From positions 1 through 53,986 of the forward strand of contig CAZZIO010000064.1 in assembly GCA_964654465.1 (NCBI GenBank): a stretch of DNA of 53,986 nucleotides, written 5' to 3'. Positions 1 through 53,986 of the stretch are shown piece by piece. The translations under genes were made by a program, and so were the position numbers. Below the pieces are notes generated by a model, which made no database searches, was not told the DNA's origin, and was given only the letters and a program-made list of their open reading frames with translations. This DNA is from an uncultured Dictyoglomota bacterium (GTDB taxonomy: Bacteria; Dictyoglomota; Dictyoglomia; Dictyoglomales; Dictyoglomaceae). Numbering within the stretch: the first letter of the stretch is position 1; each line of letters starts with the position of its first letter.

Positions 1-329
1 CCATAAAGACTCTTATGGTATGAATGCTCTACTAAAACCTTTTGATCAGGAAAAACCTTGGACACTGCTAAGTTTAAAAGAAATATAAAACTTCTTTCTA
101 ATATTCTCCTACCCAAATTAGATCTACTACCAATAACATCCAGCCTAACATCATCAGTAACCATAAAATTAAGATCTTCTATTTCTCCATTTACCCTCAC
201 TCCAATAGGAATCTCCCCTTCGTTTAAAAGCTTAGAAGCTATCTCTTTATTGTTATTCAAAATTTCTATAACTCTTTGAGGATTTTCTATCTCTGCTCTT
301 ATTGCCCCTCTAAATTCCACATTTATCAT
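1..329 (-). CDS. N-terminal part (truncated by window edge) of a uridine/nucleoside kinase-like protein with ThrRS-like TGS N-terminus
   Basis: Not in ORF track. Manual translation from ATG 329 (SD GGAGG upstream): MINVEFRGAIRAEIENPQRV...GVRVNGEIEDLN...NLGRRILERSFIFLLNLAVSKVFPDQKVLVEHSYHKSLY, open to position 1. VNGE..DL and G.RI.ERS..F.L..A resemble ThrRS-N/uridine kinase fusions. Confidence 0.7.
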   Translation of the reverse strand, partial: MINVEFRGAIRAEIENPQRVIEILNNNKEIASKLLNEGEIPIGVRVNGEIEDLNFMVTDDVRLDVIGSRSNLGRRILERSFIFLLNLAVSKVFPDQKVLVEHSYHKSLY

Positions 330-430
330 GATAAGAACCTCCCAGATATTTAAGTTCTTATTTAAAAAATTTTTAATTTAGTTTATAATATTTCCAAGAA
401 GATTAAAAGGAAGGAGTTGAAATTTTTCTT

Positions 431-1279
431 ATGAAGAAGCTTATTATTTCCCTCCTAATCTCCATTTTTTTTGTTTTTAGTTTATCCTATGCACAAGAAA
501 ATCCCAATAGTATAAAACTAATAGGTGTAGCAATAGCTTCAAGTATAGAAGAAGACGAATATGGTCTTACTTTAATTGACGGAATATTTAGTATAATTAA
601 TTTTGATAGTCTCCCTCAAACAGATACTTTTTCACTATATTCTCGGTGGATGGGGAATGGAAAATACGACATAGAAATAAATCTATTAAACCCAAGTAAA
701 GAGAAAATATTAGGCACTATCGATGATAGTTTTGAATTGACAAGAGAAAATGAAGTATTTTATTTTTGGGGAAACTTTGAAGATATAGCCTTTGATGAAC
801 CAGGAGTTTATTGGATACAAGTGAAAGCAGACGGGAAACTTCTCAAGGAAATACCATTATTCGTTTTAGAAAATGATGAAGATATAGATATTCCAGAAAA
901 TTTAACACAAAAACCTATTTTAGCCTTTACTCTTCCTGCTCTTGAGATTTACGAAAATGATTATGGTCTTACATCCTTAAAAGGAATTTACGAATATTAC
1001 GCCACTGATGAACTACCATTCACAGATTCATTTATTATTGCAAATGGTTGGATGTCTGGTGAAAGTGAATACAACCAACATATAGAAATTTTCTCACCTG
1101 ACAAAAAATTATTATATAAATCAGAACCTCAAAGCTTTGAAACAAATGCTGGATCTATTATTACTTTATTTGATGAGATATCCAATTTTTCATTTGAGAA
1201 AGAGGGAGATTACTTAGTTAAAGTTTTCCTTGACGATGAAGAAGTTAATTCCTTTGTACTAAAAGTGATCAAAGAATAA
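431..1279 (+). CDS. Secreted acidic hypothetical protein with two tandem homologous ~120-aa beta domains
   Basis: Signal peptide MKKLIISLL...SYA. Internal duplication EEDEYGLT..GI...LP.TD.F...WM...F.EPGVY vs YENDYGLT..GI...LP.TD.F...WM...F.KEGDY. Confidence 0.8.
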   Translation: MKKLIISLLISIFFVFSLSYAQENPNSIKLIGVAIASSIEEDEYGLTLIDGIFSIINFDSLPQTDTFSLYSRWMGNGKYDIEINLLNPSKEKILGTIDDSFELTRENEVFYFWGNFEDIAFDEPGVYWIQVKADGKLLKEIPLFVLENDEDIDIPENLTQKPILAFTLPALEIYENDYGLTSLKGIYEYYATDELPFTDSFIIANGWMSGESEYNQHIEIFSPDKKLLYKSEPQSFETNAGSIITLFDEISNFSFEKEGDYLVKVFLDDEEVNSFVLKVIKE

Positions 1280-1280
1280 G

Positions 1281-1313
1281 GAATAAGGGGAGGGGCAGAA
1301 ATGCCCCTTATTC
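1281..1313. terminator. Hairpin between convergent genes (bidirectional terminator candidate)
   Basis: aggggca-gaaa-tgcccct, and gaataagggg/ccccttattc inverted repeat. Confidence 0.6.
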
Positions 1314-1577
1314 TTCTATTTTTGCAAGAATATCTCCTTTACTCAATATAAGATAATCTTCATCATCAACCTTTATTTCTGTTCCGGAGTATTTTGCAAA
1401 GATAATTTTATCTCCTTTTTTCACCTTTATAGTTTCGTCATCTCCTACCTCAATCACTTCAGCAATTTGAGGCTTCTCTTTTGCTACATCAGGAAGAATT
1501 ATACCTGTAGGCGTCTTTTCTTCTTCCTTTATAACCTTAACAAGTACCCTATCCTCTAATGGGATTACTCTTTTCAC
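1308..1577 (-). CDS. groES: Co-chaperonin GroES (Cpn10)
   Basis: PLEDRVLV, mobile loop EEKTPTGIILPD, KYSGTE..DILA. Start GTG 1577 chosen for SD spacing (ORF track starts at 1586). Confidence 0.95.
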   Translation of the reverse strand: MKRVIPLEDRVLVKVIKEEEKTPTGIILPDVAKEKPQIAEVIEVGDDETIKVKKGDKIIFAKYSGTEIKVDDEDYLILSKGDILAKIEE

Positions 1578-1599
1578 GTCTTTCACCTCCTTATATTTT

Positions 1600-1842
1600 T
1601 CACTTAAGACCTAATAACCTATCTATTTTAGCTCTATCAAATCCTACAATAATATGTCCATTTATATCTATAACAGGAACCCCCATTTGCCCTGATTTTC
1701 TTACCATTTCTTCTGCTGCTTTTTTATCCTTAGAGACATCTACATCATAAAACCTTATACCCCTCTCCCGTAAGTATCTTTTAGTTGCATTACACCAAGG
1801 ACAAGATGGGGTTGAGTATACTATTACTCTTGGCATATTCAT
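1600..1842 (-). CDS. Glutaredoxin-like protein (NrdH/YruB family)
   Basis: YSTPSCPWC active site, GQMGVPV cis-Pro motif, IVGFD. Confidence 0.93.
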   Translation of the reverse strand: MNMPRVIVYSTPSCPWCNATKRYLRERGIRFYDVDVSKDKKAAEEMVRKSGQMGVPVIDINGHIIVGFDRAKIDRLLGLK

Positions 1843-1861
1843 TATTACTTCACCTCCTAAT

Positions 1862-1908
1862 ATATACTATATGGGGTATATTATAAAAACATATACCTAT
1901 TAAGTCAA
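1862..1908 (-). promoter_or_regulatory. Sigma70 promoter of the glutaredoxin-groES operon with a CsoR/RcnR-type operator
   Basis: Minus strand TTGACT (1903-1908), 17 bp, TATAAT (1880-1885). ATATAC-tatatggg-GTATAT inverted repeat with G-tract at 1862-1881. Confidence 0.7.
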
Positions 1909-1988
1909 TTTAAAATTTTTTTAAAGTTTTCTTATAAAAGATCATGCTATACTACTTAAAATTCCTAAAATTTTAAGGAGGTATAAAA

Positions 1989-2918
1989 ATGCCTTTAGTA
2001 AACCCTAAAGAATTATTCCAAAAATGCTATGGTAAATATGCAATAGGAGCCTTTAACGTAAATAATATGGAAATTTTGCAAGGAGTAATTGAAGCAGCAA
2101 AAGAAGAAAGATCACCATTAATTCTTCAAATATCAAAAGGTGCAAGAAATTATGCAAAACTTGTATACCTGATGAAGTTAATTGAAGCAGCAGTACAAGA
2201 TGCTCCTGATATACCAATAGCAGTGCATTTAGATCATGGTGATAGTGTAGAACTCTGTAAAGAAGTTATTGATGCTGGTTTCACATCTGTAATGATTGAT
2301 GGATCTCATCTTCCCTTTGAGGAGAATGTGAGAATCACAAAAGAAGTTGTTGATTATGCACACCCAAGAGGAGTAGCAGTAGAAGGAGAACTTGGAAGAT
2401 TAGTTGGTGTTGAGGAACATGTAGTAGTTTCTGAAAGAGAAGCATCCTATACTGATCCGGATAAAGCAGTAGAATTTGTTGAGAGAACTGGAGTAGATTC
2501 CCTTGCTATAGCTATTGGTACAAGCCATGGTGCCTATAAGTTTAAAGGTGAACCTAAATTAGACTTTGACAGATTAAGAGAAATTGCTAAAAGACTTCCA
2601 GGATTTCCATTAGTCTTACATGGAGCATCTTCCGTACTCCCTGAATATGTAGAAAAGGCAAATAAATATGGAGCCAAATTAGGGGGAGCAAAAGGTGTAC
2701 CAGAAGAAATGATAAGAGAAGCTACTAAAATGGGAATTTGTAAGGTAAATATAGATACTGATTTAAGACTTGCTGTTACTGCTACTATTAGAGAAATTTT
2801 TTCATTACATCCAGAGGAATTTGACCCAAGAAAATATCTTGGGCCAGCAAGAGACGAAGTCAAAAAATTAGTAAAACATAAATTAAGAAACGTACTTGGC
2901 TCAAGCGGACAGATATAA
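1989..2918 (+). CDS. fba: Class II fructose-1,6-bisphosphate aldolase
   Basis: HLDHG, SVMIDGS, GTSHGAYK, LVLHGAS, KVNIDTD, FDPRKYL motifs. Confidence 0.97.
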   Translation: MPLVNPKELFQKCYGKYAIGAFNVNNMEILQGVIEAAKEERSPLILQISKGARNYAKLVYLMKLIEAAVQDAPDIPIAVHLDHGDSVELCKEVIDAGFTSVMIDGSHLPFEENVRITKEVVDYAHPRGVAVEGELGRLVGVEEHVVVSEREASYTDPDKAVEFVERTGVDSLAIAIGTSHGAYKFKGEPKLDFDRLREIAKRLPGFPLVLHGASSVLPEYVEKANKYGAKLGGAKGVPEEMIREATKMGICKVNIDTDLRLAVTATIREIFSLHPEEFDPRKYLGPARDEVKKLVKHKLRNVLGSSGQI

Positions 2919-2928
2919 TATAAAATAA

Positions 2929-2957
2929 AAAGGGAGAGAGATTATCTCTCTCCCTTT
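2929..2957. terminator. Intrinsic terminator after fba (overlaps 3' end of the convergent gene)
   Basis: aaagggagagaga-tta-tctctctcccttt perfect hairpin. Confidence 0.75.
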
Positions 2958-3736
2958 AAATATTGTATACTTCTTTTTAAATTCTCATGTTTTTCCTTTA
3001 AAGAGTTAATTTCTAAAATAATAGACCCCTTAAAATTTCTGATAAAATCTAAATATTCTTCAAACTGAATTTTCCCTTTTCCTAAGGAAAGATGCTCATC
3101 TTTTGTTCCATCATTATCATGTATATGAATATGGGTAATATATGGCCTTAATATTTCAAAAGATTTATTAACTCCTTGAGATGAAATATTTGCATGCCCA
3201 AAATCAAAGCAAACCTTTAATCTTTCTCTAAATGTATCAATAAATTTTTTAAACTCTTCTACATTTTCAAACAAATCATTATCATCAAAGTATGTATTTT
3301 CAAAGGTAATCTCTATACCATATTTATCCGCTTTATCCATTATTATTTCTAAAGATTTTTTCAGCCTTTTCTTTGCGAGATATTTTAGAAGGAAAATTCT
3401 TAAAGGGACTTGCCCAGGATGTATCACTGCCCTTTTAACACCTATCTTATATGCATAATCCAAAGCTTTCAAGACACTGTCTATACTACTCTTCCATATA
3501 AGGTCATTAAAGGAGCCTAAATTAATATCTATATAAGGAAGATGCATAGTAAGAAAGAAATTTTTATTTTCTGCATATTCTCTTATTCTTTCTGGTTTCT
3601 CTAACAGTCTTCCATTAAAAAATAAGACAAGATCTCCAAAAAGCTCTAAAGTATTACCTCCTAAATTTTGAGTAATGTCAATAGCTCTTCTTACTGAATA
3701 AGTTTTTAAAGATAAAAAAGAAAATCCTATTTTCAT
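2942..3736 (-). CDS. Sugar phosphate isomerase/epimerase (AP-endonuclease-2 TIM barrel family)
   Basis: H.PY.D.N, VIHPG, FEN, CFDFGHA, HIHIHDN.G..DEH...G.G, LE metal-binding motifs. Confidence 0.88.
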   Translation of the reverse strand: MKIGFSFLSLKTYSVRRAIDITQNLGGNTLELFGDLVLFFNGRLLEKPERIREYAENKNFFLTMHLPYIDINLGSFNDLIWKSSIDSVLKALDYAYKIGVKRAVIHPGQVPLRIFLLKYLAKKRLKKSLEIIMDKADKYGIEITFENTYFDDNDLFENVEEFKKFIDTFRERLKVCFDFGHANISSQGVNKSFEILRPYITHIHIHDNDGTKDEHLSLGKGKIQFEEYLDFIRNFKGSIILEINSLKEKHENLKRSIQYLKGER

Positions 3737-3778
3737 ATTAGAAATATTATACTATAATTTATTAGGAGATATAACATT

Positions 3779-4609
3779 ATGAAGAAAATACTTTTACTAT
3801 TTATAGCTTTATATCTTTCTATATTTAGTTCCTCTTTTGCACAAGAGGATCTTACACTTTTTGATGCTAAATCAGCAGGTTTAGGATTTACTTTTGTAAC
3901 CCTTAATAGTGAGGGAGAGACATACTTTTTTAGTCCCGCCACTTTATCTCTAAAAAAATTCTCCTATCTTTCCTTTTCTATAGATTCTACAAATAACCAA
4001 ACTATAAAAATATCATACTTTTATCCATCTACTACTTTTTACGCCTTAAGTGTTGACTTATCCTTTGATCCCAATACCCAACAATATACTTTTAAAAATA
4101 TAAGAGGAGCTATATCCTTTCCTCTCACCAATTACCTTTATTTTGGAACATCAGCAAATTATGTGGAAGAACAAAAATTGATAAAAGGTAATTTAGGTAT
4201 ACTTTTAAAAGTTGGGAACATAAAAACAGGTGTAGTAGGAGAAGGAATTACCATAGAAAAATTATCTGAAAATGAATATAAAGTAACTACATTCTTAAAA
4301 TATAGCTTAGGTTTAAATCTTTCTCTATTTAATGATACAACTAACCTTTATTTAGATGTGGTAGATGTGGAAAAATTTTCAAATACAAAAGATTTGAATC
4401 TTTTAAGATTTGGTCTTGAACAAAATCTAGGAAATATATTGGTAATAAGATTGGGAAGCTCTGGAAATATTACAAATATACAAAACTATACCTTAGGCAT
4501 AGGCTTAAATCTAAATCTATTAACTCTTAATTTTAGCACTTTTCTTGATAAGGAAGACTCATCAAATTCAAAATTAAAATACAAGCTCACAGGAACATTA
4601 AGATTTTAA
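3779..4609 (+). CDS. Putative outer-membrane beta-barrel protein
   Basis: Signal peptide, alternating beta-strand pattern, DAKSAGLG..F..SPA N-terminal motif as in FadL/PorV-like proteins, C-terminal Phe. Confidence 0.6.
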   Translation: MKKILLLFIALYLSIFSSSFAQEDLTLFDAKSAGLGFTFVTLNSEGETYFFSPATLSLKKFSYLSFSIDSTNNQTIKISYFYPSTTFYALSVDLSFDPNTQQYTFKNIRGAISFPLTNYLYFGTSANYVEEQKLIKGNLGILLKVGNIKTGVVGEGITIEKLSENEYKVTTFLKYSLGLNLSLFNDTTNLYLDVVDVEKFSNTKDLNLLRFGLEQNLGNILVIRLGSSGNITNIQNYTLGIGLNLNLLTLNFSTFLDKEDSSNSKLKYKLTGTLRF

Positions 4610-5193
4610 TAATCAATACCCCATCTTGCTTTAATTCCTTTTTGGTATGGATGTTTTATCTCTTTCATTTCTGTAACTAAATCCGCTTTTTCTTTTATAC
4701 TTTCAGGCATATACCTTCCAGTTAATATTACTTCAAGATATCCGGGTTTTTTATTTAGAAAATCTATTACTTCCTCTTCCTTTATTAACCCATAATATAT
4801 GGCAAGACTGATTTCATCTAACACCAATAGATCATACTTGTTGAAATTATTTAACACCTTTTGCCATCCCCCTCTCACCACTTCTAAATCCTTATCTGTA
4901 GGCCCATCCTTTCCTATAAAGCATTCCCCACAACCATAACATTCAATAATATTCTCTCTTATGCCCGAAGAATAAATACAATCTCTTCCAAACTGCCAAA
5001 AATCTAAATTTTCTACTTTCTGTGCAAAAAGGAACTCTCCAGTAAAACTATTACCCTTTACAAACTGCACAAAAAGTACCTTTAATCCATGTCCTAAAGC
5101 CCTTACAGCTTGCCCTAAAGCAGCAGTCGTTTTTCCTTTCCCATCACCCGTATATACCTGTATTAATCCATGTATCCTATTAGATGCAGACAT
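4606..5193 (-). CDS. cobO: Cob(I)alamin adenosyltransferase CobO/BtuR type, with Cys-rich insertion
   Basis: YTGDGKGKTTAALG, QFVKG, LDEI, LTGR, ADLVTEM..IKHPY..G..A..GIDY. ATG 5193 overlaps the serA end (ORF track 5205). Confidence 0.92.
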   Translation of the reverse strand: MSASNRIHGLIQVYTGDGKGKTTAALGQAVRALGHGLKVLFVQFVKGNSFTGEFLFAQKVENLDFWQFGRDCIYSSGIRENIIECYGCGECFIGKDGPTDKDLEVVRGGWQKVLNNFNKYDLLVLDEISLAIYYGLIKEEEVIDFLNKKPGYLEVILTGRYMPESIKEKADLVTEMKEIKHPYQKGIKARWGIDY

Positions 5194-6757
5194 AATATAC
5201 GTCAATGATATTTTCTAATCTTTTTATTTTATTTAATACTTCTTCGCTTACAGGATTATCAATTACAAGTACCATTACTGCATCTTTACCTATCTCTTTT
5301 CTTCCTACTTGCATTGCAGCAATATTGATTTGATTTTCACCTAAAATAGTACCTACTTGACCAATAATACCTGGTTTGTCAATATGAAATGCGATTAAAA
5401 GATAAGGGGCAAGAGCAAGATCTAAATAATAGTCTTGTATCTTCAAAAGTCTCTCTTGACCTCTACTTACAGTTCCAGAAAGTTCTATAAACCCCTTCTC
5501 CGTTTTCAATCTCAATTTTAATGAAGTTCTGTATGTATCTGTTTCTTCTGTCCTTACTTCCTTAATCTTTAATTTTCTATCTTTTGCCATAGGAAGAGCA
5601 TTTATTAGATTTACCTCTTCACCTAATATAGGTTCCAAAAATCCCTTAACTACTGCAGACGCAAGAGAAGTCTCTATTTTATTAGCCAATTCTCCACATA
5701 TTTGTATCTCTAATTCTTCTGGATTGGCATTAACAACTTGAGCCAATAATTTTCCAAGTTTTTCTCCAAGCCTTATAAAGGGTAAAATCTCTGGAGAAAC
5801 TTGAATTGGTAAGTTAACAGCATGGGTAACAACTTCTCCTTTAAAGAATCTTATTATATCTTCAGCCACAATAAGAGCAACCTTTTCTTGAGCCTCCTGA
5901 GTAGAAGCACCTAAATGGGGCGTAAGCACTACATTATCTAAGGTTAGGAGAGGATTATCAGGCTCTATAGGTTCACTCTTGAATACATCTAAGGCTGCAC
6001 CAGCTATTTTTTTATCCTTCAATACCTCATAAAGAGCTGATTCATCTACAAGTCCACCTCTTGCACAATTAATAAGATAAGCAGTAGGTTTCATGCTTTC
6101 CAATTCTTTTTTTCCAATAAGGTTTTTCGTCTCTTGGGTCAATGGTAAATGTAATGAGACATAATCCGCTTCTCTTAGAAGATAATAAAGATCATCGGTA
6201 AGCTCAACTTCAAGTTCTTTTGCCTTCTCTAAGGAAATAAAAGGATCATAAGCAATAATTCTCATTCTAAAGGATTTTGCTCTCTTTGCTACCTCAGATC
6301 CAATTCTTCCAAGTCCAACCAAACCTAATGTTTTCCCATAAAGTTCATTACCTATAAAACTTTTTCTTTCCCATTTTCCTTGTTTTAAAAGCCAAAATGC
6401 GTGAGGAATTTTACGAGAAATAGCTAACATCAATCCAATAGTATGTTCACAAGCAGCTATAGTATTACCTTCAGGTGCATTTATTACAAGAATTCCCTTT
6501 CTTGTTGCTTCTTCTACATCAATATTATCAACTCCTACCCCTGCTCTACCAATAACTTTTAAGTTTTTAGCTCTTTCTATAACCTCTTTTGTAACTTTTG
6601 TCTCGGATCTAACCACTAAAGCAACATAATCCCCAATTATATTGAGAAGCTCCTCTTTAGGAAGCCCCGGCTTATAATCTACATCAAAATATTCTCTTAA
6701 TTTATTTAAGCCAGCTTCAGCTAATGGATCAGAAACTAATACTTTATACCTTTCCAT
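5180..6757 (-). CDS. serA: D-3-phosphoglycerate dehydrogenase (long type with ASB and ACT domains)
   Basis: GRAGVGVDNID, GLGRIG, INCARGG, TPHLGAST, DKPGIIG ACT domain; 525 aa. Confidence 0.96.
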   Translation of the reverse strand: MERYKVLVSDPLAEAGLNKLREYFDVDYKPGLPKEELLNIIGDYVALVVRSETKVTKEVIERAKNLKVIGRAGVGVDNIDVEEATRKGILVINAPEGNTIAACEHTIGLMLAISRKIPHAFWLLKQGKWERKSFIGNELYGKTLGLVGLGRIGSEVAKRAKSFRMRIIAYDPFISLEKAKELEVELTDDLYYLLREADYVSLHLPLTQETKNLIGKKELESMKPTAYLINCARGGLVDESALYEVLKDKKIAGAALDVFKSEPIEPDNPLLTLDNVVLTPHLGASTQEAQEKVALIVAEDIIRFFKGEVVTHAVNLPIQVSPEILPFIRLGEKLGKLLAQVVNANPEELEIQICGELANKIETSLASAVVKGFLEPILGEEVNLINALPMAKDRKLKIKEVRTEETDTYRTSLKLRLKTEKGFIELSGTVSRGQERLLKIQDYYLDLALAPYLLIAFHIDKPGIIGQVGTILGENQINIAAMQVGRKEIGKDAVMVLVIDNPVSEEVLNKIKRLENIIDVYYVCI

Positions 6758-6768
6758 TCTTCCCCCTC

Positions 6769-7923
6769 CTAATTAAAATTTTGGGCAAAAATTTCTTCCG
6801 CTACTTGTACTCCTTTACCTTTTATTCCCTTATATCCTACATTTTCTAAGGATATTTCTATTGCAGATAATGCTACTAATATATCTGTAGGTTCCACATA
6901 GCCTACATGTCCTATTCTAAATATCTTACCCTTTAAATTGCCTTGTCCTCCTGCCAAAACAATCCCAAACTTACTTCTTATATATTTTCTCAAATCATCG
7001 GGATTTACACCATCAGGGGGAATTACAGGTGTAACTGCATCAGAAGCCCATCTTTCATCTGCAAGAAGTTTAGTTACACCAATAGCTTTTATAGCTTCTC
7101 TTACAGCCTTACCTAATAAACTATGTCTCTTAAAGTTATTTTCAAGACCTCTATTTAAAATATTTTCAAGTGACTTTTTTAAGGCAAAGAAAATAGAAAC
7201 AGCTGGAGTAAAAGGAGTAGCTCCTTCTTCTAAAAATTTCTTTGCTTGTCTTAAATCAAAATAAAATCTTGGTAAATTTGCCTTCTCGTTAAACTTCCAA
7301 GCCAATTCACTTACCGATACCATAGCAAGACCAGGAGGGGTCTCTAAAGCTTTTTGAGAAGCAGTAACCACCACATCTATCTTGAGCTCATCTGTGGGTA
7401 AATCTATAGCTCCTAAAGAACTCACTGCATCTACAATTAAAAGTCTTTCAGGATTTTCTTTTACAATAGGTGCGAGCTCTTTTAAATTATTTGTAACTCC
7501 AGTGGAAGTTTCATTATGGGTCAAAAATACAGCTTTAACATTAGGATTTTCCTTTAAAGCTTTTTCAAGTACATCTGGTTCTATCCCTTTTCCAGGTTCG
7601 GTAACTATAGTTTTAACATTTAATCCATAAGCCTTACATATCTTTGCAAATCTCTCACCAAAAACTCCACAAATTCCTACTAAAACCTCATCTCCCTGAG
7701 AAAAGAAATTGGCAACTGCAGCCTCCATACCACCAGTACCAGAAGCTGTTAATATCAGTACATCATTCTCTGTTTTAAATACTTTCTTTAAAAGATCTGT
7801 GTTAGTTTTTAAAATGTTGGCAAACTCTGAGCCACGATGATTAATCATTTCTCTTGCCATCTCTAAGAGTACATCTTGTGGTACCGGAGTTGGACCTGGA
7901 ATCAGTAGAAAGTTTTTAGGCAT
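6769..7923 (-). CDS. Class V PLP aminotransferase (alanine-glyoxylate/serine-pyruvate family)
   Basis: LLIPGPTP, HNETSTG, VDAVSS, ASQKAL (PLP Lys), FRIGH. Confidence 0.93.
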   Translation of the reverse strand: MPKNFLLIPGPTPVPQDVLLEMAREMINHRGSEFANILKTNTDLLKKVFKTENDVLILTASGTGGMEAAVANFFSQGDEVLVGICGVFGERFAKICKAYGLNVKTIVTEPGKGIEPDVLEKALKENPNVKAVFLTHNETSTGVTNNLKELAPIVKENPERLLIVDAVSSLGAIDLPTDELKIDVVVTASQKALETPPGLAMVSVSELAWKFNEKANLPRFYFDLRQAKKFLEEGATPFTPAVSIFFALKKSLENILNRGLENNFKRHSLLGKAVREAIKAIGVTKLLADERWASDAVTPVIPPDGVNPDDLRKYIRSKFGIVLAGGQGNLKGKIFRIGHVGYVEPTDILVALSAIEISLENVGYKGIKGKGVQVAEEIFAQNFN

Positions 7924-7929
7924 GAATCC

Positions 7930-8433
7930 TCACCTCCAATATTTTTTACTTAAATCATAATATAACTCCGCATTCTTCCTAATACTTTTAACTTCCTCCT
8001 CTGTGACACTACGTACAACTTTACCAGGTACTCCCAAAACAACAGAATAAGGAGGAATTTCTTTGCCTTGAGGTACTAATGATCCTGCGCCTATAATGGA
8101 ATTTTCACCTATAATAGCTCCATCAAGAATAATTGCTCCCATACCAACAAGAGTATTATCACCAATTTTACATCCATGTAAAACTGCAGAGTGCCCTACA
8201 GTAACATATTTACCTATATATACAGGTTTTTCTTCATCCACATGAATAATAACATTCTCCTGTATATTTGAAAACTCATCAATAAAAATAGAGTCAAGAT
8301 CACCCCTAATTACAGCAAAATCCCAGATATTAACCCCCTTCTTAAGTGTGACCTTACCAATAACGACAGCCCTATCAGAAATAAAAACCTCATCCCCTAT
8401 TACGGGATAAAAACCATCAAAAGACTTTAACAT
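7930..8433 (-). CDS. Gamma carbonic anhydrase family hexapeptide-repeat protein
   Basis: IRGD, NIQEN..IH, VTVGH.AVLHGC, GVPGK. Confidence 0.93.
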   Translation of the reverse strand: MLKSFDGFYPVIGDEVFISDRAVVIGKVTLKKGVNIWDFAVIRGDLDSIFIDEFSNIQENVIIHVDEEKPVYIGKYVTVGHSAVLHGCKIGDNTLVGMGAIILDGAIIGENSIIGAGSLVPQGKEIPPYSVVLGVPGKVVRSVTEEEVKSIRKNAELYYDLSKKYWR

Positions 8434-8451
8434 AACTTAATACTCCTCAAC

Positions 8452-8486
8452 AAAAAAGGGGAACCTCCTACGAGAATTCCCCTTTT
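8452..8486 (-). terminator. Intrinsic terminator directly upstream of the gamma-CA RBS (possible attenuator)
   Basis: Minus strand AAAAGGGGAATTCTC-GTAG-GAGGTTCCCC-TTTTTT. Confidence 0.8.
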
Positions 8487-8563
8487 CATCATTGAAAAGT
8501 TCTTGGTTTATATTCTAATATAAACTAATTTAAGGTGACAATAGAGTAAAGATTAAAATTTAA

Positions 8564-8950
8564 TTAAGATGATAAATTTATATCAAAAAACTCAGATATT
8601 TTATCCTCTTCCAAAATTTCAGTTTTACCAAGCAACACTCCACCCTCTTCTACCGATATTTTCCCTCCCAGTTTCAAGTCCCCCTTAAATTTTCCTGTAG
8701 AAAGAATTTCTAAAGAACCTCTACAGATTATATTGCCAACCACTTCACCTATAATTATCACCTTATTAGCCTTTATATTACCATCAACAAATCCTGTCTT
8801 TCCTACAATGACTGCTTCCTTAGCCTCTATATCTCCTTTAAATCTACCATCAATTCTTAAAGAAGCTTTAGAAACAAGTTTACCTTCAAACTCTGACTGT
8901 CCCCCTATAACTGTATCCATAACTTCAGGCTTTTCTTTTCTCCCTAACAT
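8564..8950 (-). CDS. Bactofilin (polymer-forming cytoskeletal protein)
   Basis: TVIG..SEFEG.L.....LRIDG.F.GDI, V.G.I.A..V.I.G.V.GNI, VEEGG...G. Confidence 0.92.
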   Translation of the reverse strand: MLGRKEKPEVMDTVIGGQSEFEGKLVSKASLRIDGRFKGDIEAKEAVIVGKTGFVDGNIKANKVIIIGEVVGNIICRGSLEILSTGKFKGDLKLGGKISVEEGGVLLGKTEILEEDKISEFFDINLSS

Positions 8951-8970
8951 TATCTTCCTCCTTCCCTAAA

Positions 8971-9888
8971 CTAATATAATTTACCAATTTTAATAATATC
9001 CACCGAAAGGTATGCGGATGGATTTACCGGATTACCCCCTCTTCTTACCTCATAATGCAAATGAGGTCCTATACTAGTTCCAGTACTTCCAACTCTACCT
9101 ATAAATTGTCCTTTCTTCACATATTGGCCAACTCTTACAGCATAAGATGAGAGGTGAGCATAGTAAGTAGTAATACCTCTTCCATGGTTTATTTTTATAA
9201 CTTTTCCATATCCACTTTCCCATCCCACATACGAAACTATCCCATCTGCAGTAGCATATACAGGAGCCCCCCAAAAAGTCACAATATCTATACCCGTATG
9301 AAATCTAGTCCTCCTAAATATGGGATGAAATCTCCAACCAAATCCTGAAGATATAAATCCAAAGGTAGGCCAACGGGAAGGTGTTACAGCAAGAAGACTC
9401 TTTCGGCGTTGTATCTCGTTTTCTACTCGTGCCAATTCTCTCTGTTTTTCATCAATTAATGTTTTTACTTCTATTATCTTTCTTTGAAAATCATATGTAT
9501 CAATATCAGGTGCATAATCAATACCTAAGGAAACCACTTTTTTATCCTTGGGAGGAGGAAGACTTCCTTTTATACCAAGAATACTCTTAAGTTTTTTCTC
9601 TGTTTCCTCCAGTTCTTTTAATTTCTCTCTTAATATTTCTATCTCTTTAATTTGAGCCTTTTGTTTTTCCGTAACTTCTTCTAATATTTCCAAATGCTTA
9701 ACTCTACTGAATTTGTTTGATGCAATCCTATATAGAGTTAAAGATGTACTAATTATACCAACAATGGCAAATATGACTAAGAGAATTATACTGAGATGAA
9801 CCCTTCGTGTTTTTGCAGTAGAAGCATCATGGGGAATTATCATTATAGTAAAAAATTTTCTTTTCCACCACTTACTTTTTTTAGCCAT
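8971..9888 (-). CDS. Membrane-anchored M23 metallopeptidase
   Basis: N-terminal TM, coiled coil, HTGID and [12 protein letters not shown] Zn motifs. Confidence 0.94.
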
Positions 9889-9948
9889 ATTTACCTCATA
9901 TAGTTAAAAATTAAAGTTAACAAAGCAAATATTAAAATTTTGTAAAAA

Positions 9949-9977
9949 ATTATACCAAAGAATACAAGATGTGTCAA
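9949..9977 (-). promoter_or_regulatory. Consensus sigma70 promoter for M23-bactofilin
   Basis: Minus strand TTGACA (9972-9977), 17 bp, TATAAT (9949-9954), with extended -10 TG. Confidence 0.8.
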
Positions 9978-10073
9978 GAAATAAGATTTTATCTTATTTA
10001 CCTCATATTTACTTATGAAACAAAAAGAGTATAATTTATTAAAATAAGGTATCTATTACAGGAGGAACAAAAA

Positions 10074-10607
10074 ATGACTTTGTTAAAGAACCTTGCAAAC
10101 ACGTTAACAATAACCAGATTTTTTATAGGATTTATCATATCGTATTTAGGGGTTTTAAAAAAGAAAGCTGGTTTAAAATATGCTGTAACTTGGCTAATAA
10201 TTGCCTGGATAACAGATGTTCTTGATGGTTTCTTAGCAAGAAAGTCAAAAGCCCCAAAGGATTGGATTGGAGAACATGATCTCTATGCAGATATGACAGT
10301 ATCGGCAGGAGTTCTTTTTTACCTTACTTCCTCAGGCTTTATATCCATAACCTTTTCTTTATCCTTTCTTATCATCTCTATAATTCTACTTACTTGGCTT
10401 AAGGCAAAAGCAATAGCAGATGGTATCCAAGCGGTACCATACGGATTGATGATTTATACTTCTATTAAAAATGATTTAACTTTAGGAATCTCTATTGTAA
10501 TATATTTAATTCTACTTATAATTATTACATGGCCTCGGTTTCCAAAAGAAAAGGTACCAGAGTTTATTGAAGGAATAAAGAAAATATTCAAAAATGAAAA
10601 AAAATAG
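10074..10607 (+). CDS. CDP-alcohol phosphatidyltransferase family protein
   Basis: AN.LT..R, D..DG.LAR......G...D..AD signature. Confidence 0.9.
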   Translation: MTLLKNLANTLTITRFFIGFIISYLGVLKKKAGLKYAVTWLIIAWITDVLDGFLARKSKAPKDWIGEHDLYADMTVSAGVLFYLTSSGFISITFSLSFLIISIILLTWLKAKAIADGIQAVPYGLMIYTSIKNDLTLGISIVIYLILLIIITWPRFPKEKVPEFIEGIKKIFKNEKK

Positions 10608-11199
10608 TAAAAGCCTCTTACATCTATCTTGGGAAACAGCTTTCTTTTGGGAAGGCTGTCCTTTATGCTTTTTAGTACAAAAATCTTTAAGAAGTTATAT
10701 AGAAAATATATTATATGAAAGCGTTAATGATCCATCTCTGAGAGGAAAGATAAGAGAAAAAGGTGGATTTTGTGAGGAGCATTCTTTGCAACTAATTACC
10801 TTTAATGACCTCTTAGGTATAAGTATCATCTACGAAGATATAATAAAAAATTACACCTTACCAAATCTAAAAAAGAAAATAATAGCTAATAATATCTCTT
10901 GTATATTTTGCGAAAAGGAAAAGGAATACGAAAGACTATATATTCTTGCTTTAGAAGATGTACTTAGAAATAAGGATAGTTTTGAATTATGGAAAGAGAA
11001 TGCCTATGACTTTTGCCAACCTCATAAAGAGATTATTAAAAATATAGCTCCAAATTTATATGCAAAGATAGAACCTTTCTCAAACACAAAAAGAAAAAAA
11101 TACCCAGAACATATTTATAAAGCTTTCACATGGGATAGAGATTATGCAGAGCTTTTCTTAAAAAAACTTCAAATGATAAGGTATAACAAAGCAAAATGA
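10594..11199 (+). CDS. Cys/His-rich hypothetical protein (DUF6062-like)
   Basis: CPLC...YE.VND...R...GGFCEEH...CIFC...FCQPH. Confidence 0.7.
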   Translation: MKKNSKSLLHLSWETAFFWEGCPLCFLVQKSLRSYIENILYESVNDPSLRGKIREKGGFCEEHSLQLITFNDLLGISIIYEDIIKNYTLPNLKKKIIANNISCIFCEKEKEYERLYILALEDVLRNKDSFELWKENAYDFCQPHKEIIKNIAPNLYAKIEPFSNTKRKKYPEHIYKAFTWDRDYAELFLKKLQMIRYNKAK

Positions 11200-11615
11200 A
11201 AGAATGCCCCATATGTAAAAAAATAAAAGAGGAAAAAGAAAAATTCTATAAATCTTTAAATAAACCCATTTATCTATGTAAAGAACATTTAAAAGAAGCC
11301 CTATTATTAAATCCCAGATTGTACCAAGACAAAGAAATTCAAAAAGAGGATATATGCCCAATATGCGAATTAGAAAAAAAGATTATTTCATACTATAATG
11401 GTGATTTCTCAGATCTTTGCCTTTACCATCTAAAAATTTTTGAAGATAAAATTCCAGAAAATACCTGGAAGATACTAATAAAAGAATGGGAAGATTATTT
11501 AAAACATATACATAATGTCATTGAAAGCTATAGTTATAACCAAACTCCATTAAAAGAAAATTATGTAATGGAAATATTAGATCTTCTTTTGGGAACGGGC
11601 AGAAAGATTAGATAA
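11196..11615 (+). CDS. Cys/His-rich hypothetical protein, related to the upstream gene
   Basis: CPIC..LCKEH..CPIC..LCLYH; ATGA overlap with the upstream stop. Confidence 0.65.
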   Translation: MKECPICKKIKEEKEKFYKSLNKPIYLCKEHLKEALLLNPRLYQDKEIQKEDICPICELEKKIISYYNGDFSDLCLYHLKIFEDKIPENTWKILIKEWEDYLKHIHNVIESYSYNQTPLKENYVMEILDLLLGTGRKIR

Positions 11616-13616
11616 TATTTTCTTAGCATAATCTTTCATCTCATTTAAATAATTTCTTTTCTCTTCTTCAGAAAGAGGAGCAAATTTCAAAGCATAATAC
11701 AGACCAGCAAATTTTATACCATCTTCTCCCAAAGGGCGCATCATCTCATATAAACTTATATTATCCTTTATTAAACCTTTCTTTTTAAGCTTCTTTATAA
11801 CTCTTCTAAAAATCCTATCCTCTTGAATAAGCCTAATCCTATCCATTAAATATTGGAAAAACCATATAATGAACAGAATAGATAAAGCAAATACAACATA
11901 TCTATACTCTAAGGTTATCTTATATAAGAGGACAAATAAACCCTCAATTACCTTACCCATAGACGCAAAAAGTACACTTAATAGATTGACAGAGAGGGAC
12001 TTATCTCTTTCTTCTATTAAGGGAGTGAAAGGTGTAGGATCAATAGGAATCCAACCTACTGGCTCTAAATAAACCTCTACCCAAGCATGTGCATTTTTTA
12101 CCTTCACCTCAAACATTCCAGTCCAAGGATTCAAATCTCCAGGACCATAACCAGTAATAAATCTTGATGGAATCCCAATAATTCTTGCCATAACAGCAAA
12201 AGCGGAAGCAAATTGTTCACAATATCCCTTCTTTGTAACAAAAAGAAAATCATCCACTGCATCCATATCATCTGGAAGGGGAGGTATATCAAGAGAATAC
12301 TCATATCTTTCTAAATACTTTTTTATTGCCATCAATTTATCCCATGGCTTTTCGTAACTCTTTGTAATTTCAAAGGTTAAATCATATATTCTTCTGGGAA
12401 GATTTGGTAACTGAAGATATCTTCTAAACTTATACTTGTCTGGAATTTTAGCATTTAGTAGATCCTTAGCTAACGGATAGATATCCTTATAAAAACTTGT
12501 ATATATAAGACCCTTCGGTAAATCAAAAGGCGCTCTATATCCCTCTTCACCATCTATAAATATCAGGGGAGACGGGAAATAAAGTCTTTGACTATTATGG
12601 GGTAAAAATACTATATTACTTGGTATATCCTTTTCAATAAAATATGTAGCTCTATTTAACATACTTTCAGGGGGAGGATTATTCTTTAAAAGAAATGGCT
12701 GAGACATAGTAGTCACATCTTTTATTTCCTCTTCACTCTGATACCATCCAAAGCCATTGTATGTATCAAAAGCAATTCCTCGATGATATACCTCCCAGGA
12801 AGTTAGTACTCTAAATACTAATGTGGAGGATAACATTCCTCTTTGTCTTAAATCTACAAAAGGTGCAAACCCATAATATTCTTCTTTATCAAAAGGTAAA
12901 GGAGGGATTTTTCTTCCCTCAGGCAATTTATAGAGATTTGTATTTTGCATACTATAAGGTGAAGATAATTCTCCTTGAATATTTGTAATTCGTGTAATTA
13001 ATTGAGACATTATATCTTGTCTAAAACCTATATGAATATTCTTAGGCAAGATGGGAAAAAGTAGAAAACCTATAAGTAATACGATAAAAAATGAGATTGC
13101 TACTCTTGAAAATGATGGTTTGTAATTATTTAATAAAAATAAGGTAATTACAAAACCCAAGAGATAAAATAATATAAAGACTATAAAAAGGCTTTCACGG
13201 GCAAAAATTCCTGAAATAACCATCAAAATTAAACTTATAAAGAAGGAAAAAGACAAATCAAGTCTTGTTGGTAAATCGAGGCTATGGAGAGTATTAAGAT
13301 TTATAAGAAAAACTCCTAATGGTAACCTGGGATCAAAAGGATTTTTAATGAGTTCCACAAAAAACTGCCTTAAAAGATAAAGCATACCAATAGTCATAAA
13401 TATTTTTAGAATTACATTATTCTTTCTCCTTCGAAGATAACTAAAAATATAACCAAAAGCTGTAAATAAAAGAATACCCCCAATATATACTGCAGAAAGA
13501 TTTAAGAAATACCAAACCGAAAGGATAGACATAAAAACAAGGTAAAAGATCGCCAGTCTTATTGCAATAGAGTCTTCAATTCTATTATCTCTAACATCTA
13601 TTCTCTTCCTTTCCAT
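11577..13616 (-). CDS. Membrane transglutaminase-like protein (TgpA/DUF3488 type)
   Basis: Multiple N-terminal TMs; GYCEQFASA, AHAWVEVY, IDPTP catalytic triad. Confidence 0.92.
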   Translation of the reverse strand: MERKRIDVRDNRIEDSIAIRLAIFYLVFMSILSVWYFLNLSAVYIGGILLFTAFGYIFSYLRRRKNNVILKIFMTIGMLYLLRQFFVELIKNPFDPRLPLGVFLINLNTLHSLDLPTRLDLSFSFFISLILMVISGIFARESLFIVFILFYLLGFVITLFLLNNYKPSFSRVAISFFIVLLIGFLLFPILPKNIHIGFRQDIMSQLITRITNIQGELSSPYSMQNTNLYKLPEGRKIPPLPFDKEEYYGFAPFVDLRQRGMLSSTLVFRVLTSWEVYHRGIAFDTYNGFGWYQSEEEIKDVTTMSQPFLLKNNPPPESMLNRATYFIEKDIPSNIVFLPHNSQRLYFPSPLIFIDGEEGYRAPFDLPKGLIYTSFYKDIYPLAKDLLNAKIPDKYKFRRYLQLPNLPRRIYDLTFEITKSYEKPWDKLMAIKKYLERYEYSLDIPPLPDDMDAVDDFLFVTKKGYCEQFASAFAVMARIIGIPSRFITGYGPGDLNPWTGMFEVKVKNAHAWVEVYLEPVGWIPIDPTPFTPLIEERDKSLSVNLLSVLFASMGKVIEGLFVLLYKITLEYRYVVFALSILFIIWFFQYLMDRIRLIQEDRIFRRVIKKLKKKGLIKDNISLYEMMRPLGEDGIKFAGLYYALKFAPLSEEEKRNYLNEMKDYAKKILSNLSARSQKKI

Positions 13617-13652
13617 AACCTTAATGATTTTACTTCACTCCAATAAGTTTTT

Positions 13653-14753
13653 TCAAGCTTGTGTAATAAACAAAAACCTATTTAAAAATTCCTGAGGATC
13701 TTCTTTTAATGTATAGATCATAAAATTCTTGCTAAAAATATTCTCTTCATGAAATTCAACCCCTATAAAGTTTTTATGGCTAATTTTCCCATCCCAGAAT
13801 AAGTAATCCAGTGAGAAAACCAAATCTACCTTATTATGATCATATGAACAATCTTCTTTTGAATTCTCCTTAAGATCCATTTCTGCCAGATAAATCCTTA
13901 GATCTTCTATATTTTTTAGATTAATATATTCTTTATCTGTCAAAGCCCTTATGAATAGTTTGGTATTTAAGAAAAAAGATAATAATGCAATAGAATGTAC
14001 AAATCTTAAAAGCTCATCAAATTCTTTTTCTGCCACTTTATCCTTCTTACCTATTTTATTATCTATTAAAATATAAATTTCTTTTCTCGTTAACTTTTCA
14101 AAACTTTTAGAAAGAAGCTTTCCCTTTTTAGCAGAAGCCTTCCAAGCTATTACTTTTAGAGGATCTTGAGGTTGATAATCTCTCAAAGAATGGAATTCTT
14201 CTCCTTGTACAGAAGGGATAGAAAAAGAAGTTTTTGTACCCCCTTCACCAATAAGATAGAGATCCTTAGACAATGGATAATATAAAGGATAAACATATGA
14301 AATACCATTTACTCCATATTTCTTGTAAAGATATAAAAGTCCTAAGGATCCTGTAAATTTGACTCTCAATTTATTAAAGGATGTAACTCCCCTTTTCTCA
14401 AAATTGTACATCAAAGAAATTTCCTTTTTTTCTTTTCTACTTAATCCTCCCACAAAAACCTTATCTTTCCCTAAAAGAACATAAATCTGACTTTTAGGAA
14501 TATTACCTTTATTCTCGATAAATACGCATATGTTTTCTGAAGTTCCTTCCATTACAAGTTTTGGAGTTTTAATCTCCAACGTCAAAAAAAGAGGTTGTAA
14601 TATCAATTCTAAAAGATTCCATAGGAAAAGGCTAAAAATGAAAGAAGACATTAGAATTACTGGTACAGAATAAACATTAATACTCACCAATAGAATGATT
14701 ACATCTAAAAAAAAGAGTAAAAATCCTAATGGTGTGAAATTAATATAAATCAC
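13653..14753 (-). CDS. DUF58 domain protein
   Basis: EEFHSLRDYQPQDPLKVIAWKASAK motif; lies between MoxR and transglutaminase. Confidence 0.9.
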   Translation of the reverse strand: MIYINFTPLGFLLFFLDVIILLVSINVYSVPVILMSSFIFSLFLWNLLELILQPLFLTLEIKTPKLVMEGTSENICVFIENKGNIPKSQIYVLLGKDKVFVGGLSRKEKKEISLMYNFEKRGVTSFNKLRVKFTGSLGLLYLYKKYGVNGISYVYPLYYPLSKDLYLIGEGGTKTSFSIPSVQGEEFHSLRDYQPQDPLKVIAWKASAKKGKLLSKSFEKLTRKEIYILIDNKIGKKDKVAEKEFDELLRFVHSIALLSFFLNTKLFIRALTDKEYINLKNIEDLRIYLAEMDLKENSKEDCSYDHNKVDLVFSLDYLFWDGKISHKNFIGVEFHEENIFSKNFMIYTLKEDPQEFLNRFLFITQA

Positions 14754-15712
14754 AATACCCTTACCTTTGGTATCTTTACCTTCTTTAAAATATCTTTCAC
14801 AAGCTCTTCTCTACGAGATCTGGTTGTATTATCTCCTTCCGCTGGCACTATTCTATGCACAAGTACAGGAATAACCATTTTAATTACATCCTCTGGTATC
14901 ACATATTCCCTTCCATCAAGTAGAGCAAAAGCTTGAGATCCCCTCATCAAAGCAATAGAGGCCCTTGGCCCTGCCCCAAGGGAAAAATTAGAATCTTTCC
15001 TTGTAGCATCAGTTATATTTACAATATATTTAAGAATATCCCTATCAATATAAACCTCTTTCACTATATCTTGAGCCTTCAAGAGATCTTCCTTCTTCCA
15101 TACCGGTTCTATTTTTTCAAGAGGATGGTAAAGTTTTTGATTTTCCAACATTTCCACTTCCTTTTCCAAAGGTAAATATCCTATAGAAAGGGAAATAAAA
15201 AATCTATCTAATTGGGATTCGGGCAAAGGATAAGTTCCAAAATGCTCTCTTGGGTTCTGCGTAGCAATAACCATAAAGGGTTTAGGTAAGAAATATAAAA
15301 CACCGTCAATAGTTACTTTTCCTTCATCCATAGCCTCTAAGAGACCTGCTTGAGTCCTCGGAGATGTTCTATTAATTTCATCAGCCAAAAGTATATTAGT
15401 AAAAATAGGTCCTGGCTTAAATTCAAATTCTAAGGTTTTAGGATTAAAAACATTTACTCCTATAATGTCAGAAGGCATAGTATCAGGTGTGAACTGAATC
15501 CTCTTAAAATCTAATTCAATACTTTCTGCCAAAGCCTTAGCAAGTACAGTTTTACCAACTCCCGGCACATCTTCCAAAAGTACATTTCCCTTACTAATCA
15601 ACGCTACAATCATATAATCAATTATTTCATCTTTTCCTATAATAACCCTCTTAACATTCTCTCTTAAAACCTTTATTTTTTCTATTATCTCATTTAAAAT
15701 AGTACTCTTCAT
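14750..15712 (-). CDS. MoxR family AAA+ ATPase
   Basis: LLEDVPGVGKT, RIQFTPD, LADEINR, ATQNP, LPESQLDRF. Confidence 0.96.
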   Translation of the reverse strand: MKSTILNEIIEKIKVLRENVKRVIIGKDEIIDYMIVALISKGNVLLEDVPGVGKTVLAKALAESIELDFKRIQFTPDTMPSDIIGVNVFNPKTLEFEFKPGPIFTNILLADEINRTSPRTQAGLLEAMDEGKVTIDGVLYFLPKPFMVIATQNPREHFGTYPLPESQLDRFFISLSIGYLPLEKEVEMLENQKLYHPLEKIEPVWKKEDLLKAQDIVKEVYIDRDILKYIVNITDATRKDSNFSLGAGPRASIALMRGSQAFALLDGREYVIPEDVIKMVIPVLVHRIVPAEGDNTTRSRREELVKDILKKVKIPKVRVL

Positions 15713-15720
15713 AATAACTA

Positions 15721-15912
15721 TTATCCTCTCCTTAACCTATTAATCATGTGTCTTATAACTGCTATGATACCACCAACAGTCATGACAAAATTAAAAATGT
15801 TTAGATAAAATTCAAATGGGAAAAACCATTTAGAGATATAATGAATAAAAACCACTATCTCTAAAATAAGCCCCATAAAGAGGATAACTAATATTCCTCT
15901 ATAAAATTCCAT
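15721..15912 (-). CDS. Small two-TM membrane protein
   Basis: 63 aa, two hydrophobic segments, SD AAGGAGG, operonic spacing. Confidence 0.7.
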   Translation of the reverse strand: MEFYRGILVILFMGLILEIVVFIHYISKWFFPFEFYLNIFNFVMTVGGIIAVIRHMINRLRRG

Positions 15913-15940
15913 TCCATAACCTCCTTAAATATTTTCACAA

Positions 15941-16399
15941 TTAAATTTTACACCAAAATCTTAACTTATTTACAGCCCTCTTTTTATAAACCTTTACACT
16001 ACTCGGAGAAAGCCCTAAAATCTTTGCAGTCTTTCTTATGCTTAATTTATTGAAATAAACTAACATTACTATCTCCTTTTCTCTTTTCGATAAACAAGAA
16101 AAATCAATTATCTTTTCCTCTTGTACTTCTTCTTTGTAAACCTCAATTTCCCCTAATTCCTCCACATATTCTTCCTCATATCTTAATCTTGTCCTTATTC
16201 TTAAAAGAGCATAATACAGAGACTTTTTTAAGTAAGAAGATAACTCTCCCTTTTGAGGGTCATACCTTTTTAGGAGCTCTAATAATGCTAATTCACCTTC
16301 CTGTTTAAAATCCTCAAAATCTATATCCTTTGTAAAAAGAAGCCCTAAATATTTGTAAAGCAATGGTTTATAAGCCAAGAATAATATTTCTACATTCAT
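15941..16399 (-). CDS. Minimal sigma-70 family sigma factor (regions 2 and 4)
   Basis: EDFKQEG.LAL.....YDP.KG..SSY; LSKREKEIV...S....A.ILG.S..SV...K.RA..KLR. Confidence 0.85.
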   Translation of the reverse strand: MNVEILFLAYKPLLYKYLGLLFTKDIDFEDFKQEGELALLELLKRYDPQKGELSSYLKKSLYYALLRIRTRLRYEEEYVEELGEIEVYKEEVQEEKIIDFSCLSKREKEIVMLVYFNKLSIRKTAKILGLSPSSVKVYKKRAVNKLRFWCKI

Positions 16400-16564
16400 T
16401 TTTCCCTTCCTCCCATAAAATTTTCTATATTATATTTACTATTTGTAAAATTATCAAGTTCTTTTTTATCTAATAGTAAATTTCAAAAATTGAAACTAAA
16501 CAATAGTTGATCTAATAAAAAGTGATATAATAATTAGTTAAAAGAGAAGAAGGGAGGGCAAATC

Positions 16565-17149
16565 TTGATATTAAGCGATAGAGATATAAAAAAATATCTA
16601 AGAGAAGGAAAACTAAACATACATCCCTTAGATGACCCAGAAAAACAGATTCAACCATCTTCTGTAGATTTAAGATTGGGAAATATCTTCCTCCACTTTA
16701 AAGTTGAAGGTAGAGCATATATAGATCCTTCTCAAGATAAACCCCAAGATTTAATGGAAAAAATAGAGGTAGAAAATGGAAAACCCTTTTTCTTAAGACC
16801 TGGTGAATTTGTTCTTGGTACTACTATTGAGACAGTTAAACTGCCTGATGATTTAGTGGCAAGGGTAGATGGTAGATCAAGCCTGGGAAGACTTGGAATT
16901 ATCGTACATGCAACGGCAGGATATGTGGATCCAGGTTTCTGTGGACAAATCACCTTAGAGCTTTCAAATATAAATCGGGTACCTGTTGCACTATATCCAG
17001 GCATGAGAATATGCCAAATATCTTTTTATACCCTCACATCACCCTCCGAGATTCCATATTATAAAAAAGAGGGAAGTAAATACCAAAATCAAAAAGGGCC
17101 AACTGCCAGTAGGCTTGATATAGATTTTTGCAAAAAGGAGGAAAAATAA
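16565..17149 (+). CDS. dcd: dCTP deaminase
   Basis: MILSD, IQPSSVDLRL, GRSSLGRLG, HATAG.VDPGF.G.ITLE, KYQ.Q. Confidence 0.95.
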   Translation: MILSDRDIKKYLREGKLNIHPLDDPEKQIQPSSVDLRLGNIFLHFKVEGRAYIDPSQDKPQDLMEKIEVENGKPFFLRPGEFVLGTTIETVKLPDDLVARVDGRSSLGRLGIIVHATAGYVDPGFCGQITLELSNINRVPVALYPGMRICQISFYTLTSPSEIPYYKKEGSKYQNQKGPTASRLDIDFCKKEEK

Positions 17150-17150
17150 A

Positions 17151-18020
17151 ATGGAGTGGAGAAAAGTATCTTTTGGAAAAAGAGAGGTTTGTTATGAAAT
17201 TACATTAAATAACTTAAAAATGATTGTTACTGCAGATGTAGGACCAAGGATACTCTTTTTTGGTTTTAAGGATGGCGAAAACGTTCTATTTCATGATGTA
17301 GAAGAAAAACTATCCATTGGCGAAATGAAACTTTACGGAGGACATCGTTTTTGGATATCCCCAGAATCTAAGGATACCTATAATCCTGATAATAGCCCCT
17401 GTAAAGTAGTAGAAGAAGAGGATAAAATAAGCTTCATTTCCTTTGACCCTATCACCCAAATGGAAAAGAAATTAAGCATTTTAGAGAAAAATGGTAATTT
17501 TATTGTAAGACATATCCTAACAAACAAAAGTAAAACTCTATATCCTGGAGCCATATGGGCTTTAACCTGTATTCCCCCTAAAAAGGGCATTATCTTTTTC
17601 CCATGGGGCACAAGAGGAGATTGGCAGCTTAAAAAGATTATTTATTGGCAAAAATGGGGTGAATCAAGTAGTACAAATATAAAAAGTAGTCAATTTGTAC
17701 CAGAAGAAGATCTCTTTCTCATTTATCCTTCAGGAGAAGAAGGAAAAGTAGGTACCGCTGGTTACGAGGGTTTCGTTGGAGTTACAACAGATAATTATAC
17801 TTTTATAAAGAAGTTTAATTATATAGAAGGAGCTCTTTATCCAGATGATAACTGTGCTATAGAAGTTTATACATCATCCAATTTTTGTGAATTGGAGACT
17901 TTAAGTCCCATGTATACTCTAATTCCAAATGCTGAGGTCATGCATGATGAAGAATGGATTCTACTTCCTTATAAAGTAGATCCCCAAAATGGGTATGAGG
18001 TGAGAAAAATCTTGAGGTGA
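17151..18020 (+). CDS. Hypothetical protein, galactose-mutarotase-like fold (DUF4380-like)
   Basis: D.GPRI, YGGHR.W.SPE, Y.PDN, ELETLSP motifs. Confidence 0.65.
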   Translation: MEWRKVSFGKREVCYEITLNNLKMIVTADVGPRILFFGFKDGENVLFHDVEEKLSIGEMKLYGGHRFWISPESKDTYNPDNSPCKVVEEEDKISFISFDPITQMEKKLSILEKNGNFIVRHILTNKSKTLYPGAIWALTCIPPKKGIIFFPWGTRGDWQLKKIIYWQKWGESSSTNIKSSQFVPEEDLFLIYPSGEEGKVGTAGYEGFVGVTTDNYTFIKKFNYIEGALYPDDNCAIEVYTSSNFCELETLSPMYTLIPNAEVMHDEEWILLPYKVDPQNGYEVRKILR

Positions 18021-18025
18021 CCTAA

Positions 18026-19408
18026 ATGGAAAAGAAATTTATAATAGTTATCTTTGGCGGATTAGGAGATCTAGCAAGGAATAAAATATATCCTGTACTT
18101 TATAGTCTTTATAAGAAGTATAGGCTTATAAATTGCACAAAAATTATAAGTACAGGAAGAAGACCTAATATAAATAAGGAAGAATTTTATAAGATATTAA
18201 AGGAATCTATAAAATCAGAAGATAATAATTTTTCAGCCCTTTTCGATTTTGTTAAATTAGATCTAGAAAAACCAGAAGATTATATTAACCTCAAAACCGT
18301 CATATCTAATTATAAAGATGATGAATATATCTTTTATCTTGCTACTCCTCCTTTTACCTTTGAAAATATAATTAAAAATTTAGGTGAGTTTCTAAAAGAT
18401 TATCCAAATAAGAAAAAAATTGTTATTGAAAAACCTTTTGGATACGATCTTGAATCAGCAATAAAACTAAATAAACTTTTAAAGAATTATTTCAAAGAGG
18501 ATGAGATATATAGAATAGATCATTTTCTCGGTAAGGAAACAGTACAGAACATCTTTGGCTTAAGATTCTCCAACATAATATTTGAAGGTATATGGAACAG
18601 AAACTTTATAGATCATATTCAAATCTCCGCCTTAGAAGACATAGGAGTTGAAGGAAGGCTCGGATATTATGATAAAGTAGGAGCTTTAAGAGATATGATA
18701 CAAAATCATTTAATACAAATTTTATCTCTCATAGCTATGGAACCTCCATGCTGTATAGATGAAAAGGCAATAAGAGATGAAAAAGTAAAAGTTTTAAAAA
18801 GTATTAGAGAGATAAAATATGAAGAAGTACCAAACTTTGCAGTAAGAGGCCAATACAAAGGATATCTAATAGATGAAAATCTTAATAAATCAAACACGGA
18901 AACATATGCGGTAGTAAAATTTTATATTGAGAATATAAGATGGGATGGCATACCTTTTTATTTAAGAACAGGTAAAAAATTAAAGAAAAAAGAAACCTCT
19001 GTAATCATAGTATTTAGAAAAATCCCAGGCTTATTTTCTAAAATTTTAGATTGCATTCCCCAAGAAAATATTATTGGTTTTAAAATAGCACCTGAAAATA
19101 AAATAGTTTTAAATTTCCAACTTCGTCCCTTAGGAGGGAGTATACTCTCTTGCCCTATGCCTACATCTATGGAATGGAGCGGACCTAACACTGAAGCATA
19201 TGAAACCCTATTTTTAGATATCATAGAAGGAGATCAAACTCTCTTTATAAGAGAAGATGAGATAGAAAAATCTTGGGAGATTGTACAACCAATATTGGAT
19301 TTCTGGAAAAATGATCCCAATATCCCTATGTATGAACCATACACTTACGGACCTAAAGAGGCGGAAGAGTTTATAAGAAAAGATGGCAGGGAATGGAGGT
19401 ATCTTTAA
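18026..19408 (+). CDS. zwf: Glucose-6-phosphate 1-dehydrogenase
   Basis: FGGLGDLA, EKPFG, RIDHFLGKE, RDMIQNH, LRTGK. Confidence 0.96.
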   Translation: MEKKFIIVIFGGLGDLARNKIYPVLYSLYKKYRLINCTKIISTGRRPNINKEEFYKILKESIKSEDNNFSALFDFVKLDLEKPEDYINLKTVISNYKDDEYIFYLATPPFTFENIIKNLGEFLKDYPNKKKIVIEKPFGYDLESAIKLNKLLKNYFKEDEIYRIDHFLGKETVQNIFGLRFSNIIFEGIWNRNFIDHIQISALEDIGVEGRLGYYDKVGALRDMIQNHLIQILSLIAMEPPCCIDEKAIRDEKVKVLKSIREIKYEEVPNFAVRGQYKGYLIDENLNKSNTETYAVVKFYIENIRWDGIPFYLRTGKKLKKKETSVIIVFRKIPGLFSKILDCIPQENIIGFKIAPENKIVLNFQLRPLGGSILSCPMPTSMEWSGPNTEAYETLFLDIIEGDQTLFIREDEIEKSWEIVQPILDFWKNDPNIPMYEPYTYGPKEAEEFIRKDGREWRYL

Positions 19409-19411
19409 TAT

Positions 19412-20443
19412 TTGGGAATAATAAAATCTATTAAATTTAAGAAAAATAGTTTTGAATATATCAAACCCTTTAGCATATCAGTAGGAACATCTGTCAGTAC
19501 TCATAATATAGAAGTAATTTTAGAAACAGAAGAAGGATACACGGGATTTGGTGAAGCGTCTCCATCTTTTAGAGTCACTGGAGAAAGGGTAGAGTCATTA
19601 TTAAGCTTAGAAAAGGCAATAAATGACGCTTTAAAAGGAGAAAATACCAGGAAATATAAAAGAATCTTTGCAAAAACAGACAAATTCTTTTCCCATCCAA
19701 GTTTAAAAACAAGCATACAATATGCTGTCCTTGATGCTCTATGCGAAGAACTTGGAATACATGTTTGCGAATTTCTTGGAGGAATGAAAGATATTATTGA
19801 AACAGATAAAACTATAGGTATAGCATCCATAGAAGAAAGAATTACAGAAGCAGAAAAAGCCTATAAAGAAGGCTTTAGAATACTAAAGATAAAAATTGGA
19901 AAGAACCTTCATGAAGATTTAGAAGTTATGGAAGAGATATACAAAAGAACAAAAGGTGCTACATATATTTTAGACGCTAATACTTCCTATACCCCTAAGT
20001 TAGCCATTCTATATACCCAAAAACTTTTCCAAAAAGGAATTGACATAGCTTTATTAGAACAGCCTGTTCCTATCCACGATAAGGAAGGTTTAAGGTTAGT
20101 AAGATTTAATTCTCCCTATCCAATAGGAGCTGATGAAAGTGCAAAAAATAAATACGATGTATTGGATTTAATAAAAAATGAGGCAGTAGATTACATAAAT
20201 ATTAAACTTATGAAATGTGGGATATCTGATGCTTTGAACATAGTTGAAATAGCTCAAGCCTCGCATATAGGCTTAATGCTAGGATGCATGGGAGAATCAA
20301 GTCTTGGGATTAATCAAAGTATTCATTTTGCTCTTGGAACAGGAGCCTTTACCTTTCACGACTTAGATAGTGCTTTCATGCTAAAAGAAGATAAATTTAG
20401 GGGTAAATATAAAGTAAAGATACCATATTACGGGGTTAATTAA
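19412..20443 (+). CDS. L-Ala-D/L-Glu dipeptide epimerase (enolase superfamily)
   Basis: KIKIG, DAN, EQP, ADES, NIKLMKCG, GCMGE, DLD. Confidence 0.9.
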   Translation: MGIIKSIKFKKNSFEYIKPFSISVGTSVSTHNIEVILETEEGYTGFGEASPSFRVTGERVESLLSLEKAINDALKGENTRKYKRIFAKTDKFFSHPSLKTSIQYAVLDALCEELGIHVCEFLGGMKDIIETDKTIGIASIEERITEAEKAYKEGFRILKIKIGKNLHEDLEVMEEIYKRTKGATYILDANTSYTPKLAILYTQKLFQKGIDIALLEQPVPIHDKEGLRLVRFNSPYPIGADESAKNKYDVLDLIKNEAVDYINIKLMKCGISDALNIVEIAQASHIGLMLGCMGESSLGINQSIHFALGTGAFTFHDLDSAFMLKEDKFRGKYKVKIPYYGVN

Positions 20444-20510
20444 CCATATATATTATGTTATAATATATATGCATTTTATCCATCAATAAATCATAAAAGG
20501 GGGTGTAACA

Positions 20511-21911
20511 GTGAAGGCTGTAATACTTGCAGGAGGAAAAGGTACAAGACTTTGGCCACTTTCTCGTGAAAGATTTTCAAAACAATTTATTAAATTAATC
20601 TCTGACAAATCATTATTAGAACTAACTTATGAAAGAATTTTAGATCTAGTACAACCTCAGGATATAGTAACTATAACAAACAAAGAATATTTCTATTTTA
20701 TAAAAAGTATAACAGATAAATTCTCCAGATATATGTCAAAAAATATAATATTGGAGCCTATTGGGAGAAATACTGCTCCAGCTATTGCTTTGGCTTGTAA
20801 ATATATATTAGAAATACTACATAATGACACAGATGATGAGGTATTTGTCTTTCCCTCTGACCATTTAATAGAGCCAAAGGAAAAATTTATTGAATATATG
20901 AAAAGTGGCCTTTCTGCAGTAAGGGATGGATATATAGTAACCTTTGGAATTAAACCTACAAAACCAGAAACAGGCTACGGATATATAAAAGCAGGAGAAA
21001 ACTTAGGTAAATACACAAAAGTAGAAAGATTTGTTGAAAAACCATCCTTAGAAACAGCAGAAAAATATTTAAAGGAAGGCTCCTATTATTGGAATGCTGG
21101 AATTTTTGCTTTTAAAATTTCCACCATCTTAGAAGAATTTAAAAAGCATTCTCCTGAAATTTATTCGAATCTTTCTAAGAGTTATAAAGAAATTATTGAA
21201 AACTTTGATTCAATGCCCAATATCTCTATTGATTATGCAATCATGGAAAAAAGTGATAAAGTAGCTTTGATCCCCATGGAAATAATATGGAGTGACTTAG
21301 GCTCTTGGGATTCATTCTATGAAGTAAAAGAAAAAGACGAATATGGAAATGTAGTTTTAGGAGATGTTTATACCTTAGACACTAAAAATTCTCTAATATT
21401 TAGTAATAAAAGATTAGTAAGCGTTATAGGGATCGAAGATGCAATAATTATTGAAACAGATGACGCCATACTTATTAGCAAAAGGGGTAAAGGACAAGAA
21501 GTTAAAAAGCTTCTTGAAAAGCTTGAAGGAGAAAAAAGAAACGAAATTATATTCCATACTGAGGTATATAGACCGTGGGGAATGTACAAAATTCTTGAAA
21601 AAAATAAAGGCTATATTATAAGAAAGTTAACTATTAACAAAGGAGCATCCCTAACTTATCATCTTCACAGAAATAGGTCAGAACACTGGATAATTATAAA
21701 AGGTACTGCAGAAGTAATAATAGATGATAGAAAATATTTTATATACGAAGGAGAAAGTATATTTGTACCAAAAGAGAGAAAGCACCAACTTATAAACGCA
21801 GAAGACACCCCTTTAGAAATAATTGAGATACAAAGTGGAGATATCTTATCCGATGAAGATATTGAAATATTTACCAGAGATGAAGAAGAATTAGAAGAAA
21901 AATTAAGGTAG
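20511..21911 (+). CDS. manC: Mannose-1-phosphate guanylyltransferase / mannose-6-phosphate isomerase
   Basis: LAGG.GTRLWPLSR, GRNTAPA, FVEKP, SIDYAIMEK, WSDLGSW, RPWG cupin domain. Confidence 0.95.
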   Translation: MKAVILAGGKGTRLWPLSRERFSKQFIKLISDKSLLELTYERILDLVQPQDIVTITNKEYFYFIKSITDKFSRYMSKNIILEPIGRNTAPAIALACKYILEILHNDTDDEVFVFPSDHLIEPKEKFIEYMKSGLSAVRDGYIVTFGIKPTKPETGYGYIKAGENLGKYTKVERFVEKPSLETAEKYLKEGSYYWNAGIFAFKISTILEEFKKHSPEIYSNLSKSYKEIIENFDSMPNISIDYAIMEKSDKVALIPMEIIWSDLGSWDSFYEVKEKDEYGNVVLGDVYTLDTKNSLIFSNKRLVSVIGIEDAIIIETDDAILISKRGKGQEVKKLLEKLEGEKRNEIIFHTEVYRPWGMYKILEKNKGYIIRKLTINKGASLTYHLHRNRSEHWIIIKGTAEVIIDDRKYFIYEGESIFVPKERKHQLINAEDTPLEIIEIQSGDILSDEDIEIFTRDEEELEEKLR

Positions 21912-21935
21912 GAACCGTCTGGTTCCTACCTTTTT
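21905..21935 (+). terminator. Intrinsic terminator
   Basis: aaggtaggaacc-gtct-ggttcctacctt followed by T tract. Confidence 0.85.
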
Positions 21936-21942
21936 ATTATTT

Positions 21943-23598
21943 TTATCTCAAAATTACTTTTTCTCTTTTTACTCGATTCACTTCATAAAACTCTTGTGCA
22001 ATATTTACACAATGATCACTAATCCTTTCTAAATCTATCAATAAATCGCTAAATATTATTCCTGCTATAGGATTACAAATACCCTTTTTAATTCTCTCAA
22101 TATGGTTTTCTTTTGATTGCCTTACTTTATAGTCAATTCTTTCCTCCCTTAATAAAACCTCATCCAAATAAGATACAGTACTATCCTTTATCATACTGTA
22201 AGAATCTCTTATATTTTCATATAACAATTCTCTTAACTCTGATAAATCTTTCCATGCAAATTCTGTAAATTCTACTCTCTCTGAATTTTTCACCTCCACC
22301 TTTTCCATTACATTGGTAAGATGATCTGCAATTCTTTCCACATCGTCTACTGCCCTTAAAATTGCATTAAGCTCTTTAGCTTCCCCTTCAGATAAAGAGT
22401 CTGTAGAAAGCTGAGTCAGATAGTTTATAAGAGAAGCTTTTAAACCATCCGTGATATCCTCCATAATAAGCACATCCTTATAGTTTTGTGTGGAATTTTT
22501 AAAGAGTGCATCCATTGTAAGATTATACATGTCTTCAACTATTTCTGCCATTCTCACGAGTTCGTTTTTAGCTGCTTCTAATGCAGCAGATGGTGTATCT
22601 AAAAGTTGTGGCTTAAGAAAAGAAGCTTCTTTTTTATATACTCTCTCTTCTCCTGGTAGGATTTTCCTTATTATTCCTGCATATTGTTTAGTAAAGAAGA
22701 TCCATATAAAAGCCCAAATCCCATTAAATATGGTATGAGCATTAGCTACTTGTCGTGCTACATCTGAAGAAGTCACAGATACCACTTTTTCAAAGAAATT
22801 CAAAAATGGAAAAATTAATAAAACTCCTATTACATTAAAAAAAAGATGAGCAAGGGCAGTTCTTTTTGCAGAAATATTAGTCCCTACAGATGCTAAAAGA
22901 GCAGTAACACATGTACCAATATTGGCGCCTAAAATTATAGGTACTGCTGAGGAAAAATCCATAGCTCCTTTTGCTGCAAGAGCTACTACTATACTTGTTG
23001 TAACACTACTGCTTTGTATTATTGCTGTTATTCCCGCACCAGTTAAGATACCAAATATAGGATATCTTCCCATGGCTATTATTGCATTGTGAAAAGGACT
23101 CCATGATCTTAATGCATGAAGAGATGACTCCATAAGAGAAAGTCCCATAAAAATCATACCAAAACCTAAAATAGCCTCTCCTATATTTCTTACATACTTT
23201 CTACGTCCTAAAAATAAAGTCAAGAATCCAATAAAGAGAAAATAAGGAGCTGCTGTAGTAAGTTTAAAGGCTACTAATTGAGCAGTAATAGTAGTACCAA
23301 TGTTAGCCCCAAAAATTATCCCCAAAGCTCCCTCTAAGGTTAAAAGTCCAGCATTAACAAATGTAACAGTTAAAACAGTAACCGCACTACTACTTTGCAC
23401 AATAGCGGTAACTAAAGCTCCGATAAAAAGTCCTCTAAAGGGTGAAGAATTAAGTCTTTCAAAAATACTTCTGAGGCGGGGTCCAACAGCTTTTTCAAGG
23501 CCTGAGCTCATTTGGAGGATTCCATAAAGGAAGAGGCTAAAACCACCTAAAAGAAGCCCTACTTCTCTGTAAGACAAAGGAAATCCTTCCATAGACAT
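21943..23598 (-). CDS. Na/Pi cotransporter family protein with PhoU-like C-terminal domains
   Basis: Two QSSS...GANIGT repeats; DDVERIADH and DLERISDH PhoU motifs. Confidence 0.94.
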   Translation of the reverse strand: MSMEGFPLSYREVGLLLGGFSLFLYGILQMSSGLEKAVGPRLRSIFERLNSSPFRGLFIGALVTAIVQSSSAVTVLTVTFVNAGLLTLEGALGIIFGANIGTTITAQLVAFKLTTAAPYFLFIGFLTLFLGRRKYVRNIGEAILGFGMIFMGLSLMESSLHALRSWSPFHNAIIAMGRYPIFGILTGAGITAIIQSSSVTTSIVVALAAKGAMDFSSAVPIILGANIGTCVTALLASVGTNISAKRTALAHLFFNVIGVLLIFPFLNFFEKVVSVTSSDVARQVANAHTIFNGIWAFIWIFFTKQYAGIIRKILPGEERVYKKEASFLKPQLLDTPSAALEAAKNELVRMAEIVEDMYNLTMDALFKNSTQNYKDVLIMEDITDGLKASLINYLTQLSTDSLSEGEAKELNAILRAVDDVERIADHLTNVMEKVEVKNSERVEFTEFAWKDLSELRELLYENIRDSYSMIKDSTVSYLDEVLLREERIDYKVRQSKENHIERIKKGICNPIAGIIFSDLLIDLERISDHCVNIAQEFYEVNRVKREKVILR

Positions 23599-23700
23599 CT
23601 TTCTCCTTTATGTAAAAATTATATGACCATTCGTATTATACCATTAATAAATCACCTACCTTGATTTTTAATATATTTTTAATCATCTTTAAAGAAACTT

Positions 23701-24714
23701 TTACAATTTGTATCCTTCCCAGATAACTCTTAAGCTTATTGGCCTCTTCTTATAATATGGAGATTTTTTAAGTAATAAATATCTTATCGTTGGCCTAAAA
23801 AGTTTTATAAAAAACAATCTAAATCCTAGACTTTTCTTTACATCTTCCACATAATCATCTATGGTTCTCCTCTGATAATGCAAAAGTTCCTCACTTTCTT
23901 TAGTATCCATCCAATCAGTAGCAAAAGGAACATTAGAAAATGCTTCCTCTGGAAGCATTCCTACTCCTATTCCTTCCAATACTTTTTCTACTATCTCCCT
24001 ATAATAATATTGGCATCTTGGGCCTCCCCCAATAAGTAACACTTTTCTCCATACATTCTCACTTCTAACACCTTTAGCAATTGCATACCCCACATCTTTT
24101 GTATGCACATACTCCATTCTGTTATTAAGAGGTACATCAAACATACCCACATCAAGCTTTAAATTAATAGGAAGAGAAGCTGCAAGTCTATATATACACC
24201 ACTCTAAATTAGATTTTTTAATCATATTTTCACATTCAACCTTATGCCTTGAATAATGCTCAGGTGGATTTACAGGATCATCGGCTTTTCTTGGAGGATT
24301 AAGATGTTGAGTGAAACCATACACGTGTACAGAAGAGGTAAAGATTAACTTCTTGGGATAAGGTAATTCCTCCATTGCAGTGATTATATTTTTGGTACCT
24401 AAGACATTAATCTGATAAGCAATATCAGGTACCTTCTCAGATTCCATTCCTGTTGCAGAAAGTTTCGGAATAATAAAAGCAAGATGTACTACCACATCCT
24501 GTCCTTCTATACCCCTTTTTACCTCATCTTTATTTCTTATATCTCCCCAATATACCTCAATACTATCTCCATATTTCTTTTTCAAATTTTTAAAGATCCT
24601 CTCATTTCTCCTATTTTTTAAATCAAAACACCTTACCTTATCTCCCTGTTTGATCATCTCCTCAATAGCACTTAAACCTATGTTCCCAAAGGCACCAGTT
24701 ATAAAAACCTTCAT
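23701..24714 (-). CDS. NAD-dependent epimerase/dehydratase (extended SDR)
   Basis: TGAFGNIG, HLA, TSS, YSRHK (YxxxK). Confidence 0.9.
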   Translation of the reverse strand: MKVFITGAFGNIGLSAIEEMIKQGDKVRCFDLKNRRNERIFKNLKKKYGDSIEVYWGDIRNKDEVKRGIEGQDVVVHLAFIIPKLSATGMESEKVPDIAYQINVLGTKNIITAMEELPYPKKLIFTSSVHVYGFTQHLNPPRKADDPVNPPEHYSRHKVECENMIKKSNLEWCIYRLAASLPINLKLDVGMFDVPLNNRMEYVHTKDVGYAIAKGVRSENVWRKVLLIGGGPRCQYYYREIVEKVLEGIGVGMLPEEAFSNVPFATDWMDTKESEELLHYQRRTIDDYVEDVKKSLGFRLFFIKLFRPTIRYLLLKKSPYYKKRPISLRVIWEGYKL

Positions 24715-25295
24715 AACTTTGATTCCTCCTTTCTTATACTTGAAATTATCAAATTCACACCTTCTCTACTTATCCTTCCCCAATCGGAATCCCTATCAAA
24801 AATCTGCTGTAATATAATACCTATTGAATAAGAAATTATAAGTGATGAGAATACTTCTGAATCTATATCTTTAAAGCTTCCTTCCCTTTTCCCCCTCTCT
24901 ATTAAAAGAGAAAAATACTCTTTATATTTTCTAAAATAGTCTCCAAGCTTATTAAGAATCCTTTCATCGTTAATTCCTTTTCTAAGAAATTCCAAAAAGA
25001 GATAAAATTTTTCCTTAGATTCTTTAAATATATCCTCAAAAATAATCGTGGTCCTTAATAACCCATTTATAACTTTGTCCTGCTCTTTAAAATAACTCTC
25101 AATTCTTTGTGAAAGATCTGAAAGCCATCTATCAAGAATCTCTAAAAAAAACTCCTCCTTAGTAGAGAAATAATGGAAAAAAGCCCCTTTACTAACTCCT
25201 GCCCTTTCACATATAAGAGAAACACTTGTAGCATCATAACCTCTCTGAGAAAACAATTCTTCTCCAGCCATAATGATCCTTTCTCTTGTATCCAT
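24711..25295 (-). CDS. TetR/AcrR family transcriptional regulator
   Basis: LFSQRGYDATSV..IC..AGVSKGAFFHYF.TKE HTH. Confidence 0.95.
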   Translation of the reverse strand: MDTRERIIMAGEELFSQRGYDATSVSLICERAGVSKGAFFHYFSTKEEFFLEILDRWLSDLSQRIESYFKEQDKVINGLLRTTIIFEDIFKESKEKFYLFLEFLRKGINDERILNKLGDYFRKYKEYFSLLIERGKREGSFKDIDSEVFSSLIISYSIGIILQQIFDRDSDWGRISREGVNLIISSIRKEESKL

Positions 25296-25313
25296 TTTTT
25301 AATATCCTCCTTC

Positions 25314-25331
25314 ATACCAACCAGTCGGTAT
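25314..25331. promoter_or_regulatory. Putative TetR autoregulatory operator
   Basis: Imperfect palindrome ATACCAAC-CA-GTCGGTAT between the minus-strand -10 and the tetR RBS. Confidence 0.65.
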
Positions 25332-25384
25332 TATATTATAACATAAAACACAAAATAGTTTAATACAAATTTAACTTATCTTTC

Positions 25385-25428
25385 TTGTTTTTCATACTTA
25401 ATATCGTTATAATGATTAGTATGAAAAA
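25385..25428 (+). promoter_or_regulatory. Promoter of the abrB-ABC operon flanked by an 11-bp inverted repeat
   Basis: TTGTTT (25385), 17 bp, TATAAT (25408). TTTTTCATACT (25388-98) / AGTATGAAAAA (25418-28). Confidence 0.65.
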
Positions 25429-25455
25429 TATGATAAATAAAGGAGGTAAAACAGA

Positions 25456-25710
25456 TTGAAAAGAAAAATATTCGGAATAGCTACTCTTAGTGAAAGAGGA
25501 CAGATTGTAATTCCTCAAGAAGCTCGTGAAGAATTTAATCTAAAGCCTGGTGATAAATTAATCATAATGAGCTTTGGACCAAAAGCAGGACTAATGATAA
25601 TAAAAGCAGAAGAATTATTGGAAATTTTCTCAGAAATTAGTAAGGATCTTTCAGAAATTGAAAAGTTTATCTCCATATTAAAGGAGGGAAAAAAAGATGA
25701 AGGTGATTGA
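25456..25710 (+). CDS. AbrB/MazE/SpoVT family DNA-binding protein
   Basis: SERGQIVIPQEAR..FNLKPGDKL; TTG start with SD AGGAGG. Confidence 0.9.
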   Translation: MKRKIFGIATLSERGQIVIPQEAREEFNLKPGDKLIIMSFGPKAGLMIIKAEELLEIFSEISKDLSEIEKFISILKEGKKDEGD

Positions 25711-26713
25711 AGTAAAAGACTTAGCAAAAACTTACTATTCTCCCTTTGGAAATATAGAAGCAGTTAAGGGTATATCTTTTGAAGTAGAAGAAGGAGAAAT
25801 CTTTGGATTCTTAGGACCAAACGGGGCAGGAAAAAGCACTACAATAATGATGCTTACAACTCTACTAAAGCCTACACGTGGTACTGCTAAAATATTGGGA
25901 TATGATATAGTTCATCAACCAAACCAAGTTAGACAACTAATAGGATATGTATCCCAGGATCTCACAGTAGATGACACCCTTACAGGATGGGAAAACATGT
26001 ATCTTCAGGGTAGGTTCTATCATCTACCTAAAGAGGTAATAAAAGAGAGAGCTGAAGAGTTATTAAAACTACTTAAAATTTATGATAGGGCCAAGGACAA
26101 AGCAGAAACATATTCTGGAGGAATGAGAAAAAAATTAGATATAGCTATGGGACTAATTCATAGACCCAAGATCCTTTTTTTAGACGAACCCACATTAGGT
26201 CTTGATGTTCAGACACGACAAGATATATGGGAATATGTACAAAAAATAAGAAAGGAAAACAAAATGACCATATTTCTTACTACCCATTACATGGAAGAGG
26301 CTGACTCTTTATGCGATAGAATAGCTATTATTGATAAGGGAGAAATAAAGGCATTAGATACTCCTAAAAATCTAAAAAACTCTATTGGAGGAGATCTCAT
26401 ATTTTTAACCATTGAAGATAATTCAACAGAAAAATTAGAAAGATTTATAAAAAGGATAAAAAGTTTAGACCCTGTCAAAAATGTCAGTTCAAAAGACAGC
26501 AAATGCAATATAGTCGCTTCTAATGCAGAGAGCTTAATTCCAGTTATTTTCTCAATTGCTTTTGAGATAGATATTAACATAACATCAATAACCATGAAAA
26601 AACCATCCTTAGATGATGTATATTTAGCATATACTGGAAGAGAATTTAGAGATGAAGATGGTTCAAGAGAAGACTCTATGAGAATGAGAAGATTATTAAG
26701 GAGGACAAGATAA
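25697..26713 (+). CDS. ABC exporter ATP-binding protein (DrrA-like)
   Basis: GPNGAGKST, YSGGM, LDEPT.GLD, LTTHYMEEA, PSLDDV. Confidence 0.95.
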   Translation: MKVIEVKDLAKTYYSPFGNIEAVKGISFEVEEGEIFGFLGPNGAGKSTTIMMLTTLLKPTRGTAKILGYDIVHQPNQVRQLIGYVSQDLTVDDTLTGWENMYLQGRFYHLPKEVIKERAEELLKLLKIYDRAKDKAETYSGGMRKKLDIAMGLIHRPKILFLDEPTLGLDVQTRQDIWEYVQKIRKENKMTIFLTTHYMEEADSLCDRIAIIDKGEIKALDTPKNLKNSIGGDLIFLTIEDNSTEKLERFIKRIKSLDPVKNVSSKDSKCNIVASNAESLIPVIFSIAFEIDINITSITMKKPSLDDVYLAYTGREFRDEDGSREDSMRMRRLLRRTR

Positions 26714-26714
26714 T

Positions 26715-27497
26715 ATGAAGAAATTAATCTACGATACTTATTCTGTAATGTGGAGAGAACTTAAACATTGGCTTGATCAAAAAGTAAGAATCTTAGTAAC
26801 CATATTCCAACCATTAATTTGGCTTGCCTTAATGGGAAATGTTATGTCTAAATTAACTGATAATCCATTTAGTAGACAAGCTTTTGGAGGTGCAAACTAT
26901 CTATCCTTTATGACTCCAGGCATTATAGTTATGACCTCTCTTTTTGGGGGAATATTTGGAGGTATTTCCGTGGTATGGGATAGAAGGTGGGGATATCTTC
27001 ATAAAATGTTAGCATCTCCCATATCAAGGACTGCTATACCACTTGGTAAAATGCTTGCTACCGCCATACAAGGAACCTTTCAATCATTAATAATAATTAT
27101 CATAGCAACTTTATTTGGAGTAGAATTCTCAACAGGAATTCCAGGAATAATAACCATAATACTTCTTGCTGCATGTTTTAACTTCACAATGGCAGGACTA
27201 TCTATAGCTATTGCTTCAAGAATTAAAACCATGGAAGTTTTAACTGCAGTTATCAATTTCCTCACTATGCCTCTTATGTTCTCCAGTAGTGCCATGTTTC
27301 CAATACAAGTTATGCCAGACTGGCTTGCTACTATAGCCAGATTTAATCCTATAACCTATGTAGTAAACCCATTAAGAACTCTTGTAATTTCAGGATGGGA
27401 GATGGGAGATTTAATAAAAGGGTTCTTATATATAACATTTTTAGCATTATCAATGTTATTTATTGCAAGACATGAATTTAATAGAAGTATAGCTTAA
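26715..27497 (+). CDS. ABC-2 type permease (DrrB-like)
   Basis: Six TMs, FM.PG, DR..G.L..ML.SP, MP.WL..IA.FNP.TY.V..LR. Confidence 0.93.
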   Translation: MKKLIYDTYSVMWRELKHWLDQKVRILVTIFQPLIWLALMGNVMSKLTDNPFSRQAFGGANYLSFMTPGIIVMTSLFGGIFGGISVVWDRRWGYLHKMLASPISRTAIPLGKMLATAIQGTFQSLIIIIIATLFGVEFSTGIPGIITIILLAACFNFTMAGLSIAIASRIKTMEVLTAVINFLTMPLMFSSSAMFPIQVMPDWLATIARFNPITYVVNPLRTLVISGWEMGDLIKGFLYITFLALSMLFIARHEFNRSIA

Positions 27498-27504
27498 ATT
27501 TAAA

Positions 27505-27533
27505 AAAGAGGGGAAAGTAAGTTTCCCCTCTTT
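27505..27533. terminator. Bidirectional intrinsic terminator
   Basis: aaagaggggaaa-gtaag-tttcccctcttt between convergent genes. Confidence 0.8.
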
Positions 27534-27543
27534 AAAATCTATT

Positions 27544-28548
27544 CTATATATTATAAATCTCAATCATTTTCTTAAGTTCCTCTTTTATAGAATCTCTTAA
27601 GGATTTAGGTTCTAAAACTTCAGCATGTGCCCCATAACCTATAACCCACCTTTTTATCTCTTCTTCATTAGCTGTAACCTCATATATGATACTTCCATCA
27701 TTAAGTTCTTCAATTTTTTGTGACTCATGCCATATTCTTTCCCTAATCCATCTTGCTTGATAAGAGTCAAATTTTATTTTTATAGTAGTTGCGTTTCCTT
27801 TATATATTCTAAAAGCAGATTTAATATACTCATAAAAATTAAAATCCTTAGGCATCTCAAACTTCTCTTTTAAAATTTTTACACTTTCAATTCTATCTAA
27901 AGCAAAATCCCTAATCTCATTTCTTAAATGGCAAAATCCACAAAAATACCATATCCCCTCATAATTGTATATATGATAAGGATCTACTTTTCTTTCTTTT
28001 ACCTCATCAGAAGAAATAGTATGATATTTTATTAATATTCTATTTTTCTGTGTAATTGCTCTAAAAATCTTCTCAAAAGTATCTTTAATATCAACTTTTG
28101 GCTTAATAAAGTTAAAAGGTATAGAAAGAGCCATTCGCAATCTTTCTGAAGATATAACTACCTTATCAGTTAATATGGCTTCTAATTTCTTTTGTAGGCT
28201 TTCAAAATCTTTTTCAAGAGGAGTATTTTTAAACTGGTTAATTAAATTGGCTGTAATAATAAGCGTAAAAATTTCACCTTCAGTTAATTTGGGAAAGAAA
28301 AATTCAGGTTTCTTTTCAAAATAATATCCATCCTTTTTTCTACTATAAAGAATCTTAAAACCTAAATCTTCTCTTAAAGTACGAATATCTCTCTTTATTG
28401 TTCTATCACTTACAGACAATTCTAAGTCTTCTTTTAACCTTCTTTTTATATCTTTCAAGCTTATATTATCACGTTCAGATAAGTATTTTAGAATAAGACT
28501 TATTCTTGCAAAAACTTTTCGAGAACTTATTTTTAAAGTCCTTTTCAT
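27544..28548 (-). CDS. HTH-WYL-WCX transcriptional regulator (YafY/PafC-like)
   Basis: VSDRTIKRDI..LR HTH; R.VDPY.....G.WY..G.C..R..IR.F.LDRI; WV.GYG..AEVL.P..LR. Confidence 0.93.
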   Translation of the reverse strand: MKRTLKISSRKVFARISLILKYLSERDNISLKDIKRRLKEDLELSVSDRTIKRDIRTLREDLGFKILYSRKKDGYYFEKKPEFFFPKLTEGEIFTLIITANLINQFKNTPLEKDFESLQKKLEAILTDKVVISSERLRMALSIPFNFIKPKVDIKDTFEKIFRAITQKNRILIKYHTISSDEVKERKVDPYHIYNYEGIWYFCGFCHLRNEIRDFALDRIESVKILKEKFEMPKDFNFYEYIKSAFRIYKGNATTIKIKFDSYQARWIRERIWHESQKIEELNDGSIIYEVTANEEEIKRWVIGYGAHAEVLEPKSLRDSIKEELKKMIEIYNI

Positions 28549-28569
28549 TAAATTTATCTCTCCTATATA

Positions 28570-29028
28570 TTACCTATTCAAATAATACAAAGAATAATTT
28601 AATATGGTTGCAAAAGATAACCACAATAAATATGGAATAAAAAGCAACCCTGCCCAACGATCTATCTTATAGAATTCTATAGTTGTGATTATAGCAAAAA
28701 CAAGCAATAATAAGATTACAAAAAGGGCTAACAATCTTTTTTCATAAACGAAGAAGATTGGTGACCAGATAAAATTCAAAAACAATTGAATACTGAAAAA
28801 TATTAATGCTAATCTAACATTTTGTCCAACTTTTAAAACTCTATATAAAGAAACTCCCATCAAGAAATATAAAATTGTCCAAATAGGGCCAAAAAGCCAA
28901 GGTGGAGGAGCAAAACTTGGTTTAACCAATTTATCAAATATTTCTTTTGCATTTCTGGAAAAAAATCCAGATATACCACCAACTATTAAAGGTATGGCTA
29001 TACTCACAACTAATTTAGGAATATCCAT
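28570..29028 (-). CDS. tspO: TspO/MBR family tryptophan-rich sensory protein
   Basis: L.KPSFAPPPWLFGPIWT.LY, LN..WS..FF, PYL.W..FA..LN. ATG 29028 fits SD better than TTG 29043. Confidence 0.93.
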   Translation of the reverse strand: MDIPKLVVSIAIPLIVGGISGFFSRNAKEIFDKLVKPSFAPPPWLFGPIWTILYFLMGVSLYRVLKVGQNVRLALIFFSIQLFLNFIWSPIFFVYEKRLLALFVILLLLVFAIITTIEFYKIDRWAGLLFIPYLLWLSFATILNYSLYYLNR

Positions 29029-29055
29029 AATATTACCCCCCAAAAATATATTATT

Positions 29056-30291
29056 TTACGAATTTAAAATATGCCTCCTTAAAAAATCTAATGCATTTAT
29101 AGTAGTATATAATCTAATTCTATTTCTATCACCAGAAAGTTTCAACTCTTTATAATCCTCTGCTCCATTCATGTAGAGTCCCAAATAAACAAGCCCTACA
29201 GGTTTATTAGAAGTTCCACCCTCTGGCCCAGCAATCCCAGTAGCAGAAAGACCTATATCTGCTCCTGAGATCAAAGCCACATTTCTTGCCATCTCTAATG
29301 CACACTCTTTACTAACAGCCCCATATTTTCTCAAAGTCTCTTCCGAAACATTTAGTCTCTTAATCTTTGCTTCATTACTATAAGCAATAATTGCTTCCTT
29401 AAACACTTTTGAAACTCCAGGCACATTAACAATTCTTGATGATATCATTCCTCCTGTACATGATTCAGCAATAGCAATAGTTCTTCCCTTCTCCATCAAT
29501 AATTTAACGACTACCTCTTCAAGAGTAACATCTCCTTCTCCATAAATAAAGTCTCCTAATCTTTTTCTTATCTCTCTCTCCACTGCTTCTATTAATTTCT
29601 CTGCCTCTTCTTTACTTTTTGCCTTAGCTGTTATTCTTAAAATAGCCTCTCCTTCTTTTGCATATGGAGCTATTGTCGGATTGGTTTGATTTTCTATTAA
29701 ATCCTTTACCCTCTCTTCCATAAAACTTTCCCCTAAACCACAGATTCTTAATACTTTTGACTGAATAGTCTCGGAAGAAAGAGTAAGAAGATATGGTACC
29801 ACGTATGTTTCAAACATAGGTATCATCTCTCTTGGTGGACCAGGAAGAAGAATTAATATTTTTCCATTAGTCTCCAAAATCAATCCAGGAGCTGTTCCCC
29901 AATCATTTGGTATCACTTTGCTCCCTTCAATTATATATGCCTGTTTTATATTTCCTTCTGTAAGAGGTAAACCTCTTTTTTCAAAAAACTCTTTTATTCT
30001 ATTTAAAGATTCTTCATGTAGGATTAGTTTTTTACCAAAAAATTCAGCAGAAACTTCTTTAGTAAGATCATCCTTGGTAGGTCCAAGCCCTCCTGTGGCA
30101 ATTACCATGTCACTTCTTGAAAAAGCAATTTCAAGAGCATTTTTTAATCTTTGAGGATTATCACCTACAGTAGTATTGAAATATACTGTTATACCAAGTT
30201 CAGCAAGTCGTCTGTTTAAGTATTGTGTATTGGTATTTAAAATATCTCCAAGAAGAAGCTCTGTCCCTACTGATAATACTTCACAAATCAT
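29056..30291 (-). CDS. cinA: Competence/damage-inducible protein CinA (MoCF domain + NMN deamidase)
   Basis: VGTELLLG, GGLGPT.DDLT, LPGPP.E, AESCTGG, TGIAGP.GG..KPVG.V. Confidence 0.96.
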   Translation of the reverse strand: MICEVLSVGTELLLGDILNTNTQYLNRRLAELGITVYFNTTVGDNPQRLKNALEIAFSRSDMVIATGGLGPTKDDLTKEVSAEFFGKKLILHEESLNRIKEFFEKRGLPLTEGNIKQAYIIEGSKVIPNDWGTAPGLILETNGKILILLPGPPREMIPMFETYVVPYLLTLSSETIQSKVLRICGLGESFMEERVKDLIENQTNPTIAPYAKEGEAILRITAKAKSKEEAEKLIEAVEREIRKRLGDFIYGEGDVTLEEVVVKLLMEKGRTIAIAESCTGGMISSRIVNVPGVSKVFKEAIIAYSNEAKIKRLNVSEETLRKYGAVSKECALEMARNVALISGADIGLSATGIAGPEGGTSNKPVGLVYLGLYMNGAEDYKELKLSGDRNRIRLYTTINALDFLRRHILNS

Positions 30292-30363
30292 ATCTATTTT
30301 TCTTTCCTTTTAAAAGTTACTTTTACATGATATTATTATAATAGTTTACAATAATTTTTAATT

Positions 30364-31752
30364 ATGGTTAATAAGGAGAATATGTTGAACTATCTTAATT
30401 TACTACTGAAGATTAAAGACGCAACAAAAAGGTCTGAAAATCTTGAAGACTGTATAAATAGAATAAATAATGAACTTAGACCTTATAAGCTAAATATTTC
30501 TTACCATTTAAGCTCCAAATATCTAAATTCAGAAAATGAATGCTCAAAATTGCTACAAACCGCTGAAAAACCTTTAACATTAATAATCAAGGGAGAAGAG
30601 AAGCTTACAAATTTAGACCTTAGCCTATTTGAGATTATCCTCCTTGAAATAAAGGAATTTTTAAAAGACTTAGAAGTTAAAAGTAAAAGTGAAAATATAA
30701 GAAAAATTTTAGAAAAGATATTAGAAGAAATAGAAAAAGTGGTAAGCTACACATCTGCAAATATTGGAATACTTTATGAAGATAAAATTAAATTTTTAGC
30801 TTTTAGAGGATATGAAAAATACAATATAGCAGATTTTATCAAGACCTTAGAACTGACAGAAAAAGAGTTTTACACAATAAAAACAGTTATATCCACTAAA
30901 AGTCCCCTACTTATAGAAAATACTGATGAATATCCGAATTGGGTATACATACCAGAAACATCATGGATTAAATCTCATCTGATAATTCCTATCATATATA
31001 ACAATAATCTTATAGGTATTATAGGTCTTGATAGCGACAAACCCTATTCGTTTACTCAAAATGATATAGAAAAACTATCCTTCATGATACCTATTATCGG
31101 TCTTGCAATAGAAAATGCCAAGTTATACGAAATATTAGAAAAAGAATTAGAAGAGAAAACCATAGAAGAAAGAAGAGCAAGATCCTCATTATATCAAGTA
31201 ATAAAAGTATCTTCCGAGCTTGTAGAACTAAAAGACCCATATACCTCTGGACATCAAAAAAGGGTTGCTAAAATATCTTCAGTTATAGGGAAACTATTGG
31301 GTTTCACTCAAGAAAGGATAAGGTTTTTAAATATTTGTGCTTTATTACATGATATAGGAAAACTTTCTATTCCCTCTGAGATTTTAAACAAACCAGGTCC
31401 ACTAACTCCATTGGAGAAGAGACTCGTAAATACACATACAGAAACAGGCTATAATATCCTGAAAAGAATAAATATTTTACAAGAAGTGGCTCCTGTAGTA
31501 TATCAACATCATGAAAGAATAAATGGATCAGGATATCCTTTAGGCCTTAAAAATGATGAGATTCTTATAGAAGCAAGAATAATAGGAGTAGCAGATGTGT
31601 TAGAAGCTATGACATCTCATAGACCTTATCGTCCTGCCCTACCCTTAGAAATTGCTATAGACGAAATTAAAAATAATAAAGGTATTTTATATGATCCTAA
31701 TGTGGTTGATGCTTTACTATATGCCATAGACAAAGGGAGGATAAGACTATGA
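30364..31752 (+). CDS. GAF + HD-GYP cyclic-dinucleotide phosphodiesterase
   Basis: GAF (IKSHL.IPI...IG.I.LDS); KDPYT.GH..RV, LHDIGK, QHHER..GSGYP, AM.SHRPYR. Confidence 0.93.
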   Translation: MVNKENMLNYLNLLLKIKDATKRSENLEDCINRINNELRPYKLNISYHLSSKYLNSENECSKLLQTAEKPLTLIIKGEEKLTNLDLSLFEIILLEIKEFLKDLEVKSKSENIRKILEKILEEIEKVVSYTSANIGILYEDKIKFLAFRGYEKYNIADFIKTLELTEKEFYTIKTVISTKSPLLIENTDEYPNWVYIPETSWIKSHLIIPIIYNNNLIGIIGLDSDKPYSFTQNDIEKLSFMIPIIGLAIENAKLYEILEKELEEKTIEERRARSSLYQVIKVSSELVELKDPYTSGHQKRVAKISSVIGKLLGFTQERIRFLNICALLHDIGKLSIPSEILNKPGPLTPLEKRLVNTHTETGYNILKRINILQEVAPVVYQHHERINGSGYPLGLKNDEILIEARIIGVADVLEAMTSHRPYRPALPLEIAIDEIKNNKGILYDPNVVDALLYAIDKGRIRL

Positions 31753-32921
31753 ATTTAAAAGAGATGATCAAGGAAATACTTCCAGAGGTAATCGAGCTTA
31801 GAAGAAGCTTTCACATGTATCCTGAGTTAGGGTTTCAAGAATATAAAACTTCTGAGAAAATAGTAAGCTATCTTGAAAAAAATGGAATTGAGGTAAGGAA
31901 AAATGTAGCTAAAACAGGAGTTTTAGGCATATTAAGAGGGAAGGAAAATGGGAAGACTATCTTGTTCAGAGCTGATATTGATGCTTTACCTTTGGAGGAG
32001 TTGAATAATGTACCATATAAATCAAAGCACAAAGGAGTTATGCATGCATGTGGACATGATGGTCATACAGCCATATTATTAGGCACTGTCAAAATTCTTA
32101 GTAAACTTAGAGATCAATTAAAAGGAAATGTTAAATTTGCCTTCCAACCCGCTGAAGAGCTTCCTCCAGGTGGAGCGGAACTTATGATTAAAGAAGGAAT
32201 CCTTGAAAATCCATATGTAGAGAAAGTTTATGCCCTTCACCTATGGAATCTTTTACCGAAAGGTAAAATAGCAATAAGAAAAGGGGTATTCTGTGCTCAA
32301 GCGGATGCCTTTACTATAAAGATAAAGGGAAAGGGAGGACATGGATCTGCACCTCATCACACTATTGATCCCGTTATCGTAACAGTAAATATGGTTCAAG
32401 CCCTTCAAGCCATCCCCTCAAGAGAGATAGATCCTTTAACTCCTTTTGTACTAAGTGTTTGTAAAATTCAAAGCGGTAATACCTTTAATGTAATTCCAGA
32501 GGAAGCAGAAATTCAAGGTACAGTAAGAAGCTTTGATAGAAAAATAGCAGAAAAAGTAAGAGATAGAATTAAAACCATATCTCAAAAAATAGGAGAAGCC
32601 TTTGGCTGTAAGGTAGATCTGGAATATCAATTTGGATATCCTCCAGGAAAAAATGATGATCATGAGGCAGAATTTGTTAAAAATATAGCAAAAGAAGTTA
32701 TAGGTGAAGATAATATAGAGGAAATGACTCCCTCCATGGGAGGAGAAGACTTTTCATACTTTTTAGAAGAAAGGCCTGGAGCCATGTTTTTCCTTGGTTC
32801 AAGAAATGAAGAAAAAGGCTTTATTCAACCCCATCACTCAGCCTATTTTGATTTTGATGAAGAAGCCATGGCAATTGGTATAGAAATGTTTGTTAGAATA
32901 GCATTACAAAATCTGATATAA
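31749..32921 (+). CDS. M20D family amidohydrolase
   Basis: H.YPELG, RADIDALP, MHACGHDGH, FQPAEE, GGHGS.P, GGEDF. Confidence 0.94.
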   Translation: MNLKEMIKEILPEVIELRRSFHMYPELGFQEYKTSEKIVSYLEKNGIEVRKNVAKTGVLGILRGKENGKTILFRADIDALPLEELNNVPYKSKHKGVMHACGHDGHTAILLGTVKILSKLRDQLKGNVKFAFQPAEELPPGGAELMIKEGILENPYVEKVYALHLWNLLPKGKIAIRKGVFCAQADAFTIKIKGKGGHGSAPHHTIDPVIVTVNMVQALQAIPSREIDPLTPFVLSVCKIQSGNTFNVIPEEAEIQGTVRSFDRKIAEKVRDRIKTISQKIGEAFGCKVDLEYQFGYPPGKNDDHEAEFVKNIAKEVIGEDNIEEMTPSMGGEDFSYFLEERPGAMFFLGSRNEEKGFIQPHHSAYFDFDEEAMAIGIEMFVRIALQNLI

Positions 32922-32963
32922 TTTTTGTGAAAATAAAAAATGTTAAGAGGGAGGAAGTAATAA

Positions 32964-34391
32964 ATGTTTAACTTAGATAAAACTATATTTAGAATGTATG
33001 ATATAAGGGGAGAAGTACCAAAAAATTTAAATAGAGAAGTAGCCAAAACAATTGGAAAAGCTTACGCAGAATTTATTAAAAAAAGAATAAATAAAGAAGA
33101 TCTAAAGGTTTCAGTAGGAAGAGATGCAAGATTATCTTCAAAAGAACTTTCAGAAGGACTAATTGAAGGTTTAAGATCTTCAGGGATAAGCGTTATAGAT
33201 ATAGGGCTCTGCCCAACCCCACTTCTTTATTTTTCACTTTTCAAGCTCCCTGTAGATGGCGGTATTATGATTACAGGAAGCCATAATCCACCTCAGTTTA
33301 ATGGCATGAAAATCTGTGTAGGGAAGGAAACTATTTATGGTCCTCAAATTCAAGAGTTATATGAGATAGCAATTAATCTTAAAGATCAAATACCAAATAA
33401 AGAGGGCACTTATGAAACCTTTGACATCATATCTTTATACAAAGAATTTCTCATTAATGAATTTGGAAATTCCGCCATAACAAAACTCCCTAAAGGAAGC
33501 ATAAAATTAGTTGTAGATTCTGGAAATGGATGTGGAGGATTGGTGGCTCCTGATGTACTTAGAAAACTTGGAATTGAAGTAATTGATTTATTCTCAGAAC
33601 CTGATGGAAACTTCCCAAATCATCACCCTGATCCTACGGTAATTGAAACTTTAAAGACATTACGAGAAACCATATTAAAAGAAAAGGCTGATTTTGGTAT
33701 AGCTTATGACGGAGATGCTGATAGGTTGGGAATCGTAGACGAAAAGGCAGAAGTTGTATATGGAGATAGATTAGCCTATATCTTTGCCAAAGGAATATTA
33801 AAGGAAAGACCAGGAGGAAAAATCATAGGAGAAGTCAAATGCTCCAAATATCTTTTTGACCTAATAGAAAAATTAGGAGGACTTCCAGTACTATCCCCTG
33901 TAGGCCATTCCCTTATTAAGAAAAAGCTAAGAGAAGAAGATGCACTTTTTGCAGGAGAAATGAGTGGACATATATTCTTTAATGACAGATTTTTCGGGTA
34001 TGATGATGCCATCTACGCAACTTTTAGACTCGTAGAACTATATGCAATAGAAAAGCTTAATAATCCAAATTTTGTTTTCTCTGATTTTCTTAAAGAATTT
34101 CCCGAAGTATATGCATCACCAGAGATCAGAGTCCATTGCAGTGAAGAGAAAAAATTTGAGATCATTAAGACCTTCTTTGATAGATTAAAAGAAAAGTATC
34201 CTGAAATAGAAAAAGATATACAGAAGGTCATAACAATAGATGGTGTAAGAATTGAATTTTCTGATGGATGGGCATTAGCAAGAGCAAGTAATACAGAACC
34301 AGTAATTGTATTAAGATTTGAAGCAAATTCCCCTGAAAAATTAGAATTTTACCATAAGGTTTTTGAAAGTATAATCAAAGAAGCTTGCTAA
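32964..34391 (+). CDS. Phosphomannomutase/phosphoglucomutase
   Basis: YDIRG, ITGSHNP, DGDADR, GEMSGH, RASNTEP. Confidence 0.96.
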   Translation: MFNLDKTIFRMYDIRGEVPKNLNREVAKTIGKAYAEFIKKRINKEDLKVSVGRDARLSSKELSEGLIEGLRSSGISVIDIGLCPTPLLYFSLFKLPVDGGIMITGSHNPPQFNGMKICVGKETIYGPQIQELYEIAINLKDQIPNKEGTYETFDIISLYKEFLINEFGNSAITKLPKGSIKLVVDSGNGCGGLVAPDVLRKLGIEVIDLFSEPDGNFPNHHPDPTVIETLKTLRETILKEKADFGIAYDGDADRLGIVDEKAEVVYGDRLAYIFAKGILKERPGGKIIGEVKCSKYLFDLIEKLGGLPVLSPVGHSLIKKKLREEDALFAGEMSGHIFFNDRFFGYDDAIYATFRLVELYAIEKLNNPNFVFSDFLKEFPEVYASPEIRVHCSEEKKFEIIKTFFDRLKEKYPEIEKDIQKVITIDGVRIEFSDGWALARASNTEPVIVLRFEANSPEKLEFYHKVFESIIKEAC

Positions 34392-34416
34392 GGAGAAGGG
34401 CTAAGCCCCTTCTCCT
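34391..34416. terminator. Hairpin terminator between convergent genes
   Basis: aggagaaggg-ctaagc-cccttctcct. Confidence 0.7.
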
Positions 34417-34419
34417 CTT

Positions 34420-34884
34420 CTACAAAGAAATAACTTTTCTTACATAACTTAGAACATTTTCGATTATCTCTTCTTCTGGTGAATCCTCATCCATAATAAT
34501 TTCAAATATTTTATCCTCTATCTCTTTAAAATCCTTACCAAGAGCATTCGCAATATCCCTGGCACTTAAATTCCAACTATCCCCAAGAAGCATTTTAGCA
34601 ATATTTAAATCTTTTTCAGAAAATAGTCTATCTAAAGGGAAACGAGATATAGAAAGTACATAAAGGGTAACAATAGTATTATTAAATACAGGATTTTCCA
34701 AAGAAGAATAGCTAAATACCTCACCTGTTTTTAGATCTAAAGCTACAATACCGTTCAGAGTAGGAGGATCATAATGTTCAATAGCCCGTCTCACTATATC
34801 CTCTATATTCATTCTCCTAACTATATTCCTAATAGATTTTTCTAATTTCTCTAAATCAATCTCTTTTCTATCCAACCTTTTCAC
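34420..34884 (-). CDS. Hypothetical cytoplasmic protein
   Basis: 154-aa ORF overlapping the upstream anti-sigma stop by 4 bp; no recognised motif. Confidence 0.75.
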   Translation of the reverse strand: MKRLDRKEIDLEKLEKSIRNIVRRMNIEDIVRRAIEHYDPPTLNGIVALDLKTGEVFSYSSLENPVFNNTIVTLYVLSISRFPLDRLFSEKDLNIAKMLLGDSWNLSARDIANALGKDFKEIEDKIFEIIMDEDSPEEEIIENVLSYVRKVISL

Positions 34885-35330
34885 CTAAAGGATCTTTTTT
34901 TAAATTCTGTATAGAAGATAAATAATATAAGAGTCAATAAAAAAAGATAAAAGTTCATTTGAGAAATAAGAACTAAAAGGCCTTTAAAGATCAAATAAAT
35001 AAATGAAAAATTAAAGGAAAAAACCTTTAAAAACCTATAAATAACAAAGATAAATAAAAAGAAGAAAATTAGTTCTAAAAATATTAAGAAGATAATTAAA
35101 ATCTTTCTTTTTACTGCTTCTAATCTTAACCTTTTAAGTATATCAAGAGATACTCTCTCCCATTCCTCTCTTATTCCTGCCTCATAAACTTTTTCACTGA
35201 TAATTTTTTCTACTTGTAAAAACTTATCAAATTCCTTTTTACACTCTTCACAAGATTGAAGATGTAAAAAGAAATCCCCATCTACATCAGGGTATAAAAA
35301 CATTTTCTCTCTAAATTCTTCACAATTCAT
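34881..35330 (-). CDS. Zinc-finger (zf-HC2) transmembrane anti-sigma factor
   Basis: MNC......HLQSCEEC (HxxxCxxC) followed by TM helices; downstream of an ECF sigma. Confidence 0.85.
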   Translation of the reverse strand: MNCEEFREKMFLYPDVDGDFFLHLQSCEECKKEFDKFLQVEKIISEKVYEAGIREEWERVSLDILKRLRLEAVKRKILIIFLIFLELIFFFLFIFVIYRFLKVFSFNFSFIYLIFKGLLVLISQMNFYLFLLTLILFIFYTEFKKRSFR

Positions 35331-35781
35331 TTTTCTCTCCTTGTAAATAATTATATATCTTTTTTTTAGCCCTATAAATATGACTTTTTATGGTATTAAG
35401 AGGAATACTCAGTTTTTTACTTATCTCCTCATAGGAATAGCCTTTATAATAATAAAAAATTAAAATTTCCTTCTCAATTTCATTCAGAGGTCTCCATATA
35501 TCCTCCCTCTCTATTATACACTCAGGATCTTCTACACTCCCTTCTAATAATTCTTCCTCATAAACCCATCTTCTCTCTTTTTTTAAATAATCAATAGCAA
35601 GATTTTTGGCTATCTTAAAAAGATAATTCTTTGCTTTTTCTTCTTCTAAGGATACCTTCATGGCTTTCAGAAAAGTTTCCTGAAGGATATCTTTTGCTAT
35701 CTCCTCATCCTTCAAAAATCTTCTCAGAAATCTGTAAATTTCTTCACCATAAATCTTAAAATATTTCTCAATATAATCCAT
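35320..35781 (-). CDS. ECF RNA polymerase sigma factor
   Basis: AKDILQETFLKA, YLFKIAKNLAIDY, GYSYEEIS..L.IPLNTIKSHIYRA. Confidence 0.93.
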   Translation of the reverse strand: MDYIEKYFKIYGEEIYRFLRRFLKDEEIAKDILQETFLKAMKVSLEEEKAKNYLFKIAKNLAIDYLKKERRWVYEEELLEGSVEDPECIIEREDIWRPLNEIEKEILIFYYYKGYSYEEISKKLSIPLNTIKSHIYRAKKKIYNYLQGEKNEL

Positions 35782-35883
35782 TTAATAAAATTATATAACA
35801 GATATATAAATTTTCCAAAAATTGCATAAGCTCTCTTTATGTTATAAAATAAATGCTAAATTGCATGAAAGGAGACATATTTC

Positions 35884-36597
35884 TTGGATGACTATTACTT
35901 TTTCTCAATTGTAATACCCGCCCACAATGAAGTAGGATATGTGGAGTACACCATCGAACATCTCAAAGAAATAGATTATCCTCAAGAAAAATTAGAAGTA
36001 ATCATAGTAGAAAACGGATCTACAGACAGTACCCTTGATGTAATCAGAAAATTTTCTCCTTCATGGTTTAAAATTATATCCATAGAGGAATCAGGTGTTT
36101 CTAAAGCCAAAAATATAGGCATTGAAAATCTCTCTGAAAACAGTAATTGGGCGATATTCTTAGATGCGGATACCTATTTTGAAAAAGATTTCTTAAAGGA
36201 TCTTAACAAATATCTACATGAACATGCTAATGAAAATTTAGGATGTGGTATGGTATCACTCCTACCTTATCCAGATTCAAAAAAAGCAAGATGTTGGTAC
36301 CATTTTTATAATTTTGCCAATAAGACCACAAAAACAACAAGATCTATACAGATAATAAGAAGGGATCTTTTAAAGGATCTCAGATATGATGAAAGCTTAA
36401 CCTTTGATGAAGATACCATGATGATAAGACAATGTAGGAAAAGGGCAAAATATTTCTTCTTTAAGACTAATAAGGTCTACTCATCCACAAGAAGATTTGA
36501 GAAAAATGGATGGATAAAACAATTATTCCAATGGATGTACTATGCATCCCTGCCCTATAATAAAAAGAAAAAGATCAAATACAAAGTACTTCGTTAA
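35884..36597 (+). CDS. Glycosyltransferase family 2
   Basis: SIVIPAHNE, VENGSTD.T, FLDAD, ED, SSTRRF. Promoter TTGCAT-17-TAAAAT upstream. Confidence 0.9.
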   Translation: MDDYYFFSIVIPAHNEVGYVEYTIEHLKEIDYPQEKLEVIIVENGSTDSTLDVIRKFSPSWFKIISIEESGVSKAKNIGIENLSENSNWAIFLDADTYFEKDFLKDLNKYLHEHANENLGCGMVSLLPYPDSKKARCWYHFYNFANKTTKTTRSIQIIRRDLLKDLRYDESLTFDEDTMMIRQCRKRAKYFFFKTNKVYSSTRRFEKNGWIKQLFQWMYYASLPYNKKKKIKYKVLR

Positions 36598-37817
36598 AAA
36601 AGCCTATATAATAACTCCATTACTGTTCCTGATATTATAGGCACACTAAAATTATCATCAATAGGGTTTGGAACAGCTTCAACAATGGAAGCTATTATTG
36701 CTCCTATAAACACTAAATAAAAGGGTAATATATTAAAATACCAAAGAAAGAAAGCACAAGTTATACTAGCACATAGAAAACCGAGAGAACCCTCCAATGT
36801 CTTTTTACTACTCTTAAATATCTTTCTTTCACCAAAATTGATTCCAATCCATTTTGCCATCATATCTCCAAGGGATGTGAATCCAAGAGAAGCAAAAGAA
36901 ATATTTATATCAAAAAGGACAAAACTCAAAAATATTCCAAGAAGAAAGTTTGTTATAGAAGAAACTCTACCCTTCTCTTTCTCCTTAAAAATTCTGAAGT
37001 TTTTAAAAAATTCAAACTGGAAAAAGTTCTCTACTTTCCATAATAAAATCCTTAAGAGATCAATTGTAAAGAAAAGAGCAAGAATTATGCCTATCAATAT
37101 AATTACAAATATTCTGGAAAATATAATAGTAAGAGGTATAAAGAATAAAGCAAAGGGACGTGACATTATCCTCCAAAATGTATGTTTTTCAGTGTAAAAT
37201 TTAAATCCATCCCTTATTAAGTTTTTAACTGCCTCCATAACAATAATAAAAACTAAAGAAAACATAAACCAAAAGTCTGCATTCAAGCCAATATTAAGCC
37301 CTACAAAAGTAACTATAATAGGAAACATGGTCATAGTAAATACATCACCCTTACCCTTTATGGCCATATTAAGCAATAAAGCATAAAGAATAATATATGA
37401 TAAAAGATAAAAGACCTGCAATACTGAAAAGCTTTGGCAAATTACCTTAAAAAATATAAAAAAGAAAAGGCTTAAAGAAGTAGCAAACCCTCTTCCCCCT
37501 CTAAAATCCAAATAAAAGGGAAATTTATGCCCCAAAACAGCAGAAAAACCTGCCAAATATGTATAGGGAAGAGAATATTTAAATAGATAATTAACTATAA
37601 ACATAGGTATAAATCCTTTAAGAACATCATATAAAGCAGTAATAAAGGCTAAGAATCCTCCAACTGTCCTTTTTACATTCAATGTGCCAGGATTACCATC
37701 TCCTACTTTCCTAATATCAATCTTTTTAATCCACAGAGGTAAAAAATAACCTGGTAAAAAGGAACCAAAAAGATATCCTATTAAGGACGATATAAGAACC
37801 CTAACTAAAGTGGTCAT
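36594..37817 (-). CDS. PlsY glycerol-3-phosphate acyltransferase fused to a CTP-dependent lipid kinase (dolichol/phytol/DAG kinase-like) domain
   Basis: N-half: YLFGS, DIRKVGDGNPGTLN, DVLKG, GHKFP...F.GGRG.AT. C-half: GDMMA.WIG..FG, KKTLEGSLG, E.....DDN..VP. Confidence 0.85.
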   Translation of the reverse strand: MTTLVRVLISSLIGYLFGSFLPGYFLPLWIKKIDIRKVGDGNPGTLNVKRTVGGFLAFITALYDVLKGFIPMFIVNYLFKYSLPYTYLAGFSAVLGHKFPFYLDFRGGRGFATSLSLFFFIFFKVICQSFSVLQVFYLLSYIILYALLLNMAIKGKGDVFTMTMFPIIVTFVGLNIGLNADFWFMFSLVFIIVMEAVKNLIRDGFKFYTEKHTFWRIMSRPFALFFIPLTIIFSRIFVIILIGIILALFFTIDLLRILLWKVENFFQFEFFKNFRIFKEKEKGRVSSITNFLLGIFLSFVLFDINISFASLGFTSLGDMMAKWIGINFGERKIFKSSKKTLEGSLGFLCASITCAFFLWYFNILPFYLVFIGAIIASIVEAVPNPIDDNFSVPIISGTVMELLYRLF

Positions 37818-37887
37818 ATTTACGCCCCCAAAAATTTTATTTCTTATTACTACCCTTTCTAATTCATTTTATGCTATACTTCCCATT

Positions 37888-38754
37888 ATGAAAAGAATAA
37901 ATCTTCCAAAAAAATTATTTTTTGATGGAGCTATGGGCACAGAGCTACAGAGAAGAGGTCTTCCTCTAGGATCTCCTCCTGAAATATTAAACCTTCAAAA
38001 TCCATCCTTAGTTGAAGAAGTACATAGAGATTACATAAAGGCAGGAGCCATGGTTATAGAAACCAATACTTTTGGTGGTAATAGAATAAGGTTAAGAAGA
38101 GCAGGACTTGAGGACAAGATCGAGGAAATAAATAGAAAAGGGGTAGAAATAGCCAAAAAAGCATCAGAAGGAAAAGTATTCATTGCAGGATCAATAGGTC
38201 CCTTAGGTGAACTTTTGGCACCCTTTGGAGATATAAATGAAGAAGAAGCCGAAGAGGTATTTTCCGAACAGATAAAAATATTAGTAGATACTGGTGTTGA
38301 TTTCATACTTATAGAGACCATGATTTCTCTACAAGAAGCCTTGATAGCCCTAAAATCTGCGAAAAAATACAACACCTTGGTTGGAGTAACTATGAGTTTT
38401 GAATGGATTGGAAATCAAGGAAAAACTCCTTTTGGGGATGAAGTAGAAACATCTATTAAAAAATTACAAGAAGAAGGAGCAGACTTTGTGGGAGCAAATT
38501 GTGGAAAAGGTATAGAAGATATGGTTAAGATCGCTAAAATTATACGAGAAACTACAGACCTTCCAGTACTTATTCAACCTAATGCAGGAATTCCTAAATG
38601 GGAAAATGGAAAACTTATATATCCCGCTACTCCCAATGATTTTAAAAAATTTGTAGAAGAGATGCTTAACTTAGGTATAGATTTTATAGGGGGTTGTTGT
38701 GGTACTACCCCTACACATATAGGTGTATTCAAAGAGTTCTATCCTATATTATAA
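37888..38754 (+). CDS. Stand-alone homocysteine S-methyltransferase domain (split MetH)
   Basis: FDGAMGT.LQ, ETNTFG, GANC, PNAGIP, GGCCGTTP.HI. ATG 37888 preferred over 37810. Confidence 0.92.
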   Translation: MKRINLPKKLFFDGAMGTELQRRGLPLGSPPEILNLQNPSLVEEVHRDYIKAGAMVIETNTFGGNRIRLRRAGLEDKIEEINRKGVEIAKKASEGKVFIAGSIGPLGELLAPFGDINEEEAEEVFSEQIKILVDTGVDFILIETMISLQEALIALKSAKKYNTLVGVTMSFEWIGNQGKTPFGDEVETSIKKLQEEGADFVGANCGKGIEDMVKIAKIIRETTDLPVLIQPNAGIPKWENGKLIYPATPNDFKKFVEEMLNLGIDFIGGCCGTTPTHIGVFKEFYPIL

Positions 38755-38858
38755 CAATCTTTAATAGCCTATAATTTCATATACCCTTGGAAGTATTTAA
38801 TTCTTGATATTTGTACAAAATTTAGATAAAATCAAAAACAAAAAGGATTTGTTAAAAA

Positions 38859-39257
38859 ATGCACGAGTGGGCTTTAGCAGAAGGTGTTGTAAACACAGCT
38901 TTAGAAATAGCTCAGAATAAAAATCTGAGAGAGGTAAAAACTTTATTGTTAAAAGTAGGAGAAATTCAACAAATAGATTTAGAAATTTTTGATTTTGCAT
39001 TAAAAGAACTTTCTAAAGACACAATTTTAGAGAATGCAGAAATAAAATATGAGAATTTTACAGCTTATCTATTATGCAATTTTTGTGGACATAAATGGGC
39101 TTTTTACGAAAGTTTCAACCAACTTAATGAAGAAGAAAAAGAAGCAATTCACTTTGTGCCAGAAACCATCCATGTATATATTAAATGTCCAAAATGTGGA
39201 AGCCCTGATTTTGAAATAACAGAAGGAAGAGGAGTATTTATAGAGGATGTATTATGA
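38859..39257 (+). CDS. hypA: Hydrogenase nickel metallochaperone HypA (Thermococcales-like long form)
   Basis: MHE Ni motif, CNFC...CPKC Zn finger with long spacer containing IHFVPE. Confidence 0.95.
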   Translation: MHEWALAEGVVNTALEIAQNKNLREVKTLLLKVGEIQQIDLEIFDFALKELSKDTILENAEIKYENFTAYLLCNFCGHKWAFYESFNQLNEEEKEAIHFVPETIHVYIKCPKCGSPDFEITEGRGVFIEDVL

Positions 39258-39985
39258 AACTCATTGATCCCAGATTATCGGTAATTGAAAAAAGGTTAGA
39301 AAACGTAAAAAGAATTATACCTGTAGCAAGTGGAAAGGGAGGAGTTGGAAAAAGCATTATATCTGCACTTTTGGCCCTTTTGTTAAAGGAAAAAAATTAT
39401 AAAATAGGACTTTTAGATCTTGATTTATATGGTCCTTCGTTACATATTCTTTTGAACAATCAACATTCCTTTCCCAAAGAGGAATATGGCCTAAAACCGG
39501 TAAATATTAACAATATTGATTTCATGTCCATCATTTACTTTACCCAAAACAAACCCCTTATCATGAGAGGGAAAGAATTAACAGACACCCTGATTGAGCT
39601 ATTCACAATTACAAGATGGAATTCTCTTGACTTCCTTATTATAGATATGCCTCCTGGAATGGGAGAGATACTCTTAGATCTTATAAGATTAATCAATAGA
39701 TTGGAATTTCTTATAGTAACAAACTCTACGAAAATTGCCATGGAAACAGTAGAAAAGCTTATAATATTTTTAAAAGATCAAAATATACCCATAATTGGGC
39801 TCATTGAGAACATGAAAATAGGAGATCAAGATTTTGTAAAAGAAAAATGTAATAGTTTAGGTATAAACTATTTAGGAAAAATTTCCTTCTACCATAAGTT
39901 AGAAGATTATTACGGAGATAATAAAGAAATAATAAATTCTCCTATCTCAGAAGAAATCTCTCAAATAGTTAATTTCTTTGTATAA
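39254..39985 (+). CDS. Mrp/MinD-family ATPase, probably ATPase-type HypB
   Basis: SGKGGVGKS, DLD..G.S, IDMPPG.G, ENM without the following CxxC; coupled to hypA. Confidence 0.8.
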   Translation: MKLIDPRLSVIEKRLENVKRIIPVASGKGGVGKSIISALLALLLKEKNYKIGLLDLDLYGPSLHILLNNQHSFPKEEYGLKPVNINNIDFMSIIYFTQNKPLIMRGKELTDTLIELFTITRWNSLDFLIIDMPPGMGEILLDLIRLINRLEFLIVTNSTKIAMETVEKLIIFLKDQNIPIIGLIENMKIGDQDFVKEKCNSLGINYLGKISFYHKLEDYYGDNKEIINSPISEEISQIVNFFV

Positions 39986-40013
39986 AAATCTTGTATAAGA
40001 GAGAGGGTGGACT

Positions 40014-41693
40014 ATGGAGAACATCAAGATTAAAGTAAATGGAAGTGAGGTAGAAGTTTCTCCTGGTAAAACTGTACTCCAAGTCTTAAGTGAACTTGGT
40101 ATACACGTACCTGTGCTTTGCCATTATGAACCCCTTATGCCTCAAGGTTCATGTAGGCTGTGTGTAGTAGAAGATAGAGGTGTTTTAAAAACTGCTTGTA
40201 CAACTCCTGTAGAGCCCAACATGGACATAAAAACCGATACACCTAACGTAATCAATTCAAGAAAACTGGTCCTACAGCTCCTATTTACCGAAAGGAACCA
40301 TTATTGTATGTATTGTGAAGTCACTGGTGAATGTGAACTTCAAGATCTGGGATACGAATTTGGATTAGATCACTTTGAGTTTCCTACTTACGAGAGAAAA
40401 TTCCCCGTAGACAATTCCCATCCCTTCATAATTATGGATCATAATCGCTGTGTACTATGTAGAAGATGTGTAAGAGCATGTTCTGAAATAGCAGGACACT
40501 TTGTACTTGGTGAAATGGAAAGAGGAATTGATACCATGATTATCGCAGATATGGACATACCCCTTGGTAAGTCCTCTTGCGTATCTTGTGGACTTTGCGC
40601 CCAAGTATGCCCAACAGGAGCTATCATAGATAAAAGATCTGCCTACTTAGGGAGAGAAGTACAATCGGATGTTATCTATACAAACTGTGACTTATGTCCT
40701 GTAGGATGTGGTATAGAGGTTTATAAAAAGAAAGGAGCAAATTTCATAGTAAAAATATATGGAGATTGGAACTCTGATGTATCTCAAGGAGTTCTTTGCA
40801 AAGTTGGAAGATATTTATCCCTTTATGATGAAAAGAAAAGATTAACAGGAATAAGAGTAAAAGATGATTTTGGATACAGAAAAATTAGTGAAGATCAACT
40901 TATAAAATTAGTAAAAGATAAGATAGATAAAGGAATCGCTTATGTAGATGGTACTTTATTTAATGAAGAATTGGAGTTAATTAAAGAATTATTCAAAGAT
41001 AAAGTATATGCCCTCAATCCTGAGGAAATTCCCATATCATCTAATATAACCTTAAACGATTTGGATAATAGAAACTTCTACGTTGTTATTGGTGCAGATC
41101 TCAATAGAGAATATGGTACCGTAGGATCCATAGTGAAAAGAAATGTTATAGGAAATAAAGCAAAACTTATGGTAATAGATAAGGAATTTAATAGTCTTGC
41201 TAAACTTGCTGATTATGTGTTTAACATAAAAGATATGTCCATGGCTTTGGAAATAATTAAGAAACAAGATGACGTAGTAGTTATATATAAGGATATAAAT
41301 AGCGATGAAATAAAGCTCCTATCCTCATTAACAAATGCCAAATTCCTCTATCTACCAAAAGAGACTAATTCCTTAGGGCTTCAAAAATTAGGAATAAAAC
41401 ATAACAACATTACTGCTGAATATGTATTTGTATTCGGAAAGAATTTAGAAGGCTTAAAGAATCTAAACATAAAGGATGCTACAGTCTTTGTATTTACACC
41501 ATATGAAAATGATGAAATTCACAAAGCAACTGTATTAGTCGGAATCTCTAACGGTTTTGAAAGAGAAGGAACTTTCTATAATTTAGAAGGAAAGAAGTTA
41601 AAGAGAGAAAAAGTACTAAGACCAACATATGACACTGTAGATTTAAAGACTTTCCTTTCACAAATCTTAGGAAGAGCAGAAAAAGTTTCTTAA
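40014..41693 (+). CDS. Multi-Fe-S subunit (HoxU/NuoG/HydA-like) with degenerate molybdopterin-oxidoreductase-like C-terminus
   Basis: 2Fe-2S (LC..GSCRLC..AC), HYCMYC...C, CVLCRRCVRAC, CVSCGLCAQVCP, CDLCPVGC...LC; no H-cluster motifs. Confidence 0.88.
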   Translation: MENIKIKVNGSEVEVSPGKTVLQVLSELGIHVPVLCHYEPLMPQGSCRLCVVEDRGVLKTACTTPVEPNMDIKTDTPNVINSRKLVLQLLFTERNHYCMYCEVTGECELQDLGYEFGLDHFEFPTYERKFPVDNSHPFIIMDHNRCVLCRRCVRACSEIAGHFVLGEMERGIDTMIIADMDIPLGKSSCVSCGLCAQVCPTGAIIDKRSAYLGREVQSDVIYTNCDLCPVGCGIEVYKKKGANFIVKIYGDWNSDVSQGVLCKVGRYLSLYDEKKRLTGIRVKDDFGYRKISEDQLIKLVKDKIDKGIAYVDGTLFNEELELIKELFKDKVYALNPEEIPISSNITLNDLDNRNFYVVIGADLNREYGTVGSIVKRNVIGNKAKLMVIDKEFNSLAKLADYVFNIKDMSMALEIIKKQDDVVVIYKDINSDEIKLLSSLTNAKFLYLPKETNSLGLQKLGIKHNNITAEYVFVFGKNLEGLKNLNIKDATVFVFTPYENDEIHKATVLVGISNGFEREGTFYNLEGKKLKREKVLRPTYDTVDLKTFLSQILGRAEKVS

Positions 41694-41708
41694 AAAGAGG
41701 TGAAAACA

Positions 41709-42251
41709 ATGGGTAAGATAAAAGTAGCTTCCATATGGTGTGAGGGATGTTCTGGATGCCATATGTCCTTCTTAGATATGGACGAAAGACTTGTAGAACT
41801 TATAAATAAAGGCCTGGAGATCAATGCTACTCCTATAACAGATTTAAAGATACCTGATGAAGGAACAGATATAGGAATAATTGAAGGAGCAGTAGCCACA
41901 GACCATCATGAAGAAGAAGTAAAAATGATGAGAGAAAAATGTAAATTTATAGTTGCCCTTGGAGATTGTGCTGTATTTGGTGGAATTCCTACCATGAGAA
42001 ACTATGTTTCTGTAGAAGAACTTCTTGAAAGAGGCTATATTACCACAGAAAGTACAGTACAAGGTAAAATACCTTCTTCTGAAGAGCTAGGGAAACATCT
42101 TCCCAAAGTAAAAGCGGTAAATGAAGTTATAAAAGTAGATTTCTACATCCCAGGTTGTCCACCCTCAGCAGATGCTATTTATTATGTATTAAAAGAAATT
42201 TTAGAAGGAAGAGTACCTAAATTAGAAGGCGAACTTCTTAAGTATGAATAA
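41709..42251 (+). CDS. hoxY: [NiFe] hydrogenase small subunit (HoxY/HydS type, single cluster)
   Basis: GCSGCHMS, EGAV, GDCA..GG, PGCPP; ATG 41709. Confidence 0.9.
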   Translation: MGKIKVASIWCEGCSGCHMSFLDMDERLVELINKGLEINATPITDLKIPDEGTDIGIIEGAVATDHHEEEVKMMREKCKFIVALGDCAVFGGIPTMRNYVSVEELLERGYITTESTVQGKIPSSEELGKHLPKVKAVNEVIKVDFYIPGCPPSADAIYYVLKEILEGRVPKLEGELLKYE

Positions 42252-42264
42252 TGAGGTGAGAACT

Positions 42265-43689
42265 ATGGAAAGAAAAATTACCATAAGCCCAGTTACAAGA
42301 ATAGAAGGACACGCAAGAGTTACAATCCATTTAAATGAAGATGGAAAAGTGGAAAAAGCCTTTATGCATGTAGACCAATTTAGAGGCTTTGAAAAATTCT
42401 CTGAAGGAAGACATTTCTCTGAAATGCCAATTATAACACCAAGAATCTGCGGAATATGCCCCATTAGTCACCATTTAGCATCTGCTAAAGCTACTGATGA
42501 AATCATAGGAGTAGATATACCAAAGACCGCTAAACTTCTGAGAGAACTAATCCACATGGGGCAGTTTATTCAATCCCATTCAATGCATTTTTTTGAGCTT
42601 GCAGGGCCAGATCTTATACTTGGTTGGGATGCTGATCCCAAAATAAGAAATGTGGTAGGATTAATTCAAGCTAATCCTCAACTTGCTTTAAAAGCAGTAA
42701 AGCTTAGAAAATTTGGACAAAGAATTATTGAACTTGTAGCAGGAAGAAGAATACATCCCACATTTGCAATACCTGGAGGAGTAAACTCTGCACTATCTAT
42801 CGAAGCAAGAGACGAGATATTAAAAGGAATAGATGAGATGATAGAGTATATAAAAGAGGGTATAAAAATAGCAGAGGACTTTATAGAGAAGAATAAAGAA
42901 ACTTGTAACAAATTTGCCAGCTTCTCCACAGGTTATATGGGACTTGTAAAAGAGGATGGATCATTAGAACTTTATGATGGAAAAATAAGATTCATGGATA
43001 AAGATGGAAATATAGTAAAAGAATTTAAGCCTAAGTACTATCTTAAATATATTGGAGAAAAAGTGGAAGATTGGACATACTTAAAATTCCCCTATTACAA
43101 ACCTTTTGGATATCCTGAGGGAGTATATAGAGTAGGACCTCTTGCAAGACTAAATGTGGCGGAAAAAATAAGCACACCTTTAGCAAATGAAGAATTCAAA
43201 AAATTCAAAACTCTTGGAAATGGAAAACCAGTAGAAGGATCCATATATTATCACTATGCAAGATTAATTGAAACCATCTATGCATTAGAAAGAACAAGAG
43301 AAATTCTTGAGGATCCAGACGCAATGAGCCAAGATGTATTAAGGCTTGGAGAAGTAGTCAATGAGGAAGGAATTGGAGTAGTAGAAGCTCCTCGTGGTAC
43401 ACTAATTCATCACTATTGGGTAGATGAAAAAGGAACTATTGAAAAAGTAAACTTGATAGTATCAACTGGACATAATAACTGGGCAATGAATAAGGCAGTA
43501 GAAGAGGTAGCAAAAGCCTTTATAGATGGGAAAAATTTAAAAGAAGGGATGCTAAATAGAGTTGAGGGAGCCATAAGATGCTATGATCCATGTCTCTCCT
43601 GCTCTACCCATGCTATAGGAAAGATGCCCCTTCTAATAGAGCTTTATGATAAAGATGGAAATCTCTTGGATACAATAAAAAGAGATTGA
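42265..43689 (+). CDS. hoxH: [NiFe] hydrogenase large subunit, group 3 (HoxH/HydL type)
   Basis: PVTRIEGH, L1 TPRICGICPISH, EAPRGTL.H, L2 RCYDPCLSCSTH plus cleavable C-terminal tail. ATG 42265 fits SD. Confidence 0.93.
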   Translation: MERKITISPVTRIEGHARVTIHLNEDGKVEKAFMHVDQFRGFEKFSEGRHFSEMPIITPRICGICPISHHLASAKATDEIIGVDIPKTAKLLRELIHMGQFIQSHSMHFFELAGPDLILGWDADPKIRNVVGLIQANPQLALKAVKLRKFGQRIIELVAGRRIHPTFAIPGGVNSALSIEARDEILKGIDEMIEYIKEGIKIAEDFIEKNKETCNKFASFSTGYMGLVKEDGSLELYDGKIRFMDKDGNIVKEFKPKYYLKYIGEKVEDWTYLKFPYYKPFGYPEGVYRVGPLARLNVAEKISTPLANEEFKKFKTLGNGKPVEGSIYYHYARLIETIYALERTREILEDPDAMSQDVLRLGEVVNEEGIGVVEAPRGTLIHHYWVDEKGTIEKVNLIVSTGHNNWAMNKAVEEVAKAFIDGKNLKEGMLNRVEGAIRCYDPCLSCSTHAIGKMPLLIELYDKDGNLLDTIKRD

Positions 43690-44108
43690 AAAAAGTATTA
43701 TTAGTAGGTTTTGGAAATCCTTATAGAAGAGATGATGGCTTAGGAATAAAGCTCCTGGACCTTATAGATGATAAGGTAGAAAAACTCAAGGTCCAGGAGC
43801 TTACTTTTGATATGGCAGAAATCCTTAAAGATTATGACATAGTCATATTCATTGATGCTTCCATAGAAGGAGATGAAATATCATTTAAAAAAATAACAGA
43901 AGAAAAGACTTTTTCCCCTCTTACCCACCACACATCCTGTGAAGAACTACTTTCCTGGACAAAAACTCTTTATAATAAAAATCCTGAATTTTATCTTCTA
44001 TCCATAAGAGGGTATGATTTTGATTTTGGAGAAGAAATCTCGGAAAAGGCTTTAGAAAACCTAAAAAAAGGATTAGAATTTATAAAAGGATTTCTTGAAA
44101 ATATATAA
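43686..44108 (+). CDS. Hydrogenase maturation endopeptidase (HoxW-like)
   Basis: GFGNP.R.DDGLG, FIDA, THH. Confidence 0.92.
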   Translation: MKKVLLVGFGNPYRRDDGLGIKLLDLIDDKVEKLKVQELTFDMAEILKDYDIVIFIDASIEGDEISFKKITEEKTFSPLTHHTSCEELLSWTKTLYNKNPEFYLLSIRGYDFDFGEEISEKALENLKKGLEFIKGFLENI

Positions 44109-46345
44109 TGGAAAAAACCTATAAAATAAAAATCTGGGGAATTGTTCAAGGAGTTGGATTTAGACCCTTTGTATACAGGCTTGCTAAAAGCCTAAATCTT
44201 AGAGGATGGATCTTAAACTCTACAGGATCTGTTCATATACTAATTCAAGGAGAGGAAGAAAAAATAAAAAAATTTTTAGATGATCTTGTAAAAGAAGCCC
44301 CTCCTCTCTCCAAAATAGAAAAAATTGAAAAAGAAGAAATAAATCTCTCAGAAAACATTATAGATTTCTCAATTATTGAAAGCAAAGAAGATACTGGATT
44401 TAACTTCATATCTCCAGATATAGCCATATGTGAAGACTGCTTTAAAGAAATGAGAGATCCAAAAGATCGCAGATTTAATTATCCATTTATAAACTGTACT
44501 AACTGTGGCCCAAGATATACCATTATTGAAGATTTACCATACGACAGAGATAAAACAACCATGAAAATATTCCAGATGTGTGAAAGATGCGAAGAAGAAT
44601 ATCACGATCCAGAATCAAGAAGATTTCATGCTCAACCTATATCTTGTTATGATTGTGGACCAACTCTCTGGATAGATGGAGAAGAAGCTTCAAACATTTT
44701 TGAAAAAATTGGAAAATACTTAGAAGAAGGAAAAATATTAGCTATAAAAGGGCTTGGTGGCTTCCATTTAGCCTGTGATGCCACTAATGAAAGAGCAGTT
44801 ATAAAATTAAGAGAGAGAAAGAAAAGACCATCTAAACCCTTTGCCCTTATGATGAAAGATATGGATACGATAAAGAAATACTGCTATGTGAATGAGGATG
44901 AAGAAAAAATATTACTTTCAAAAGAAAGACCAATAGTCCTTTTAAAAATTAAAGATCCAAGAGATATATCCGAATATGTGGCTCCTAATAACAAATATTT
45001 AGGCATAATGCTTCCCTACACGCCTTATCATTATCTCATATTTGATTACTTTCCAAAACCTCTCATAATGACAAGTGGAAATATATCTGATGAGCCTATT
45101 ATTAAAGATAATGACCATGCAAAGGAAAGACTTAAAAACATAGCGGATGTATTTATCTTTCATAACCGAAATATAGCCCACAGAGTAGATGATAGCGTAG
45201 TTTTTGTAGAAAACAAAGAATTAAATATTATAAGAAGAGCAAGAGGATATGCTCCTGATCCAATAAAAATTCCTATAAAGATAAAGCCTACTCTTGCCCT
45301 TGGTGGAGAACTGAAAAACACCTTTTCCCTTGGTAAAGAAAATTATGTTTTCATGAGTCCCCATGTTGGAGATTTAAAAGATAAAGATACCCTTCAGGTA
45401 TATGAAGAAATAATTCAAGAGTTCATCAGACTATTTAGGATAGAGCCTGAAATCTTAGTACATGACTTACATCCCCAATATTTATCCACAGATTTTGCAG
45501 AAAAATTTAAAAAATATATGGAGGTAAAAGCCATTCAACATCATAAAGCTCACTTTTTCTCTCTACTTTTAGATAGAGGAATCACTGATAATATTATTTG
45601 TTTCTCCTTTGATGGTACTGGATATGGGGAAGATGGAAATATATGGGGTGGAGAAGTATTTATAGGAAATTTGGAAGAAGTAAAAAGAGTAGCTCATTTT
45701 AAATATTTTCCAGTGGCTGGAGGAGATTATGCTATAGAAAACCCAAGATTAATTGCACTATCTTATATAACCAAATATTTACCATCTGAAATTGAAAAGA
45801 TATTCCCCCATATTGATCCATTTGAAAAAGAGATAACAAAAAGATTAATTGAAAAAGATGAAAACATATTTTACACATCCTCCTGTGGTAGAATTTTTGA
45901 TTTAGTCTCTGCCCTTTTAGGAATAAGGGAAAAAATAGATTATGAAGGTCAAGCTGCCATAGAACTTGAAATGGAAGCTATGGAATCTGACGAAGAAGAC
46001 TTTTATCCCTTTAAAATGATAAAAGAAAAAGAAACATTTAAGATTGATATATATCCGACCATTGAAAAGATAATTTTAGAAAAAGAAAAGTATGAGAAAA
46101 AGGATATCGCTAAAAAATTTCATAACACCATTACCCAAATAATTCTACAAATCTCAGAAATATTAAGAGAAGAATATAAAATCAATAAAATAGGCTTATC
46201 AGGAGGTGTATTTCAAAATAGACTTCTTTTAAGAACAACTATACCCTTATTAAGAAATAAAGGTTTTGAAGTATTCACTCATAAAAATGTACCCACCAAT
46301 GATGGAGGAATCTCCTTAGGACAGATTATTTTAGGAAAAGAATAA
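44108..46345 (+). CDS. hypF: Carbamoyltransferase HypF
   Basis: GIVQGVGFRP acylphosphatase domain, CxxC Zn fingers, KGLGGFHL, DLHPQY, QHH.AH, DGTGYG, NDGGISLGQ. Confidence 0.97.
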   Translation: MEKTYKIKIWGIVQGVGFRPFVYRLAKSLNLRGWILNSTGSVHILIQGEEEKIKKFLDDLVKEAPPLSKIEKIEKEEINLSENIIDFSIIESKEDTGFNFISPDIAICEDCFKEMRDPKDRRFNYPFINCTNCGPRYTIIEDLPYDRDKTTMKIFQMCERCEEEYHDPESRRFHAQPISCYDCGPTLWIDGEEASNIFEKIGKYLEEGKILAIKGLGGFHLACDATNERAVIKLRERKKRPSKPFALMMKDMDTIKKYCYVNEDEEKILLSKERPIVLLKIKDPRDISEYVAPNNKYLGIMLPYTPYHYLIFDYFPKPLIMTSGNISDEPIIKDNDHAKERLKNIADVFIFHNRNIAHRVDDSVVFVENKELNIIRRARGYAPDPIKIPIKIKPTLALGGELKNTFSLGKENYVFMSPHVGDLKDKDTLQVYEEIIQEFIRLFRIEPEILVHDLHPQYLSTDFAEKFKKYMEVKAIQHHKAHFFSLLLDRGITDNIICFSFDGTGYGEDGNIWGGEVFIGNLEEVKRVAHFKYFPVAGGDYAIENPRLIALSYITKYLPSEIEKIFPHIDPFEKEITKRLIEKDENIFYTSSCGRIFDLVSALLGIREKIDYEGQAAIELEMEAMESDEEDFYPFKMIKEKETFKIDIYPTIEKIILEKEKYEKKDIAKKFHNTITQIILQISEILREEYKINKIGLSGGVFQNRLLLRTTIPLLRNKGFEVFTHKNVPTNDGGISLGQIILGKE

Positions 46346-46457
46346 AATTTTATACTATTTACTTTTTTCTGTTTTTTAATATAATATAAAGTAAATAGGG
46401 TAAATAACAAGACAATTTTAAATGCACATTAGAAAAATCCTAACTCAGAAAATTCAA

Positions 46458-46475
46458 TCCTGAAAATTTTCAGGA
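46458..46475. promoter_or_regulatory. Perfect 18-bp palindrome in the leader of the 1110-aa gene
   Basis: TCCTGAAAATTTTCAGGA equals its reverse complement. Confidence 0.5.
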
Positions 46476-46572
46476 AATTCATCAATTTTAGATCTTTGAA
46501 AGGGATATAGATTTTCTCCTTTTAAAAGATTCCCTCAAAAAAATTAATTTTTAAGTTATATAAGGGGGGCTT

Positions 46573-49500
46573 ATGAATAACTTAAAAAAATTAAAAACAT
46601 TTTTTCTTTTTATAACTCTTTTTTTCCTTTTATCTCAGTTAACAATAGGGAAAGAAATCACAAACTCTGAAGATTGTATTCTATTTAAAGATGATTTCGA
46701 AAGAAAGGAAATAGGTACCAACTGGATCATTGTGGATGATGCTCCTTCTTCTGATTGGAAAATACAAGATGGAAAACTTGTTCAGAACAGTAACGTGTAT
46801 AGAGCAGATAGTGAGTATGACTACTTTCAAGGTACCCACATAGTTACCAAAGAAAGTTTTTCAGATTTTATTTTTTCCTTTGATTTAACATCCACCGATG
46901 ATGATGGAATTGGAGCTGTCTTTAGATATCAAGATAAAAACAATTATTATAGATTCATCATGGTAAAAGACCCCCAAAATAAAGGACCTTTTAGAAGAAT
47001 TGACAAGATTGTTAATGGCAAACCATTTCAAGTGCTTGCTATTGATAAGAATAACGCCTATGAAGTTGGAAAAAAATATAGGATTACTATTGAAGCAGTA
47101 GGAAATCAAATTAAAGTATTCATTGATGACAAAGAAATTTTATCTACTCAAGATGCTACATTCACAACAGGAAAATTAGGTTTTATGACATATGCAAATA
47201 CTGGATACTTTGATAATGTTTGTGTTTCTATAGTAAATAACAAAACCACATCTTCTGAAAATTTAACAAGTTTTAATTGGACCGGTACGTGGGATACAAC
47301 CTGGGGAAAGATGTATTTAGTACAAGTAGGGAATATGGTTATAGGATATTATGAGCATGACAACGGAAAAGTTGCTGGTAAAGTAATAGATAATAAATTA
47401 ATAGGTATTTGGTTAGAAGCTCCCTCATACTCACCCCCAAAAGATGGAGGAGAATTTGAATTAACCCTATCTCCTGATGGCACATCCTTCACCGGCAGAT
47501 GGAGATATGGAAATTCTGGAGACTGGAATACTGATTGGGAGGGTAAAAAGATTTCTGATATTGTCCCATCTCAAGAATTTAACATCCGATCTGAAAAAGA
47601 TTCAATCTCAAACATAATTGAAGCAAGTACCAAAGAAAAAACAGTTATTTCTCCTGAACAAGTATCCTTTTATGATAAGGGAGAAAAAGCCATTCAATCA
47701 GAAATGAATATTGGTCCTTCTGGTGGTGAGATAGTATTATCAGATGGAACAAAACTTTTAATCCCTCCAAATACAATCAAAGAAGATACAAAAATAAGCA
47801 TAAAATCAATCACAAATCCAATATTTTACTCAAAGGAGGCAAAAGGGATTGAAATAAGTGGTATCCAAAAACTTTTAGGTGAAATTACTCTTGTTGTAAA
47901 TGGTCCAAAAGCTTTAACAAATGATGAATTAAACATCTTTGGCTACGACCATATAAATAAAGGGAAACTTGATTTAGAATATGAATATAATCCTTCCACA
48001 GGAATTATTTCAATAAAACTATCACCCTCTTTAATATATAGGTCATCTCTGTCAAATATAAAGTTATGTTACAACACATTAGAAAAGATAAGCGCTGATT
48101 CTAATACTCTTAGTCTAAAAGATAGACTATTCATATATATAGGATATATTCCTAAATACACCCCAAAACAAAAAGAAAAGATCATAAGAATGCCATACTA
48201 TGAACAGATTGGAGGATCTTGCGTTTCAACAAGTGCACTAATGTTTCTTAAATTTTCAGGAAAAGATATTGAACTATATGACATTTTAAGAGAGTTAGGA
48301 GCAAATGATTCTGATTTTGGCTTAGACGAAGATCAAATTGTATATTCACTGAAAGACTATCTTAGCAAAGAAACAGGTTTTACCGCCTATTCAGTACCTA
48401 TATTTAAGTTAGATCATTTAAAATGGAGGGTTCTTTCTGAAATAGATAAAGGACATCCCGTTATTTTAAGCTGGGGAGATCATGCTGTAGTATTACTTGG
48501 ATATACCGAAAATGGAGAAAAAATAATCATGCATGATCCCCAAAATATTTCTCCAGCAAACAATGAAAACGGAACTATGTACACCATCAGAGATTGGAAC
48601 TTTATAAAAAATAGACATAAATTCCCAACTGAAAAGTATATAATTATAGTTGTAGACGGAAACTTCGCTACAAGCCCGTCTTTATCCTTGGAATTACCTG
48701 CAAGAGATGAAAAAGGAGCAATGACTACAGGAGATATATCATTCCTTGTTAGAAATCCCAATAATCAAAAATTAGTACCTTTTTACCAATTACAAATAAA
48801 ACCATCAGAAAGTAAAGATGGTTATATATGGGTTAAATCAACAGGTGATAAATTAGAAATAATACCTCAAGATGCAGAAGTTTTAAATTTAAAGCTATAC
48901 ATTTATAACGGCTCAAATTACAGCAGAGATATTGAAGTGTATGCCACAATTGATGAAGGAAGATATGGAATTCCAGGAAAGCGTATAACCTACAATAGAG
49001 CTAAATTTACCATACCTGAAGCAAAGTTTAATGAGGCAAACTATATAACTTATAATCATCAATTTAAACTTGAAGATATAAGAGATTTAACACTTGGAGA
49101 TAAAGACGGAAAACAAGAGATATTAATAAGAGTGGGATTATGGGAAGGAGATTTAGTAAGAGACTCCTTCTCTATAAAAGCAGTTATATCGCTTATTCCA
49201 AAAGTTCTATCAATAGAACCAAATACAGGATCTCCTGGAGATATAATTACCATAAAAGGTCTTGCTTTTGGAAAAAATCAATCATCAAAAAGTAAAGTTA
49301 TGATAGGAAATACCACAGCTGAAATTTTAAGTTGGAATGACAAAGAGATAAAAATTAAAGTTCCTGAAAATGTTCAAACAGGTCCTGTAGTGGTATATGT
49401 TGGAGAAAAATATACTTATGAATCAAATAAAGATGTAAATTTTAATGCAAAGACAAAAGTTAAAACTCCTCTAAAAAGAAATTTAAATGGTATTCATGGG

Positions 49501-49905
49501 TTAAGTTTTACATTACCCGAGTGGGTCCATAGAGAGGGCAAATGGTATATAGAAACACCTGCTGTCGTTTACCTTAAATTTTCTGACGGTAGCATAGAAG
49601 GGGTAAAAGGAGAAGGATATCATACATCTATAGCTTCCGGATCTTACAATGATGAAAATTTAATGGTTTATTTTGAATGGAGTTTCTTTGATGATGGCAG
49701 AGATTATTGGAATACAATAGTAAAAGGCAAATTTGAGGGTAAAATAAGAGATTGGAAATATCAAAATAATGTAATTGGAGTAATAATAGAAGGAGAGATA
49801 AATTGTACAGTCAGATGTTTTTATATAGATGTAGAGAATAATAAAACAGTTTACGATGTACAAAAAGACTTTACTATTCCTGCTTGGATTTCAATTCAAT
49901 TTTAA
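46573..49905 (+). CDS. Large secreted multidomain protein: ConA/LamG-like domain, Trp-rich beta-barrel, ZU5-like, C39-like cysteine peptidase, IPT/TIG
   Basis: Signal peptide; F.DDF..W...DDDGIGAVFRYQD..NYY; WTGTWDTTWG..FTGRW; IGPSGGEI...L.IPP; PYYEQ..SC...HAVVLLGY...HDP; P.V.SI.P..G.PG..ITI.G..FG. Confidence 0.8.
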   Translation: MNNLKKLKTFFLFITLFFLLSQLTIGKEITNSEDCILFKDDFERKEIGTNWIIVDDAPSSDWKIQDGKLVQNSNVYRADSEYDYFQGTHIVTKESFSDFIFSFDLTSTDDDGIGAVFRYQDKNNYYRFIMVKDPQNKGPFRRIDKIVNGKPFQVLAIDKNNAYEVGKKYRITIEAVGNQIKVFIDDKEILSTQDATFTTGKLGFMTYANTGYFDNVCVSIVNNKTTSSENLTSFNWTGTWDTTWGKMYLVQVGNMVIGYYEHDNGKVAGKVIDNKLIGIWLEAPSYSPPKDGGEFELTLSPDGTSFTGRWRYGNSGDWNTDWEGKKISDIVPSQEFNIRSEKDSISNIIEASTKEKTVISPEQVSFYDKGEKAIQSEMNIGPSGGEIVLSDGTKLLIPPNTIKEDTKISIKSITNPIFYSKEAKGIEISGIQKLLGEITLVVNGPKALTNDELNIFGYDHINKGKLDLEYEYNPSTGIISIKLSPSLIYRSSLSNIKLCYNTLEKISADSNTLSLKDRLFIYIGYIPKYTPKQKEKIIRMPYYEQIGGSCVSTSALMFLKFSGKDIELYDILRELGANDSDFGLDEDQIVYSLKDYLSKETGFTAYSVPIFKLDHLKWRVLSEIDKGHPVILSWGDHAVVLLGYTENGEKIIMHDPQNISPANNENGTMYTIRDWNFIKNRHKFPTEKYIIIVVDGNFATSPSLSLELPARDEKGAMTTGDISFLVRNPNNQKLVPFYQLQIKPSESKDGYIWVKSTGDKLEIIPQDAEVLNLKLYIYNGSNYSRDIEVYATIDEGRYGIPGKRITYNRAKFTIPEAKFNEANYITYNHQFKLEDIRDLTLGDKDGKQEILIRVGLWEGDLVRDSFSIKAVISLIPKVLSIEPNTGSPGDIITIKGLAFGKNQSSKSKVMIGNTTAEILSWNDKEIKIKVPENVQTGPVVVYVGEKYTYESNKDVNFNAKTKVKTPLKRNLNGIHGLSFTLPEWVHREGKWYIETPAVVYLKFSDGSIEGVKGEGYHTSIASGSYNDENLMVYFEWSFFDDGRDYWNTIVKGKFEGKIRDWKYQNNVIGVIIEGEINCTVRCFYIDVENNKTVYDVQKDFTIPAWISIQF

Positions 49906-49998
49906 ATAATTTCTATATGATATCCTGATTTAAACTTGCATAATTTATCAGGAGGAAATAAGAAGTATTACTAATATAGAGAAAAAATAATTTAAAAC

Positions 49999-52899
49999 TT
50001 ATTTCAAGTTAACAATATTCCATTTATCCTTATCTTTTTTAAGAGTAACATACAATATTTCATACTGAGATACTCCATCTAAGGATCTTGGTCTTACAGC
50101 CATTTTCACAATTTCCCTTTCCTCTTTAAAATCTTCTACTAAGAAACCAATATTGTCTGATACTAAATTAGAAATCTTCTCTCTTAAAATACTCAACATA
50201 ATCTTTCTTTCTGGATGTATCTTAGGAAAAATATCTATAGGTATACCCAGGTACCTTTTCTTAAGTTTTTCATATATCCATGAATAAATATCTAAACCTT
50301 CATATTTATCATCACATACTACATAATCTGAATTAATTATTTCTTTGACCTTCCATCTATCCTTTTCCATATAAAGTAAAGAACAAAAATTTAAATAATA
50401 GTTTTCTCCTCTCCCCTCCACATATGCGAAGTTTTCCCTTACATTTATGTATGTAATTGTTATACTTATATCAATATCATCAGGAATTTTTATATCTTCC
50501 CTTTTGTAATAAAAATCTTGATTCACATATTTTTCTGGAAAATTTTTCAATTCTAACTTTAACAGATCTATTAATAGATTTTTATCTAATATCACCATAG
50601 GAAAAACCAAAGGCTTCATTGGCTCTACAATACTTATTTTCTGATCTTCTGCAATTTTAAAAGGAGGAATTACCCTTATAGAGGAAACTCTATCATTCCA
50701 TCCTATGGTGCTTAAATCAGCAATTGAAGATGTTATTTCTACATTCTTTCCCTCAAAATGAGAATTCTCATAAATAATAACTTTCCAGCCATTTGGTATC
50801 TTTATAGATGAGATACGATCATTAAATTTATATATAGAAAGTTCAGAGTAAAAACCACATATAGAATTATTAGGTAGGTTATAAGGCAATTTTAAGAAAT
50901 ATCCTTTGTAATTCTTGTCTTCATAAAATATAGGAAAATCATAAGATGGAATAGAGGCCTTAATAATCTTAACTGAAGATATCTTGTCTCCCATTTTAAA
51001 ATCATCAGAATGTAGATCCTGAATAGTGCTTTCAACAAAAAGTTTCCTACCTTTATAATTTTTATCCTCATAGACCTCTAACTTCCAAGTATAGAAAGGC
51101 AAAAAGATTGATGATATTCTATCATTGAAACCAAGTTTAGAAAGATCATCTATATTGTCAAAAATTGGTAAGAAAGCTCCATCACAATTTTTATCCTCAA
51201 AAAATACTGGATATAACGGTATTTCTTGGGGAATATCTTCCATCATCCAGATCTTTACATATACTCTTGCCCTTAAATCTCCCTCTCCATCACTTCTAAT
51301 ATAATATCCCTGCATTATATTCCATACTTTCATTCCTGAAATAGCATTGTAACTAAAATCCTTAGGATTAAATTCAAATAGAAAATCTTTCCCAGTGCCT
51401 GGCCTAATATCCATCTCCTCATCCTTATGCTGAGATCCACGGAATCCGCTATCACTCTCATACATTCTTATTTGAATTCTTACAGGCTTCAAATCCCATA
51501 AAGGTTTTAATATTCCCCAAACTGGAAAAGGATGACTCTTATCCACATATTCTGCTTCAGTGTAAGGATAATCAACCTCATTATTTACCACAAACATTAC
51601 CCAGTAGTCACTATCTCCTCCTGGTTCCTCATTGTTTATATTATCCCAACCTTCTCCGGTATCAAGATCCATAGCTTCTGGTATTCTAACACGGAGCCAT
51701 TTTACATCTTTTTCATAATCTATTGTACAATTTCCTAAAAAACTAAAAGCTTCTCTTATTATAGAGTTATCAAGAGGTGCTAAGTTTTGCACCTCTTCCC
51801 AATTAACCTTTACTATTTCTCCAAAATCACTTCTTTTTTTCATTCCTTCTTCCAATTTATCTATGCTATGTACTTTTATAAATCCACCTTTATAAGATGC
51901 CTCAAAGAGATCCTTAGCTATTAAAGTACAATTTGAAAACCATTCTATTCCCAAAAAAGGATAATCTGGACTATTTTGAGATGTTAAACCTATTCCTGGA
52001 ACATTAGGCATATCATCAAAAACAATATCCAAACTTCCCCATATTCTTGGAGCTTTCCATGCTCCACCATAGGTACAGAGCCATCTAATAGTTCCCTCAT
52101 CAAAATCTGTTAATGTATATAGATGTTTTTTATTACCTTCTTTAAAATCATAAATCAAAATCTCATTCCAAAACTTACTATTATTAAAATCTTCCGTCAC
52201 CCATTTTTTTATAAGTCTTAACCACTCTAAGGATGCCTTATAGGAAGTTCTATATGCAGAATCAAATAATGGTCTTCCCGCATGATCTTTATTTAATACA
52301 TCATGATTAGTTTTTCCCCAAAAAGTTGTTAACCTATTAACATTAAAATACATACCACCTCTTTTTTTAACATCCTCTATTGCCTTGATTAAATCATTTG
52401 GAGCTCTTTTCAAAACATCAAAATAAGTAGCATCCTTTATTTTAGAGTAACTACTCAAGTTTAGTTCAACCCAATTAGAATGAGCATAAAAATCCTGAAC
52501 AATATGTAAAGAGATACCAATAATAAGAAGTGCTCCTAACTTATCATTTTTATTAACCTTTTCTTTCATAGCATTATATGTATTGAATATTAATTGTTTC
52601 CAATATCTTTCAATAACCTCCTCATTATAAAGATTATCAAAGTGTAAAAAATCCACCAATTTTTTAGAAACCCTACAAAAATCATCATCTATTACATACT
52701 CAACTGCCTTTTCCTGAAATATATCTACATAAGAATTTCCAACAAGAGCTAAAGAGAAAGCATCTTTATTAAAACCCACTCCCCTCATAACTTCCCTTAT
52801 CAAATCATAATGATAACCCATAGAGAAACCAAAGGTAATTTCTAATAAAAATATACTTAAAACAATAAAGAAAAAACTAAATCTAATTATCCTTCTCAT
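49999..52899 (-). CDS. Large secreted protein: Zn-phospholipase C/HET-C-like domain, C2-like domain, four beta/gamma-crystallin motifs
   Basis: Signal peptide then FSMGYH; HFDN; LHIVQDFYAHSNWVE; LNKD; four (F/Y)E..N/H..G...D(R/K)(I/V)SS(I/V) repeats. Confidence 0.8.
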   Translation of the reverse strand: MRRIIRFSFFFIVLSIFLLEITFGFSMGYHYDLIREVMRGVGFNKDAFSLALVGNSYVDIFQEKAVEYVIDDDFCRVSKKLVDFLHFDNLYNEEVIERYWKQLIFNTYNAMKEKVNKNDKLGALLIIGISLHIVQDFYAHSNWVELNLSSYSKIKDATYFDVLKRAPNDLIKAIEDVKKRGGMYFNVNRLTTFWGKTNHDVLNKDHAGRPLFDSAYRTSYKASLEWLRLIKKWVTEDFNNSKFWNEILIYDFKEGNKKHLYTLTDFDEGTIRWLCTYGGAWKAPRIWGSLDIVFDDMPNVPGIGLTSQNSPDYPFLGIEWFSNCTLIAKDLFEASYKGGFIKVHSIDKLEEGMKKRSDFGEIVKVNWEEVQNLAPLDNSIIREAFSFLGNCTIDYEKDVKWLRVRIPEAMDLDTGEGWDNINNEEPGGDSDYWVMFVVNNEVDYPYTEAEYVDKSHPFPVWGILKPLWDLKPVRIQIRMYESDSGFRGSQHKDEEMDIRPGTGKDFLFEFNPKDFSYNAISGMKVWNIMQGYYIRSDGEGDLRARVYVKIWMMEDIPQEIPLYPVFFEDKNCDGAFLPIFDNIDDLSKLGFNDRISSIFLPFYTWKLEVYEDKNYKGRKLFVESTIQDLHSDDFKMGDKISSVKIIKASIPSYDFPIFYEDKNYKGYFLKLPYNLPNNSICGFYSELSIYKFNDRISSIKIPNGWKVIIYENSHFEGKNVEITSSIADLSTIGWNDRVSSIRVIPPFKIAEDQKISIVEPMKPLVFPMVILDKNLLIDLLKLELKNFPEKYVNQDFYYKREDIKIPDDIDISITITYINVRENFAYVEGRGENYYLNFCSLLYMEKDRWKVKEIINSDYVVCDDKYEGLDIYSWIYEKLKKRYLGIPIDIFPKIHPERKIMLSILREKISNLVSDNIGFLVEDFKEEREIVKMAVRPRSLDGVSQYEILYVTLKKDKDKWNIVNLK

Positions 52900-53254
52900 G
52901 TCTAATTACCCCCTTTAAATTGAAGCATTCTTAAACTATTTCATTGAGGGATAATTTTGAATGATTCTGAGTAGCTATAGAAAGTAAAACTTACAGTAAT
53001 AATTATCCCTTTTTAATTATAATAACACATTCTTATGGTGCTTTAAAAAATAATTTTAAAGTAATACAAACATAGTACCTACTAAAGATATGAGTTGCCC
53101 AGGATAAAATTACGTATATTTCTTATGCCTGTTTATTTATCTTATAAGTATGTGTTCTAAAAAAATTATGAATAATAATCGTCTTCCAAAAACATGTAAA
53201 ACAGCTTATAGATTTTTCATTCTATTCACTATTGATTCATTAGTAATTAATATA

Positions 53255-53282
53255 TTGACTTTTTTAATATATGAGTTACACT
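53255..53282 (+). promoter_or_regulatory. Putative sigma70 promoter for the 53403 gene
   Basis: TTGACT, 16 bp, TACACT. Confidence 0.5.
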
Positions 53283-53402
53283 ATAACTGAGGGAAAATGT
53301 AAAAAGTATTAAAATTCATCAATAATACCTCTTATAAACTCTTTTCCCCCAGGCTTTCCTTGTAGACTCCTAATTTAAAATATTAGAACAGGAGGTACAA
53401 AA

Positions 53403-53918
53403 ATGAAAAAGTCGATTTTAAGAATCTTTATTTTCCTAATTATCCTTTTAATTCTTGCCTTTGCAAGTACATGGAAAAATAGAAACTATTACGGAGCTAA
53501 CTTCCCCTATATAGGTGGGCTTTTTTGTCATGACGGTGATTACGTAGAATTCGAGGTAAACGATGAAAATAACGGATTTTATTACATGACCCGCTATAAC
53601 AAAGAGGTTAATTTAGAACCATATTTTTGGAACAGTGAAGAAAACAAATGGGTAGGCCTTGGAACAACCCTTATCCTTCCTGCAAATGTATATCCAGTAG
53701 GAGAAAATTTCAGATACGCCCCATGGAGGTGGATGTCTTTACAACAAGGTTATAAAGGAAAGACAATACAACTTAGACTTGTAGAAAATAGAACAGTAAA
53801 CAATCATTATTGTCCTTCAAATGATATTATTATAAAATTTAAAGACAATAGTCAAGTAAAGTATTGGAAAGGTGTTGACTCTGAGAGTTGGTGTGATTTA
53901 GATCAAGTGGCAAAATAG
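53403..53918 (+). CDS. Secreted hypothetical protein
   Basis: SD AGGAGG, signal peptide ending AFA, aromatic-rich mature part, own terminator. Confidence 0.8.
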   Translation: MKKSILRIFIFLIILLILAFASTWKNRNYYGANFPYIGGLFCHDGDYVEFEVNDENNGFYYMTRYNKEVNLEPYFWNSEENKWVGLGTTLILPANVYPVGENFRYAPWRWMSLQQGYKGKTIQLRLVENRTVNNHYCPSNDIIIKFKDNSQVKYWKGVDSESWCDLDQVAK

Positions 53919-53944
53919 CCTCTATCTCTCTAAAGCTAAAATAT

Positions 53945-53975
53945 TAAAGAGCCCCATATGGGGGCTCTTTATTTT
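53945..53975 (+). terminator. Intrinsic terminator
   Basis: taaagagcccc-atatg-ggggctcttta followed by tttt. Confidence 0.85.
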
Positions 53976-53986
53976 GAATATATTTA

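Follow-up and report, generated by a model that had tools for sequence, protein, structure and literature searches.

The window, that is, the whole stretch of DNA analyzed (53,986 nucleotides, contig C64), contains a seven-gene operon for a [NiFe] hydrogenase and its maturation. Neighboring genes are separated or overlapped by -8 to +28 bases, and the operon extends beyond 40014-43689, with maturation genes on both sides of hydA-hydS-hydL. Its features, in order, are:

38804..38832, forward strand: promoter-like site TTGATA-17-TAAAAT upstream of hypA (consensus scan, 10/12 matches)
38859..39257, forward strand: hypA, nickel metallochaperone (Pfam HypA, 88 bits; NCBIfam PRK03824, 195.6 bits, cut-off 125)
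39254..39985, forward strand: Mrp/MinD-type P-loop ATPase, probable ATPase-type HypB (Pfam ParA/NUBPL, 184 bits)
40014..41693, forward strand: hydA, NuoG-like electron-transfer subunit without H cluster, 559 aa (Pfam, Cys motifs, PDB, fold)
41700..42251, forward strand: hydS, small subunit with the proximal 4Fe-4S cluster only, 183 aa (Oxidored_q6, 111.7 bits)
42244..43689, forward strand: hydL, [NiFe] large subunit, group 3, Acetomicrobium mobile HydL type, 481 aa (PDB 7t2r_D)
43686..44108, forward strand: hydP, hydrogenase maturation endopeptidase (NCBIfam TIGR00072, 57.5 bits, cut-off 47.45)
44108..46345, forward strand: hypF, carbamoyltransferase (TIGR00143, 838 bits)

The Mrp/MinD-type ATPase gene, which probably encodes an ATPase-type HypB, keeps its slot between hypA and hydA in 10 related loci, and the place of hydP directly 3' of hydL is also kept across related loci. 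RNA contigs from two libraries (a ~92%-identical relative) start at 38844 and 38847, near the promoter-like site; 33 such sites were observed in the region against a shuffle mean of 39.7, i.e., not above shuffles. There is a weak hint that 38804..38832 may serve as the hypA promoter.

HydA contains the Pfam domains Fer2_4, NADH-G_4Fe-4S_3, Fer4_Nqo3, and Molybdop_Fe4S4 and a degenerate molybdopterin-type tail, whose Molybdopterin match is sub-threshold (22 bits, cut-off 24). The H-cluster domain (Fe_hyd_lg_C) was absent from HydA in the Pfam search. Its motifs correspond to one 2Fe-2S cluster (A1; C36/47/50/62) and four 4Fe-4S clusters (A2-A5), the first of them with H96-C98/101/107 and the others with C146/149/152/156, C189/192/195/199, and C225/228/232/262. 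Pfam and the Cys pattern confirmed the initial annotation, which had described a protein of 559 residues with these five cluster motifs and a Mo-oxidoreductase-like tail, far longer than HoxU. Indeed, the HoxU model (238 positions) spans only HydA residues 4-210 and scores 226 bits, below its cut-off of 333; compared with HoxU (~240 aa), HydA is over twice as long, carries a fifth cluster, and ends in a tail of the NuoG type.

The best PDB matches of HydA, HydS, and HydL are all subunits of the A. mobile NiFe-HydABCSL (PDB 7T2R/7T30), to which the initial annotation had already likened the module. HydA matches 7t2r_A with 236 bits, aligned over residues 2-329 only, and its AF2 model (pLDDT 88.4) has 7t30_A/7t2r_A as top fold matches over the whole length (TMq 0.84-0.85). 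HydS matches 7t2r_E (179 aa) over its full length (191 bits), and its Cys ligands (C14, C17, C90, and C153) are those of the proximal cluster only. HydL matches 7t2r_D over its full length with 605.6 bits, the top of 68 PDB matches, followed by HoxH (5xf9_D, 431 bits) and MvhA (5odc_F, 429 bits). It has the motifs RICGICPISH (L1) and DPCLSCSTH (L2), the NiFe-ligating residues C69, C72, C450, and C453, and a 25-aa C-terminal extension.

Two other group 3 families were considered. The genes after the 559-aa protein had been called HoxY- and HoxH-like, and these open reading frames are present at 41700-42251 and 42244-43689; among PDB relatives, HoxH ranks second for HydL and HoxY fourth for HydS. 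The group 3d enzymes HoxEFUYH/HoxFUYH (PDB 5XF9) have the same wiring of flavoprotein, FeS subunit, small subunit, and large subunit. Assignment to group 3d was rejected: a HoxU-sized subunit is missing (HydA has 559 aa), and hoxE/hoxF are absent from the window. The other candidate is an enzyme of the Mvh/Vhu type (group 3c), in which MvhD would relay electrons to a partner resembling heterodisulfide reductase. Among NCBIfam models, VhuA (479 bits) and VhuG (144 bits) score highest, and MvhA ranks close to HoxH for HydL, but both model scores are far under the cut-offs (800 and 450). HydS, with 183 aa and one cluster, aligns to only the first ~173 residues of MvhG/VhuG (~290-310 aa), and the gene adjoining hydS-hydL encodes the NuoG-like HydA. 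PF02662 (MvhD/FlpD) was not matched anywhere in the genome, which is 99.97% complete; this result contradicts an Mvh/Vhu-type enzyme and makes it extremely improbable.

In common with the A. mobile enzyme, the locus has the cluster motifs of HydA, a one-cluster small subunit, and a protease gene after hydL. On the other hand, HydA is shorter (559 aa vs. 692 aa), and hydC/hydB, which belong to the A. mobile operon, are here on another contig, hypA and the ATPase-type hypB gene being upstream of hydA instead. HydL, HydS, and HydA thus have the features of the NiFe-HydABCSL type, whereas HydB/HydC are not part of the same operon. The initial annotation had pointed out that hoxE/hoxF (hydC/hydB) genes are absent from the operon and the window, and a whole-genome profile search gave no PF01512 or PF01257 match on C64. 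The 4 matches to PF01512 and 7 to PF01257 are all on contigs C18, C22, C44, and C56. Locating these nuoE/nuoF-like genes, which had been proposed as a check, revealed three NuoEF pairs. Those on C18 and C22 are orphans with no catalytic head alongside, and the source genome has only two NuoG-type proteins, the HydA of the window and the [FeFe] HydA of C56.

On C18, the genes are ordered hydC-hisK-hydD-hydB within a ten-gene operon that also encodes an [FeFe]-type sensor protein; HydD and HisK are included in the A. mobile operon as well (Feng et al. 2022, PMC8880783). The C18 HydB (596 aa) matches 7t2r_B over its full length (958 bits) and shares 63-72% identity with those Synergistaceae HydB proteins whose genes adjoin hydA-S-L. 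It is unfused, has an ordinary two-cluster ferredoxin-type C-terminus, and contains every Cys of clusters B1-B5, sequence features that assign it to the bifurcating type (NADH and ferredoxin).

The short pair on C22 has no counterpart in the A. mobile system. In its HydB', the N-terminal cluster Cys are missing, as is the entire two-cluster (B3/B4) domain at the C-terminus; the protein stops at the equivalent of 7t2r_B residue 537 and retains three Cys equivalent to the A. mobile cluster B2 ligands. Non-bifurcating, NADH-dependent HydB subunits are described for Syntrophomonas wolfei Hyd1ABC and Syntrophus aciditrophicus HydAB, with the criteria of no B3/B4, T/S and K/S/A at Thermotoga maritima positions 232/234, and no GGPSG (Losey et al. 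2020, PMC7311640). In HydB', B3/B4 are missing, PGTFKD has T and K in place of A and M of bifurcating forms at positions 232/234, as mapped to T. maritima numbering via the C56 orthologue and its motif rather than by direct alignment, and GGAAG replaces GGPSG; position 367, the third criterion, was not mappable. These cluster losses and published signatures identify HydB', at the sequence level, as an NADH-only, non-bifurcating type. It resembles the beta subunits of Losey et al. and the "sub-type II" BfuB in the classification of Zheng & Huang (2024, PMC11406978). The S. wolfei and S. aciditrophicus enzymes are described with [FeFe] heads in cis (PMC7311640), whereas the C22 pair has as its candidate head a [NiFe] HydA-S-L module from another locus.

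C56 carries a complete [FeFe] HydABC operon, whose HydB is of the complete bifurcating type (best PDB match 7p5h_B, T. maritima HydB, 1061 bits; 766 bits to 7t2r_B). The initial annotation had suggested that the module borrows HydBC from elsewhere, for example from an [FeFe] locus with interchangeable heads. HydBC-type pairs do exist elsewhere in the genome; the [FeFe] locus as their source was not supported. The full-length C56 HydB would suit such borrowing, and a two-pair cassette adjoins NiFe and FDH heads in other genomes, but the C56 HydBC has its own head in cis while two head-less pairs are available. Moreover, among 11 Dictyoglomota genomes from 3 genera, [FeFe] HydA and its HydB occur in 7; the other 4, all 99% complete, lack both and keep the NiFe module. 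We consider this source very unlikely.

HydL and the C18-type HydB were found in all 11 Dictyoglomota genomes and the C22-type pair in 10, the exception being a 72%-complete genome. Linkage in cis between the HydA-S-L module and either type of pair was observed in none of the 11, and in the two complete genomes module and pairs are hundreds of kb apart. By contrast with this split, two Caldisericota genomes (G099 and G100) have all parts in a tight co-directional cluster, sensor-PHP-hisK-hydC-hydD-hydB(1024 aa)-hydC'-hydB'(524 aa)-hydA-hydS-hydL-hydP, and they fall inside a 100%-supported clade with loci that lack hydB/hydC (FastTree, both HydL and HydA). The PHP-hydC-hisK-hydD-hydB set of C18 is also directly upstream of hydA-S-L in six loci (L019, L031, L033, L038, L040, and L047), and relatives of the short pair are directly upstream of hydA in three Chloroflexota loci (L034, L035, and L060). 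The initial annotation had allowed for a dedicated hoxEF pair elsewhere and relatives with an ordinary contiguous hoxEFUYH operon that was merely split here. Dedicated pairs and contiguous relatives were indeed found; the contiguous form, however, is not an ordinary hoxEFUYH but a cluster of the NiFe-HydABCSL type that includes diaphorase pairs of two kinds.

These arrangements also bear on the second suggestion of the initial annotation, that HydA-S-L alone is a flavin-free, ferredoxin-linked heterotrimer and that the orphan NuoEF pairs have other roles. HydA would then conduct electrons in the manner of a polyferredoxin and bind ferredoxin through its 2Fe-2S or A3 region, by analogy with the monomeric [FeFe] hydrogenase of clostridia, for which A3 is a proposed ferredoxin site (Feng 2022, PMC8880783). 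In favor of this reading, the operon forms a closed unit that includes maturation genes but no diaphorase gene, and this layout is kept in 12 loci of several phyla (up to 10 kb examined on either side, with a shorter upstream stretch for L024). In two genomes with this layout (G003 and G005), a bifurcating-type HydB is absent and the only NuoF forms are short and divergent, implying that no partner type is universal. However, in the closest contiguous relatives, which belong to the same HydA/HydL clade, two NuoEF pairs immediately precede hydA, and the A1 domain and cluster Cys are the same in homologues with and without adjacent hydB/hydC (all 19 Cys invariant in 31/31 aligned HydA relatives). 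In addition, three 99%-complete genomes (G010, G014, and G015) retain both head-less pairs although the NiFe HydA is their sole PF10588/NuoG-type protein. A flavin-free enzyme is unlikely.

Complex prediction also argues against it. HydB' and HydC' of C22, the one pair modeled, were combined with HydA residues 1-270 and gave a complex score of 0.89, compared with 0.00 for the best of 3 controls; the pass mark was reached by 116/157 solved complexes and 2/215 mismatched pairs. Runs agreed in at least 95% of contacts, partner pLDDT was at least 85, and in the predicted interface the part of HydB' surrounding the B1-cluster Cys faces the A1 region of HydA. The prediction supports docking of the C22 pair onto HydA, but similarity to complexes already solved (7T2R, complex I) may account for the pass.

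Taken together, the contiguous two-pair relatives and the three genomes with HydA as the only NuoG-type protein favor a split NiFe-Hyd(ABC)SL. It is quite probable that the window encodes the H2-activating half of a hydrogenase of the A. mobile NiFe-HydABCSL (NiFe-Bfu) kind, with the flavin half encoded in trans. With the NADH-binding half encoded at two other sites of the genome, the locus is best read as an operon that has been split and not as a novel enzyme type. By homology to 7T2R, electrons would pass from the NiFe site through the proximal cluster of HydS to A3, A2, and A1 of HydA, and from A1 to the 4Fe-4S cluster B1 and the FMN of the NuoF-type subunit; physical assembly and bifurcating activity are predicted.

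The module would dock onto at least one of the C18 and C22 pairs. Use of both is a tentative possibility, and use of the C18 pair only is equally so; the C22 pair as the only partner seems rather unlikely. A more specific proposal, which we regard as less probable than not, is that in Dictyoglomota one HydA-S-L is shared by the bifurcating-type HydBC, encoded in the operon with the H2-sensor-like [FeFe] protein, and the non-bifurcating-type HydB'C'. Sharing might yield two alternative holoenzymes, coupled to NADH and ferredoxin or to NADH only, in a ratio governed by sensing of H2 or redox state, or alternatively a single supercomplex with two flavin sites; separate loci for the three parts would permit independent regulation.

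To our knowledge, the A. mobile enzyme is the only characterized bifurcating [NiFe] hydrogenase. Dictyoglomus species are cultured, H2-producing thermophiles. The HydA-S-L module was detected in 45 loci from Synergistota, Thermodesulfobacteriota, Chloroflexota, Caldisericota, Dictyoglomota, and Calescibacteriota, with three diaphorase forms (ferredoxin-tailed, NADPH-domain-fused, and short) and with one pair, both kinds, or none in cis. A 2022 survey describes NiFe-Bfu as a small Synergistetes sub-clade with 6 members in BfuB clade 49 and also lists archaeal Halorhabdus versions (PMC9304861). Surveys requiring co-located BfuA/B/C would count Dictyoglomus as having a flavoprotein-less hydrogenase and head-less flavoproteins; for annotation, a diaphorase-less operon does not imply a ferredoxin-only hydrogenase.

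Co-occurrence does not discriminate in Caldisericota, where HydB homologues are present in 79/93 genomes and this HydL type in 13/93, and the HydB tree gave no resolved placement of the C18 HydB in a NiFe-specific clade. The long HydBs adjoining NiFe hydA-S-L in relatives have Fer4_20 and Pyr_redox_2 in 8/8 tested, and orphan or cis HydBs of Caldisericota are likewise fused. This form corresponds to "sub-type I" BfuB, in which a DPD_II and FAD/NAD(P) domain replaces B3/B4 and which is described for [FeFe] hydrogenases (PMC11406978); the Dictyoglomota C18 HydB, in contrast, is unfused. Beside the C22-type clade branch divergent NuoE-NuoF fusions of Calescibacterium, which resemble the S. aciditrophicus HydB, also described as a NuoE-NuoF fusion (PMC7311640). 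In favor of a link between such pairs and the module, one locus is ordered hydS-hydL-hydP-hypF-hypD-hypE-nuoEF (L043), and in another (L075) the fusion is right after hypE; in genome G004, the short pair adjoins hypD-hypE. Finally, in G013 a complete BfuA of the formate-dehydrogenase type comes after a C18-type HydB gene, and in G029 a two-pair cassette precedes FdhA, indicating that NuoEF pairs also serve other heads; the two-module platform also takes FDH heads in other phyla.

The hydrogenase module placed at 40014..43689 by the initial annotation was recovered with exactly the same ORF coordinates for hydA, hydS and hydL. These genes, which encode a NuoG-like electron-transfer subunit and the [NiFe] small and large subunits, are part of a tight operon:

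38859–46345, seven-gene operon: hypA, Mrp/MinD-type ATPase, hydA, hydS, hydL, maturation protease, hypF
40014–41693, hydA: 559 aa, Pfam domains Fer2_4, NADH-G_4Fe-4S_3, Fer4_Nqo3 and Molybdop_Fe4S4, plus a sub-threshold Molybdopterin match
41700–42251, hydS: small subunit with one cluster, 183 aa
42244–43689, hydL: [NiFe] large subunit, 481 aa, motifs RICGICPISH and DPCLSCSTH, 25-residue C-terminal extension

The 19 Cys residues of HydA form one 2Fe-2S and four 4Fe-4S motifs, as had been proposed for this protein; none of them varies in any of the 31 aligned relatives. Two other ORFs were noted nearby. One (36594–37817, minus strand) encodes 407 aa, roughly double the length of PlsY (G3P acyltransferase) models; this domain occupies residues 13–200 only, and no domain is assigned to the C-terminal half. 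The other (46573–49905, directly after hypF) encodes an 1110-aa protein with 3-keto-disaccharide hydrolase, Peptidase_C39_2 and IPT/TIG domains, which has, as far as seen, no relation to the hydrogenase.

Comparison of the window proteins with all PDB sequences revealed that each of the three subunits has the corresponding subunit of the electron-bifurcating NiFe-HydABCSL of Acetomicrobium mobile as its best match: HydL with 7t2r_D (605.6 bits, full length, followed by HoxH with 431 and MvhA with 429), HydS with 7t2r_E (191 bits) and HydA with 7t2r_A (236 bits, residues 2–329). In a fold search with an AlphaFold2 model of HydA (pLDDT 88.4, pTM 0.85), 7t30_A/7t2r_A were the best matches over the whole length (TMq 0.84–0.85), followed by complex I 75-kDa subunits. 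The shortened, Mo-oxidoreductase-like tail noticed initially in HydA is thus the C-terminal fold of NuoG and NiFe-HydA. An Mvh-type hydrogenase was also considered and rejected, because VhuA and VhuG, the best NCBIfam models for the NiFe subunits, scored far under their cut-offs and neither MvhD nor FlpD was found in the genome. These scores place the enzyme between groups 3c and 3d, alongside the A. mobile type. The existence of the module is confirmed, and it is of the NiFe-HydABCSL kind; the one family feature that it lacks is the presence of HydB/HydC, the NuoF/NuoE-type diaphorase pair, in cis.

A search of the whole genome (1.91 Mb, 72 contigs, 99.97% complete) for NuoE and NuoF families gave no match on the window contig, in agreement with the initial observation that neither the operon nor the window has a diaphorase gene; all matches are on contigs C18, C22, C44 and C56. 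Locating these genes, as the initial annotation had suggested, yielded three pairs and an RnfC, each with one of the four PF01512 proteins of the genome:

C44: RnfC, inside an Rnf operon
C56: complete [FeFe] HydABC locus (sensor, SpoIIE, hydC, hydB, hydA, rex)
C18: hydC (162 aa), hisK-like (177), hydD-like (130), hydB (596); 5', PHP, DRTGG, CBS/HATPase and a 441-aa [FeFe]-hydrogenase-like protein; 3', glycerol kinase
C22: lone short pair, hydC' (153) and hydB' (543)

The best match of C56 HydB is T. maritima HydB (1061 bits), and that of C18 HydB is the A. mobile NiFe-HydB (958 bits, residues 4–595 against 5–596). For the A. mobile operon, Feng et al. (2022, PMC8880783) name HydD, HisK and HydP as additional genes. 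No hydA was found at the C18 locus. The genome encodes one [NiFe] large subunit and one catalytic [FeFe] HydA, and the only NuoG-type proteins are window HydA and the [FeFe] HydA on C56; a weak third Fer2_4 match (C65), considered as a HydA-type (BfuA) subunit, is the corrinoid-activation protein RACo. Hence, NuoEF pairs outnumber heads, the catalytic modules that dock onto such a pair, by three to two.

The two head-less pairs differ in kind. C18 HydB retains the Cys residues of the N-terminal cluster (B5), the B1 Cys and, in the two-cluster domain at the C-terminus, all eight Cys, and three Cys align with the B2 ligands given in Feng 2022. In C22 HydB', none of the four N-terminal Cys is left and the entire C-terminal domain is missing, and the B1 and B2 Cys are retained. 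The same form, lacking B3, B4 and B5, is described for [FeFe] enzymes as "sub-type II" in Zheng & Huang (2024, PMC11406978). Sequence criteria for the bifurcating and non-bifurcating classes were taken from Losey et al. (2020, PMC7311640). With T. maritima numbering mapped via the C56 orthologue, a mapping that leaves their third criterion (position 367) outside, C18 and C56 HydB have the bifurcating-type PGAFM, with GGPAG and GGPSG, respectively, and C22 HydB' has the non-bifurcating signature PGTFK and GGAAG. At locus L013 (G000:C22; locus coordinates 4097–4957), a gene with VIT1 and rubrerythrin domains is convergent with C22 hydB'. "Rub-Bfu" enzymes, in which BfuB (the HydB-type subunit) is followed by rubrerythrin, are proposed in Schut 2022; such a partnership was not accepted here, given the convergent orientation of the gene and its membrane-transporter domain.

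Among 11 Dictyoglomota genomes from three genera, HydL (87–100% identity) and C18-type HydB (88–100%) are present in all, and C22-type HydB' in ten, being missing solely from a 72%-complete genome. Approximately 0.2–1 Mb separate the NiFe operon and the C18- and C22-type pairs from one another in the two genomes that consist of a single contig. The position of hypD was rejected as a link, since in two complete Dictyoglomus genomes it lies 5–12 kb downstream of hydL and near neither NuoEF pair. [FeFe] HydA with its HydB occurs in seven of the 11 genomes; the four that lack the [FeFe] enzyme, all 99% complete, keep the NiFe module, so that in Dictyoglomota the module cannot depend on the [FeFe] locus. 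The initial suggestion that the module borrows HydBC encoded elsewhere holds in outline, trans pairs being present on C18 and C22, but the [FeFe] locus (C56) is very improbable as the source of the borrowed HydBC. In three of these four genomes (G010, G014 and G015), NiFe HydA is the sole PF10588 protein. In G013, the fourth genome, a BfuA of the formate-dehydrogenase type comes after C18-type hydB (L077, G013:C45:2–2194, minus strand; 731 aa or more, as it runs past the end of the contig, with a Molybdopterin match of 298 bits); no head was found beside C18-type hydB in the other ten genomes. Two conserved, intact, head-less NuoEF pairs therefore remain where the window-type HydA is the only NuoG-type head.

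To examine gene order in relatives, species-representative genomes were scanned with HydL, and the 45 loci obtained were mapped in tblastn searches, for which proteins of the window and of the orphan pairs served as queries. The closest HydL relatives are from Dictyoglomaceae MAGs. HydB lies upstream of hydA-S-L in 23 loci. Seven of these, from Synergistota, have a C18-like HydB, whole (597–653 aa) in three and cut by the contig start in four; Pfam confirms a ferredoxin-type tail for one of them, L054. Thirteen loci from Thermodesulfobacteriota and Chloroflexota (L019, L028, L031–L033, L036, L038–L040, L044, L046, L047 and L050) have a HydB of 901–1087 aa, in which, in all eight tested, Fer4_20 and Pyr_redox_2 (a GltD/NfnB-like, NADPH-type domain) replace the ferredoxin-type C-terminus. 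PMC11406978 describes this form for [FeFe] enzymes; no description of a GltD-fused HydB adjoining a NiFe head was found in the literature searched. Two Chloroflexota loci have a short C22-like HydB' alone, and L034 has a fused HydB and the short pair together.

Twelve of the 45 loci have no HydB/HydC within up to 10 kb on each side (less upstream in L024); nine were too short for a layout call, and one (L043) lacks hydA. In ten of the 12 BC-less loci, from Dictyoglomaceae, Caldisericota, Calescibacterium and two further MAGs, hydA is immediately preceded by hypA and the Mrp-type ATPase gene, the arrangement of the window; in L026 and L027, a gene for a HAD hydrolase takes their place. In quick IQ-TREE trees, the BC-less loci form one clade for both HydL (support 81; inner 17-row clade 99) and HydA (99), with L026/L027 unstable, inside it in these trees and outside in FastTree. 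Because of this single clade in both subunits, detachment of hydB/hydC looks like one old event spread across phyla.

A survey of 93 Caldisericota genomes found HydB homologues in 79 and this HydL type in 13, so that co-occurrence is uninformative on partner choice. Two of them (G099 and G100), whose HydL is 73–74% identical to that of the window, have a co-directional cluster: sensor-like [FeFe] protein, PHP, hisK, hydC, hydD, hydB (1024 aa, GltD-fused), hydC' (152), hydB' (524), hydA (549–550 aa), hydS, hydL and hydP; no gap in the hydB–hydP stretch exceeds 91 bases. Their hydB' products are 62–64% identical to C22 HydB', and both genomes group with the BC-less loci in a FastTree clade with 100% support, for both HydL and HydA. 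Layouts of an intermediate kind are present in other Caldisericota. The same two-pair cassette occurs in L086 (G029:C1, 6740–16818; PHP-hydC-hisK-hydD-hydB(GltD-fused)-hydC'-hydB'-fdhA), but its head is a formate dehydrogenase (908 aa). In G002, G022 and G042, the two pairs are arranged in tandem and hydA-S-L lies elsewhere or outside the region covered (hydA-S-L layout seen for G002 only, locus L059), and G001 has only the fused C18-type cluster. Judging from these layouts, both kinds of pair occur in cis with this hydrogenase lineage, of which Dictyoglomota have the fully dispersed version.

Short divergent NuoF forms tied to hyp/hyd genes were also found in Calescibacterium, beside the C22-type clade in a HydB tree (quick IQ-TREE, 38 rows) that has a backbone polytomy, one [FeFe]-linked HydB reference and a truncated ORF (L051) on a very long branch. 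In G004, a C22-type pair adjoins hypD-hypE. In L043 (Calescibacterium SKYB43, 4103–13324), a NuoE-NuoF fusion of 626 aa comes after hydS-hydL-hydP-hypF-hypD-hypE on the same strand; upstream of hydS, where hydA is missing, are Cmr genes of a type III CRISPR system and an AAA-ATPase-like gene. In L072 (G004:C22, 8617–12545), an orphan C18-type hydB directly precedes rnfD and two genes for Rnf-Nqr membrane subunits (rnfE/rnfA-like), and the interval contains no rnfC; this adjacency may reflect chance or a NuoF-type subunit in the place of RnfC.

Taken as it stands in its operon, the module could be a flavin-free enzyme, which is unlikely given that close relatives hold both kinds of pair in cis. 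Instead, HydA-S-L quite probably works with at least one trans-encoded NuoEF pair. The genome supplies one complete bifurcating-type pair (C18) and one non-bifurcating-type pair (C22), and we propose that the head lacking from the C18 operon is the window module. A more speculative idea, which we consider rather doubtful, is that one [NiFe] head serves two diaphorases, one bifurcating and the other not, under the control of an H2 sensor. No account of the NiFe module of Dictyoglomus, of NiFe-HydABCSL in split form or of a NiFe operon with two diaphorases was found in the literature searched; one supplement of PMC9304861 contained neither Dictyoglomus nor Caldisericum, and the supplementary figures of that paper may list such genes.

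The proposed structure prediction of HydA with HydBC was run for the C22 pair, chosen as the less textbook case, with HydB' and HydC' (alignments A2 and A3) against HydA residues 1–270. The complex passed with a score of 0.89, the best of three controls having 0.00; of 157 solved complexes, 116 attain this score mark, compared with 2 of 215 mismatched pairs. The runs shared at least 95% of contacts, and partner pLDDT was at least 85. In the predicted interface, HydB' 450–466 and 486–499 (holding the B1 Cys) face the 2Fe-2S region of HydA, and HydC' 36–59 faces HydA 163–181. The model supports binding of HydA by the C22 pair; since similar complexes have been solved (7T2R, complex I), the pass may reflect resemblance to these, and it shows that the canonical interface is still recognisable and not that these copies bind.

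RNA-library contigs matching the operon were present in two metatranscriptome runs from different studies (shares of 0.06 and 0.05 of sampled words). They cover hypA to hydL, and one of 5170 bases spans 38844–43988, past the start of hydP; their identity of approximately 92% points to a relative, and not the organism of the window, as the source. As these are assembled contigs with possible DNA carry-over that give no expression level, they are at most a hint that the operon of the relative is transcribed as a unit. The contigs of the two runs start at 38844 and 38847, 12–15 bases ahead of the start codon of hypA and closely 3' of a promoter-like TTGATA-17-TAAAAT (38804–38832), and these positions may represent the transcript start.
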